In this document: piece by piece, positions 1 through 42,125 of the stretch
Layout: every line of letters starts with the position of its first letter
Numbering within the stretch: position 1 is the first letter of the stretch
Assembly (NCBI GenBank): GCA_030616605.1
Contig: JAUWWY010000001.1
Coordinates: 198,251-240,375, forward strand
DNA: 42,125 bases
Direction of reading: 5' to 3'
Source: a bacterium
Lineage (GTDB): Bacteria > Patescibacteriota > Minisyncoccia > Minisyncoccales > CG1-02-41-26
Program-made: the position numbers and the translations under genes
The notes under the pieces: generated by a model
The model's database searches: none
What the model saw: the letters and a program-made list of their open reading frames with translations, nothing else
Told to the model about the DNA's origin: nothing

Positions 1-1
1 A

Positions 2-1039
2 TCAGACCTTAAGTTGTATTATATTGGGCCCAAAAACAAATACGAGTTGGGACTTTTAGCTCAAGAGGGGGTAAAAGTCAAGAAAATATTAACCGGCAAA
101 CTAAGAAGATATTTTTCTTTAAAAAATTTCTTTGATATTTTTAAAGTTCCTCTTGGAACTCTCCAGGCTCTTTTCTGGCTTTTCTTTTTGGCTCCTAACT
201 TGATTTTCAGTAAAGGGGGATATGGTTCTATTCCAACTGCTTTTGCGGCTAAAATTTTGGCTATCCCGATATTTTTACACGAATCAGACGTGGTTCCTGG
301 CTTGGCTTCAAAAATCGAAAGTAAATGGGCTTTGGAAATCTTCATCTCTTTTCCAAAAACAGAGTTTTTCCCAAAAGATAAAAGAATCTGGGTCGGCAAC
401 CCCATAAGAAGAGAAATTTTAGACGGTTCAAAAGAAAAAGCAAAAGATACTTTTAATCTCCAAGGAGGAAAATCTTTGATTCTAATCTTAGGTGGCTCTC
501 AGGGTGCTCAAATAATAAACGAAACAATTCTTGAGATTTTACCTGAATTAACTGAAAATTTTGAAATAATTCATCAAACTGGAGAAAAAAACTTCAAACG
601 AGTGAAAGCTGAGGGGGAAGCTGTTCTTTTTAAAAAAGATTTAAAAAAATACTATCATCCTTCTCCATTTTTAGATGAATCTTCCCTAAGGGAAGCTTTG
701 GCGGTTTCTGATTTAATAATCTCCCGGGCAGGCTCTGGCTCCATTTTTGAGATAGCGGCTGTCCAAAAACCTGTTATTTTAATACCCTTAGAAAATGCTG
801 CTCAAGATCATCAATCAAAAAATGCTTATCAATTTAAAGAGAGGGGAGGAGGAGAAGTAATTGGACAAAAAAATTTAAGACCTCACTTTCTTTTGGAAAA
901 ATTAAAGCACCTTTTCTTCAGAACCGATATTTTGAAAGAAATGGCAAGAAATTCTGGAGATTTTGCTCGTCCTAAGGCAGCAAAAATAATCGCTTCCTAT
1001 ATTATTGAATATCTTACGGTAGTAATAACCAAAAGATAA
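2..1039 (+). CDS. murG: MurG (GT28 undecaprenyl-PP-MurNAc-pentapeptide GlcNAc transferase); the 5' end lies outside the window
   Basis: The frame is open to the window edge, so the TTG at 14 is not the real start. GT28 C-terminal signatures are present: LILGGSQGAQ, ISRAGSGSIFEIAAVQKPVILIPL, AQDHQSKNA. Confidence 0.85.
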   Translation, partial: SDLKLYYIGPKNKYELGLLAQEGVKVKKILTGKLRRYFSLKNFFDIFKVPLGTLQALFWLFFLAPNLIFSKGGYGSIPTAFAAKILAIPIFLHESDVVPGLASKIESKWALEIFISFPKTEFFPKDKRIWVGNPIRREILDGSKEKAKDTFNLQGGKSLILILGGSQGAQIINETILEILPELTENFEIIHQTGEKNFKRVKAEGEAVLFKKDLKKYYHPSPFLDESSLREALAVSDLIISRAGSGSIFEIAAVQKPVILIPLENAAQDHQSKNAYQFKERGGGEVIGQKNLRPHFLLEKLKHLFFRTDILKEMARNSGDFARPKAAKIIASYIIEYLTVVITKR

Positions 1040-1041
1040 TT

Positions 1042-2625
1042 ATGATTGAAGAATTAAAATTAATAAGGCCGGGAGAGATTCGAGTCAGAATTGCACCTTC
1101 ACCAACAGGTCCCTTTCATATTGGCCTTGCCCGAACTGCTCTTTTTAATTATCTTTTTGCCCAAAAATATCAGGGGAGCTTTATTCTAAGAATCGAAGAT
1201 ACAAATATTAAAAGGTCAAAAAAAAGATGGGAAAATGAAATTCTTGAAGGATTAAAATGGTTGGGAATTGAATGGCAGGAAGGACCAGATTGTGGTGGCT
1301 CCTATGGACCTTATCGGCAATCAGAAAGAAAAGAAATCTACAAAAAATATATTGAAAAACTGCTAAAAGAAGGGGAAATCTATTATTGTTTTTGTACTCC
1401 TGAGGAACTTGAAGCTCACCGTCAGTATTTAATGAGTATTAGCCAGCCTGTCCGTTATTCCGGAAAATGTAGAGAGCTTTCTGACCAAGAGGTTAAAAGG
1501 AATTTAGCAGGGGGGAAATCTTATGTCTTGAGATTCAAAACACTCTTAAAAAAAGTCAGCTTTAAAGACATGCTCCGGGGAAAAATAGATTGTCAAAGCG
1601 AAATTTTCGGAGATATAGTGGTTGCCAAAGATATTTCAACACCTCTTTATAATTTAGCTTGCGTCATTGACGACTACGAGATGAAAATAACTCATATTAT
1701 TCGAGGAGAAGACCATATTTCAAATACGCCAAAACAAATTTTGTTAGCCGAGGCTTTAAAAATAAAAACACCAAAATATCTTCATTTACCTTTAATTTTA
1801 GATCAAGATAGGGCTAAATTAAGTAAAAGAGATAGAATTAAATCAGTTTTGGAATATAAAAAAGATGGTTTTTTTCCAGAAACAATGATAAACTTCTTAG
1901 CTTTTTTAGGTTGGAATCCGGGAACACAAAAAGAAATCTTTTCACTCAATACCTTGGTTCAAGAATTCTCTCTGGATAAAATTCAAAAATCTGGAGCCGA
2001 ATTTAATCCCCAAAAATTAGACTGGTTAAACGGCTTTTATATCCGTTCTAAATCAATTGAAAAATTAACCGAATTTTGTCTTCCTTATTTAATTGAAAAA
2101 CAATTAATTATTCCTCAATTTAAAACCGAGCAGTATCCACCAGCCTATGGAGCTGAAATAATTATCCAGAAATTTAAGATTAAAGAAACCGGAGAAGAAA
2201 TTTCTCTCAATTATTTGCAAAAAGTTATTGCTTTATACCAAGAAAGATTAAAAAAACTTTCTGAAATTCCAGAATTAATTGATTTCTTTTTCCAAAAAGA
2301 ATTAGACTATTCAAAGGAGCTTTTAAGAGGAATGTCAGACGCCAGACAGCCTGAGATAGTAGAAAAAGAAATAAAAAATAATCTTGACAAAGCAAAAAAA
2401 ACATTACAAAAAATTAAACCAGGAAATTGGAAAAAAGAAAATCTTGAAAAAAGCCTCTTAAAATTAGCTGAAGAGGTTGGAAAAGGGGATAGGGGCAAGG
2501 TTTTGTGGCCCCTGAGAGTCGCTTTGACTGGTAGAGAAGCTTCGGCCGGTCCTTTTGAAATTGCTGAGCTTTTAGGAAAAGAAAAAACTTTAGAAAGGAT
2601 TAAAAAAGCAATTAAGAAATTATGA
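1042..2625 (+). CDS. gltX: Glutamyl-tRNA synthetase
   Basis: Class I HIGH region PSPTGPFHIGLARTA, KMSKS-type loop AKLSKR, and a Cys cluster CFC...GKC. It starts 3 nt after the murG stop. Confidence 0.95.
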   Translation: MIEELKLIRPGEIRVRIAPSPTGPFHIGLARTALFNYLFAQKYQGSFILRIEDTNIKRSKKRWENEILEGLKWLGIEWQEGPDCGGSYGPYRQSERKEIYKKYIEKLLKEGEIYYCFCTPEELEAHRQYLMSISQPVRYSGKCRELSDQEVKRNLAGGKSYVLRFKTLLKKVSFKDMLRGKIDCQSEIFGDIVVAKDISTPLYNLACVIDDYEMKITHIIRGEDHISNTPKQILLAEALKIKTPKYLHLPLILDQDRAKLSKRDRIKSVLEYKKDGFFPETMINFLAFLGWNPGTQKEIFSLNTLVQEFSLDKIQKSGAEFNPQKLDWLNGFYIRSKSIEKLTEFCLPYLIEKQLIIPQFKTEQYPPAYGAEIIIQKFKIKETGEEISLNYLQKVIALYQERLKKLSEIPELIDFFFQKELDYSKELLRGMSDARQPEIVEKEIKNNLDKAKKTLQKIKPGNWKKENLEKSLLKLAEEVGKGDRGKVLWPLRVALTGREASAGPFEIAELLGKEKTLERIKKAIKKL

Positions 2626-2969
2626 ACAAATATTTAATATTAATAATCATTTTTCTGATTTGCTTTGGAGCATATAGTTCTCTTATGGCTCAGGATCTTC
2701 CCCAATTAGAGGATTTTTCCCAATTAAAAGAGAAAACAATATTTAAGAAGATAATTGAAATTGCGGAAAATATTCAGCAAAAAGTAGCCAATTGGTGGAA
2801 AGAGAAAGCCCCTCCAAAGATTAAAGACTGGTTGGAAAAAGAAAAATCCCTGATTAAGGAGGAGTTTGAAAAAGAAATGGAAGAGATGAAAGATGATTTA
2901 AAAAATAATGTTTTGAAATTAGTTTCAAAATACTGGCAAAGCTTAAAGGAATTAATTGATTTTCCATAG
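2622..2969 (+). CDS. Hypothetical small secreted or membrane-anchored Lys/Glu-rich protein
   Basis: The ATG overlaps the gltX stop (ATGA). It has an N-terminal hydrophobic segment LILIIIFLICFGAYSSLMA followed by a charged helical region. I recognise no family. Confidence 0.5.
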   Translation: MNKYLILIIIFLICFGAYSSLMAQDLPQLEDFSQLKEKTIFKKIIEIAENIQQKVANWWKEKAPPKIKDWLEKEKSLIKEEFEKEMEEMKDDLKNNVLKLVSKYWQSLKELIDFP

Positions 2970-3015
2970 TAAAACAGCGGGGGAGCTTGACAAAGCCCCT
3001 TGATATAATAAAATG

Positions 3016-3047
3016 AAAGTGAGTATAATAACCCTTACACTCACTTT
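3016..3047. promoter_or_regulatory. 9-bp perfect inverted repeat (AAAGTGAGT / ACTCACTTT, 14-nt loop) ending 3 nt before the recombinase start codon and enclosing a TATAAT (3024-3029)
   Basis: I read the repeat arms directly: 3016-3024 and 3039-3047. The function (operator, recombinase binding site or weak terminator for the upstream gene) is unknown. Confidence 0.3.
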
Positions 3048-3050
3048 TAT

Positions 3051-4484
3051 ATGAATCGTTCTTCTAATAAAGCTTTAATTGCTTATATTCCCGAGTTTCT
3101 TGAATATTATAAATCAGAAAGACACTCTTCAATAAAAACCATAGAAAGCTATAAAAGACTTTTAAAACGTTTTGTGATTTGGCTTAAAAGAATTTCTCGC
3201 AAAAATTTATTACCAGAAGAGTTATCTGAAGAAATTATTAAGGAATATAAGAATCATTTATCTAAACAACCAATAAGCAAAATCACTCAAAATCTTTATT
3301 TAACAGGTATCCGGGCTTTACTTTTATATTTTATTGAAAAAGATATCATCTCTTTACATCCTAGTAAAGTAAAACTATTAAAATGCGGAAAATCTATTTC
3401 TAAAGAACCTCTAAGTTCTAATCAATTAGAGAAATTACTTCAAAGTCCGAAAACTTCTACTATTACAGGACTTAGAGATAGGGCTCTTTTAGAAACTTTA
3501 ATTTCTACTGGTTTAAAACTAGAAAAAATAGCAAGTCTTAATCAAGATGAAATAAAACTTAAACCGCACACTAAAACATTAGAATTAAAGATTTCTATAA
3601 ATAAAGGATATCCTTACTATATCACGGTTTATCCTTCAGAAGACGCGATAAATTGGTTAAAAAGATATCTCCAAATACGTACCGATAAATCAAGTGCGCT
3701 ATTCATACGCTATAAAGGGCCAAAGAATGCCCCCCTACGTTTAACTGGACGTTCTATAGAAAATATTGTTAAAAGATATCAAAAAAAAGCTAATTTACCT
3801 TCCTGGCTTACTCCTGAAACCTTACGAGATGCCTACGTTTTCAATCTTTTAAGACGAGAGGATGAAATTAAAATAATTCAAGAAACTCCAACCCATAAAA
3901 GTTTAAGAGTTAATGCTTACAAATTTTCTCCTTCTGAAAATCACTACTTTAAAGAAGATACAAAGATATCTCAATCTCTTCCTTGGCATACTGCTGAAAA
4001 TATTATCAATAAAGAAATCCTATGGCTTAAACAAAATCTCTTAATTTTACCTCAGAGTTATAAACAAAAACAATCATTAATTAATTGTGATGACTGTCTT
4101 TTAAGAAAAATTGCAATTTTAATAGTAGGTGGAAAATTGAAAGCTATAAAATTTAAAGCTAAAGAAGGTAAAGATTTATGGAATGACTTAATAAGAAAAC
4201 AAGAAAATTTACTAAAAATAAGTAAACATGGTGAAGAGTGGCACAGAAATATAATGAATGTAATTTCTATTTATTTTAAAGCAAAAAATTATAAAGTAAT
4301 CATAGAGCCAATTTTAAATTATGGCCGAGCAGATTTAGGAATTTATTCAAACCCTAAAGAAAATCTTTATGTCGAAGTGGGAACAGTCTCTCTATATAAA
4401 CTCTGGTATAACTTTTTGACAATGAAGAACGTTAGCTTCTTACTCGTTCCTTTCGAAGATTACGCAATAGAATTTAGAACTTAA
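3051..4484 (+). CDS. Tyrosine-recombinase-like protein with partly degenerate catalytic residues, fused to a ~150-aa C-terminal PD-(D/E)xK-like (restriction-endonuclease-fold) domain
   Basis: N-terminal SAM-like core-binding region (EFLEYYKSERHSSIKTIESYKRLLKRF). Catalytic box I Arg is in LRDRALLETLISTGLK. The box II equivalent is TPETLRDAY (Arg kept, flanking His residues replaced). HKSLRVNAY is the His...Tyr nucleophile region. The C-terminal segment HGEEWH...VIIEP...GRADLGIY...LYVEVGT resembles the E / D / ExK-type nuclease core. Confidence 0.7.
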   Translation: MNRSSNKALIAYIPEFLEYYKSERHSSIKTIESYKRLLKRFVIWLKRISRKNLLPEELSEEIIKEYKNHLSKQPISKITQNLYLTGIRALLLYFIEKDIISLHPSKVKLLKCGKSISKEPLSSNQLEKLLQSPKTSTITGLRDRALLETLISTGLKLEKIASLNQDEIKLKPHTKTLELKISINKGYPYYITVYPSEDAINWLKRYLQIRTDKSSALFIRYKGPKNAPLRLTGRSIENIVKRYQKKANLPSWLTPETLRDAYVFNLLRREDEIKIIQETPTHKSLRVNAYKFSPSENHYFKEDTKISQSLPWHTAENIINKEILWLKQNLLILPQSYKQKQSLINCDDCLLRKIAILIVGGKLKAIKFKAKEGKDLWNDLIRKQENLLKISKHGEEWHRNIMNVISIYFKAKNYKVIIEPILNYGRADLGIYSNPKENLYVEVGTVSLYKLWYNFLTMKNVSFLLVPFEDYAIEFRT

Positions 4485-4490
4485 AAATTT

Positions 4491-5447
4491 ATGGAAAATA
4501 AAAAGAAAAATATACAACTCCCCTGTTTAGATGATTTTCTTTTAAATTTGCAATCTAATAATTATTCCAAAGAAACAATTTATAATTATGAAAGAGATTT
4601 AAATGTTTTTGAAGAATTTTTGAAAGATTTAAATATAAACTTTGATAAAGTAGACAAGAAAACTATTCTAAATTATAAAGCTTACCTAACTTCTCAAGAC
4701 AGAAAAACTCCAAAATCAGAAACCGGATTAAAAAAACTAAGCAGTTTCTCCATAAACAGAATGTTATCTTCGCTTCGTTCGTATTTAAAATTTTTAATAG
4801 ATATGGATTATAAAAGTCCGATTTCTCCAGATACAGTGAAACTGGTAAAAACTGAAAGAAAAAATCCTCGAATTTCTGAATTTAAAGAAATAGTAAAGAT
4901 AATTGAATCTCCAATGCAATTTGAGAAAAATGAGAGGATTGCTTTAAGAAACCGGGCAATGTTTGAAATATTATTTTCTACCGGTGTAAGAATTTCTGAA
5001 CTTATAAATATTAAAAGTAGTGATATTGATAAAACCGGACGAATATTTATTATGGGCAAGGGTAAAAAAGAAAGATTTGCTTATTTAACGTCAAGAGCTA
5101 AAAAACATTTAAAAAATTATTTGGAAGTTCGCGAAGAAATAGATTCTCCTTATCTTTTTATCCCTTATCGCGGAAAGAATATTCATATTAAAAATAAAAA
5201 AATTTCTCCTAATTATTTACAAGAGAAAATTAAAAAATACCGGGAATTACTAGGAATTAACCTCCCTATTTCTTGTCATTCCATCCGCCATGCATTTGCA
5301 ACTTATTTAGCGGAAAGCGGCGCAAATCCAGCCGCAATTCAAATTCTTCTGGGCCATGAATCTTTAGATACAACTACTCGCTATGTCCACGCTTCTGACC
5401 GTTATGCTGAAAGAATTCATCGTAAATATCATCCATTAAAAGAATAA
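4491..5447 (+). CDS. Canonical XerC/XerD-family tyrosine recombinase
   Basis: RNRAMFEILFSTGVRISEL (Arg I), HSIRHAFATYL (H-x-x-R), LLGHESLDTTTRYVH (His and Tyr nucleophile). Confidence 0.9.
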   Translation: MENKKKNIQLPCLDDFLLNLQSNNYSKETIYNYERDLNVFEEFLKDLNINFDKVDKKTILNYKAYLTSQDRKTPKSETGLKKLSSFSINRMLSSLRSYLKFLIDMDYKSPISPDTVKLVKTERKNPRISEFKEIVKIIESPMQFEKNERIALRNRAMFEILFSTGVRISELINIKSSDIDKTGRIFIMGKGKKERFAYLTSRAKKHLKNYLEVREEIDSPYLFIPYRGKNIHIKNKKISPNYLQEKIKKYRELLGINLPISCHSIRHAFATYLAESGANPAAIQILLGHESLDTTTRYVHASDRYAERIHRKYHPLKE

Positions 5448-5585
5448 ACTCAATCACCTATCTCTACGTTCTCAATCTCTAAGGGAGTCTTTTGAAGGTA
5501 AGATTGAGTTAAGATACCAGCTCCAAAAGCAAATAAAGATAAAAGAAAAATTACCAAAAATAATAAGATATTGTCTGAATAGGAC

Positions 5586-5614
5586 TTGAAAAATCGTTTG
5601 AAATTTGATAAGAT
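5586..5614 (+). promoter_or_regulatory. Candidate sigma70-type promoter for rpmA
   Basis: TTGAAA (5586-5591), 17-nt spacer, then TGa-TAAGAT (extended -10, 5609-5614), about 19 nt upstream of the rpmA ATG. Confidence 0.45.
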
Positions 5615-5632
5615 ATTCATACTGTAAAAATT

Positions 5633-5911
5633 ATGGCAAAGACTAAATCAGTAGGTGCAACAAAACTGGGAAGAGATTCTCGGCCAAAATACTTAGGAAT
5701 TAAGATTTCCGACGGTCAATCGGTAAAATCGGGAATGATTATAATCCGTCAAAGAGGGGCAAAATTTTTAGCTGGAAAAAATGTTGGCTGCGGAAAAGAT
5801 TATACTCTCTTTGCTCTAAAACCCGGAATTGTCAGATTTAAAACAAAAAGAAAAAGAAAATTTGACGGTCTCCAAAGAATAACCAAAGTTATAAGTGTAG
5901 AAGCTTCTTAG
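5633..5911 (+). CDS. rpmA: 50S ribosomal protein L27
   Basis: [17 protein letters not shown]...[27 protein letters not shown] is a typical L27 sequence. Confidence 0.95.
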
Positions 5912-7500
5912 CGGCTCTTTAGAGCCGCTTTTAAAAACTCCTTAAACAAAGGATGAGGATTGAGGAATCTTGATTTAAACTCTGGATAAAATTGAGTAGC
6001 AACAAAAAAGGGATGTTTTTTTATTTCAACAATTTCAACCAAATCCCTTTTAGGATTAATCCCAGCCATTACTAAACCCTTTTCTTCTAAAACCTTACGA
6101 AATTTGTTGTTCATTTCATAACAATGGCGGTGACGCTCAGAAATAAGAGGAACAGCATAGGCTCTGCGGCTTATGGTTCCAGAAGCTAATTTACAAGAAT
6201 AAGCGCCCAATCTCATTGTTTTGCCTAGTATTACATCTATTACTGGCACTTGGCAATTCTTGGAAAATTCAGTAGAATTTGCCTTTTTGAGCTTACAAAC
6301 ATTTCTGGCAAATTCAACCACAGCCAGCTGCATTCCTAAACAAAGTCCCAAAAACGGGATTTTTTCTTTTCGACAAAATTCAATAGCTCTTATTTTCCCT
6401 TCCACTCCCCTATTCCCAGATCCTCCTGTCACAATTATTCCATCAAATTTTTTAAGTTCTTTAATCTTACGAGAAGGAATTTCATAATCTTTAGCATCAA
6501 GCCAAGTAATTTTAGGTTGAGCTTTGAAAAAATAACTAGCATGTTTTATTGCTTCAATCATTGAAAGATAACAATCAGTTAAAGCAGTGGATTCTGACTT
6601 AATATATTTTTCAACCACCGCAATTTTAACTTCCTTCTTATTATCCCTTACTACGTTTCTAAATATTTTTTTCCAATTCCTCAAATCACTTTTTCTGGCT
6701 CTCAAGCCAAATTTCTTTAAAATCTGGTTGCCTAAATTTTCCTTTTCGAAATTTAGCGGTATTTCGTAAATTGAATTAATATCAGGGGCAGAAATAACAT
6801 CTTTTTCTGAAACATTACAAAAAATAGAGATTTTCTTTTTTCTTGGTTCATCAAGGGGAATCTTTGATCTGGCAATTATTATATCCGGTTGAATTCCGGA
6901 GCTATTTAAGGTCCTTACTGCATACTGAGTAGGTTTTGTTTTCATCTCTCCTATTATATCAGGAACAGGTAAATAACTTACTAAAACAAAAACGACGTCT
7001 TTTGGATGACGAAGTTTTAACATTCTGGCTGCCTCTAAAAATAAAAGGTTTTGATACTCCCCTACTGTCCCGCCAATTTCAATTAAAATAAAATCGGTTT
7101 TGGTTTTTCTTTCAAGTTTTTTAATTCTCCGAATCACCTCCTCTGGAATATGGGGAACAACTTCAACGCATTTGCCGTCATATTCTAAATTTCTCTCTTT
7201 TTCAATTACTGTTTGATAAACCCTGCCGGTAGTCATATAATTATCACTCGTTAAATCTATATCTAAAAATCTTTCATAATTCCCCATATCTTGATCGCAT
7301 TGGTCACCATCTTTAGTTACAAAAACTTCTCCATGAACCGGAAGATCCATTGTTCCGGCATCAACATTGACATAGGGGTCAATTTTCATTGCTTGAACAT
7401 CAAACCCTTTACTCTTTAGAATTCTGCCAATTGAAGCATTTGTCACTCCCTTACCAATACCAGACATTACCCCACCAATAACAAAAATATAACGTGCCAT
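5908..7500 (-). CDS. pyrG: CTP synthase
   Basis: N-terminal [18 protein letters not shown] synthetase motif and a C-terminal class I glutamine amidotransferase domain with GLCLGMQ. Full length (530 aa). Confidence 0.97.
5910..5935 (+). terminator. Rho-independent terminator of rpmA, embedded in the last codons of the convergent pyrG
   Basis: Stem AGCGGCTC (5910-5917) / GAGCCGCT (5922-5929), loop TTTA, followed by TTTTAAAA. Confidence 0.6.
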
Positions 7501-7504
7501 ATAG

Positions 7505-7951
7505 TTACTTCTCTTCGGTTACTATTACCTTTATCTCGGCTTCTAAATTGTGGTTGAATTTAATTTTAATCGGAAACTCTCCCAATTCTTCAATTAGGTT
7601 TTCCAATCCAATCTGATCTTTTTTAATATCATAACCTATTTCTTTTAATTTTTTAGAAATTTTTTGGGCTGTGATTTTCTCAAAAAGCTGGTCCTTGTCC
7701 CCTACTTTGACCCCAATCTCAAGTTCAAGCCCGTCAATTTGAGATGCTAATTTTCCTGTTTCTTTCAGTTCTTCTTTTGACTTTTCATCTTCAACTTCTT
7801 GTGTTTTTTTTAGCCATTCTAAAACCTCCGGGGTTACTTTTTTAGCCAAATTCTGAGGAATCAAATAATTTCTGGCATAACCTGAAGCCACTTCTTTTAT
7901 TTCATATTTCTTACCCAAATTTTCAATGTCTTTTAAAAGGATTACTTTCAT
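7505..7951 (-). CDS. rplI: 50S ribosomal protein L9
   Basis: [36 protein letters not shown] is a typical L9 N-terminal domain. Confidence 0.9.
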
Positions 7952-7963
7952 GGTTTTATTTTC

Positions 7964-9178
7964 TCATAAATTTTTAATTATTTCCAGAGCTTTGTTTAAT
8001 TGGGGGTCTTTATCTTCTTCCCAATCCTCGATAGTTCTTTCAACTTCAATATCTGGAAATAATCCTTCCTCATCAATAGAATATTTATTAGGAGTCAACC
8101 ATTTAGCAATAGTAATTTTTAAAGACGAGTCATCAAGAAGATAAATCTGCTCCTGAACCGAACCCTTACCAAAAGATTTCTCACCAATTAATTTCACGCC
8201 TAAATTATCTCTTAAAGCTCCTGCTAAAATTTCAGCCCCGGAAGCCGAGCCTTCATTTATTAAAATTACTATCGGGTATTGAGAAAATTTACCGGGCCCC
8301 TTTGACTTATAAGGTTTCATTTCTTTATCAAGACCAAAATCCTGCCAAACAACCATTTCTCCTCTCTCTAAAAACCAGCCGGCAATTTCTTGAGCAACGT
8401 CTAAATAGCCACCGGGATTGTTTCTTAAATCCAAAATTATTTTTTCAACAGGAGAACCTAATATTTCAGAAGCTGCCTTTCTGAATTCCGAAGAAAGAAT
8501 CCTATTAAATTGATAAATTTTTATCAAGACAATATCTTCTGTGAGTAATTCCCATTTCAGGGTTGGAATCTTTATTACTTGCCTTTCTAAAGTGATGGGT
8601 TTAGCTACTTCCCAATCTTCTCTTCCTATCAAAAGAGTGACTTCTGTCCCCTCTGGACCTTTTATCAAGCTCACTGCCTCTTCTAAAGAAAGATTTTCAG
8701 TAGAAACATCATCTATCTTCAAAATTTTATCTCTCGGCCTCAAACCGGCCCTTTGGGCTGGAGTATTCTCTAAGGGACTGACAACCGTAATTCTACCGTC
8801 TCTTATAGCAACCTCCATTCCCACTCCTTCATACTTTCCCGAAAGCTCTTCTTCAAATTGCTCTGTTTTTGGAGGGTCAAAAAATATAGTGTAAGGGTCT
8901 TTTAAAGTTTCTGTCATCCCTCTTATTGCTCCATAAACCATTTCCTGATAATCAATTTTTTCTTTTTCTAAAAAATCCCTTTCCAGTTTTCTCCAGGCTT
9001 CCCAAAAAACAGAAAAATCTACTTTTTCCCCAATTTCTTCCGGGTCAGTATTGGTTATTTGAGAAGGAGGTGTTTGTAAAATGTTTTCTTGGCCGATAAA
9101 AACCCCTACCTTATAACTTAAAAAGGATACCACCAGAAGACAAATTATAAAAATAATTACTTTTGATTTGGTTTTCAT
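7964..9178 (-). CDS. S41 family C-terminal processing peptidase (Ctp/Prc-like) with a PDZ domain and an N-terminal membrane anchor
   Basis: LINEGSASGAEILAGALRD (Ser nucleophile region) and FGKGSVQ (Lys region). The PDZ-like segment is PAQRAGLRPRDKILKIDD. Confidence 0.9.
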   Translation of the reverse strand: MKTKSKVIIFIICLLVVSFLSYKVGVFIGQENILQTPPSQITNTDPEEIGEKVDFSVFWEAWRKLERDFLEKEKIDYQEMVYGAIRGMTETLKDPYTIFFDPPKTEQFEEELSGKYEGVGMEVAIRDGRITVVSPLENTPAQRAGLRPRDKILKIDDVSTENLSLEEAVSLIKGPEGTEVTLLIGREDWEVAKPITLERQVIKIPTLKWELLTEDIVLIKIYQFNRILSSEFRKAASEILGSPVEKIILDLRNNPGGYLDVAQEIAGWFLERGEMVVWQDFGLDKEMKPYKSKGPGKFSQYPIVILINEGSASGAEILAGALRDNLGVKLIGEKSFGKGSVQEQIYLLDDSSLKITIAKWLTPNKYSIDEEGLFPDIEVERTIEDWEEDKDPQLNKALEIIKNL

Positions 9179-9220
9179 ATAATATAGTAGTTCTTTTGTA
9201 ATTTTAAATAAATTAAGCTT

Positions 9221-11218
9221 TTAGTTCAAATCTAAAAGAGCTTCAAATTCTTTTTTCCATTGGGGGTTAATCTCAACTGCTTCTTGAGCCATTTCTTTGG
9301 CTTTCTCTATATTATTGGAAATTTGAGCAATCTGAATTCCAATCTTGTGAGACTGGAGATTTTTCGGTTCCAGGTCAATTGCTTTTTGAGCAAGCTCTAA
9401 AGCGCTTTTAAAATCTCTTTGATAAAGTTTAACTTGAGCTAAAACCCAATAGCCCTGCTGATTGTCCGGGGAAAGAGAAATAGTCTCCTGGGCATAGTTT
9501 TCAGCTAAGGGAATTTTTGTTGTGTCAATTAAAATATAGAGAGTATATAAATGAGCCAACCTTAAAATTGTCCTAAAATCCAGGGGTGATTCTTTTTTAG
9601 TTTTTTCCAACTTTTTTATCAAAAAATCTAATTCATTTTTAATATCTTCTTCGGGCATTTTTTCAATATTGTTTTGGATAATATTTTGAGATTGCTGGGC
9701 AAAAAATTCTCTTATCTGATATTTACCTAAAGGAGAGGTTTCCAGAGTTTTTTGATAAAGATTTACTCTCTGAGAGGAATCCCCTGCTCTAAGTGCCTTT
9801 ATTACTAAATAATCTGTTCTTAAGGGTTGAATAACAAATTGAAAAAAAGTGAAAAGAAAAATTAAAACTAAAAGAGCTGCTGGCCATTGATGTTTTCTAA
9901 CAAATTTTCTTTCTTTCTTTTTCTTTATTTCTCTTCCAATGTTGGCTAAAAAGCCGCCAAATCCCAAAACTAAAACAAACATCATTAAACTGGTAACCAT
10001 ATCAAAAACAGTCAGGTTTTGAATAAAATAACTAATTAAAACAGCTGGGAAAATTGAAAAAGTCCAAAAATCCAGAGATTTCTCTTTGAAATATTTTCTC
10101 CCTAAAACATAAAAGAAACCAGCAAAGAGCCCAAGATAAGTCAATAAACCAAAAATACCGGTCATTACCAAAGTATCAAAAATAATATTATGACTCCGGT
10201 CAAACCAAATCTCTCCACCACACTCTCCAATAAAAAGACAAGGGTTAAAAAATTTAGTAAAAGTTAAAGTATAATTCTCCGGACCCCAACCAAGTAACGG
10301 TTTTTCTAGAAATCCTTTTTGAGCCATTTCCCAGTTTACAAACCGAGATTGAGTAGTTATTTCAATAAATTTTTGATTAATAAAGGTTTCAGGGATAAAA
10401 AGTAAAGTCAAGCCTATTAAAACAACAAGGGAACTAATTATAAGGGTTGCTTTGCCTAAAAATCTTATTCTTTTGTTTTGGGGTCGAAAGCTTAACCAAA
10501 GTAAAAATATCAAAGCTAATCCACCTAAAGCTGAAAGAGTAGCTGCCCTAGCTCCAGCTAAATATATCACTAAGAACATTAGAATTGCTCCACCTAAGGA
10601 ATAAATTTTCCAACCCCAGTGTCTTTTTTGAAAAAATAACCAAACTGCCAAAAAGGCATTGAATAAAAGATAGGTTCCTAAAAATGAAGTGTTACCTAAA
10701 GTTGTTCCTCCTCTATCAGAAAATTTAAAACTCTCAACTCCAGCAATTTCCAAGAGGGCTATAAAAGATATTATAATTGCCACAAAGGTTGAGATGATAA
10801 AAATTTTCTTCCAATCAGAAAGTTTTTTAAAAGTTGAAGAAATTACCAGAAAAAAGCCGAAAAGATGAAACCACATCAAGAGACCGGTCATTCTTTCATA
10901 TTTTGACCAAAAAGACCTGGAAAAATCTACCCCCAAAACTGAGCTTAGTATTAAAACAATTAAAAATAAAATAAAAGCTATCAGAATTGAATTGAGTTTG
11001 GGACGATATTTTCTGTTATTTAAGATTAAAATCAGCCAGGCAAAAAATATAATCTGGCAAATTGCCATAAAATACAAACTTTTGGGTCCAACAAAGGGAA
11101 AATAAAATTTAGTATTTATAATTAAGGGGGTAAATAAAGCTAAAAGAACCCCGAAGAAAATAAAATTAACCAAAAAAGGCCTTTTTTGTCCTGATAAAGT
11201 TTCTTTTTCTTTTGGCAT
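9221..11218 (-). CDS. O-antigen ligase / Wzy-like polytopic membrane protein with C-terminal TPR repeats
   Basis: About 12 hydrophobic segments followed by a TPR-like C-terminus (GYWVLAQVKLYQRDFKSALELAQKAIDLEPKN). I prefer the ATG at 11218 (MPKEKE..., preceded by GAAGGAGA) over the ORF-track start at 11296, which adds an Arg/Gly-rich leader encoded by a GC-rich hairpin. Confidence 0.7.
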   Translation of the reverse strand: MPKEKETLSGQKRPFLVNFIFFGVLLALFTPLIINTKFYFPFVGPKSLYFMAICQIIFFAWLILILNNRKYRPKLNSILIAFILFLIVLILSSVLGVDFSRSFWSKYERMTGLLMWFHLFGFFLVISSTFKKLSDWKKIFIISTFVAIIISFIALLEIAGVESFKFSDRGGTTLGNTSFLGTYLLFNAFLAVWLFFQKRHWGWKIYSLGGAILMFLVIYLAGARAATLSALGGLALIFLLWLSFRPQNKRIRFLGKATLIISSLVVLIGLTLLFIPETFINQKFIEITTQSRFVNWEMAQKGFLEKPLLGWGPENYTLTFTKFFNPCLFIGECGGEIWFDRSHNIIFDTLVMTGIFGLLTYLGLFAGFFYVLGRKYFKEKSLDFWTFSIFPAVLISYFIQNLTVFDMVTSLMMFVLVLGFGGFLANIGREIKKKKERKFVRKHQWPAALLVLIFLFTFFQFVIQPLRTDYLVIKALRAGDSSQRVNLYQKTLETSPLGKYQIREFFAQQSQNIIQNNIEKMPEEDIKNELDFLIKKLEKTKKESPLDFRTILRLAHLYTLYILIDTTKIPLAENYAQETISLSPDNQQGYWVLAQVKLYQRDFKSALELAQKAIDLEPKNLQSHKIGIQIAQISNNIEKAKEMAQEAVEINPQWKKEFEALLDLN

Positions 11219-11230
11219 TTCTCCTTCTTG

Positions 11231-11256
11231 CCCTCCGTAGCCTTGGCGAAGGAGGG
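11231..11256. repeat. Isolated GC-rich imperfect palindrome (CCCTCC-GTA-GCC-TT-GGC-GAA-GGAGGG) just upstream of the preferred Wzy-like start
   Basis: Read directly from the sequence. It is a strikingly GC-rich patch in an AT-rich intergenic or 5' region. If translated it gives LRQGYGGQ. Confidence 0.4.
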
Positions 11257-11346
11257 TCTCTCTTCTTTCTCTTTTTTCTCTTGATTTTTTACCCATTAGA
11301 TTATTTTACTTGAAACAATTAAAAAATCAAAGTAAAATAACTTAAT

Positions 11347-12654
11347 ATGACAAAAATAAGACAAATAATTTTGCTTTTAGGAGATATAATTTTAGCTTAT
11401 ATTGCCTTAATTCTAACAGTTGTCTTTGGTTTCTGGGGAAATTTCAGCTGGCAGATTTTCTGGCAGCATTTTCTCCCTTTCACTTTTTTGTATTTCTTCT
11501 GGTTTATCTTTTTCTACATCTTTGACCTTTATAATCTTAATTTAATCCGGCCCAAAGTGGAATTTTTGGCAAGGATTGGAAGTTGTTTCCTGGTTTGTTT
11601 TGCTCTGGGAATGATTTTCTTTTATTTAATTCCTTTTCTCGGCATCACTCCAAAGACAAATCTTTTAATTAATATAATAATTTTTGCTCTTTTAACGTCT
11701 ATTTGGCGGAGAAGTTTTTATCATCTCTTTTCTGCTCATCTTCTTCAAAGGGTGGCTTTCTTGGGAAAAAATCCTTTGGCAGAATCTTTAGTAAAAGAAT
11801 TTAAAACCCAGCCTCATTTAGGTTATAAATTTGTTAAATTTTTAAATATTAGAAAAGCTCTCTTACCCCAATTAAAAAATAGAAAAATTGATACCCTAAT
11901 AATGGTTGGAGATATAACAGAAAATCCAAAATTAGTTCAGGATTTATATAAATCACTTCCTTTAAAAATAAACCTGATAGACTTATCCGACCTTTATGAA
12001 TTACTATCCCGCAAAATTCCCATTGATTTCATAGACCATAGTTGGTTCTTAAAGAACTTAAAAGAAGGTAAAAAGAAAATTTATGACAATATCAAAATAA
12101 TTGAAGATATTGTTTTTACAAGTTTAATAATTTTAATAACCTCTCCTTTTTGGTTGATATTCCCAATTTTAATTAAATTAGAAGACAAGGGCCCTGTTTT
12201 TTACAAACAAAAAAGAGTTGGCAAAGATAAAAAAGTATTCTGGCTTTGGAAATTCCGCTCAATGAAAAGAGGAGCAGAAAAGAAAAAAGCTGTCTGGGCA
12301 AAAAAAGAAGACCAAAGAGTCACAAAAGTCGGTAGATTTTTAAGGCGGAGTCATTTGGATGAAATTCCCCAGATGCTCAATGTTCTAAAAGGAGATATAT
12401 CCCTGGTTGGACCCAGGCCGGAACGGCCTGAATTTGTTAAAAAACTTGAAAAAGAAATTCCTCATTATCACTTGCGCCATATTATCAAACCCGGCTTTAG
12501 CGGCTGGGGCCAGATAAATTTCAGATATGCCCGAAGTGTAATGGATTCCCATGAAAAATTCCAATATGACCTTTATTATATAAAAAACAGGTCTTTATTA
12601 TTAGACCTGGGAATCTTACTCAAAACTTTTCAGATATTTTTTAAAAAAGAATAA
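11347..12654 (+). CDS. Polyprenyl-phosphate sugar phosphotransferase (bacterial sugar transferase / WbaP-EpsB type priming enzyme)
   Basis: N-terminal TM helices, then the C-terminal catalytic domain KFRSM...DEIPQMLNVLKGDISLVGPRPERPEF. Confidence 0.9.
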   Translation: MTKIRQIILLLGDIILAYIALILTVVFGFWGNFSWQIFWQHFLPFTFLYFFWFIFFYIFDLYNLNLIRPKVEFLARIGSCFLVCFALGMIFFYLIPFLGITPKTNLLINIIIFALLTSIWRRSFYHLFSAHLLQRVAFLGKNPLAESLVKEFKTQPHLGYKFVKFLNIRKALLPQLKNRKIDTLIMVGDITENPKLVQDLYKSLPLKINLIDLSDLYELLSRKIPIDFIDHSWFLKNLKEGKKKIYDNIKIIEDIVFTSLIILITSPFWLIFPILIKLEDKGPVFYKQKRVGKDKKVFWLWKFRSMKRGAEKKKAVWAKKEDQRVTKVGRFLRRSHLDEIPQMLNVLKGDISLVGPRPERPEFVKKLEKEIPHYHLRHIIKPGFSGWGQINFRYARSVMDSHEKFQYDLYYIKNRSLLLDLGILLKTFQIFFKKE

Positions 12655-12657
12655 GTT

Positions 12658-13785
12658 TTATCTTTCCTCATATAATTTTTCATAAGCTTTAACCATTTTA
12701 TCTAAAGTAAAATTTTCTTTGGCAATCTTTAAACTCTTTTTAGCCATTTTCTTTCTTTTTGTCGGATTATCTATAAGATAACCTATTTTCTTTAATAATT
12801 CAGTTTGTTTATCTAAGTTCACTAAAAATCCATTTTTTCCTTCCTGGACTAATTCTTTTAATCCCCCTACACGAGTTGCAACAATTGGCAGACCAGCAAA
12901 CATTGCCTCAATGACAGTAATTGGCAACCCCTCAAATTTTGAGATTAAAACAAAAATATCAAACTCTTGCAGAAATTGGCGAGTTTCTTGGGGATTTTTT
13001 TCACCCAAAAGAAAAACAGTATCTTTTAATTTATTTTCTTTTATAAAATTCTCGCATTCTTTAAAAAAGATACCTGAGCCAATGAGTATAAATTTTGTTT
13101 GAGGAAAGATTTTTCTAATTTCTTTTGCTGTTTTGAGAAACGTTAAAGGGTCTTTTGGGTAAGCCAATCTTCCAATCATACCGATAACTATTTCGCTAAT
13201 TTTTATTTTTAAACTTTTTCTTATCTTTGCTCTATTACTTTTAACGTCAAAATTGATTCCGTTTCTTATGACTAAAAACTTGTTTCGAGGAGCAATTTTT
13301 CTTTTAATTCCATCTTCTCTCCCCTTCTTAGAAACGCAAATAATTCTTGTTGAAAATTTGGCAGCAATTTTTTCTAAAAAAATCTGTAATTTCTGTATTC
13401 TGCCATATTCCTCAATGTTGTAAAAACCCCAGCCGTGAGCAGTAAAATAATTTTTTTTAACACCAGCTAAGTTTGCAGCAATTCTTCCTAAAATTCCTGC
13501 TTTTGTTGAATGACAATGAACGATGTCGTATTTTTCTGTTTTAATTAATCTATAAAGTGAAATTAGGGTTTTCAAATCATTAAGGAACGAAATTTCCCGG
13601 CGAAAAGAAGAAATTTCATAAATTTTTATCCCTTTTTCTTTTAATTTTTTTATTAAAAGACCTCCTGAACCACAAGCTGCCTCAACCAAAAATTTATCTT
13701 TCGGTAAATTTGTTACTAAATCATAAAAAACTCTTTGCGCTCCTCCCCATTCTGAAAGAGTTATAATATGAAGAACTTTAACCAT
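12658..13785 (-). CDS. GT4 (GT-B fold) glycosyltransferase
   Basis: SKFEGLPITVIEAMFAGLPIVATRVGGLKELV (E-x7-E region). Confidence 0.85.
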   Translation of the reverse strand: MVKVLHIITLSEWGGAQRVFYDLVTNLPKDKFLVEAACGSGGLLIKKLKEKGIKIYEISSFRREISFLNDLKTLISLYRLIKTEKYDIVHCHSTKAGILGRIAANLAGVKKNYFTAHGWGFYNIEEYGRIQKLQIFLEKIAAKFSTRIICVSKKGREDGIKRKIAPRNKFLVIRNGINFDVKSNRAKIRKSLKIKISEIVIGMIGRLAYPKDPLTFLKTAKEIRKIFPQTKFILIGSGIFFKECENFIKENKLKDTVFLLGEKNPQETRQFLQEFDIFVLISKFEGLPITVIEAMFAGLPIVATRVGGLKELVQEGKNGFLVNLDKQTELLKKIGYLIDNPTKRKKMAKKSLKIAKENFTLDKMVKAYEKLYEER

Positions 13786-14590
13786 AAATTTTTCTCCTTA
13801 AAAGATATTTTCTAACAAATTTTCTAAGAAAAAAGGGTGTTTTTAAAAAAAGATAAGACTTTAAAAGATAAATATAGCACCACTTTGGATATTGATCATT
13901 TAGGATTGCCTTCTTTTTTGCTTTAAGAACAAATAATAACTGCTCTTTATCTTTAGTCGGAGAAAGACTTTCTTTATAATATCGCTTCATCACTAAATAT
14001 TCTGGTAAGTTTGCAATTTTGTAATTCTTAGCAATTCTTAACCAAAGTTCATAATCCTCTGATTGAGGAAAGCTTTCATTGTATCCTTCCTTCTTATCGA
14101 AAATTTCTTTTTTCAGCATTATTGAACTTTGAATAAAGGGGTTATACCTAATTAAAATTTTCTTGAGAATTTTATTTTTTGTTGGAAAAATTTTCTTACT
14201 CATCATTTCCCCCTTATGATTTATTTCATAACAGCCAGTCCCTAATAATCCTATTTCAGAATTTTTTTCCATAAAATTTATCTGTCTTTCTAATTTTTCT
14301 CTTAACCAGAGGTCGTCAGCGTCCAAAAAAGCAATATATTTTCCTTGAGCTCTTTTAATACCGGTGTTTCTGGCAGCTGCCGGTCCTTTGTTTTTTTGCC
14401 AAATATAAATAATTCGAGGCTCATTAAATGAGTTGACGATTTCTGCTGTCTCATCGGTTGAGCCATCATCTACTACAATGATTTCTATACTTTTGAAAGT
14501 TTGACTCAAAACACTCTCAAGCGTTTTTTTTATATATTTTTCCTGATTATAGGTAGGGATGATTACTGAAACTAAGGGTTGTTCTTTCAT
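13778..14590 (-). CDS. GT2 (GT-A fold) glycosyltransferase
   Basis: VSVIIPTYNQEKYI, VDDGSTD, and the DAD motif in FLDADDLW. Confidence 0.85.
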   Translation of the reverse strand: MKEQPLVSVIIPTYNQEKYIKKTLESVLSQTFKSIEIIVVDDGSTDETAEIVNSFNEPRIIYIWQKNKGPAAARNTGIKRAQGKYIAFLDADDLWLREKLERQINFMEKNSEIGLLGTGCYEINHKGEMMSKKIFPTKNKILKKILIRYNPFIQSSIMLKKEIFDKKEGYNESFPQSEDYELWLRIAKNYKIANLPEYLVMKRYYKESLSPTKDKEQLLFVLKAKKKAILNDQYPKWCYIYLLKSYLFLKTPFFLRKFVRKYLLRRKIYG

Positions 14591-15651
14591 TTTGTTAAGC
14601 CAATAATTTTAAATATCTCTTTAAATCTTTTTTCATAAGTATGGTCTTGTAAAGTGCGTTCATGACCTGCTCGAGCAATTGCTTCTCTTTTATCTTCATG
14701 AGCTAAATAATAATGGATTTTATCAATAAGGTCTTTGGTGTTCTGGAAAATTACAATTTCTTTTCCGGGGATATAATAATCTTTTAAATTATCAGCATTA
14801 CTGGTTAATAAAAATCCCCCGGAGCCGGGAATTTCAAAATTCCTTCCCTTAATTTGCTCTCTTTTTTTAGCTAAGATTGATTGAAAATTGGGAAACCAAT
14901 ATCTCGGACTTACAAATTTCAAGGATTCGTTTAACTCTCTCTTTAAAAATATAGAAGCCAATGCTCTGAAATTAATATTTCCAGAGCTCTTTGTTAAATT
15001 AAGATTAATTTTACTTTGAGAAAATATTTTTATCATTTCTTCTTGAGAAATTCTTTTGGCTGGCCATCCTTTTCCCCAACATTTTACATTGATACCTGCT
15101 TTTTTTATCTTCTCAATTACTTCTCTCCGATTGCCATGAGGCTGTCCGATAAAAGTTACATCATAAATCTTTGGTAAATTTAAGGGTTTGTATAAAAAGT
15201 GATTACAAGCCCATTGAGTTTTAATTACATTCTTGTAGCCAATTTTGTGATATTTTTCCTTTGCCTGAGAATCAGTAGTTGAAACCCAATGAAATAAAGG
15301 AGTATAATATTTAGAAAAATTATAAAATCTAAAATGGTCATCAGCAAACCAGTTAAAAGTTATAGAACCACTTTGTTTGGTAATTTTTTTAATAGTTTGT
15401 TTTTTAATTTCATCTTTAAAAAGAAAAAAGAAACATAAATCCGGTTTCTCTTTTTGGACAGTTTCCAACAATTTTTCATTCATTTTATCCCTTCCAACCT
15501 CTCGCATTATTTCATCAAAAGGAAAATAGCTAACCTGATGCTTTCCTCCCTCAATTTTCTTCAGAGAGTCATAAAAATTATAGTGCTCAAAACTGTATCC
15601 CAATTCTTGCCTTCCATATTCATATTTCATTCCAATATAAAGAATTTTCAT
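14587..15651 (-). CDS. CgeB-like glycosyltransferase-family protein
   Basis: The C-terminal GRNFEIPGSGGFLLTS...DLIDKIHYYLAHEDKREAIARAGHERTLQDHTYEKR resembles CgeB/Glyco_trans_1_2 proteins. I chose the start at MKILYIG (15651), 1 nt after the upstream stop, rather than 15681. Confidence 0.55.
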   Translation of the reverse strand: MKILYIGMKYEYGRQELGYSFEHYNFYDSLKKIEGGKHQVSYFPFDEIMREVGRDKMNEKLLETVQKEKPDLCFFFLFKDEIKKQTIKKITKQSGSITFNWFADDHFRFYNFSKYYTPLFHWVSTTDSQAKEKYHKIGYKNVIKTQWACNHFLYKPLNLPKIYDVTFIGQPHGNRREVIEKIKKAGINVKCWGKGWPAKRISQEEMIKIFSQSKINLNLTKSSGNINFRALASIFLKRELNESLKFVSPRYWFPNFQSILAKKREQIKGRNFEIPGSGGFLLTSNADNLKDYYIPGKEIVIFQNTKDLIDKIHYYLAHEDKREAIARAGHERTLQDHTYEKRFKEIFKIIGLTK

Positions 15652-15652
15652 A

Positions 15653-16573
15653 CTAAGCAAATAATTGGAGGACTGATTCAATTTTTCTTTCAGGAATAAA
15701 AATTAAATTATCATAATTATACTCTTCTTTAATATTATGGACGATTAATTTACCCTCGGGTGTTATTTTAAATGCCTGATAACCATTATCCAATAATATT
15801 TTGATTGATTTTTGACAATTCTCTCTCCATTCCTTACCTCCTCCAACTTCTAAAATTAGTAATGGACGATACTTAGAAATTATCATAGAGGTACCCTTTA
15901 AAAGTAAACTCTCAGAACCCTCCACATCTAATTTAATTATTGTAGGGACAATATCTTCTTTTATGCAAAAATTATCTAATGTTTCTGTTCTTACTTTTAT
16001 TACTTTTCCCTTATTCTTTAGGAAATTTACTTTTCTTTTAAAAAATGTGTTAAAAACGTTGAATCGAGGTCCGTAATCTATAAAATCAAATACTCCAACT
16101 CTATCAGACAATGCTACCTGTCTCGGATAAATATTTGAAAATAGTTTTACATTTTCTTTCAATATTGAGTAAGTTCTTGGGGTTGGCTCAAAACTATAGA
16201 CTTTGCCCATAGAATCAACCAGGTTTTTGGCTAAAAGTGAATAATATCCAATATTACTTCCTGCATCTATAAAAATGTCGCCTGGTTTTAAACTCTTAAT
16301 AAGGAAAATTGTCAATTCTGGATCCTGAAATCCCAAATAATAAATTGACCCTATGCTACCCGAAGAATAACCAGATATTTTGCCTCCCCAAATTGTTTTT
16401 GCTTTTATTTTTATTTTAATTGGGGAATATTGATTTAGTAAAACAAAAAAATAAAAAATACTTGTTTTAATAGGAGTATATAAAAACCTCCCTTTTCTCA
16501 TACTTAAGTAATAAAAAGGTCTTAATTTTATTATTTTATCTATAATTTCTTGCTTTTGTATTTTCTGAGCCAT
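15653..16573 (-). CDS. FkbM-family SAM-dependent methyltransferase
   Basis: IFIDAGSNIGYYSLLA, FEPTPRTYSILKENV, IIKLDVEGSE. The start is uncertain because 16573 overlaps the upstream gene by 38 nt; an alternative ATG is at 16501. Confidence 0.8.
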   Translation of the reverse strand: MAQKIQKQEIIDKIIKLRPFYYLSMRKGRFLYTPIKTSIFYFFVLLNQYSPIKIKIKAKTIWGGKISGYSSGSIGSIYYLGFQDPELTIFLIKSLKPGDIFIDAGSNIGYYSLLAKNLVDSMGKVYSFEPTPRTYSILKENVKLFSNIYPRQVALSDRVGVFDFIDYGPRFNVFNTFFKRKVNFLKNKGKVIKVRTETLDNFCIKEDIVPTIIKLDVEGSESLLLKGTSMIISKYRPLLILEVGGGKEWRENCQKSIKILLDNGYQAFKITPEGKLIVHNIKEEYNYDNLIFIPERKIESVLQLFA

Positions 16574-17504
16574 ACAAAGAATTTACTATATTCAGGTAAT
16601 TTTTAGCGGATATTTTGTTAGTAAAATTTTCTAAAGAATATTCTCTTGGTTTAAAATTGGAAAAATTTTTAATAAAAATATTGAATTTATTTACAAAATC
16701 CCCTTTATCTTTAAAAAACATCCCACACTCATCTGTTAAATACGGCGCGCTTATTCTATCATCATACCATTTATAATTATTCCATTGCATATACCCACGA
16801 TTCCAAACAAAAGTTGGCACATCTCTTATCCAGGCCTCCTGTAAAGCCAATCCTTGACTCTCTGATTCTGAAAGACATATCATAAATTTCACTTTATTGA
16901 GCATTTCAAAATATTTTTCTTTTTTATATCTCCCATATTTTATTATTTTGTAATCAATGTTTCTAGATTCTAAGTATTGAATTATAAAATTAAAAAGTTC
17001 TTTACCAACGCTTTTCTTGTAAACCAAACATCCTTGTCGCGGGTTTTTCTGGAAATCTTTAGGATTCTCTACTCCGGCTGCCCAAACTCTAATCTTTTTA
17101 TCAAATCCTTTTTTAAAAGAAGCATAAAAATCTTTAACCCATTGAGAAGGAACAATAACCAAATCAATTACTTCATTTAATAAAATACCATTGGCATCTT
17201 CAGGAGTTACTATTATATTAGGCCCAGCAACTATCTTTTTAATTTTACCTTCTTTTTTTGCCTTGATTGCCCATTTTAAAGCATTAACCCCACTGACAAC
17301 ACAAACAACACCTGAAATATCTTGAACTTTTGGATTTAACTGATAATCAACGCCCAAAATATCAAATCCACTAATTAAACTCTCCAAAACCGCCTCGGGT
17401 CCTCCATAATAAAAAACATGGCTTTTAATGTACTTTTTGAACCACAAATAAAGCCGTTCTAAAAAAGAGGCTTCAGGAGATAAAGTTAATAAGATTACTT
17501 TCAT
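16536..17504 (-). CDS. Hypothetical GT-B-like glycosyltransferase
   Basis: Two Rossmann-like halves are suggested, and SESESQGLALQEAW resembles the GT1/GT4 acceptor-half Glu motif. The family assignment is weak. Confidence 0.45.
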   Translation of the reverse strand: MKVILLTLSPEASFLERLYLWFKKYIKSHVFYYGGPEAVLESLISGFDILGVDYQLNPKVQDISGVVCVVSGVNALKWAIKAKKEGKIKKIVAGPNIIVTPEDANGILLNEVIDLVIVPSQWVKDFYASFKKGFDKKIRVWAAGVENPKDFQKNPRQGCLVYKKSVGKELFNFIIQYLESRNIDYKIIKYGRYKKEKYFEMLNKVKFMICLSESESQGLALQEAWIRDVPTFVWNRGYMQWNNYKWYDDRISAPYLTDECGMFFKDKGDFVNKFNIFIKNFSNFKPREYSLENFTNKISAKNYLNIVNSLYGSENTKARNYR

Positions 17505-17517
17505 TTACCCTAAAATA

Positions 17518-18252
17518 TTAGGACTCAAATTCCTTCATCGCTTTTTTAGCATCTTCTATAAACTGAGCAACTGTTTCTTTTGTTCTCGCCCCAAGTAAAG
17601 ATTTAGCAATTACCTCTGGGGGAATGGTCAAAATATGAGCACCTGTTCTTGACCAATATTCTACATTTTCCGGAGTTCTTACTGAACCGACAATAATTTC
17701 AATCCCTTTAAACTGGTGGAAATCAAACCAATTTCGAAGCTCTTCCAAAACTTGAAAAGTCCGTTCTACTCCTTGCTCTTCGGAAATTCTTCCTCCAAAA
17801 ACGCTGATAAAATGAGGGGTCTTTGCTTTTTCAGGATTCGCTTCCATTCCTGTTTTAATTGCTTTGGCGGCAAAAATTGCCTGGTTAAAAGTAGTCATTG
17901 CCGTAACATTAACTCGAACCCCTTCGCTCACTAATTTTTGAATAATCGGCAGAAAAGAATTTCCCTCTCTATCAGTAATGGTAACTTTAACAGCAATATT
18001 TTCGGCTAATTTAGAATAATCTCTTGCCTGATTAAGAATCTCTTCCGGGTCCTCGCTTGTTACCTCAACACTAACAGGCCGAGGTTCAATTAATTTAGCA
18101 ATCTCAATTGTTCTTCTTTTTATTCCTTCTATCCCGCCTGTCACTCCACACTTTAAACAAATAGTAGGATTAGTAGTAACACCATCACATAAACCCCAGT
18201 TAAGGTATTTTTCAATTTCCTCTAAGTCTGCACTATCAATAAATATTTTCAT
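17518..18252 (-). CDS. Transaldolase / fructose-6-phosphate aldolase family protein (short TalC/Fsa type)
   Basis: MKIFIDSADLEEIEKYLNWGLCDGVTTNPT and the class I aldolase barrel length (~240 aa). It is encoded immediately downstream of gmhB on the same strand. Confidence 0.8.
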   Translation of the reverse strand: MKIFIDSADLEEIEKYLNWGLCDGVTTNPTICLKCGVTGGIEGIKRRTIEIAKLIEPRPVSVEVTSEDPEEILNQARDYSKLAENIAVKVTITDREGNSFLPIIQKLVSEGVRVNVTAMTTFNQAIFAAKAIKTGMEANPEKAKTPHFISVFGGRISEEQGVERTFQVLEELRNWFDFHQFKGIEIIVGSVRTPENVEYWSRTGAHILTIPPEVIAKSLLGARTKETVAQFIEDAKKAMKEFES

Positions 18253-18262
18253 AATATTTTCA

Positions 18263-18799
18263 TTATTTTTTATTTGAATTTTTAATAATTTCGACCGTTT
18301 CTTCTAAATTATTAACCTCAAAATCATAGTCCTTTTGGAAATCTTTATTATATTCTCTTCTTATTAAAATTGTTTTACAGCCAGCTGCCTTGCCAGCTCC
18401 AATGTCTTTCCATGTATCTCCAATTACATATGACTTCTTTAAATCAATAGACCATTTTTTAGCTGCTTCTAATAATAATCCTGGTTTTGGTTTTCTACAG
18501 TTGCAATTATTTTTATCATCATGAGGACAAAACTTGATTCCATCCACTAGTAATGTTTCCATTATAAACTTATGCATTTCCCCCAAATCTTCTATTTTTA
18601 GTAACCCTCTGCTTATATCCGGCTGACTAGTAAAAACTATATTCAGGAATTCCATTTTTTTAAATTCCTTTAAACATTCTTTAACATTCGGCAAAATCTC
18701 AAACTCTTCTAATCTCCAAGGAGAAGAAACTATTCCCTTTCGCATAACTACTTTGTTTATCACTCCATCCCTGTCTAAAAATATAGCTTTATTCTTCAT
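18263..18799 (-). CDS. gmhB: D-glycero-D-manno-heptose 1,7-bisphosphate phosphatase (HAD, GmhB type)
   Basis: FLDRDGVIN (DxD nucleophile), Zn-finger-like CPHDDKNNCNCRKPKPGLL, GDTWKDIGAGKAAG. Confidence 0.8.
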   Translation of the reverse strand: MKNKAIFLDRDGVINKVVMRKGIVSSPWRLEEFEILPNVKECLKEFKKMEFLNIVFTSQPDISRGLLKIEDLGEMHKFIMETLLVDGIKFCPHDDKNNCNCRKPKPGLLLEAAKKWSIDLKKSYVIGDTWKDIGAGKAAGCKTILIRREYNKDFQKDYDFEVNNLEETVEIIKNSNKK

Positions 18800-18800
18800 C

Positions 18801-19373
18801 TTATTCTTCCAACTCGGCTAAAAGATTAACAAGGAGATGATCCATAATCATTTGAAAATCTTCGGTATGAGGGGTTCTTCTTTTATCATCTAAACATGGA
18901 ATAATAACACAGGCATCAGCTTCTTTAGCTGTAGCGCCAGTATCTTTACCGACAACCCCAACAATTTTAGCCCCGATCTCCTTGGCATAATTAATGGCCT
19001 CCACTAAATTCTTTGATGTTGTCTCTGTGCCCCCACCTACGGAAAATATAAAAAGACAATCATCAGGCCTTAAATGATGCATTTCTAGTTGCCTCTTAAA
19101 AATAGATTCCCAACCTTCATCGTTAACCAAGGCAGTCAATAAAGCTGGATTATCACTTAAACAAATACTGGAGATTTTAGCAATCTTGTTAAAATCATTT
19201 GCCGAATGAGAACCGGTTCCTGCTCCTCCTCCTACCCCCAAGAAAAAAATCCTTGCTTTATTTCTCCTGACCTGACTTAAAACTTCTATCATTTTCTCAA
19301 TTGCCTTCTGGTCTAAACTATTAGCAATCTCTGCAGTTTCTTTTAAATAGTTATTAATAAAATTATTTATCAT
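18801..19373 (-). CDS. gmhA: SIS-domain phosphoheptose (sedoheptulose-7-P) isomerase, GmhA-like
   Basis: FFLGVGGGAGTGSHSANDF, LTALVNDEGWESIFKRQL, IFSVGGGTETTSKNL. I chose the start at MINNF (19373), 4 nt after the upstream stop, not 19427. Confidence 0.7.
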   Translation of the reverse strand: MINNFINNYLKETAEIANSLDQKAIEKMIEVLSQVRRNKARIFFLGVGGGAGTGSHSANDFNKIAKISSICLSDNPALLTALVNDEGWESIFKRQLEMHHLRPDDCLFIFSVGGGTETTSKNLVEAINYAKEIGAKIVGVVGKDTGATAKEADACVIIPCLDDKRRTPHTEDFQMIMDHLLVNLLAELEE

Positions 19374-19377
19374 ATAT

Positions 19378-20376
19378 TTATAAATTAATAATTTTTTTAT
19401 TTTTTGATGATTTATATAGAACATCAATGATTTTGTTTGCCATCATCCCATCATAGCTATTTCCCGAGGGTTCTCTTTTCTCTTTAATAGCGGAAATAAA
19501 TTCTTTCCATTCTTCTTTCAAAGAGGTATCTTTTTCAAATTCAAAAATTTTCTCATCCGGCCTTTTTCCTAATTTTCTCCGAAGGCCAATTATAAGCATT
19601 TCCTTTCCATAACTTCCTCCTAATCCATCAACTATAATATATCCTTTTTCTCCGAAAATCTCAAATAAAAACTTGTTTTTCCATTGAGTAGTACTGACTT
19701 GAAAATAAAGTAATTTTCTATCATTTGTCCTTAAAATACAGAAAGAGTTGTCTTCTAAATTGCTTTTTCTCCAAAACAAATTTTCATTTATGGCAACCCC
19801 TTCTTTGAATTCGCCTAAAAACCATCTGGCTAAATCTATAATATGAATACCTTGGTCTAATAATTGTCCACCTCCGGATATTTTTTGCATTCGCCACTCA
19901 GTATCATATCCCTTTCTTCCACCATGGCCATAAACTGCCCTTATATACATTAGTTTCCCAATAATACCTTTATTGACTAATTCATGGGCCTTTTTTATGG
20001 CTGGGTGAAATCGATGATTAAAACCAACTTTCAAAATAACTTTTTCTTTTTTAGCTAAATCGAAAAGAAGTTCTGCCTCTTTATAATTCCTTCCCAATGG
20101 TTTTTCGCAGAGAATATTCTTTTTAGCTCTAATTGCTTCCTTGCATATTTTCAGTAAGGCACTAGTGGGAACGGCAATAATAGTAATATCAATATTTCTA
20201 TCATCTATTAATTCTTGATAACTAGCCGCGATTTTACAGCCAATTCTTCGGCCTAATCTTTGACTTTTCTTTTTATCAATGTCAAAAACAGCTGTTATTT
20301 TGTCTTTTGATGATTTCAATATAGCATCGGCTCTCTTGTTCCCTATCAAACCAGCACCAATTATTCCTACTCTCAT
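19378..20376 (-). CDS. Gfo/Idh/MocA-family NAD(P)-dependent sugar oxidoreductase
   Basis: MRVGIIGAGLIGNKRA Rossmann start and the EKP motif in ILCEKPLGRN. Confidence 0.8.
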   Translation of the reverse strand: MRVGIIGAGLIGNKRADAILKSSKDKITAVFDIDKKKSQRLGRRIGCKIAASYQELIDDRNIDITIIAVPTSALLKICKEAIRAKKNILCEKPLGRNYKEAELLFDLAKKEKVILKVGFNHRFHPAIKKAHELVNKGIIGKLMYIRAVYGHGGRKGYDTEWRMQKISGGGQLLDQGIHIIDLARWFLGEFKEGVAINENLFWRKSNLEDNSFCILRTNDRKLLYFQVSTTQWKNKFLFEIFGEKGYIIVDGLGGSYGKEMLIIGLRRKLGKRPDEKIFEFEKDTSLKEEWKEFISAIKEKREPSGNSYDGMMANKIIDVLYKSSKNKKIINL

Positions 20377-20377
20377 A

Positions 20378-21232
20378 TTATTTTTTTATTTCTTTAAAAT
20401 ATTTATTGTCTATTCTTCTTAAAGTATAATTCGAAGATTTCATAATATCTTTTATTTTTTTCTTATCCAATTTTCTCCAATTATCCCATTTAGCACTTAT
20501 TAACTTCCCTGATAATTTATCTGACTTATTTGAGGCTAAAAATAATACAAGCTCAGCTGGGTTTTGGAGAGGAGTACCTCCACTTCTCAACTGTTTCTTG
20601 GCTTCAGATATTGCTTTTTTGCCAGCTTTTTTACCAGCTTCCAAGATCTCCTTTAACATTTTTGTATTCACTGCTCCTGGTGCAATAGCATTAACTTGAA
20701 TATTGTATTTTTTAAGTTCATCGGCTAAAACTTCAGTCAAACGAACTATTGCAGTTTTTGAAGCAGCGTAAGCGGAAAAATTTGGCCGAGAACTTGTTGC
20801 CCCACCTCCAGAAAAATTAATTATCTTCCCTCTCTTTTGTCTTTTCATATAAGGTAAAACTTCTTTTGTACAAAGGAAGGTTCCAAAAAGGTTAACTTCT
20901 ATAGTCCTGAACCAATCGTTTGAATTATTCTTTTCTAAAGGACCAATCTGACCTTGAACTCCAGCATTATTCACTAAAATATCAATTTTACCAAATCTTT
21001 GCAGAGTGTTTTTTACCATTCTCTTTACCTCTTTTGGATTTGAAACATCTACCTTTATTCCGAGAACATCTCCCCCAAGATCTTTTATTTTTTCTACTGT
21101 ATCTTTTATCTCAGCTTGTAAGAGAGAGGCCACAACAACATTAGCTCCTTCTTGAGCAAAAGTTAAAGCAATACATTCACCTATTCCTCTTCCAGCTCCC
21201 GTTATAATAGCAATTTTATTTTTTAGTAACAT
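20378..21232 (-). CDS. Classical short-chain dehydrogenase/reductase (SDR)
   Basis: ITGAGRGIG, NNAG, YAASKTA (YxxxK), plus a ~60-aa C-terminal extension. Confidence 0.85.
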   Translation of the reverse strand: MLLKNKIAIITGAGRGIGECIALTFAQEGANVVVASLLQAEIKDTVEKIKDLGGDVLGIKVDVSNPKEVKRMVKNTLQRFGKIDILVNNAGVQGQIGPLEKNNSNDWFRTIEVNLFGTFLCTKEVLPYMKRQKRGKIINFSGGGATSSRPNFSAYAASKTAIVRLTEVLADELKKYNIQVNAIAPGAVNTKMLKEILEAGKKAGKKAISEAKKQLRSGGTPLQNPAELVLFLASNKSDKLSGKLISAKWDNWRKLDKKKIKDIMKSSNYTLRRIDNKYFKEIKK

Positions 21233-21233
21233 A

Positions 21234-22220
21234 TTAAAGATTTACCAAAATTTTTGAACCTTCTAATTCGAATTTAAATGGCATTTCTCTTAAACCATTT
21301 TTGGTCATTACTTCCCGCAATTTCTTTTTATCGCCATCACAATAAAACAGAAAGAAGCCGCCGCCGCCAGCTCCCATTATTTTTCCTCCTAATACATCGT
21401 TTTCTTTGGCTAACTCATAAAGAGTGTTTATTCGAGGGTTAGATATCTTGTTTGACATCTTTTTTTTGGTCTGCCAATGCTCATCCATCAATCTTCCGAA
21501 ATTTCTCAGATCACCTCTTTCTAAACTGTTTTTTATCTCACTGCCTATTTCTTTTATTCTGGTCAAAGATTTCGTTACCTCGCTTTCATCTATTTTGGCT
21601 TGAGCACTTTGTTTAGCTAAAATACTTGATGATTCACGAGAAATACCAGTGAAATACATAACTAATTTGTTTTCTAATTCTTCTATAATATCTCTTGATA
21701 GATTTGCTTTTGAAACTTTGACCTCCCCATTTTTTTCTATATCCATAATTGTGAATCCGCCAAAAGCAGCTAAATACTGGTCGTGTTTGCCAACCGGCTT
21801 TTTCAAAACATCAATTTCTATTTTACATGCCTCTTCGGCTAATTCTTGAGTTAAGAGATTTTCTCTTTTTAATTCATGTAATCCTTTTAAGAGCCCTACT
21901 AAATAGGCGCCTGATGAGCCAAGACCAGTACCAGCCGGCACATCGGCTAAAGAAGCAATCTCAATATTGTTCTTTATTCCTGTATATTTTAATGATTCTC
22001 TAACTAATTCGTGTTTAATTTCTTCAATAGTTTTTACTGTTTCCGATTTTGAATATTTAATCCGTATCAAATCATCAGCAGCTGGTCGGTTAATACAAAT
22101 ATACATATATTTATTAAGAGTGGCACTGAATATAAAACCTCCGTATTTCGAGTAATAAGAGGGCAAATCGGTTCCTCCGCCTCCTAAAGATATTCTAAAT
22201 GGTGTTCTCACAATAATCAT
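21234..22220 (-). CDS. hddA: GHMP-family sugar kinase, HddA-like (D-glycero-alpha-D-manno-heptose 7-phosphate kinase)
   Basis: MIIVRTPFRISLGGGGTDLPSYY, GHMP motif II PAGTGLGSSGAY, C-terminal GAGGGGFFLFY. Confidence 0.7.
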   Translation of the reverse strand: MIIVRTPFRISLGGGGTDLPSYYSKYGGFIFSATLNKYMYICINRPAADDLIRIKYSKSETVKTIEEIKHELVRESLKYTGIKNNIEIASLADVPAGTGLGSSGAYLVGLLKGLHELKRENLLTQELAEEACKIEIDVLKKPVGKHDQYLAAFGGFTIMDIEKNGEVKVSKANLSRDIIEELENKLVMYFTGISRESSSILAKQSAQAKIDESEVTKSLTRIKEIGSEIKNSLERGDLRNFGRLMDEHWQTKKKMSNKISNPRINTLYELAKENDVLGGKIMGAGGGGFFLFYCDGDKKKLREVMTKNGLREMPFKFELEGSKILVNL

Positions 22221-22228
22221 ATTTCTAT

Positions 22229-22967
22229 TTATTTTTTATTTATTTTGTTTTTTATTTTTTCCCAAAAATCTTTTGTCTTTTTATAACATTCAAGGGTGTC
22301 AATGCCAAAAAGATATTCATTTTCAGGTATCAAATAAGCAAAAATGTCAACCTTTTTTTTTGAGAAGCAAGGGAAATAAATCCTTGCCAAAGTCGTAAAA
22401 TTTATTCTTAGGAATATATTTTAATATCTCCGGTTCCAAAACATAGATACCGGCATTAACAAAAAGAATTTTATTATTGCTTCCTTCTCTAAAACTTTTT
22501 ATTTTAAAGGTTTTTTTATTATAAACTACTCTTCCTCCAGCAATACCGCTATTTTTATTCTTTGTTCTATCAAAAATGGCTATGGTAATAATTCCTTTGT
22601 TCTTTTTATGAAATTCTAATAATTTTTTTAAATTGCAGTTGGTGAAATTATCACCATAAACAACAAAAAACGTCTCTTTAAACTCTTTTTCAATCTTTTT
22701 TATTGCTCCAGCACTCCCCAAAATATTTTTCTCTTTGGAATAAATAATATTTACTCCAAATCTCTTTCCTTGGCCAAAATAATTTGTTATATTTTCCGGA
22801 GCATGATGAAGATTTATATAAATGTCTTTTATTCCGGCTTTTTTTACAATATCTAAGTTATATTCCAAAATTGGTTTTCCTCCAATTTCCATCATTATTT
22901 TCGATTTATTATCAGTAAACGGCCTCAATCTCGTGCTCTTTCCAGCTGCTAGAATCATTGCTTTCAT
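22229..22967 (-). pseudogene. hddC: Sugar-1-phosphate nucleotidyltransferase, HddC-like (heptose-1-P guanylyltransferase), interrupted by a frameshift in an A9 tract
   Basis: MKAMILAAGKSTRLRPFT...GGKPILEY signature. The ORF stops at 22347 right after AAAAAAAAA (T9 on the + strand, 22353-22361). The +1 frame continues VDIFAYLIPENEYLFGIDTLECYKKTKDFWEKIKNKINKK to a TAA at 22229-22231. This restores the conserved C-terminus and fills the otherwise empty 126-nt gap before hddA. Confidence 0.75.
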
Positions 22968-23896
22968 AAATTACTAATAACTTTATTTTTTATATAATCT
23001 ATACTGATTTTTAAACCATCTTCTAAATCAATTCTTGGCTGCCAGCCCAAAGATTCTGCTTTGCTTATATCAGCCAGGTTAATTTCCGCTTCCCCTGGTA
23101 AACTTTCTTTATAAACCGGTTTGATATTTACCCCTATTAGATTTTTTATGATATTGTAAATTTCATTTACGGAATAATTTTTTCCAGAACCAATATTATA
23201 AATATTATTGCTTACTTCTTCATTGTTTATTGCTAGAATGTGAAAATCATTAACATCATCAATATAGACAAAATCTCTTCTTTTCTCTCCGTTACCGTAG
23301 ATTGTCGGCCTTTCCTCTTTTAGTAGTTTAATAATAAAAGTACTCATTACTGGGGGTATAGTTCTTCTGTAATCTTGTCTTGGTCCGTAGACATTAAAAT
23401 AGCGCAAACCCACAAAGTTTAATCTATAAAATTTATTGTATGCTGCAGCAAATATTGAATCTGCTAATTTGCTTTTTGCATAAAAACTCAGGGGTTTTTC
23501 TTCGGTTTCTGGGGTAGGAAATAAATCAGTGCCTTCATAAATAGCGGATGATTCAGCATAAACCACTTTTTTAACCAAAGCTCTTTTAGCTGCTTCAAAG
23601 ATGTTTAGAGTGCCAGTTATATTTATATCCGCAGTTTCTATTGGGTCTTTTTGACAATCGCTGATACAATTTTTTGCTGCCAAATGAAAAACAACCTCAA
23701 TATCCTTAAATAACGGATATATATTTTTTGACCTTATATCTTCTTGATAGAATTTCACCTCTTTTGGTATTTGTTCTTTTACCCCTTGGGAAAGATTATC
23801 AATACCAATAACTTTATATCCTTCTTTTATTAATCTCTCTGCTAAATTGCTTCCAATAAAGCCCGCTACCCCTGTTATTAAAATATTCTTTACCAT
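22964..23896 (-). CDS. Extended-SDR NAD-dependent sugar epimerase/dehydratase
   Basis: ITGVAGFIGSNL, YAKSK (YxxxK), RYFNVYGPRQ. Confidence 0.85.
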   Translation of the reverse strand: MVKNILITGVAGFIGSNLAERLIKEGYKVIGIDNLSQGVKEQIPKEVKFYQEDIRSKNIYPLFKDIEVVFHLAAKNCISDCQKDPIETADINITGTLNIFEAAKRALVKKVVYAESSAIYEGTDLFPTPETEEKPLSFYAKSKLADSIFAAAYNKFYRLNFVGLRYFNVYGPRQDYRRTIPPVMSTFIIKLLKEERPTIYGNGEKRRDFVYIDDVNDFHILAINNEEVSNNIYNIGSGKNYSVNEIYNIIKNLIGVNIKPVYKESLPGEAEINLADISKAESLGWQPRIDLEDGLKISIDYIKNKVISNL

Positions 23897-23956
23897 AATT
23901 ACTATTTTATAATTAAAAATTTATCGGTGGTTTAGTTAGACATGAATTATTCGGAC

Positions 23957-24643
23957 TTAGCTAATTTCATTATATGCCCTTTTTGATTCCCGACAAAAAA
24001 CCATAATATTCGGCTCTAACCAAAACACAATAAACTTCCCTGCTTCAGCATTTTCCTTTATTTTCCGTCTAAGTAAATCTGTCATCTTCTTATCAAATCT
24101 GAAAGAATGCTTTTTAAACTTTTCAATCCACCATTTGTGAGGTTGCTCATTAACATGGCATTTACCACCTTGATTAGGAGTGGCAGCAGTAAAAATTATC
24201 AAATCCGAACAATCACACATTGATTTTAGATAAACATCTGAATATTTTTTATCTATATGCTCCGCTACCTCTATGGACAATGCAATATCATATTTTCTGT
24301 TAAGATTTAGGGGTTTTCGTAAATCGTGCTGGATTATATATTTCTTATCAACCAGCAAGTTAGAGAACGCTGCAGGGCTTCCCTCCACTCCAAGAACATC
24401 TGAAACTCCTTCTTTAAGCGCATAAAACAAGTAATGGCCAGTAGCACAACCAAGATCAATAAGGCTCTGGAATTCAAAAATATCCTGTAAAAGTGATATA
24501 AACCATTCAGCTATCTTTAATCCTTCTTTTTGGTTAGAAAGGAAAAAATCCTTGTTATAAATTCTTAAATTATACTTCCAACCAAAAAATGCAACTACGT
24601 TGTATATTTTTCTTTTAATTTTATAGTATATTAATTTCAACAT
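23957..24643 (-). CDS. Class I SAM-dependent methyltransferase
   Basis: Motif I LIDLGCATGHY, plus IALSIEVAEHID. Confidence 0.75.
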   Translation of the reverse strand: MLKLIYYKIKRKIYNVVAFFGWKYNLRIYNKDFFLSNQKEGLKIAEWFISLLQDIFEFQSLIDLGCATGHYLFYALKEGVSDVLGVEGSPAAFSNLLVDKKYIIQHDLRKPLNLNRKYDIALSIEVAEHIDKKYSDVYLKSMCDCSDLIIFTAATPNQGGKCHVNEQPHKWWIEKFKKHSFRFDKKMTDLLRRKIKENAEAGKFIVFWLEPNIMVFCRESKRAYNEIS

Positions 24644-24663
24644 TTTAAATTATTTATTTATGA

Positions 24664-25968
24664 TTAGTTTATTCTTACTAAGATTTTTCTAAGAAAAATC
24701 TTAAATTTGGTCGAGAAAGCAACGAAAGTTTTTTTGATTATAAATGAAGATTTTTGAGGATTTAAAAAACAATATTTAATTCTGTAAAAAATAAGTATTA
24801 ATATGCTTGGGTTTTTATAACCATTTTTAGGTATTATCTGAGAACATTCTTTGTTCCCCTCAATATCATTTATGGTGTCTATATAAAGTTTCTCAAATCT
24901 TTTTTTTGTATTATCTATTAAATACTTTTCAGTAGCTAATTTCCTTGCTTTATCTCCTAATTTTATCCTTAACTCATCATCTAAAATTAGTTTGGTTAAA
25001 TACTCTTCATAATCTTTTTTATTTTTACAAACTTTTCCACAATCTCCTATAATCTCTATATGCCCATTCATTAATGCCCTATGAGACACAACTGGTAATC
25101 CATGTAGCATTGCCTCTTGAATTGCTGTACCATGACATTCTCCATCTTTTCTGCCATGGCAATATATATTTAAAGATAGGAGAAACTCACAAATTTTTCG
25201 CCAATCAGCTATCGGATTAAAAAATTTAACGCTATCTGAAATTCCTAAATTCTCTGCTTGTTTTCTATATAAATCACCTCCTCCCAAAATAATAAAATTT
25301 AATTTCTTGTGTTTGATCTTATTTTTTAATTTGGAGAAAACACTTAGAGGAATAGGTGAAAATATATCATTAGTCGGTCGCTGATGGAAACCAAGAGTTA
25401 ATTCGTTCTTGATTGAAAAAGGTTTATTGCAAGCAGAAGGATTTACCGATTCTAATATCCCCGGATAGATAACACTTCTTTTTTCAGGATTGCCCCCGTT
25501 GCTTAACCAAATGTCATCTATCCATTTAGAAATACAAACTGTTCTGTAAATATTTCCTGAAAAATCAATACTCCCAAAAATGTTCCACTCTATTATTGGC
25601 TTAGGAATATAGGTAAAGGGATATTCTGGATGACCAGATTTAGCTGTTTGAATAATATCGTATTTATTATGATTAAATACATTCCAAAAATTTGTATTTA
25701 TCCATTTATGTGTCGGGTCGGAAATATCTCTCTTTTCAACTTTAAATTCAATCGTTTTGACTCCATTATCTTCTAAGTATTTTTTTTGTATTAATGCTGT
25801 TGGATTTAAAATTGCACTACTGTACAAATCAATACCCGGATCACACCAATAGTAATCAACATTGAACAAATCTTTATTAAGATTTGCTGCTAATCTTATT
25901 AATTGTTTTTCCGTTCCTCCGCTTGTTAATCCTGTATATTTTATAAAAGCGATATTGATCTTTTGCAT
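24664..25968 (-). CDS. GT4-like (GT-B) glycosyltransferase with a hydrophobic/basic C-terminal tail
   Basis: FIILGGGDLYRKQAENLGISDSVKFF and GECHGTAIQEAMLHGLPVVSH. Confidence 0.7.
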   Translation of the reverse strand: MQKINIAFIKYTGLTSGGTEKQLIRLAANLNKDLFNVDYYWCDPGIDLYSSAILNPTALIQKKYLEDNGVKTIEFKVEKRDISDPTHKWINTNFWNVFNHNKYDIIQTAKSGHPEYPFTYIPKPIIEWNIFGSIDFSGNIYRTVCISKWIDDIWLSNGGNPEKRSVIYPGILESVNPSACNKPFSIKNELTLGFHQRPTNDIFSPIPLSVFSKLKNKIKHKKLNFIILGGGDLYRKQAENLGISDSVKFFNPIADWRKICEFLLSLNIYCHGRKDGECHGTAIQEAMLHGLPVVSHRALMNGHIEIIGDCGKVCKNKKDYEEYLTKLILDDELRIKLGDKARKLATEKYLIDNTKKRFEKLYIDTINDIEGNKECSQIIPKNGYKNPSILILIFYRIKYCFLNPQKSSFIIKKTFVAFSTKFKIFLRKILVRIN

Positions 25969-25984
25969 TTTAGAAAGAAAAATT

Positions 25985-26749
25985 CTATTTACAAATTTTA
26001 CTTATAATAGAAGTCTTTAATTCTTTAATCTTTCTCGGTGCTCTAAATCTAACCTTATAATAAACCCCTGAAATACTCCACCAAATATCAGAAAAAATAT
26101 TATTTTTTTCTGCTCTTATAGTAGAATAGCCAATGCACTTACCACTAATTCCTTTATAATATCCATCATTTTTAATGGCACTAAACGATAAATCCCAGTT
26201 AGACAAATTTTCCCTCCACCATTTTTCCTTTCGAATATACCATAAAGGAACTTGGATATTTTTATTATATGGCTCACAAAAATACAACATGGAACCAACT
26301 GGCATTTTATTTATAATCTCAAGAATTTTTTTAACATGATAGTCACCAATATGACTAAAGACCATACCAGTAGTAAATAAGCAAGGAATTTTTAAATCAA
26401 TAGATTTTAAAGCTTCAATCGCAGATAAATTTATAAACTTAATATTTTCATACTTTTTAGTAATCTCTTTTGCTATATCTATAGCTGCTTTCGATGGTTC
26501 TATTCCTATTACTGTTTTGAATAAAGAAGCAGTCTTATCTAATAACCAGCCAGCGCCACAACCAATATCTATATGAAGCTCTCTAATATGAGGGTTTCCA
26601 TCTATTATTTTTTAAAAACCATTTTTTTCAAACATTTTAAGCTCTTCATATTCTTTAAATCTCTGTTTATGCCATTCTGGGTCGGTTTTCTTATAATCAT
26701 TATCATGGGCTATATAACTATTATTGTCTATTCTTTTATCATCATTCAT
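25985..26749 (-). pseudogene. Class I SAM-dependent methyltransferase interrupted by an in-frame TAA
   Basis: My own translation of the - strand from the ATG at 26749 (overlapping the upstream stop) gives MNDDKRIDNN...ELKMFEKNGF-TAA-KIIDGNPHIRELHIDIGCGAGWLLDK...TTGMVFSHIGDYH..., all in one frame. The TAA is at 26612-26614. SAM motif I (IDIGCGAGW) lies between the stop and the first downstream ATG (26365). Confidence 0.7.
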
Positions 26750-27764
26750 ATTTTTTAAAAAATCGGTAAATTTTGTATAAAAAACTGTTGTAACTTAGTA
26801 AAGGTTGTAAATATTTATGATAAAACTTAATATAAAAATGTCTTGGGCTATCAATTTTATTTTCCGGTAGATTTTTAACTCCTCTTTTGATAGCTATCTG
26901 TCTTTTTTTCTCCCAGTCAACATCCCAAATATCCAACCACTTGAAATATTTAGTCCCATATTTTTTAAAATCCTGCAATATCTCCGTATCAAACCAATAT
27001 AATTTATCTTCTAAAAAATTTTCTAAATTTATCCCTCTTTTCTGCCAGGATTTCAGCCAAAATTCGGGAATATTTTTCAAAATTATGTTCCTTTCATCTT
27101 TTGTGTTCCAATATCTTGTATTTATGGCTAAAAAACTTTTTTTAGGAAAAACTCTTTTTTCCATTATCCGACAATGTTGCTGTTTTGAAAGCATCCGGCT
27201 CCAGAGAACAAATTGGAAATGCATTATTTTAACATTTTCGTATTTTAAAGGATTCTTTAAAAAAGCGTTGGGTATCTTGCCTTCATGAACATTGCCTAAA
27301 GTATAATTTGTTTTGCCATCATCTTTGAAAATAAAATATTTAAAGTTTTTCTGCCAAACCGATTTATCATCGCGATATTTTTTTGGACTTCGCCATAAAT
27401 TTACCCACTCCAGTATCACTGACTGGCCAGTTTTTAATGATATTAGAAGATTTTTCCAAGAAAAATCTTCTAATATGTTGACAGTTGGTATTTCGTCAGC
27501 ATCAAGACCAAAAATTATATTTCCAGCCCCAAAAAGTTGACGAGCTTTATCTAATAAAATCTGCCTTCTGTTCTTTTTGCCAGGATATCCCTCAGGATTT
27601 ATTAAATAAACAACTTTTAAGAATCTCTTACAAATTTCAGGCGTCTTATCTATAGAACCCTGATCACCCACAATAATATGGTCAGCAAACAAGGAAGCTG
27701 CCTTTAATGTTTTTTCTAAAATCCATTCCTCATTTCTAACTGGCATTAGAACAATAATTTTCAT
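26742..27764 (-). CDS. GT2-like (GT-A fold) glycosyltransferase
   Basis: MKIIVLMPVRNEEWILEKTL...IIVGDQGSIDKTPEI and GLDADE (DxD). Confidence 0.65.
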   Translation of the reverse strand: MKIIVLMPVRNEEWILEKTLKAASLFADHIIVGDQGSIDKTPEICKRFLKVVYLINPEGYPGKKNRRQILLDKARQLFGAGNIIFGLDADEIPTVNILEDFSWKNLLISLKTGQSVILEWVNLWRSPKKYRDDKSVWQKNFKYFIFKDDGKTNYTLGNVHEGKIPNAFLKNPLKYENVKIMHFQFVLWSRMLSKQQHCRIMEKRVFPKKSFLAINTRYWNTKDERNIILKNIPEFWLKSWQKRGINLENFLEDKLYWFDTEILQDFKKYGTKYFKWLDIWDVDWEKKRQIAIKRGVKNLPENKIDSPRHFYIKFYHKYLQPLLSYNSFLYKIYRFFKKYE

Positions 27765-27770
27765 AGATTT

Positions 27771-28679
27771 TCATAAAAGTCTTCGGGAAATCGCAGAAAT
27801 TATTCTGCGAATAAATCTAAAAGGAGAAATAATTGAACTTAAAAATATCTTGAGTTCTCTATTTTTAATTAGGTCTGCATACTTATCATAGAAATTACTT
27901 ATTGGAAACCATTTATTATCAAAGAAAACTTGATAAATTCTATATTTTTTGGCTTTTTTGTAATATAAGAAATCAATTTTGTCATAAACACCATATCTTA
28001 ATTCAATCACTGTTCGCTCGATTGGCTGCAAGCTACCCCTTCTTGTACTCAATCCCGCCTGCTCGTTTAAATAAAAACCTAAAAGTCCTTGGCTTTTTTC
28101 CATTTCATAATTCAAGGCAATTCTCACCATTAAATCAAAGTCAGCTCCTTGAATAAGCTGCTCATCAAAATATCCTATCTTTTCGTTAATTGCTTTCCTC
28201 CACATTGGAAATGGTCCGCAATACATCCCTTTAATAAATTTTTCTCTCTTAAATTCAAGTGAAACAATCAAATTACCAGTAGTTTTACCAATTTTATCCA
28301 CTATTATGAAGTCTCCGTAAGTTAAGCTGGCTTCTGGATTTTTATCAAGAACATCCATCTGAATTTCAAGAGAGTCAGGAGTACGTAAATCATCAACATT
28401 CCAGATAGTTACATAATTCCCCTTGGCTTCTTTTATACATCGATTCATTGACTTGCCTATTGGCTCAACCGGTCTGATAATAATGTGTTTTATAACGCCC
28501 GGATATTTTTTTTGAAAATTTTTAACTAATTTAATTTCTTTGTCTGTTGGTTGATTATGAACTAAAACAATCTCTATTTTATCCAATATGGTCTGCTCAG
28601 AGACATTTTTTAAAAAACTTTCTAAATATTTCTCTCCCTTAAAGCAAGAAGTTATAGTACTGATTTTAATCTGTTTCAT
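27771..28679 (-). CDS. GT2 glycosyltransferase
   Basis: ISTITSCFKGEKYLESFLKNVSEQT, WNVDD (DxD-like), GADFDLMVR. Confidence 0.7.
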   Translation of the reverse strand: MKQIKISTITSCFKGEKYLESFLKNVSEQTILDKIEIVLVHNQPTDKEIKLVKNFQKKYPGVIKHIIIRPVEPIGKSMNRCIKEAKGNYVTIWNVDDLRTPDSLEIQMDVLDKNPEASLTYGDFIIVDKIGKTTGNLIVSLEFKREKFIKGMYCGPFPMWRKAINEKIGYFDEQLIQGADFDLMVRIALNYEMEKSQGLLGFYLNEQAGLSTRRGSLQPIERTVIELRYGVYDKIDFLYYKKAKKYRIYQVFFDNKWFPISNFYDKYADLIKNRELKIFLSSIISPFRFIRRIISAISRRLL

Positions 28680-29633
28680 TTATTTAATAGATTTTTGATT
28701 TTCTAAGAATCTTAAATTTTTAATAAAATATACTGGACTAAAAAATATTTTTATCATCACCTTAATAATTTTATACCGAAGGGGCTCAGATAAAATAGTT
28801 TTAGCCAACAACATTTCGTATTTTAGTCTGTTTGGTGATTTGTTATCTAAATTATAATATTTTGATAAATATTTCTTAATTTTATCTTGTGAAACAAATT
28901 TATTTGGTGCTTTTATGAGCTGGATTGTTTTGTTTTTTAAATTATCACTCTCTTTTATAAAAAAGAAGGAGTAATAAGTTGGTATATGATTAGTTTTATA
29001 TCCAAAGTTCTTAAAAAATCTTGTTGTTAAACATCCTTTGTGCACTGAAGCACAACAAATATTAAATACCTCATTTGGCATCTCATCTTTCTCTTTAATC
29101 GAGGAATTCAAATAATCTTTATTATAAGCTAAAGAATGCCAAGAAAAAGGAACAGAGATGATCACGAATCGAGACATGCTGTTGAGTCTATTTAATACTA
29201 AATGCAGTTTTTCTATTGGTATATGTTCAATAATTTGGTTAGCAATGAGAATATCATATTTTTCTCTAAACTTATAATCTATAATATTACCCATTATCAG
29301 TTTGTTATATGTCTTTCCTAATATCTTTTTGTTATCTTTAGTAAAAAAAATATCAAAACCATCTAATAAAATATTTCTACTTATTGATCTTTTCCTTAAT
29401 GCTTTGCCAAAAGAACCGTTCCCACAACCGATGTCCAACAGTTTTGGATTCCGGATCTTATATTTCTTAATAATATCTTCACAGTAATCTATGCTTTTAT
29501 TTATCAGACCCAAATTTGATAAAGCTTCTCCAGAAAGAACATCTTTTTCATATTTCTTATGATTAATCTTTTGATTTTGGTAAGAAGTAATGGAGTTTTT
29601 AAGTATATATTTTGCCAATTTAATTATATTCAT
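28680..29633 (-). CDS. Class I SAM-dependent methyltransferase
   Basis: Motif I LLDIGCGNGSFG, plus ILIANQIIEHI. I chose the start at MNIIK (29633), 4 nt after the upstream stop, rather than 29666. Confidence 0.75.
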   Translation of the reverse strand: MNIIKLAKYILKNSITSYQNQKINHKKYEKDVLSGEALSNLGLINKSIDYCEDIIKKYKIRNPKLLDIGCGNGSFGKALRKRSISRNILLDGFDIFFTKDNKKILGKTYNKLIMGNIIDYKFREKYDILIANQIIEHIPIEKLHLVLNRLNSMSRFVIISVPFSWHSLAYNKDYLNSSIKEKDEMPNEVFNICCASVHKGCLTTRFFKNFGYKTNHIPTYYSFFFIKESDNLKNKTIQLIKAPNKFVSQDKIKKYLSKYYNLDNKSPNRLKYEMLLAKTILSEPLRYKIIKVMIKIFFSPVYFIKNLRFLENQKSIK

Positions 29634-29637
29634 AACT

Positions 29638-30567
29638 TCAACAGAGATTTTTTTGGTACCAGTCAACTCTCTTTCTCAAACCTTCTTCCAAATTGCATTT
29701 TGGCTCCCAGCCGAGTTCTTTTTTTGCTTTAGAATAATCGAGAGAATAGCGATATTGCTCACCTGCTCTATCCGGTAAATAAATAGGGTTAGCTTCTTTA
29801 CCTAAAATTTGAGCAATTTTTTTATATAAATCATTTAAAGTGGTTTCAATGCCAGTTCCAATATTAAAAATCGGCTTTGAAAAATCAGGAGAAACTTCTA
29901 AAGCCAAAAGATTAGCTTTTATTACGTCTTCAATGTAGACATAATCTCTCGTCTTTTCTCCGTCGCCGTACATTTCTGCCTGTTTGTTATCCGCTAATTT
30001 TCTAATATAATCAGCCATTGCTCCAGTGAATTGCCTGGGCCCGTAAACAGCCGAGTATCTTAAAACAACATATGGTAAGTTAAAAGTGGTCCTATAAAAC
30101 TCCAAATAATTTTCAATTGCCTGTTTGGAAACTATATAAGGAGAAATTGGCATAATTGGTTCAGTTTCTTTGGCTGGTAGATTTTCAGTATTTCCATAAA
30201 GAAATCCTGAAGAAGAAAATATAATCTTTTTCACGCCATATTTTTTAGCATTTTGGAAAATATTAATCGCTCCAGCAATACTATCCATATCCATTAAGGG
30301 ATCTTCAACTGATTTCGGCACTAAAACATTAAAGGCAAAATGATAAATAAATTCTGGTTTTTCTTCTCGAAAAACTTTTTCCACTTCAGGATTGGCAATA
30401 TTTAAATTATAAAATTTAGCTTCGGGGTTGAGATTTTCTTTACGTCCGGTTACTAAATTATCAATTATAGCCACCCTAACTCCTTCTTTAATTAGAGTAT
30501 CAACAGTATGAGAACCAATAAAACCAGCTCCTCCGGTAACTAAAAACTTTTTATTTTTCAATTCCAT
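29638..30567 (-). CDS. GalE-like NAD-dependent NDP-sugar epimerase (extended SDR)
   Basis: VTGGAGFIGSH, YIVSK, RYSAVYGPRQ. It is a clear paralogue of the 37422-38351 product. Confidence 0.85.
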   Translation of the reverse strand: MELKNKKFLVTGGAGFIGSHTVDTLIKEGVRVAIIDNLVTGRKENLNPEAKFYNLNIANPEVEKVFREEKPEFIYHFAFNVLVPKSVEDPLMDMDSIAGAINIFQNAKKYGVKKIIFSSSGFLYGNTENLPAKETEPIMPISPYIVSKQAIENYLEFYRTTFNLPYVVLRYSAVYGPRQFTGAMADYIRKLADNKQAEMYGDGEKTRDYVYIEDVIKANLLALEVSPDFSKPIFNIGTGIETTLNDLYKKIAQILGKEANPIYLPDRAGEQYRYSLDYSKAKKELGWEPKCNLEEGLRKRVDWYQKNLC

Positions 30568-30610
30568 ATTATTTTACAATTATCAGCTATTTTCCTCACC
30601 CGATTAATCT

Positions 30611-31390
30611 TCAATAATTCTTTGAATATTCAAATTCTTTTTTTGAGAATATATAAGTATATGAATAAAGACCGAATAATGGAAATGGCACAAGATATCC
30701 ATAATTCCAACTGTTAAACTCATCTATTGCTTTCAATTCTCCATAGTTAGGATTTCCATGAAATGCCCAGATATCATCGAATCTGAAGAAACAACCACTA
30801 TTCAAAAGCGGTAGAATCCATCTCATTAACGTAATGGTTGAGGAGTAATAATCACAATCAATATTTATTATAGCCGGTTTATATTTCAATAATCTGTCCT
30901 TTAGTTTCTCTGTTAATGACTGATCATAAAACCCTTTTATTATATGAAAATTTTCTTTAGGAAATTTTGTTCTTTTCACAACATTTAATACTTCTTTTTC
31001 TGAATGTCTCATCTCTCCCTTTTTCAATGTTGGATGATTATCGCCATCGACCTTCTCGGGTAATCCTTCAAAACTATCAAAAGCAAAAATATGAAATTTC
31101 TTTATATCTATTCTGTAATCTTTACAGAATTTCTTGAGAGCTAAAATATAAATTTCCATTGAACCACCACCCGCTACTCCAAATTCATAAAAATTATATT
31201 TTGGAGCAAAATTTTTACATGTTATATACTGATAAACCAAACAATCATAATACCAAGAAAAAAGATTATCTTTTCTTCGATATTGAAATAAGAAATAACC
31301 AAAAACATGGTTGAAAATATTTTCGACAAAAAGTCGAAAATTGTAATATTTTGGATTATTTAATTTTTGAATTAATTTCATACTACCCAA
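30611..31390 (-). CDS. TylF/MycF-type (macrocin-O-methyltransferase family) sugar O-methyltransferase
   Basis: EFGVAGGGSM, FAFDSFEGLPE, INIDCDYYSST...FDD (metal-binding Asp pattern of the family). Confidence 0.7.
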   Translation of the reverse strand: MGSMKLIQKLNNPKYYNFRLFVENIFNHVFGYFLFQYRRKDNLFSWYYDCLVYQYITCKNFAPKYNFYEFGVAGGGSMEIYILALKKFCKDYRIDIKKFHIFAFDSFEGLPEKVDGDNHPTLKKGEMRHSEKEVLNVVKRTKFPKENFHIIKGFYDQSLTEKLKDRLLKYKPAIINIDCDYYSSTITLMRWILPLLNSGCFFRFDDIWAFHGNPNYGELKAIDEFNSWNYGYLVPFPLFGLYSYTYIFSKKEFEYSKNY

Positions 31391-31447
31391 ATTAATTGTC
31401 TTTTTATTATTACAACAAAATACATTTTTTTATCTTTTAATTCCATA

Positions 31448-32419
31448 CTATTTTGATAATTCCTCACTAATCCATTTATAGGTCTTCTCTAAACCTTTTT
31501 CTAAAGAAATCTCTGACTCCCAGTTAAGAATTTTTTTTAATTGGGTTAAGTCAGCATTTCTCCCTCTAACTCCCTGAGGTTTATCTAATTGATAAACCTT
31601 TTTCAATTCCTTACCAGCAATTTTTGAAACTATATCTACTAACTCATTTATAGTTATTAACCTATCTGAGCCAATATTTAAAGGTTCTTTGTAATCTGAC
31701 TCCATTAACCTATATGTTCCTTCTAAGCAATCATCAATATAGCAGAAAGAGCGGGTTTGTTTGCCATCTCCCCAGATCTGGATTTCGTCTCCATCTTGGG
31801 TCTGAGTCACTTTTCTACATATGGCAGCTGGCGCTTTTTCTCTTCCTCCTTCGAAAACTCCTTCTGGACCGTAAATATTGTGGTATCTTGCTATTCTGAC
31901 TTCTAATCCATAATCTTGATGATAATTTTGATAAATTCTTTCAGAAAATAGCTTTTCCCAACCGTATTCATTGTCTGGATCAGCCGGATAGGCATCACTT
32001 TCTTTTAAGGGTAGTACCTCAGGGCTCTCTTGTTTAAATATAGGATAAATACAAGCAGAGGAAGAATAAAATACTCTTTTTACCTTGTTCTGCCTTGAGG
32101 CCTCTGCTATATTAACATTTATCAAAACATTATCTCTCATCACATCTGCTTTATGAAAAGTAATAAAGCCAATACCTCCCATATTGGCAGCTAAGGTATA
32201 AACTTCATCAATTCCCTGAGTTGCTTTTAAACAATTTTGAAAATCTCTTAAATCTAAAATTAAAAATTCATCTGCCTCATCTTTTGGAGAAAATTCTGGA
32301 TATTTAATATCTACTCCCCTAACCCAATAACCTTTTTCTTTTAAAAATCTTATTAGGTGATGACCGATGAACCCGCCAGCACCCGTGACTAAAATTCTTT
32401 TTTGTGTGCTTGTTTCCAT
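31448..32419 (-). CDS. GDP-mannose 3,5-epimerase (GME) family protein
   Basis: Long collinear matches to the plant GME sequence as I remember it: AANMGGIGFI, SSSACIYPIFKQ, EYGWEK, GGREKAPAAICRK, WGDGKQTRSF, PQGVRGRNADL. I chose the start at METSTQ (32419), after the fcl stop. Confidence 0.8.
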   Translation of the reverse strand: METSTQKRILVTGAGGFIGHHLIRFLKEKGYWVRGVDIKYPEFSPKDEADEFLILDLRDFQNCLKATQGIDEVYTLAANMGGIGFITFHKADVMRDNVLINVNIAEASRQNKVKRVFYSSSACIYPIFKQESPEVLPLKESDAYPADPDNEYGWEKLFSERIYQNYHQDYGLEVRIARYHNIYGPEGVFEGGREKAPAAICRKVTQTQDGDEIQIWGDGKQTRSFCYIDDCLEGTYRLMESDYKEPLNIGSDRLITINELVDIVSKIAGKELKKVYQLDKPQGVRGRNADLTQLKKILNWESEISLEKGLEKTYKWISEELSK

Positions 32420-32433
32420 ATTTTTAGGTTTTA

Positions 32434-33839
<1,406 letters not shown>

Positions 33840-33847
<8 letters not shown>

Positions 33848-34901
33848 CTTTCCACCATTTATCAGAAAATTTTTCTTTTAAGATTTTATCCCCTTCTCCG
33901 GGCGGAGTAAGTTTTAATTTTCTAAAATCAGCATCTATCATTATCTTAATTAACTCATCAAATTTTATTTTTGGCTGCCAGTTAAGTTTTTCTTTGGCTT
34001 TAGAAATATCACCGACTAAATTCTCAGCTTCAGCCGGACGGAAATAGCGAGGGTCAGTCTCAACATATTTCTGCCAATCACCCAAACCCGCATAATTAAA
34101 AGCTTTTTCTAAAAACTCTTTTACTGAATGACTTTCTCCTGTTGCTATCACATAGTCATCTGCTTTTTCCTGCTGAAGCATTAAGTGCATTACCACAACG
34201 TATTCCTGGGTAAGACCCCAATCTCTTTTTGCTTCTAAATTTCCCATGTACAGTTTTTCATCCAGACCGGCCTTTATACTGGCGACTCCTCTTGTAATTT
34301 TTCTGGTAACAAACGTTGGTCCTCTTCTGGTTCCTTCATGATTGAATAAAATTCCATTACAGGCAAAAATATTATACGCTTCCCTGTACAACCGGGTTAT
34401 ATGATAACTGAAAACCTTGGCGCAGGCATAAGGGCTTCTTGGATGAAAAGGAGTTTTTTCATTTTGTGGAGGCGGAGACGAACCGAACATTTCACTGGAA
34501 GCAGCCATATAAAATTTTATCGGCAAGCCAGAGTTCTTAATTGCTTCAAGTATTCTTAAGGTTCCTAAAGCATCAGTGTTACAGGTGTATTCAGGCATAT
34601 CAAAACTGACCCTGACATGAGACATAGCAGCCAAGTGATAAATTTCATCGGGCTTAATCTCTTTTATCAGTCTTTCAATACTACCTGTATCAGTCATATC
34701 GCCATAATGCAAATGAAGTCTCACACCGTGAATATGAGGATCCTTATAAAGATGGTCAATCCTTTCTGTCAGAAAAACGCTGTCCCACCTTATAATCCCG
34801 TGAACATCATAACCTTTGTTTAATAAAAGCTCGGCTAAATATGAACCGTCCTGTCCGGCAATTCCCGAAATCAAAGCAGTTTTTGTTTTTTCTTGATTCA
34901 T
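33840..34901 (-). CDS. gmd: GDP-mannose 4,6-dehydratase
   Basis: [65 protein letters not shown]. Confidence 0.95.
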
Positions 34902-34923
34902 ATAATTTTAATTTAGTAATTTT

Positions 34924-34951
34924 ATTATAATATTTTTAGAGAATAAAACAA
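34924..34951 (-). promoter_or_regulatory. Candidate promoter of the gmd operon
   Basis: On the - strand: TTGTTT (34951-34946), 16-nt spacer, TATAAT (34929-34924), about 22 nt upstream of the gmd ATG. Confidence 0.4.
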
Positions 34952-34960
34952 GAGTAAAAC

Positions 34961-34993
34961 TTGACAGTTTAGTTATCTGTGTTAAAATAACTA
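34961..34993 (+). promoter_or_regulatory. Near-consensus sigma70 promoter of the orphan gene, with an overlapping 7-bp inverted repeat
   Basis: TTGACA (34961-34966), 16-nt spacer, TGt-TAAAAT (34980-34988). The inverted repeat TAGTTAT (34970-34976) / ATAACTA (34987-34993) straddles the -10. GGAGG at 35025-35029 lies 5 nt before the ATG. Confidence 0.6.
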
Positions 34994-35034
34994 GAGTATT
35001 TAAAAATTAAATAATATCAAAAAAGGAGGTAAAG

Positions 35035-35898
35035 ATGTTGGAATTGAAAGATTTTTCAGGAGAAAGAGGAGTCCGACTCTTGACAGTCAGATGCACTAAC
35101 GCCTGGCTTGAAAAAAGTACACTTTTCGTGGAATTAAGTGAAGATAACAAAATCTTTACAAATTCCCGCGAACGCATAACACACTTTGAGTCGATTGAAA
35201 CAAGGTGGTTGCAAAGCCAACTTGCCTCTCAAGACGAAAAAGTGATGATTGCAACTCCTGACCATCCTTTGGAAATTCTCACAGGGGATGTATGTCCGAT
35301 TTTACAAATCGAGGGAGAGGATTATATCCTTTCTTTCTATCGTGACATAATGCCCCAAGGTTGGTTGATTCCCGGAGGTTGTCCTCGTAGTCTGGATGAG
35401 CTGTTAAATCCGAAATTAATTGCGGTCAGGGAAGCTGCCGAGGAAATCCTTATAGGGGATAAGAAAGGAAATATCTACCTGCTCCCCGACTCTAAGATTC
35501 AACTCGAAGCAAACCTGGATGCCTGGAAATTGGAGTCAAGCACGATAATCCCCATCAATATTAAGGAAGTTCCTTTGAAATGGGAAGGTATTACAGCTCT
35601 CGTCATCAGAACAAAGGACAAAGAAACCAGGACAGAAGGCAGTTTTACTGTTGATCCTTTTACAGGGTCAGTAGCCCTGACTCTATATTGGAGAATTGAA
35701 CTTTTTGTCAAACTGTCCGAATTGAAAATATGGGATGGCGAACGCCTACCAGACCGGCCTCTGAACCGACCAGCCAGATTAACCGATAAAAAAGGAAGAA
35801 CAGTAGCTCTCTTTAGTGGAGGAGACAATGTTCTCTCCGCGTCTTGGATGAACCCGGAGACAGGGGCTCGAGCAACACTTCCATTTTCTGACAACTAA
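35035..35898 (+). CDS. Orphan 287-aa protein with a degenerate Nudix-like box; compositionally atypical
   Basis: It has a strong SD and promoter upstream and a terminator downstream. GWLIPGGCPRSLDELLNPKLIAVREAAEEILIG approximates Gx5Ex7REUxEExGU. It is much more G+C-rich than its neighbours. Confidence 0.75.
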   Translation: MLELKDFSGERGVRLLTVRCTNAWLEKSTLFVELSEDNKIFTNSRERITHFESIETRWLQSQLASQDEKVMIATPDHPLEILTGDVCPILQIEGEDYILSFYRDIMPQGWLIPGGCPRSLDELLNPKLIAVREAAEEILIGDKKGNIYLLPDSKIQLEANLDAWKLESSTIIPINIKEVPLKWEGITALVIRTKDKETRTEGSFTVDPFTGSVALTLYWRIELFVKLSELKIWDGERLPDRPLNRPARLTDKKGRTVALFSGGDNVLSASWMNPETGARATLPFSDN

Positions 35899-35911
35899 CT
35901 AAATCAAACAT

Positions 35912-35942
35912 AAAAAAACCGATTCAGATGAATCGGTTTTTT
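35912..35942. terminator. Bidirectional rho-independent terminator between the orphan gene and the convergent flippase gene
   Basis: AAAAAAA-CCGATTC-AGAT-GAATCGG-TTTTTT: a perfect stem flanked by an A-tract and a T-tract. Confidence 0.8.
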
Positions 35943-35953
35943 GTCCTTTTAGA

Positions 35954-37432
35954 TTATTTAATAAAATATCTTAGCACGCTTTTTAAGATAAAGAAAGTGG
36001 GAAAATAAACTAAAATACCAATTAAAATAATATAAATAATATAAAGATTATAAACATCAGGAAAGGAAATTACTAAATACATTATCATGCTAGAGATAAA
36101 AGCTATAATAAAAGTGAAAATTAACTTTAAGTTAACTGGCCGAACACGGGTGAATTTTGAGGTAAATTTAAAAAGTAAAAATAACATTAAAAGCCCGGCT
36201 ATCAAACTAGCTAAAGCAGCACCATAAAGAGAATATTTGGGAATTAAAATCAGGTTTAAAATTACATTGAGAATTGCTCCAAAAAAAACAATCCAAAAAG
36301 CTTTTCTCTGCTGATTTGAAATAACTAATGCGTGACTAAAAGGACTATTCAAAATTCCAATTCCAGCTCCTATTATTAAAATCTGAAAAGCCAGAATAGA
36401 GGGAAAATAGCTTGGGTCATAAACAAGATCAATAATCTTCAGAGCTAAGGCAATACCGCCAATTACTAAAGGGACAGCAATAAAAATCATTATTTCCATG
36501 AAATAATTCCAGCTATTTTGGAATTTTTCTTTTGATTCACCGAAAAATCTGCTCAGGGTAGGAAAAAAGCTTACTGCAATCAAACCAGTGGGAATTAAAG
36601 CAACACCTGCAACTCTTTGAGCAGCATTATACCAACCAGTCTGAGTAATTTGTCCCCAATAACCCATCATTATTGAATCAGTATTAGTGCAAATTGAACT
36701 CATCATCCCACCTAAAGCTAAAGGCCAGGACATTGCTAAAAAATTCCGCCAAACAGCTTTGTTAAAATTTAATCTTAATTGATAAACCTTAAAGTGGAAA
36801 AAAAATAAAATAAAAATTAGGGCAGTAAAAGCAGCAATTAAATAACTTAAACTTAAATTTTTAACCGAAGGAAAGTTAAAAATAACAAAAAAACCAGCAC
36901 CAGTTACCACTAACGCCTGAAGAATCTTTGCCCAAGCTTCGTATTCCATCTTTTGACGGGCTTGAAAAAAAGCATAAATAATTCCCGAAAAACCACTAAC
37001 GACAATATAAATTCCTAAAATCCAGATTACTCCCCGAATCAGAGGGTCAGGAGTAATAAAAAAGGAACCGATACAGATTAAGAGCAAGGTTCCTATGCTT
37101 AAAACAAGTTTTAAAGAAAGAACAGCCGGGAATTCTTTTTCTTTTTCTTTTTCTCTAGCAATTTCTCGAGTAGTAATTGAAGAAATCCCTAAATCAGAAA
37201 AAATAGCAAATAAAGAAACAAAAGCTAAAGCAAAGGTAAATTTTCCATATTCAGTAGCTCCTAAAATTCGAGCAATAAAAATAATCAAAAAGAGTTTCAA
37301 AAACCGAGTTATTCCTTCTGCCACTGCTAACCAAAAGGTATTTTTGGCGACAGTCTGCTTCAATCCTATATTTTGAAGAAAAAAAACTCTCGGATTGGAG
37401 ATAACATTTTTAATTACATTTTTAATATCCAT
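35954..37432 (-). CDS. wzx: Wzx-like oligosaccharide flippase (MOP/polysaccharide biosynthesis protein family)
   Basis: 492 aa with about 12-14 hydrophobic helices and the N-terminal pattern KNTFWLAVAEGITRFLKLFLIIFIARILGATEYGKF typical of the family. Confidence 0.7.
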   Translation of the reverse strand: MDIKNVIKNVISNPRVFFLQNIGLKQTVAKNTFWLAVAEGITRFLKLFLIIFIARILGATEYGKFTFALAFVSLFAIFSDLGISSITTREIAREKEKEKEFPAVLSLKLVLSIGTLLLICIGSFFITPDPLIRGVIWILGIYIVVSGFSGIIYAFFQARQKMEYEAWAKILQALVVTGAGFFVIFNFPSVKNLSLSYLIAAFTALIFILFFFHFKVYQLRLNFNKAVWRNFLAMSWPLALGGMMSSICTNTDSIMMGYWGQITQTGWYNAAQRVAGVALIPTGLIAVSFFPTLSRFFGESKEKFQNSWNYFMEIMIFIAVPLVIGGIALALKIIDLVYDPSYFPSILAFQILIIGAGIGILNSPFSHALVISNQQRKAFWIVFFGAILNVILNLILIPKYSLYGAALASLIAGLLMLFLLFKFTSKFTRVRPVNLKLIFTFIIAFISSMIMYLVISFPDVYNLYIIYIILIGILVYFPTFFILKSVLRYFIK

Positions 37433-38351
37433 AATTTCTAAACCATTTAATCGTTTCCTTTAATCCCTTTTCTAAATCATATCTTGGCTGCCAATTCAAC
37501 TCTTTTTTAATTTTAGAAAAATCTAAACAGCTTCTCAATTGCTCTCCTTTTTTAGCTGGTCCATATTGAGGAGTAATATCCTTTCCTATTTCCTTAACTA
37601 ATAATTTATAAATCTCATTTACTGATGTTTCAATACCCCTGCCCAGATTATAAACTGGGTTTTTTCCAAGAGAACTTTCTAAACTTAATATTGCTGCCTC
37701 TATTGCGTCATCCACAAAAAGATAATCTCTGGTTTGTTTGCCATCTCCGTTAATTATTACCTCCTCATTTTTCAGCATTCTATCGCAAAAAATTGCTATT
37801 ACCCCGGCTTCTCCTTTGGAGTTTTGGCGAGGACCATAAACATTAGCTAGCCGTAAAGCAGTATAATCTAAACCAAAGGTTTTTTTATAAAAATGAAGAT
37901 ATTTTTCAATAGCCAGTTTAGTAATTCCATAAGGAGATTCTGGTTTCTCCAGCTGGCTTTCTGGGGTTGGAATAATATCCGTATCCCCATACATTGCTCC
38001 TCCTGAAGAGGCAAAAATGATTTTTTTCACTCCAAATTTTTGACAACTCTCTAAAATATTTAAACTTCCTAAAATATTAATTTTTGCATCTTCTATTGGA
38101 TTTTCTACTGATTTTCTAACGTCAATTTGGGCGGCATAATGAAAAACTGTTTCTGGTTTTTCCTTTTCAAAAAGCCCAAAAATCTCTGGGCTTTGAATAT
38201 CAATTTTGTAAAATTTAGCTTTAGGATTGAGATTTTCCTTTTTCCCACTGGATAAATTATCAACAATCACTACTTGATGACCTTTTTCTATTAGTTTATC
38301 TACCAGGTGAGAAGCAATAAATCCGGCTCCACCTGTAACTAAAATTTTCAT
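37422..38351 (-). CDS. GalE-like NAD-dependent NDP-sugar epimerase (extended SDR)
   Basis: VTGGAGFIASHL, YGITK, RLANVYGPRQ. I chose the start at MKILVTGG (38351), 1 nt after the upstream stop; 38381 is the alternative. Confidence 0.85.
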   Translation of the reverse strand: MKILVTGGAGFIASHLVDKLIEKGHQVVIVDNLSSGKKENLNPKAKFYKIDIQSPEIFGLFEKEKPETVFHYAAQIDVRKSVENPIEDAKINILGSLNILESCQKFGVKKIIFASSGGAMYGDTDIIPTPESQLEKPESPYGITKLAIEKYLHFYKKTFGLDYTALRLANVYGPRQNSKGEAGVIAIFCDRMLKNEEVIINGDGKQTRDYLFVDDAIEAAILSLESSLGKNPVYNLGRGIETSVNEIYKLLVKEIGKDITPQYGPAKKGEQLRSCLDFSKIKKELNWQPRYDLEKGLKETIKWFRNYGY

Positions 38352-38352
38352 A

Positions 38353-39075
38353 TTATTTCCATTTTTTAACTGCTTTTTCATAACGTTCCCAAGTACCAGT
38401 ATCTATCCATTCTCCTTGAAATTTGAATCCGGCTAATTTTCCCTGTTTAGCTAATTTGGGGAAAAGGTTGGTTTCTACCATACAAAATTTTGGACCGGGA
38501 TGATAATTAAAAACTTCATCGTTTAAAAGATATAATCCTGAATTAATATAGTTTGTTGGCGGATTTTTTGGTTTTTCTAAAAATTCTTTAACTACTCCAT
38601 TTTTTGTAACCACAACTCCGTAATCCTGAGGATTATTAACCTTAACCAAAGCCAAGAGTGCTGGTTCTTTTCTTTTTTGATAAAAATCTATCATTTTTTT
38701 TAAATCAATTTTTTTCAGTTCATCTCCATTAGTAAGGAAAAACTCCTTTCCTGAAAGTTCTTTTTTTAAATAATAAAGACCGCCAAAAGTTCCCAAAGGT
38801 TTTGTCTCCTCAATTAGTTTAATCTTAAGGACTTGCCCTGAGCCAGTTGAAGGGTAATATCTTTTTTTCCACCAATCAAATTCTTCTTTAAATTCTTTAT
38901 TTATCAATACAAAAATATCTTTTATTCCTTGTTTAGAAAAAAGCTCTACCAGATGATTTATAATCGGCTTTCTTCTTATTGGCAGAAGAGGCTTGGGAAT
39001 TTCATAGGTTATAGGATAAAGCCTAGTCCCCTTTCCCCCAGCCAAAATTACTGCTTTGAGATTTTTTTGGGTCAT
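38353..39075 (-). CDS. Sugar-1-phosphate nucleotidyltransferase (RmlA/GalU-like fold)
   Basis: LKAVILAGGKGTRLYPITYEIPKPLLPI, and WIDTGTWERY near the C-terminus. I chose the start at MTQKN (39075). Confidence 0.8.
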   Translation of the reverse strand: MTQKNLKAVILAGGKGTRLYPITYEIPKPLLPIRRKPIINHLVELFSKQGIKDIFVLINKEFKEEFDWWKKRYYPSTGSGQVLKIKLIEETKPLGTFGGLYYLKKELSGKEFFLTNGDELKKIDLKKMIDFYQKRKEPALLALVKVNNPQDYGVVVTKNGVVKEFLEKPKNPPTNYINSGLYLLNDEVFNYHPGPKFCMVETNLFPKLAKQGKLAGFKFQGEWIDTGTWERYEKAVKKWK

Positions 39076-39128
39076 ATTTATGATATGCTGTATAATATAA
39101 TATAAGTTGCCAAAAATCAAGATTTATT

Positions 39129-40250
39129 ATGTATTTTGTCCATCCTCAAATAAAATTTAATATCAAAAATTTAGGAAATTTGCTTTCCTGTTTTTTTAAA
39201 AAAACCAACTTAGAAAGCCTTAAAAAAGTTGAAGAGATGTTTCCGGCAAAGAAAGTATATTTTACTGATATGGGTCGTTCAGCTTTTCGCTTGATTGTTG
39301 AAGAATTGCAACTCCAAAATTCCCAAATCTTGGTTCCTGCTTATATCTGTGATATTTTCTACTCTATTTTTAAACAATATAACATCTTTCCTATTTTTCT
39401 TGATGTTGACAAGCAGACTTTTAATATAAGCTTAGAAGAGATTGAAAAGAAAATTACTTCCCAAACTAAATCAATTTTGATTTGCCATACTTATGGTCTT
39501 CCCTTCAATATTCAAAAAATCAAAGAAAATTATCAGCTCTTAATTATTGAAGATTGCGCTCATAGTTTTGGAGCAAAAAGAGATGGAAAATTCACTGGAA
39601 ATTTCGGAGATGCTGCCTTTTTTAGCTTGTATAAAATCTTCCCTACTCTTAGAGGTGGAATGGTTGTTTTACCTTCCGGAATTTCAAAAAAATTAGCAAA
39701 AACCAGGTTTTCTCCCCGAGATTTTATTACTCTTTTAAATTGCTGTTCTTTTTTTAGTTTTTTGTTTAAAAAATATGCTGGTAAAGTCGCTCCCAAATAT
39801 ATCAAAAAAGAAAAGCTTGAACAAGTTGGGGCTTTAAACAGAGTTTCTTTAAATATTCTTTCCTGGCAGCTTGAAAATTTTGAAAAAAACTTAAAAAAAA
39901 GAAGAGAATTGGCTTTAATTTTTCAGCAGGAATTAAAAAAAATGGGCTTTGAAACCCAGAATTCAGAAAACAATATTTTTACTTTCTTGAGCGCTTTAGT
40001 TCCAGAAAATATAAATCGTGATGAATTTGTTATTGCTTTAAGAAAAAAAGGAGTCTTCCCAACCCGAATCTGGCATACCCCTATAATTTTAAATCCAGAA
40101 GTTCAAAAAGAATATAATATTGATATTTCTAAATTTCCCAATACTATTGATGTTTCCCAAAGAATTATCAATTTCCCTTTGCAAAACTTTTACAGCCAAA
40201 AAGACATCAAAAAGATGCTAAAAAAAATAAAAGAAACATCAGTAGCCTAA
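39129..40250 (+). CDS. DegT/DnrJ/EryC1/StrS-family PLP-dependent aminotransferase-like protein (divergent)
   Basis: GRSAFRLI, ILVPAYICDIF, IEDCAHSFGAKRDGKFTGNFGDAAFFSLYKIFPTLRGGMVV (candidate PLP Lys in SLYK). Confidence 0.65.
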   Translation: MYFVHPQIKFNIKNLGNLLSCFFKKTNLESLKKVEEMFPAKKVYFTDMGRSAFRLIVEELQLQNSQILVPAYICDIFYSIFKQYNIFPIFLDVDKQTFNISLEEIEKKITSQTKSILICHTYGLPFNIQKIKENYQLLIIEDCAHSFGAKRDGKFTGNFGDAAFFSLYKIFPTLRGGMVVLPSGISKKLAKTRFSPRDFITLLNCCSFFSFLFKKYAGKVAPKYIKKEKLEQVGALNRVSLNILSWQLENFEKNLKKRRELALIFQQELKKMGFETQNSENNIFTFLSALVPENINRDEFVIALRKKGVFPTRIWHTPIILNPEVQKEYNIDISKFPNTIDVSQRIINFPLQNFYSQKDIKKMLKKIKETSVA

Positions 40251-41984
40251 AATTTGGTTTATTTTAGAGCGAGTGGAGGAACCGACAAAGCCGGTTCCTT
40301 TTTTAAATCCTAAGGGAGTTAAAATCTGAGAAGCATATTTTTCCTGAAAGCAAATAACAGCAGCTTGCGTTAAGATACCGAAATAGCCGGTTACTAAACC
40401 TTGAGGATAAATCTCTGAACCTTGAGATTTTAAAAACCCTTGTAAACAACTAACTTGATAATTTCTCATTCCAAAATAAAGATTTTGATTGAACTCTTGG
40501 CAGAAAAACTCTCTTCTTTGGCTGAGGATTTGAGCAATTTTTGCTTGAAGCTCGGCAATCTGAGCTAAGAGAACAGCGATTTGAGCCTTAAGTTCTTCAA
40601 TTAATTTTTCTTCTTTGATTTCAATTGAAAGCGAGAGGGAAAAATCAAAAGAAAGTTCCTCGCCGTTAAATCCAAAAATTTTTGATTGAATTGAAGGAAT
40701 TAAAGTTAAAGAACTATAATCTTTACCAAAATCTTCAAAAGAAATCTCTGCTTTTTGATTTTCATCTATTTTCAAAAAATCGACCTGGCAGCTCTGGCTA
40801 TCTTGACAAAGAACATAAGGAAACTGGAATTGGACTTTATCTTCGCCATTAAATTCTAATTTTAACTCCCCTTCTCCTCCTATAATTCTATACCAATTAC
40901 CTGACCATTGCTTTATTGAATAATCTAAAGAAACGCTGGTTTTTTGGGTTGAGGGCAAGAATATTAATGAAGGAATAATTCTAATGTTTTTTAGATTTTC
41001 ATTTTTATAACAATATTCTTCTCCAAATTGGCAATTATTAAGAAATATGGCTATTGTCCAGTCAGTGAAAATCTCTTCAAATTTCTTCTCAACATCATTT
41101 TTCTCCAAAGCATAATTTAAAGAAGGAATTCCAATTTTTGAAGATTGCAAAGAATCAACTAAAATTTCAATTCCATAATGGTCAATTAAATACTGAGTAA
41201 ATATATTGACTATTCCATAATCCTCTTTTTGGTTTTGCCATTCTGTTAAAGAATCAGAGGGCGAAGCAATAAATTGTCTGACTCTTTGCTGGAGATTGCT
41301 TGCCTGATATTCATCATCATAACCAACTAAGGTTGGCGAATAATCAGCTCTGGCTTCATTGAGCCAGATTTCTTCTGGAACTCCTTGAAGCCGTTCTTTT
41401 TGATTGAAAATTATTAAATGGGTAAATTCATGAGCTAAATAGCTTTTGATAATTGATGTTTTAAGATATTCGGCTGAAAGATAAACCATTTCTCTTTCAT
41501 TTGACCTTTGGTTTTGAATTTTTGAATATTCATCGCCATCGTTAAAATAGCCGCCAGCTTCTTCCTTCATTTGATGAAATAAAATCGTAATATGCTCGTC
41601 GCTGTCAATCCCTGGTTTCCATTCTGACCCATAAGTAGCGGTTAATTTCGGATAAATTGTTTGGTCAAATTCCTGGCTGAGAATTTCTAAATTTTGAAAT
41701 ATTTTCTCTTTCTCACCCTCAGTCAAGTTTTTAAACCATTCATCTTCTAAATAAAAATAGCCCTTTTGAGAAACTTTTTTTAAAATAGCTTCTAGTTCTT
41801 CCCTTATCTCTAAGTCATATTGGGAATTAACAAAAAATTTCTTTATTTGCCCCTCGCTGTCAGCAAAAGCAAAAATTGGGAATAAAAAAATTATCAGGAC
41901 TAAAATAAAAATAAATTTTTTACTGAAATTCTTTGCCATAATTTTTTCCATTTTACCATAAAATTTTTTCAAAACAAAAAACAC
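40239..41984 (-). CDS. Secreted MA-clan (HExxH) metallopeptidase-like protein with a coiled-coil linker and a C-terminal PG_binding_1 peptidoglycan-binding domain
   Basis: Signal-like MAKNFSKKFIFILVLIIFLFPIFAFA (the real start is probably 41939 or 41951). AHEFTHLII...WLNEARADY (HExxH plus a downstream Glu). LKAQIAVLLAQIAELQAKIAQ coiled coil. VSCLQGFLKSQG...GYFGILTQAAVICFQEKY. Confidence 0.7.
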   Translation of the reverse strand: MFFVLKKFYGKMEKIMAKNFSKKFIFILVLIIFLFPIFAFADSEGQIKKFFVNSQYDLEIREELEAILKKVSQKGYFYLEDEWFKNLTEGEKEKIFQNLEILSQEFDQTIYPKLTATYGSEWKPGIDSDEHITILFHQMKEEAGGYFNDGDEYSKIQNQRSNEREMVYLSAEYLKTSIIKSYLAHEFTHLIIFNQKERLQGVPEEIWLNEARADYSPTLVGYDDEYQASNLQQRVRQFIASPSDSLTEWQNQKEDYGIVNIFTQYLIDHYGIEILVDSLQSSKIGIPSLNYALEKNDVEKKFEEIFTDWTIAIFLNNCQFGEEYCYKNENLKNIRIIPSLIFLPSTQKTSVSLDYSIKQWSGNWYRIIGGEGELKLEFNGEDKVQFQFPYVLCQDSQSCQVDFLKIDENQKAEISFEDFGKDYSSLTLIPSIQSKIFGFNGEELSFDFSLSLSIEIKEEKLIEELKAQIAVLLAQIAELQAKIAQILSQRREFFCQEFNQNLYFGMRNYQVSCLQGFLKSQGSEIYPQGLVTGYFGILTQAAVICFQEKYASQILTPLGFKKGTGFVGSSTRSKINQILGY

Positions 41985-42045
41985 TCCAGGAAATCTAAAG
42001 CGTCCTTTGCTTTTTTATCTACGTGCAAGTTTAATTCAAAAAATA

Positions 42046-42125
42046 CTATTGTCCGCTATATAAAGAATTCAGTTTTGCTCGAGTAGTTGAACCAACAAAA
42101 CCAGTACCTTTAGTTAATTCCCAAG
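42046..42125 (-). CDS. 3' end of a gene whose C-terminus resembles that of the preceding PG-binding protein (partial, continues beyond the window)
   Basis: My translation of the - strand gives WELTKGTGFVGSTTRAKLNSLYSGQ-stop (TAG at 42046-42048). Compare KKGTGFVGSSTRSKINQILGY at the end of the 40239-41984 product. Confidence 0.55.
   Translation of the reverse strand, partial: WELTKGTGFVGSTTRAKLNSLYSGQ

Follow-up and report, generated by a model that had tools for sequence, protein, structure and literature searches.

The GDP-D-glycero-alpha-D-manno-heptose pathway (GmhA, HddA/WcbL, GmhB and HddC) underlies the S-layer glycan of Aneurinibacillus and the capsules of Campylobacter jejuni and Burkholderia pseudomallei. 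As far as the literature on characterised GDP-heptose clusters could be searched, it does not mention a transaldolase. The lincosamide pathway of Streptomyces lincolnensis and S. caelestis leads to a GDP-octose through LmbR/CcbR, N, P, K and O, followed by LmbM, LmbL, LmbZ and LmbS. Its enzymes include a transaldolase (LmbR), an isomerase (LmbN), a kinase (LmbP), a phosphatase (LmbK), a nucleotidyltransferase (LmbO), an epimerase (LmbM) and an oxidoreductase (LmbZ) (PMC4351081 Table 2, PMC12945683). LmbR uses fructose-6-P (F6P) or sedoheptulose-7-P (S7P) as the donor and ribose-5-P (R5P) as the acceptor (PMC5854111). According to the literature, LmbP is of the same broad GHMP kinase type as HddA.

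The window (the whole stretch of DNA analysed, 42,125 nucleotides) contains an eight-gene module that shares five core families with the lincosamide pathway when the two are compared by family and role. Both also include an epimerase of the extended-SDR type and another oxidoreductase, and in both the transaldolase is dedicated to the pathway and not to pentose-phosphate metabolism. Unlike the lincosamide genes, the module lies not in an antibiotic cluster but in a Wzx/Wzy-type surface-glycan locus of a CPR bacterium with a 633-kb genome. It has an extra classical SDR, and its operon has neither an aminotransferase nor a carrier-protein fusion on the isomerase. NRPS-like, condensation and mycothiol/thiol-chemistry genes were not found in the window, and no LmbS-type aminotransferase was found in the operon, the only DegT gene being on the opposite strand at a distance of 15 kb. 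Because the aminotransferase and the lincosamide assembly genes are missing, the product is not lincosamine. With the GDP-heptose pathway the module shares the reaction logic and the later SDR-type tailoring, and the characterised families closest to its isomerase, kinase and phosphatase come from that pathway; the module differs in having a hard-wired transaldolase. Our analysis gives an even chance that the operon encodes a lincomycin-like LmbR/N/P/K/O route, in which F6P and R5P would yield an NDP-octose, with three oxidoreductases modifying it further for a surface glycan. The cassette is not described in the literature, as far as this is searchable.

Organization of the operon

The initial annotation had placed eight tightly packed genes of these families on the - strand. 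Their coordinates hold, and Pfam and NCBIfam confirm the families, with amended gene models for the nucleotidyltransferase and the SIS isomerase (Table 1). The placement of the module in a surface-glycan locus holds as well. The tight packing, with overlaps or gaps of 1-13 nt, runs on past both ends of the set, which is part of a co-directional glycan gene array of ~22 kb. Co-transcription, also claimed at the outset, is suggested by the close spacing alone, since scans for promoters and terminators gave nothing above chance level. For the SIS gene, the most probable start codon is the ATG at 19373, 4 nt past the Gfo stop, as 29 homologues align only from there.

Table 1. Genes of the module in order of transcription
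Gene product	Position	Strand	Remarks
Extended-SDR NDP-sugar epimerase (GalE/WbpP-like)	22964-23896	-	First gene of the module; Pfam Epimerase 195 bits
Sugar-1-phosphate nucleotidyltransferase	22229-22967 (listed ORF 22347-22967)	-	Pfam NTP_transferase 110 bits; frameshifted
GHMP sugar-phosphate C1 kinase, HddA/WcbL/LmbP type	21234-22220	-	GHMP_kinases_N and _C domains
Classical SDR oxidoreductase, putative tailoring	20378-21232	-	adh_short 208 bits
Gfo/Idh/MocA NAD(P) oxidoreductase, putative tailoring	19378-20376	-	GFO_IDH_MocA N- and C-terminal domains
GmhA-like SIS ketose/aldose phosphate isomerase	18801-19373 (listed ORF from 19427)	-	SIS_2/SIS domains
GmhB-like HAD-IIIA sugar bisphosphate phosphatase	18263-18799	-	HAD-IIIA models TIGR01656 and TIGR01662 over cut-off
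Short-type transaldolase (TAL)	17518-18252	-	TAL_FSA 128 bits; proposed first pathway enzyme

Three-frame translation against the intact homologues of loci L013 and L011 revealed a frameshift in the nucleotidyltransferase gene. The ORF ends early because a run of nine A (22353-22361) shifts the frame, and the conserved C-terminus continues in the next frame to the TAA at 22229-22231, which lies 8 nt upstream of the kinase gene. What looks like a gap of 126 nt before the kinase thus represents the disrupted 3' end of the nucleotidyltransferase gene. As a result, the pathway as assembled here may be switched off or disrupted. A second, full-length nucleotidyltransferase gene lies in the same locus (38353-39120). 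Two tyrosine recombinase genes are present elsewhere in the window.

Properties of the encoded enzymes

The TAL is the sole match to the TAL/FSA family in the genome. All catalytic residues of Thermoplasma acidophilum TAL (3s0c) are present (D6, N28, E63, K89, N115, T117, S150, F152, R155, S190 and R192). The protein thus has the Schiff-base Lys, the Asp/Glu/Asn/Thr set, the phosphate-binding Arg and Ser, and the Phe of short-type class I transaldolases. In a residue-by-residue alignment with 3s0c and Thermotoga maritima 1vpx, the Phe at position 152 marks it as TAL type and not FSA type, which has Tyr. It shares the fold family and the catalytic and phosphate-binding residues with these short-type (subfamily 4) enzymes at an identity of about 30-35%, but differs from them by an insertion of ~13 residues (134-147) ahead of the SxFxGR strand, seen in part of the clade. 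It also differs in context, as the cassette TAL is found beside activation genes in genomes without other pentose-phosphate enzymes. The catalytic residues are conserved over the cassette TAL lineages with the exception of L039. Public protein sets contain 2948 homologues, and the organism-named ones among the best 120 are from Patescibacteria or Parcubacteria.

None of the four core enzymes with GDP-heptose counterparts reaches the curated NCBI equivalog cut-offs for GmhA, HddA, GmhB and HddC. The isomerase, which is the only SIS domain of the genome, scores 59.6 bits on the gmhA model TIGR00441 (cut-off 209), and its top solved structure is GmhA 1tk9 (48 bits). Relative to 1tk9 it keeps the equivalents of His61 and His180, but has Asp for the catalytic Glu65, and its phosphate loop reads GGGTETTS as opposed to (G)ISTSGKS of GmhA. 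By both NCBIfam models and solved structures it is closer to GmhA than to KpsF, as proposed initially. The same comparisons side with the proposed assignment of the kinase to the heptose kinases and not to the fucokinases or galactokinases: its top NCBIfam model is HddA (183 bits, cut-off 600), and among solved structures it scores best against the heptose kinases 3k85, 4usk and 4n3o (150-172 bits). The kinase has the PxGxGLGSS and GAGGGG motifs and is present as a single copy in this genome. The phosphatase scores 110-129 bits on GmhB-specific models (cut-offs 150-250) and has the DRDG, CxH...CxC zinc loop, RKP and GDxxxD motifs. The SIS and HAD genes are fused in L002 and L006.

The description of the nucleotidyltransferase as HddC-like did not survive. 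It scores 88 bits on the HddC model NF049965 (cut-off 300), and four other nucleotidyltransferase models score higher, including Arch_glmU, MurU and Man1P-GTase. Among solved structures, 8x7s comes first with 124 bits, against 46-47 bits for HddC structures (5xhw, 47). Since other families are closer than HddC, GDP as the nucleotide is unproven.

Among the putative tailoring enzymes, the extended SDR has the GalE-type UDP-glucose 4-epimerase 4zrm as its top solved structure (215 bits), with the WbgU/WbpP 4-epimerases next. It is 57-67% identical to the first gene product of nine-gene modules in L013, L016 and L019. The classical SDR co-occurs with the Gfo gene in these three loci and in L041 and L043. 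The closest solved structures of the Gfo/Idh/MocA protein are inositol/sugar dehydrogenases and sugar 3-ketoreductases. At the level of gene families, these assignments support the order of isomerase, C1 kinase, terminal phosphatase, nucleotidyltransferase and then redox tailoring that the initial annotation had drawn.

Recurrence of the cassette and precursor supply

Of 24 related loci retrieved with the TAL, 18 share a five-gene core in which the TAL is joined by the nucleotidyltransferase and, on the same strand, by the GHMP kinase, SIS isomerase and HAD phosphatase genes. Around distant TALs of the same class (29-46% identical), 9 of 10 loci also have the core set, with shuffled gene orders. 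The gene arrangement is thus beyond chance, as the same set surrounds related and distant transaldolases. The cassette TALs fall into at least four deep lineages. Within the class, a TAL is present in 17 of 151 genomes and a transketolase in 125, so that the TAL appears to belong to the cassette and not to housekeeping metabolism; bigger cassette genomes carry separate canonical TALs too. An early concern was that the TAL might be the only one of the genome and be syntenic here by chance. It is the only one, but its conserved linkage speaks against chance.

The module itself appears in several versions. In L013 and L016, Pfam identifies a UGDH-family gene between the kinase and the classical SDR, and L019, L041 and L043 each leave a gap there that corresponds in size. 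The UGDH-family gene was not found anywhere in the window's genome. The two halves of the operon are of mosaic ancestry, and the TAL, SIS and HAD proteins are 75-88% identical to their L002-L004 homologues. Kinase sets without a TAL occur in 11 genomes of the class, all 11 of which have a transketolase, so a heptose-type pathway in this class evidently needs no TAL. One genome of 0.9 Mb (G087) has both TAL-linked and TAL-less sets, which argues for two different products.

Erythrose-4-P is the obligatory co-substrate when a transaldolase makes S7P. A search of the 97.7%-complete genome gave no match for Transketolase_N, Transket_pyr, XFP (phosphoketolase), Rpe, RpiA or RpiB, a non-detection that is not proof of absence. 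With no detectable source of erythrose-4-P, the role of S7P supplier that the initial annotation had given the TAL finds no support, and the S7P required by the GDP-heptose pathway has no detected route. Transketolase is also absent from G049 and G139, two further genomes of the class with a TAL cassette, and from 8 of 24 cassette genomes, those with the closest TALs, although the completeness of these eight is not established. R5P could plausibly come from the one PfkB kinase of the genome, for which ribokinase is the best model. Ribokinase-like PfkB kinases are found in 142 of 151 genomes of the class and lie 1-3 kb from the transketolase gene in the several genomes that were compared. PRPP synthetase, PGI and GlmS, like RpiA/B, were not found in the genome, so the sources of F6P and R5P rest on putative salvage kinases.

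Proposed pathway and competing explanations

Since no route to a seven-carbon precursor is detectable, an eight-carbon sugar is more likely. By analogy with LmbR, the TAL would move the three-carbon unit of F6P onto R5P to form D-glycero-D-altro-octulose-8-P, which the SIS enzyme would convert to octose-8-P. The GHMP kinase would phosphorylate C1, the HAD phosphatase would take off the terminal phosphate, and the nucleotidyltransferase would then form an NDP-octose, the nucleotide being a presumption. The GalE-like epimerase and the classical SDR/Gfo pair may act on the sugar by epimerisation, or by oxidation followed by reduction, before nearby glycosyltransferases would attach it to a glycan. 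The acceptor, and hence the chain length, is a deduction here: no sequence feature shows chain length, and the canonical TAL active site fits erythrose-4-P as well as R5P. The salvage kinases on which the supply of F6P and R5P rests have only putative substrates, and the frameshift also counts against an active octose route.

It is rather unlikely that the product is instead GDP-D-glycero-alpha-D-manno-heptose or a tailored derivative, with the TAL supplying or balancing S7P. GmhA, HddA/WcbL and GmhB are indeed the closest characterised families and structures, and in L020 a TAL 63% identical to that of the window adjoins a canonical GmhA (210 bits, over the equivalog cut-off, with the catalytic Glu kept), which favours heptose in the L020 variant. 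Most cassette genomes also carry a transketolase; both observations weigh against the octose reading. However, neither transketolase nor phosphoketolase was detected in this genome, and at least 10 other cassette genomes have no transketolase. Where present, transketolase already yields S7P, and the TAL-less kinase sets sit in exactly such genomes. The sub-threshold scores of all four core enzymes and the silence of the searched GDP-heptose literature on transaldolases point the same way.

That the module was acquired and is now decaying or switched off, yielding no product or yielding one only when slippage brings the nucleotidyltransferase gene back into frame (phase variation), seems quite improbable. 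The frameshift, the missing UGDH-family gene of the fuller nine-gene module, the lost precursor supply, the mosaic operon halves and the recombinase genes would all fit such a history. The other seven genes are nevertheless intact with all their catalytic motifs, the TAL, SIS and HAD proteins stay close to their homologues, and the second nucleotidyltransferase gene in the locus is full-length. Moreover, a single-base error in a run of nine A is a frequent assembly artefact. Very unlikely, finally, is a TAL that takes another aldose phosphate, such as a hexose-6-P or a deoxy or amino pentose-P, to give a higher sugar that is neither C7 nor C8. The depth of the TAL lineages and the diversity of the cassette isomerases (at least three types, 50 to 210 bits on the gmhA model) would suit it, as would a very unusual sugar-phosphate pool with PGI, GlmS and pentose-phosphate enzymes missing. 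We know of no precedent for a TAL with another acceptor in such a pathway, and LmbR, the sole characterised transaldolase of such a pathway outside pentose-phosphate metabolism, uses R5P.

The operon and its conserved neighbourhood

Eight co-directional open reading frames on the minus strand make up the operon, and Pfam and NCBIfam place them in the families that the initial annotation had named. These are an extended SDR, a nucleotidyltransferase, a GHMP kinase, a classical SDR, a Gfo/Idh/MocA oxidoreductase, a SIS isomerase, a HAD-IIIA phosphatase and a TAL_FSA transaldolase (TAL). The operon is embedded in a longer glycan locus, which also contains many GT1, GT2 and GT4 glycosyltransferase and methyltransferase genes. 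The GC content is about 30%, and the bacterial markers MurG, ribosomal protein L9 and CTP synthase are also encoded in the window. The closest homologues with an organism name come from Patescibacteria, Parcubacteria or Nealsonbacteria. The whole genome to which the window belongs (G000) comprises 632,766 bp in 8 contigs and is 97.7% complete. Promoter and terminator scans gave results at chance level, and the window had no tRNA or Rfam match.

Features of the window and their coordinates
Feature	Position	Strand	Remarks
Tyrosine recombinase (phage-integrase family) genes	3051-5447	+	Two, adjacent, with gltX on one side and the CTP synthase gene on the other; glycan locus starts about 4 kb away
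Wzy-like gene	9221-11296		Glycan locus
Priming sugar transferase	11347-12654	+	Glycan locus
Open reading frame of 322 aa	16536-17504	-	13 nt downstream of TAL; no Pfam match
Eight-gene operon	17518-23896	-	Extended SDR to TAL
Isomerase start (most likely)	19373	-	ATG
Stop of the adjacent nucleotidyltransferase frame	22229-22231	-	8 nt before the kinase ATG
Nine-A run	22353-22361		TGA stop of the nucleotidyltransferase frame follows directly
Sugar-nucleotide branch	29638-34901		Gmd, NUDIX, three extended SDRs, TylF-like methyltransferase
Gmd	33840-34901		Glycan locus
Wzx flippase	35954-37432		Glycan locus
Second branch	37422-40250		Full-length nucleotidyltransferase, extended SDR, divergently transcribed DegT aminotransferase

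The 322-aa product downstream of TAL falls into 'hypothetical protein' clusters in the ESM Atlas. Among named clusters, those of GT1-like glycosyltransferases are nearest (score 0.95), and the product may be a divergent glycosyltransferase.

TAL is the single TAL/FSA gene of the genome. The possibility that a sole transaldolase lies beside these genes by chance had been raised earlier; it is indeed the only one, yet its neighbourhood is conserved. Gene contexts of the 2948 TAL homologues were sampled via species-representative genomes and genomes of the organism's own class. A pattern scan of the species representatives gave 25 loci, 24 of them usable. GHMP, SIS and HAD genes lie on the TAL strand in 18 of the 24, nearly all of which also have a nucleotidyltransferase gene, and these partners together with TAL constitute the cassette. 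Three loci are from larger genomes outside the CPR (Armatimonadota, Dehalococcoidia and a deltaproteobacterium), and several of the small genomes assigned to other phyla could be CPR bins with a wrong label. Among 151 evenly sampled genomes of the class, only 17 have a TAL-like gene, most of them 29-46% identical to the window TAL. Nine of the ten examined sit among GHMP, SIS and HAD genes, with differing gene orders. The TAL tree has at least four deep lineages, each linked to the cassette, and in two loci a single reading frame encodes an isomerase-phosphatase fusion (L002:1246-2322 and L006:5850-6920).

Cassette copies reach 96-131 bits with the Pfam model, compared with 213-289 bits for the separate canonical transaldolases that larger cassette genomes also have. 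Transketolase is present in 125 of the 151 class genomes, mostly as a split protein whose N-terminal half comprises about 290 aa. The usual state in the class is transketolase without transaldolase, and TAL occurs essentially only as a part of the cassette. The non-oxidative pentose-phosphate pathway of the class is normally TAL-free. One exception is a 19-kb Kaiserbacteria locus (L018), in which a TAL 67% identical to that of the window has no cassette gene within 9 kb on either side. A plasmid search with TAL found only canonical fsa/tal genes at up to 37% identity, including a Mesorhizobium match outside any cassette. No description of the cassette was found in the literature searched.

Precursor supply and likeness to heptose enzymes

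The initial annotation read the operon as a GDP-heptose pathway supplied with sedoheptulose 7-phosphate (S7P) by the transaldolase. Synthesis of S7P by transaldolase requires fructose 6-phosphate (F6P) and erythrose 4-phosphate (E4P), and E4P comes from transketolase or phosphoketolase. Profile searches of G000 found no match to Transketolase_N, Transket_pyr, phosphoketolase XFP, ribulose-phosphate 3-epimerase (Rpe), RpiA or RpiB, and all these searches were positive in control genomes. The proposed supply of S7P is therefore not supported for G000, in which neither transketolase nor phosphoketolase was detected as an E4P source. Transketolase is also missing from two class genomes with the TAL cassette, G049 (98% complete) and G139 (94%), and from 8 of the 24 cassette genomes of the wider scan, whose TALs are the closest to that of the window; completeness is not given for these eight.

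Of the 151 class genomes, 26 encode an HddA-like kinase. Eleven of the 26 have no TAL, and all 11 have transketolase, a cross-tabulation of too few and too closely related genomes for statistics. Most of the TAL-less kinase loci also carry a phosphatase, a nucleotidyltransferase and SIS genes that are closer to GmhA. These sets resemble conventional heptose pathways in which transketolase provides the S7P, and TAL thus appears dispensable for heptose synthesis. One genome of 0.9 Mb (G087) has both a TAL-linked kinase, isomerase and phosphatase set (L044, on G087:C13) and a TAL-less kinase, isomerase and nucleotidyltransferase set (L060, on G087:C5), which suggests two different products.

Although the heptose activation logic of the earlier reading is supported, the enzyme assignments hold only for broad families, with all four scores below the curated cut-offs of the GmhA, HddA, GmhB and HddC models. 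The kinase matches the HddA model best, with 183 bits (curated cut-off 600), and among solved structures it is most similar to the heptose kinases 3k85, 4usk and 4n3o. The isomerase scores 60 bits with the gmhA model (cut-off 209). In an alignment with GmhA 1tk9, its catalytic Glu65 is replaced by Asp and its phosphate loop is changed, with the His residues kept. This Asp was considered as a cassette signature and rejected: it is present in 30 of 30 cassette SIS proteins, but also in 4 SIS genes of TAL-less loci, and the isomerase of locus L020 has Glu. The phosphatase has all motifs intact and scores above the cut-offs of the HAD-IIIA models, though below those of the GmhB-specific models. 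HddC is a more distant match for the nucleotidyltransferase than the Arch_glmU, MurU and mannose-1-phosphate guanylyltransferase models and structure 8x7s.

The sugar metabolism of G000 is very reduced, despite a glycan locus of about 30 kb that includes Gmd. Searches for PGI, PRPP synthetase, purine or uridine phosphorylase (PNP/UDP phosphorylase) and GlmS were negative, and the supply of F6P and ribose 5-phosphate (R5P) thus rests on salvage kinases of putative substrate. G000 has no SIS protein other than the cassette isomerase. Its single PfkB kinase has ribokinase as the best model (121 bits, below the cut-off), and R5P is a plausible substrate in G000. Of 10 cassette genomes without transketolase, 7 have the ribokinase-like gene. 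In the class as a whole, 142 of the 151 genomes have it, and in the several that were compared, the transketolase gene is 1-3 kb away. Such a wide distribution indicates that R5P could be available and does not point to a particular link with the cassette.

Proposed octose synthesis and competing readings

To our knowledge, the lincosamide sugar route is the sole characterised pathway with such a gene set, and the lincomycin octose route is the only one worked out. We know of almost no eight-carbon sugars in bacterial glycans, Kdo-type acids aside. In lincomycin biosynthesis, the transaldolase LmbR moves a C3 unit from F6P or S7P onto R5P, forming octulose 8-phosphate (PMC5854111). The isomerase LmbN, the kinase LmbP, the phosphatase LmbK and the guanylyltransferase LmbO convert this product to GDP-octose, which is tailored by the epimerase LmbM, the oxidoreductases LmbL and LmbZ and the aminotransferase LmbS (PMC4351081, PMC12945683). 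The operon core matches this route family for family, a likeness at the level of protein families and literature roles. Both have an epimerase (here GalE-like) and an oxidoreductase (here Gfo/Idh/MocA), but the operon has no aminotransferase. By this analogy, the operon would encode a transaldolase-started, lincosamide-like NDP-octose pathway that feeds a surface glycan, a reading to which we give an even chance.

Heptose synthesis is unlikely as the function of the operon, given that no E4P source was detected. The best evidence for it comes from locus L020, in which a TAL 63% identical to that of the window is followed by a canonical GmhA with the catalytic Glu (210 bits, over the cut-off), so that at least one variant of the cassette may make heptose. 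The transaldolase itself has every catalytic and phosphate-binding residue of the Thermoplasma acidophilum enzyme, including Phe152, which sets transaldolases apart from fructose-6-phosphate aldolases. This canonical active site gives no clue to the acceptor, and a product of another chain length is very unlikely in our estimate. An insertion at TAL residues 134-147 was rejected as an acceptor-pocket marker, being absent from the other cassette TAL lineages.

It is quite unlikely that the operon copy is broken or switched off. The reading frame of the nucleotidyltransferase ends after 206 aa, and the adjacent frame past the nine-A run continues with a sequence alignable to the C-terminus of the uninterrupted homologues (238 aa) of loci L013 and L011. 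Since this frame encodes the conserved C-terminus, the gene is frameshifted in the homopolymer. That C-terminus is not restored when the early TGA is translated as a sense codon (code 25), whereas the frameshift restores it. Homopolymer tracts in glycan genes can serve as slippage switches, and the nine-A run could be such a switch (phase variation), a genuine lesion or an error of the assembly. The nine-A stretch was absent from public read runs, the best of which held 0.07 of the sampled words, and an exact-pattern scan of metagenome contigs gave no match.

A broader form of the octose reading falls a little short of an even chance. The cassette would then be a widespread primary-metabolism route to nucleotide-activated octoses, through which CPR bacteria and scattered representatives of other phyla display eight-carbon aldoses on surface glycans. 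The lincomycin route would be a recruited offshoot, and in genomes without transketolase, such as G000, the cassette would be fed solely by ribose and hexose salvage. If true, a conserved, mobile octose cassette in the surface-glycan loci of uncultured, host-dependent bacteria would bring a new class of monosaccharide to cell surfaces, and it would explain the survival of a 'pentose-phosphate' enzyme in genomes that lost that pathway. G000 is a useful natural experiment because, without transketolase, the heptose precursor is removed. The five enzymes of the cassette, being small and soluble, lend themselves to direct tests in vitro.

Mosaic structure of the window copy

The most likely isomerase start was chosen because homologues align from there only. 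A fuller module is present in L013, in the order extended SDR, nucleotidyltransferase, GHMP kinase, UGDH-family gene, classical SDR, Gfo, SIS, HAD and TAL. L016 has the same nine families (its UGDH-family gene by Pfam), with the nucleotidyltransferase moved beside TAL. Where the UGDH-family gene would lie, L019, L041 and L043 have a gap of corresponding length. The window operon is cleanly without the UGDH-family gene, with 1 nt separating the kinase and the classical SDR, and none was found elsewhere in G000. SIS, HAD and TAL, which form the 3' half, share 70-88% identity with L002-L004, loci of the five-gene type. The five genes of the 5' part, from the epimerase to Gfo, have their nearest counterparts in the nine-gene-type loci L013, L016 and L019 (49-67% identity). 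The operon is thus a mosaic. Two of the nine-gene-type loci carry additional genes: an inositol-monophosphatase/FBPase-family gene lies between Gfo and SIS (L016:6868-7779), and a hexapeptide acyltransferase and an AMP-binding ligase follow TAL (L013:10788-13582).

What the first reader, a model, noticed from the sequence alone, without database searches (positions are those of the whole stretch)
34961..35942. Self-contained, compositionally foreign cassette encoding an orphan protein with a degenerate Nudix box, wedged between two glycan operons
Seen in sequence:
- This is the only + strand gene between two long - strand operons.
- It has its own near-consensus promoter (TTGACA, 16 nt, TGtTAAAAT) and a 7-bp inverted repeat straddling the -10 that looks like an operator.
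- It has a canonical GGAGG SD 5 nt from the ATG and a perfect bidirectional hairpin terminator.
- My hand counts on two 100-nt samples of the gene give about 41% and 46% G+C. A flippase sample gave about 18% and a gmd sample about 36%.
- Codons such as CGA, CGC, CCG and GCC are common here and rare elsewhere in the window. The long antisense ORF (35499-35894) is a by-product of this composition.
- The central segment GWLIPGGCPRSLDELLNPKLIAVREAAEEILIG keeps the REUxEE catalytic helix of Nudix hydrolases. However, it has Asp for the first Glu, about 3 extra residues and Leu for the Gly.
- I do not recognise the ~110-aa N-terminal part or the ~140-aa beta-rich C-terminal part.

Inference: this is a horizontally acquired, probably strongly expressed and possibly repressor-controlled single-gene module. 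It could hydrolyse a nucleotide sugar or another nucleotide-derived molecule (precursor-pool editing next to the GDP-sugar genes). Equally, it could be unrelated to the glycan locus, for example defence or signalling.
Basis: partly seen in the sequence, partly recalled or inferred. Interest (0 to 1): 0.75.

Follow-up and report, generated by a model that had tools for sequence, protein, structure and literature searches.

The report
Foreign Nudix-fold gene splitting a glycan operon
A horizontally acquired single gene, with its own promoter and terminator, has been dropped between two genes of a sugar-coat operon in a tiny (CPR-type) bacterium. It encodes a member of an unannotated branch of the Nudix hydrolase superfamily, whose substrate is unknown but is probably a nucleotide-sugar.

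Summary
Gene X (35035-35898, +, 287 aa) is the compositional outlier of the window:
- G+C is 43.8% against 31.4 +/- 2.8%.
- GC3 is 40.6% against 24.7%.
- The synonymous-codon score has z = -7.4.
- The tetranucleotide distance has z = 4.4.

Seven related loci carry wzx and gmd 2-12 nt apart on one strand with no X. X plus its promoter and terminator is therefore a 1,052-bp insertion (34902-35953) that split one operon.

X is real, with dN/dS 0.24 against a 91%-identical copy. It is not an orphan. About 39 cluster representatives share its architecture, and every member with a source label is CPR/Patescibacteria or unclassified. About 450 more distant relatives exist.

The AlphaFold model (pLDDT 92) matches only Nudix structures. 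The Nudix box is expanded rather than degenerate: G115-x6-E122-x9-R132-E133-x2-E136-E137. These residues and a downstream D234-G-E236 are conserved across the superfamily.

X lies directly next to gmd in three lineages whose X proteins are about 40% identical, and in peptidoglycan clusters in three others. About half of the distant relatives are fused to TIR, and a few to SIR2 or DUF4062.

My best reading is an NDP-sugar pyrophosphatase, held at moderate confidence. The proposed operator is not conserved. Expression is untested.

The parts
34902..35953 (.). Inserted cassette (1,052 bp) between the gmd start codon and the wzx stop codon
   Evidence: In L015-L019, L042 and L023, wzx (74-80% identical) is followed after 2-12 nt (overlapping ATGA in L023) by gmd on the same strand, with no X. 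This is also the compositional outlier. No terminal inverted repeats or target-site duplication were found.
34961..34988 (+). Sigma-70-type promoter of X: TTGACA, 16 nt, TG-n-TAAAAT
   Evidence: 11 of 12 matches with an extended -10. Both hexamers and the TG are identical in L001.
34924..34951 (-). Candidate divergent promoter for the gmd half-operon (TTGTTT, 16 nt, TATAAT). This is an inference.
   Evidence: Relaxed scan. It would be needed because the insertion cuts gmd off from the upstream operon. Not tested.
34970..34993 (.). 7-bp inverted repeat around the -10 (the proposed operator). Probably chance.
   Evidence: Present, but both arms are altered in L001.
35025..35029 (+). Shine-Dalgarno GGAGG, 5 nt from the ATG
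   Evidence: Read directly. Conserved in L001.
35035..35898 (+). CDS of X, 287 aa: a Nudix-fold protein of an unannotated family
   Evidence: dN/dS 0.24 against L001. Homologues found. AF2 model pLDDT 91.9. All top Foldseek hits are Nudix proteins.
35035..35262 (+). N-terminal family-specific domain (residues 1-76)
   Evidence: Modelled alone at pLDDT 85.6. No PDB fold match, best E = 4. Distant relatives also align over this part of the profile.
35377..35454 (+). Expanded Nudix box: G115-x6-E122-x9-R132-E133-A-A-E136-E137-I-L-I
   Evidence: Same register in phmmer and hmmsearch against DIPP1 and in hhalign against canonical Nudix proteins. G115, E122, P126, R132, E133, E136 and E137 are conserved in at least 85% of both subgroups.
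35734..35742 (+). D234-G235-E236 motif, a candidate additional metal ligand or catalytic base
   Evidence: Invariant in the close family and at least 85% conserved across 89 modules of the superfamily. The proposed role is an inference from other Nudix enzymes.
35913..35942 (.). Bidirectional intrinsic terminator ending both X and the wzx operon
   Evidence: Perfect 14-bp stem. L001 keeps the hairpin, with changes on both arms of the outer stem. Homology with L001 ends just after it.
35499..35894 (-). Antisense ORF (131 aa), a by-product of composition
   Evidence: Open in L001. The equivalent stretch is only 44-71 aa in several distant homologues.
33840..34901 (-). Flank: gmd (GDP-mannose 4,6-dehydratase), divergent from X
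   Evidence: TIGR01472 scores 488 bits, above its cut-off of 415. 97% identical in L001.
35954..37432 (-). Flank: wzx-type MOP flippase, convergent with X
   Evidence: Pfam Polysacc_synt. Closest relatives are 74-80% identical.

Best explanation
X is a functional cytoplasmic enzyme from a previously unannotated branch of the Nudix superfamily. It has a Nudix alpha/beta/alpha core, a family-specific 76-residue N-terminal domain, a beta-rich insertion, and a Nudix box lengthened by three residues that keeps all metal-binding and catalytic residues. I infer that it uses divalent cations to hydrolyse the pyrophosphate bond of a nucleoside-diphosphate-X compound. The X moiety is most probably a sugar. 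In this locus that would be a GDP-hexose or GDP-6-deoxyhexose of the gmd pathway, giving GMP plus sugar-1-phosphate. The likely role is trimming or recycling the precursor pool in a nucleotide-scavenging organism. The gene arrived by horizontal transfer as a 1,052-bp unit with its own promoter and a bidirectional terminator. It landed exactly between wzx and gmd and split one operon in two.

Shown: the insertion, the foreign composition, purifying selection, the Nudix fold, conservation of the catalytic residues, and recurrent adjacency to gmd.
Inferred: catalysis, the substrate class, the physiological role, and promoter activity.
Stepwise confidence: real gene and inserted cassette about 0.9; Nudix-fold family member about 0.9; catalytically active about 0.7; nucleotide-sugar substrate about 0.4.
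For: Composition and insertion:
- Compositional outlier on every measure.
- Seven relatives have wzx and gmd contiguous without X.
- Both junctions appear in independent assemblies.
- dN/dS is 0.24.

Fold and active site:
- AF2 model pLDDT 91.9, pTM 0.87.
- All top PDB hits are Nudix proteins, as are the named top viral hits. The best PDB hits have probability about 1.0: 2yyh, NUDT7, the NrtR Nudix domain and Ap4A hydrolase. ADP-ribose and NDP-sugar pyrophosphatases appear further down the list.
- Sequence and profile alignments give a consistent Nudix-box register.
- R103, G109, W110, G115, E122, P126, R132, E133, E136, E137 and D234-G-E236 are conserved across 89 modules.

Context:
- X is immediately adjacent to gmd in three lineages whose X proteins are only 39-43% identical, and in three different orientations. 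The window and L001 are divergent, L007 is convergent, and L056 is tandem and apparently co-transcribed.
- X lies within or beside mur/dcw clusters in L002, L008 and L055.
- Rough estimate (inference): with about 10 independent lineages and about 2 in 900 chance of neighbouring gmd, three or more hits has a probability near 1e-6.
Against: - No family model assigns a substrate, and the sequence matches to known Nudix enzymes are weak (E about 0.2-0.3).
- A canonical Nudix gene whose best match is GDP-mannose mannosyl hydrolase already follows gmd, so a second GDP-sugar hydrolase looks partly redundant.
- Four of ten context classes have no envelope genes nearby (L003 type, L009, L053, L054).
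- Glycan loci are hot spots for foreign DNA, which inflates the association.
- Distant relatives point to NAD+/ADP-ribose chemistry rather than GDP-sugars.
- A few family members have K or D in place of a catalytic Glu (P0014, P0017, P0022).
- Expression is not shown.
Confidence: 0.45

Rival explanations
1. X is a conflict or immunity enzyme. It would be the stand-alone version of a Nudix module that elsewhere partners NAD+-cleaving immune effectors. It would hydrolyse NAD+, ADP-ribose or a TIR-made ADP-ribose-derived signal. That could deplete a nucleotide during infection, destroy ADP-ribose so that NAD+ cannot be rebuilt, or switch a signal off. Its place in the glycan locus would then only reflect where foreign DNA lands.
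For: - Profile search finds 452 relatives. Of 111 longer ones scanned, at least 51 carry TIR. Others carry SIR2, DUF4062, class-3 cyclase, caspase, trypsin-like peptidase, PIN or a STAND NTPase.
- Similarity spans nearly the whole module, profile positions about 15-259.
- The fused genes sit among DUF4062-STAND-TPR/WD40 genes, cREC, an integrase and GmrSD_N.
- The gene is mobile, patchy (3 of 185,579 species genomes) and richer in G+C than its host in 12 of 14 loci.
- It is the sole opposite-strand gene in four contexts.
- ADP-ribose-binding Nudix domains (NrtR, TRPM2 NUDT9H) are among the fold hits.
Against: - The CPR clade is only about 20-25% identical to the fused clade and differs at several clade-specific positions, so function need not transfer.
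- No PADLOC model hits X.
- There is no conserved partner gene, and no defence genes are adjacent in the window.
- In L055 and L056 X appears to sit inside envelope operons on the same strand.
- No copy was found on viral contigs, phages or plasmids.
Confidence: 0.25
2. X is a generic house-cleaning or RNA-directed Nudix hydrolase. Possible substrates are dinucleoside polyphosphates, damaged NTPs, CoA or 5' RNA caps/triphosphates. It would have no functional tie to its neighbours.
For: - The best sequence matches are diphosphoinositol-polyphosphate/Ap(n)A hydrolases.
- Fold hits include Ap4A hydrolase, NUDT7 CoA diphosphatase and a decapping effector.
- Some contexts are RNA-related: PNPase/NYN/DksA in L054, upstream of rpoB in L053.
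- L008 has a divergent inositol-monophosphatase/CysQ-family neighbour.
Against: - The recurrent adjacency to gmd and mur clusters is unlikely by chance.
- The family is rare and patchy, which is unlike a housekeeping enzyme.
- All similarity scores to these enzymes are below significance.
Confidence: 0.18
3. X is a non-catalytic Nudix-fold ligand sensor or regulator, like NrtR or the TRPM2 NUDT9H domain. It would bind a nucleotide-sugar and modulate a partner.
For: - NrtR and TRPM2 Nudix domains are among the fold hits.
- Some family members have lost one catalytic Glu.
- The spacing of the box is non-canonical, and Pfam NUDIX does not match.
Against: - R132, E133, E136, E137, E122 and D234-G-E236 are conserved in at least 85% of both subgroups. 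Sensor-only Nudix domains typically lose these residues (general knowledge).
- There is no DNA-binding or other output domain, and no conserved partner gene.
Confidence: 0.08
4. Artefact: a chimeric assembly or a decaying pseudogene.
For: The composition jumps sharply at both ends.
Against: - The gmd-X junction appears in L001 and in contigs of two further runs.
- The X-wzx junction appears in an independent run.
- The frame is intact, dN/dS is 0.24, and the family is conserved.
Confidence: 0.02

Closest known systems
Nudix hydrolase superfamily (Pfam PF00293; MutT, ADP-ribose pyrophosphatase, Ap4A hydrolase, DIPP, NUDT7)
   Same: The predicted fold is the same. The RE-x2-EE catalytic helix is preceded by G...E and by the hydrophobic G-W-x-h-P-G-G strand.
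   Different: - No Pfam or NCBIfam hit even at E = 10.
- Spacing is G-x6-E-x9-RE instead of G-x5-E-x7-RE, with a conserved Pro in the longer loop.
- The Gly after EE is replaced by Leu/Ile.
- There is an extra 76-residue N-terminal domain with no fold match.
- There is a roughly 60-residue beta-rich insertion and a conserved DGE motif.
GDP-mannose mannosyl hydrolase Gmm/WcaH/NudD and GDP-mannose pyrophosphatase NudK (Nudix enzymes tied to gmd clusters or GDP-sugars)
   Same: A Nudix protein encoded beside gmd, fcl-like and manC-like genes. This is the classical arrangement of the E. coli colanic-acid cluster (general knowledge).
   Different: X does not match the Gmm model. The neighbouring 154-aa canonical Nudix (33383-33847) does, as its best but sub-threshold hit. 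X is twice as long and belongs to a different clade. Its chemistry (C1-O or P-O-P cleavage) is unknown.
ADP-ribose-directed Nudix domains in NAD+ conflict systems (NrtR sensors, phage NudE and NadM-type Nudix; Iyer et al. 2022, PMC9503650; Kaur et al. 2020, PMC7159879)
   Same: Distant relatives of X are fused to the NAD+-cleaving domains TIR, SIR2 and DUF4062 and lie in conflict-type neighbourhoods. The literature already links Nudix domains in general to such systems.
   Different: - I found no description of this particular clade or of TIR-Nudix/SIR2-Nudix fusions in the searchable library.
- PADLOC models cover only the partner domains.
- X itself is stand-alone, and its labelled close relatives are CPR or unclassified.

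Membership tests
Nudix superfamily | Nudix alpha/beta/alpha sandwich fold | tested here: met
   The AF2 model (pLDDT 91.9) gives only Nudix proteins among the top 50 PDB hits and the named top viral hits, with probabilities up to 1.00. TM-scores are low (0.4-0.5 on the target) because of the extra elements.
Nudix superfamily | Catalytic helix RE-U-x-EE with an upstream G...E | tested here: met
   R132-E133-A-A-E136-E137, G115 and E122 are invariant or nearly so in the close family and at least 85% conserved in 89 superfamily modules.
Nudix superfamily | Canonical 23-residue box G-x5-E-x7-RE-U-x-EE-x-G-U | tested here: not met
   Spacing is x6 and x9, three extra residues in all. The final Gly is Leu139.
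Nudix superfamily | Match to Pfam PF00293 or an NCBIfam Nudix model at the curated threshold | tested here: not met
   No family reported even at E<=10. hhalign of the superfamily module against four canonical Nudix proteins gives E = 6e-4 over 50 columns.
Nudix superfamily | Divalent-cation-dependent hydrolysis of a nucleoside-diphosphate-X | not testable with these tools
   Needs an enzyme assay.
GDP-mannose mannosyl hydrolase (Gmm/WcaH) | Match to NCBIfam PRK15434 and a length of about 160 aa | tested here: not met
   X has no NCBIfam hit and is 287 aa long. The adjacent ORF 33383-33847 has this model as its best hit, below the cut-off.
ADP-ribose / NDP-sugar pyrophosphatase subfamily | Conserved Pro about 16 residues after the Nudix box. 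This motif is recalled from the literature (Dunn et al. 1999), so it is a lead and not a curated test. | tested here: not met
   The only nearby Pro is P151, about 11 residues after the box, and that column is not conserved.
Known anti-phage defence systems (PADLOC-DB v2) | Match to a defence-protein HMM | tested here: not met
   No hit for X at E<=10. In fused relatives only the TIR, SIR2 or PDC-S60/S66 parts match.
Mobile cassette with a defined mechanism (IS, MITE, integron cassette, prophage) | Terminal inverted repeats, target-site duplication, attC, or an adjacent recombinase | tested here: not met
   No boundary repeats beyond chance-level matches. No recombinase is adjacent; the nearest lie about 30 kb away at 3051-5447. 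No copy on viral contigs, phages or plasmids.

The most novel reading that the evidence does not exclude
X would be the stand-alone member, in CPR bacteria, of an unrecognised Nudix module that forms the constant half of a large family of single-protein immune effectors (Nudix-TIR, SIR2-Nudix, DUF4062-, caspase-, PIN- and STAND-linked). The module would recognise and cleave an ADP-ribose-type or other NDP-X molecule made during infection. X itself would be a new one-gene defence or an immune-signal-clearing enzyme in ultra-small bacteria.
Probability: 0.2. Interest if true: 0.8.

Novelty: new variant of a known kind. Interest (0 to 1): 0.55.

Why it matters
- It defines a sizeable, unannotated Nudix clade: about 450 representatives at 50% identity, with no Pfam, NCBIfam or PADLOC model and no solved structure. 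The clade has a lengthened but catalytically intact Nudix box.
- In CPR bacteria its repeated position beside gmd and mur genes gives a directly testable hypothesis. CPR bacteria must scavenge nucleotides and devote much of their small genomes to surface glycans. The hypothesis is nucleotide-sugar pool control or GMP/UMP recycling.
- The same module fused to TIR, SIR2 or DUF4062 in other bacteria points to an undescribed family of NAD+-linked immune proteins. One idea is that the Nudix part destroys ADP-ribose so that phages cannot rebuild NAD+. That is inference only.
- The locus is also a clean example of a promoter- and terminator-bearing gene splitting an operon, where the inserted DNA has to supply the new promoter for the downstream half.

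Tried and rejected
- Pfam, NCBIfam, PHROGs and PADLOC scans of X gave nothing usable.
- PDB sequence searches with the single sequence and with the profile gave only sub-significant DIPP hits.
- The N-terminal 76 residues modelled alone have no fold match.
- Operator hypothesis: rejected, because the repeat is not conserved in L001.
- Antisense ORF as a gene: rejected.
- Phage, plasmid or viral origin: no matches.
- Boundary repeats or a target-site duplication: none.
- tRNA or Rfam elements as integration landmarks: none in the window.
- Metatranscriptome evidence: the RNA runs listed hold none of the sequence.
- Naming or taxonomy of the fused relatives: cluster look-ups gave only 'hypothetical protein'.
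- Literature: no description of this clade or of TIR/SIR2-Nudix fusions was found. One search was malformed.
Full report
**1. What is in the sequence.**
The ORF 35035-35898 (+, 287 aa) is preceded by a near-consensus promoter: TTGACA at 34961, a 16-nt spacer, and a TG-extended TAAAAT ending at 34988 (11 of 12 matches). GGAGG lies 5 nt before the ATG. A perfect 14-bp hairpin with A and T runs on both sides follows at 35913-35942 and is called on both strands. X is the only + strand ORF of 100 aa or more between 12658 and 39120.

Its composition is foreign on every measure:
- G+C is 43.8%, against a mean of 31.4% (sd 2.8) for the 40 other ORFs.
- GC3 is 40.6% against 24.7%.
- The synonymous-codon likelihood is the least typical of 41 ORFs (z = -7.35).
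- The 1-kb window 35001-36000 has the largest tetranucleotide distance in the contig (z = 4.4).
- CGA, CGC, CCG, GCC, CTC and CTG are 2- to 5-fold enriched.

That ORF is 31.2% overall.

**2. It is an insertion that split an operon.**
I fetched 38 loci that encode relatives of the flippase. Seven of them (L015-L019, L042, L023; wzx 74-80% identical) carry the order manC-like, epimerase, wzx, gmd, (Nudix), fcl-like on one strand. In these the wzx stop lies 2-12 nt from the gmd ATG, and in L023 the two overlap as ATGA. None contains X. The 1,052 bp from 34902 to 35953 are therefore an insertion.

A 91%-identical copy of X (L001, from a different sample) shares gmd (97% aa), the intergenic region, X and the hairpin. 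Homology stops just after the hairpin, where L001 continues into asparagine synthase and glycosyltransferases instead of wzx. Contigs of further public runs span the gmd-X junction. One joins the terminator to the end of wzx with a 37-nt L001-like insert. The arrangement is therefore not an assembly chimera.

Between the window and L001, X has dS 0.21 and dN/dS 0.24, against 0.07 for gmd. X is a constrained gene. The promoter hexamers, the SD and the hairpin are conserved, and the hairpin has changes on both arms of its outer stem. The 7-bp 'operator' is not conserved.

No terminal repeats, target duplication or nearby recombinase explain the insertion. Recombination within the variable glycan locus is the likely route (inference). 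Because relatives have no spacer before gmd, the promoter now needed for the gmd half-operon must lie in the inserted DNA. A candidate is TTGTTT, 16 nt, TATAAT at 34951-34924 (inference).

**3. The protein is not an orphan.**
The word-indexed search found 13 relatives, 39-91% identical. The labelled ones are Candidatus Nealsonbacteria or an unclassified 'bacterium'. An exhaustive profile search of 1.84 billion representatives found 452 at E<=1e-3, 136 at E<=1e-10, and 39 at E<=1e-30. Most of the 39 are full-length proteins of about 280-320 aa. The family is rare. Only 3 of 185,579 species genomes hold it: a Saccharibacteria MAG, a Nealsonbacteria MAG and an unclassified MAG. It was not found in viral contigs, phages or plasmids.

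Homologues are richer in G+C than their host loci in 12 of 14 loci, by 3 to 13 points. Two show no offset. The window and L001 show the largest offset. This fits repeated transfer and a relatively recent arrival here.

**4. Fold and active site.**
AlphaFold2 on the 14-sequence alignment gives pLDDT 91.9 and pTM 0.87. Foldseek against the PDB returns only Nudix proteins in the top 50, and the named top hits in BFVD are also Nudix proteins. The best hits include 2yyh, NUDT7, the NrtR Nudix domain with ADP-ribose and Ap4A hydrolase, at probability about 1. ADP-ribose and NDP-sugar pyrophosphatases, NudC and TRPM2 NUDT9H appear further down.

Four methods give the same register, with a 3-residue insertion:
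- phmmer against the PDB;
- hmmsearch with the family profile against the PDB;
- hhalign against the canonical Nudix of the same window;
- hhalign against four canonical Nudix proteins.

Across 89 full modules from both the CPR clade and the distant clade, these residues are at least 85% conserved in both: R103, P107, G109, W110, G115, E122, P126, R132, E133, E136, E137, D234, G235, E236 and L249. That pattern is what one expects of an active enzyme. The DGE motif is a good candidate for the extra acidic residues that other Nudix enzymes use as a metal ligand or base (inference). A few members have lost one Glu.

Residues 1-76, modelled alone (pLDDT 85.6), match nothing in the PDB, best E = 4. 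The region from about 79 to 280 is the Nudix core with a beta-rich insertion. No solved structure of a close relative exists in the copy searched.

**5. Clues from relatives.**

(a) Within the CPR clade I obtained about ten independent context classes.
- X is the immediate neighbour of gmd in three of them, and their X proteins are only 39-43% identical. The window and L001 are divergent. L007 (Nealsonbacteria) is convergent, with an fcl-like epimerase on the other side. L056 is tandem, downstream of gmd, and followed on the same strand by further sugar-modifying genes.
- Three others lie in or beside the cell-wall cluster. L055 has murL-X-murD-ftsW-murG. L008 has murL...X...murD-ftsW. L002 has mraZ-rsmH-ftsI-X.
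- The rest are varied. The L003 type has Sua5 | X followed by an unknown 323-aa protein. L009 has X before a P-type ATPase, as L002 also does. L054 has comM | X | dksA-type zinc finger. L053 has X before rpoB.
- The gmd-adjacent proteins do not cluster together in the identity matrix, so the association recurs across the family.

(b) In the distant clade (about 20-25% identical, matched over profile positions of about 15-259), at least 51 of 111 proteins scanned carry a TIR domain. Others carry SIR2, DUF4062, class-3 cyclase, caspase, trypsin-like peptidase, PIN, HAD or a STAND NTPase. Their neighbourhoods hold DUF4062-STAND-TPR/WD40 proteins, cREC plus a metallophosphatase, an integrase and GmrSD_N. 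PADLOC recognises only the partner domains.

**6. Mechanism.**
The steps I regard as shown are:
- a real, selected gene;
- a foreign, self-contained insertion;
- a Nudix fold;
- conserved catalytic residues;
- recurrent linkage to gmd and to envelope genes in CPR genomes;
- linkage to NADase domains in distant relatives.

From these I infer metal-dependent cleavage of an NDP-X pyrophosphate. ADP-ribose and GDP-/UDP-sugars are all NDP-sugars, and the corresponding Nudix enzymes are close relatives (general knowledge). 'NDP-sugar pyrophosphatase' is therefore the single class that fits both sets of contexts. For this locus the GDP-hexose/6-deoxyhexose pool is the most likely target (confidence about 0.4-0.45).

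The main rival is an NAD+/ADP-ribose-directed conflict enzyme (about 0.25). Then come a generic house-cleaning or RNA-directed Nudix (about 0.18) and a non-catalytic sensor (about 0.08). A caution for the main reading is that a canonical Nudix, whose best match is GDP-mannose mannosyl hydrolase (below the cut-off), already follows gmd at 33383-33847.

**7. Comparison and novelty.**
X works like a Nudix hydrolase and belongs to the superfamily by fold and catalytic motif. It fails the canonical box spacing and every curated family model. It is not a Gmm, lacks the ADPRase-type downstream proline, is not a known defence protein, and is not a recognisable mobile element (see the membership table). 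I found no paper describing this clade or TIR/SIR2-Nudix fusions. General links between Nudix domains and NAD+ conflict systems are known (PMC9503650, PMC7159879). I rate it a new variant of a known kind.

**8. Limits.**
- Expression is untested.
- The substrate is unassigned.
- The probability estimates for gmd adjacency are rough and assume independent lineages.

Noticed in passing
window 33383-33847 (-): A canonical 154-aa NUDIX gene (Pfam E = 1.6e-13) lies directly downstream of gmd. Its best NCBIfam hit is GDP-mannose mannosyl hydrolase, below the cut-off. It has native low G+C (24.5%). A 50%-identical copy is present in L019, but no match was found in L016-L018.
   Followed up: partly
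window 33840-34901 (-) compared with L015-L019, L042, L023: The window's gmd is only 58-59% identical to the gmd of the closest wzx relatives, whereas the flanking genes are 74-84% identical. It is 84% identical to L023 and 97% to L001. It also has the second-highest G+C in the window (37.9%). gmd itself may therefore have been exchanged in this operon.
   Followed up: partly
L012 8001-9527; L013 7001-8533; L014 5222-7357: Distant relatives of X are fused to TIR or SIR2. They sit among DUF4062-STAND-TPR/WD40 genes, cREC plus a metallophosphatase, an integrase and GmrSD_N. This looks like an undescribed Nudix-TIR/SIR2 family of conflict proteins. In L014 a canonical NUDIX gene follows the SIR2 fusion.
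   Followed up: partly
L003 9044-10015 (and L004, L005, L006): In the L003-L006 loci, whose gene order matches the Saccharibacteria MAG L010, X is followed on the same strand by a conserved 316-336-aa protein with no significant Pfam hit. It could be a partner gene.
   Followed up: partly
window 3051-4484 and 4491-5447 (+): Two tandem tyrosine-recombinase (phage-integrase family) genes follow murG, gltX and a 115-aa ORF. They may be Xer-like or may mark a mobile element.
   Followed up: no
window 40239-41984 (-): A 581-aa ORF at the end of the glycan locus has no Pfam hit at E<=1e-5.
   Followed up: no
window 35942-35948 (run X1): A contig from another metagenome joins X's terminator to the end of wzx with 37 extra nucleotides that resemble the post-terminator sequence of L001. 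This suggests a recombination-prone junction.
   Followed up: partly
L056 2028-2504: The ORF after X is labelled Polysacc_synt_C in the precomputed table. To my reading it looks like a small cupin-type sugar isomerase. Its called start overlaps X by 54 nt.
   Followed up: no
L002 8067-10670; L009 2623-5238: In two lineages X lies immediately upstream of a P-type cation ATPase on the same strand.
   Followed up: no
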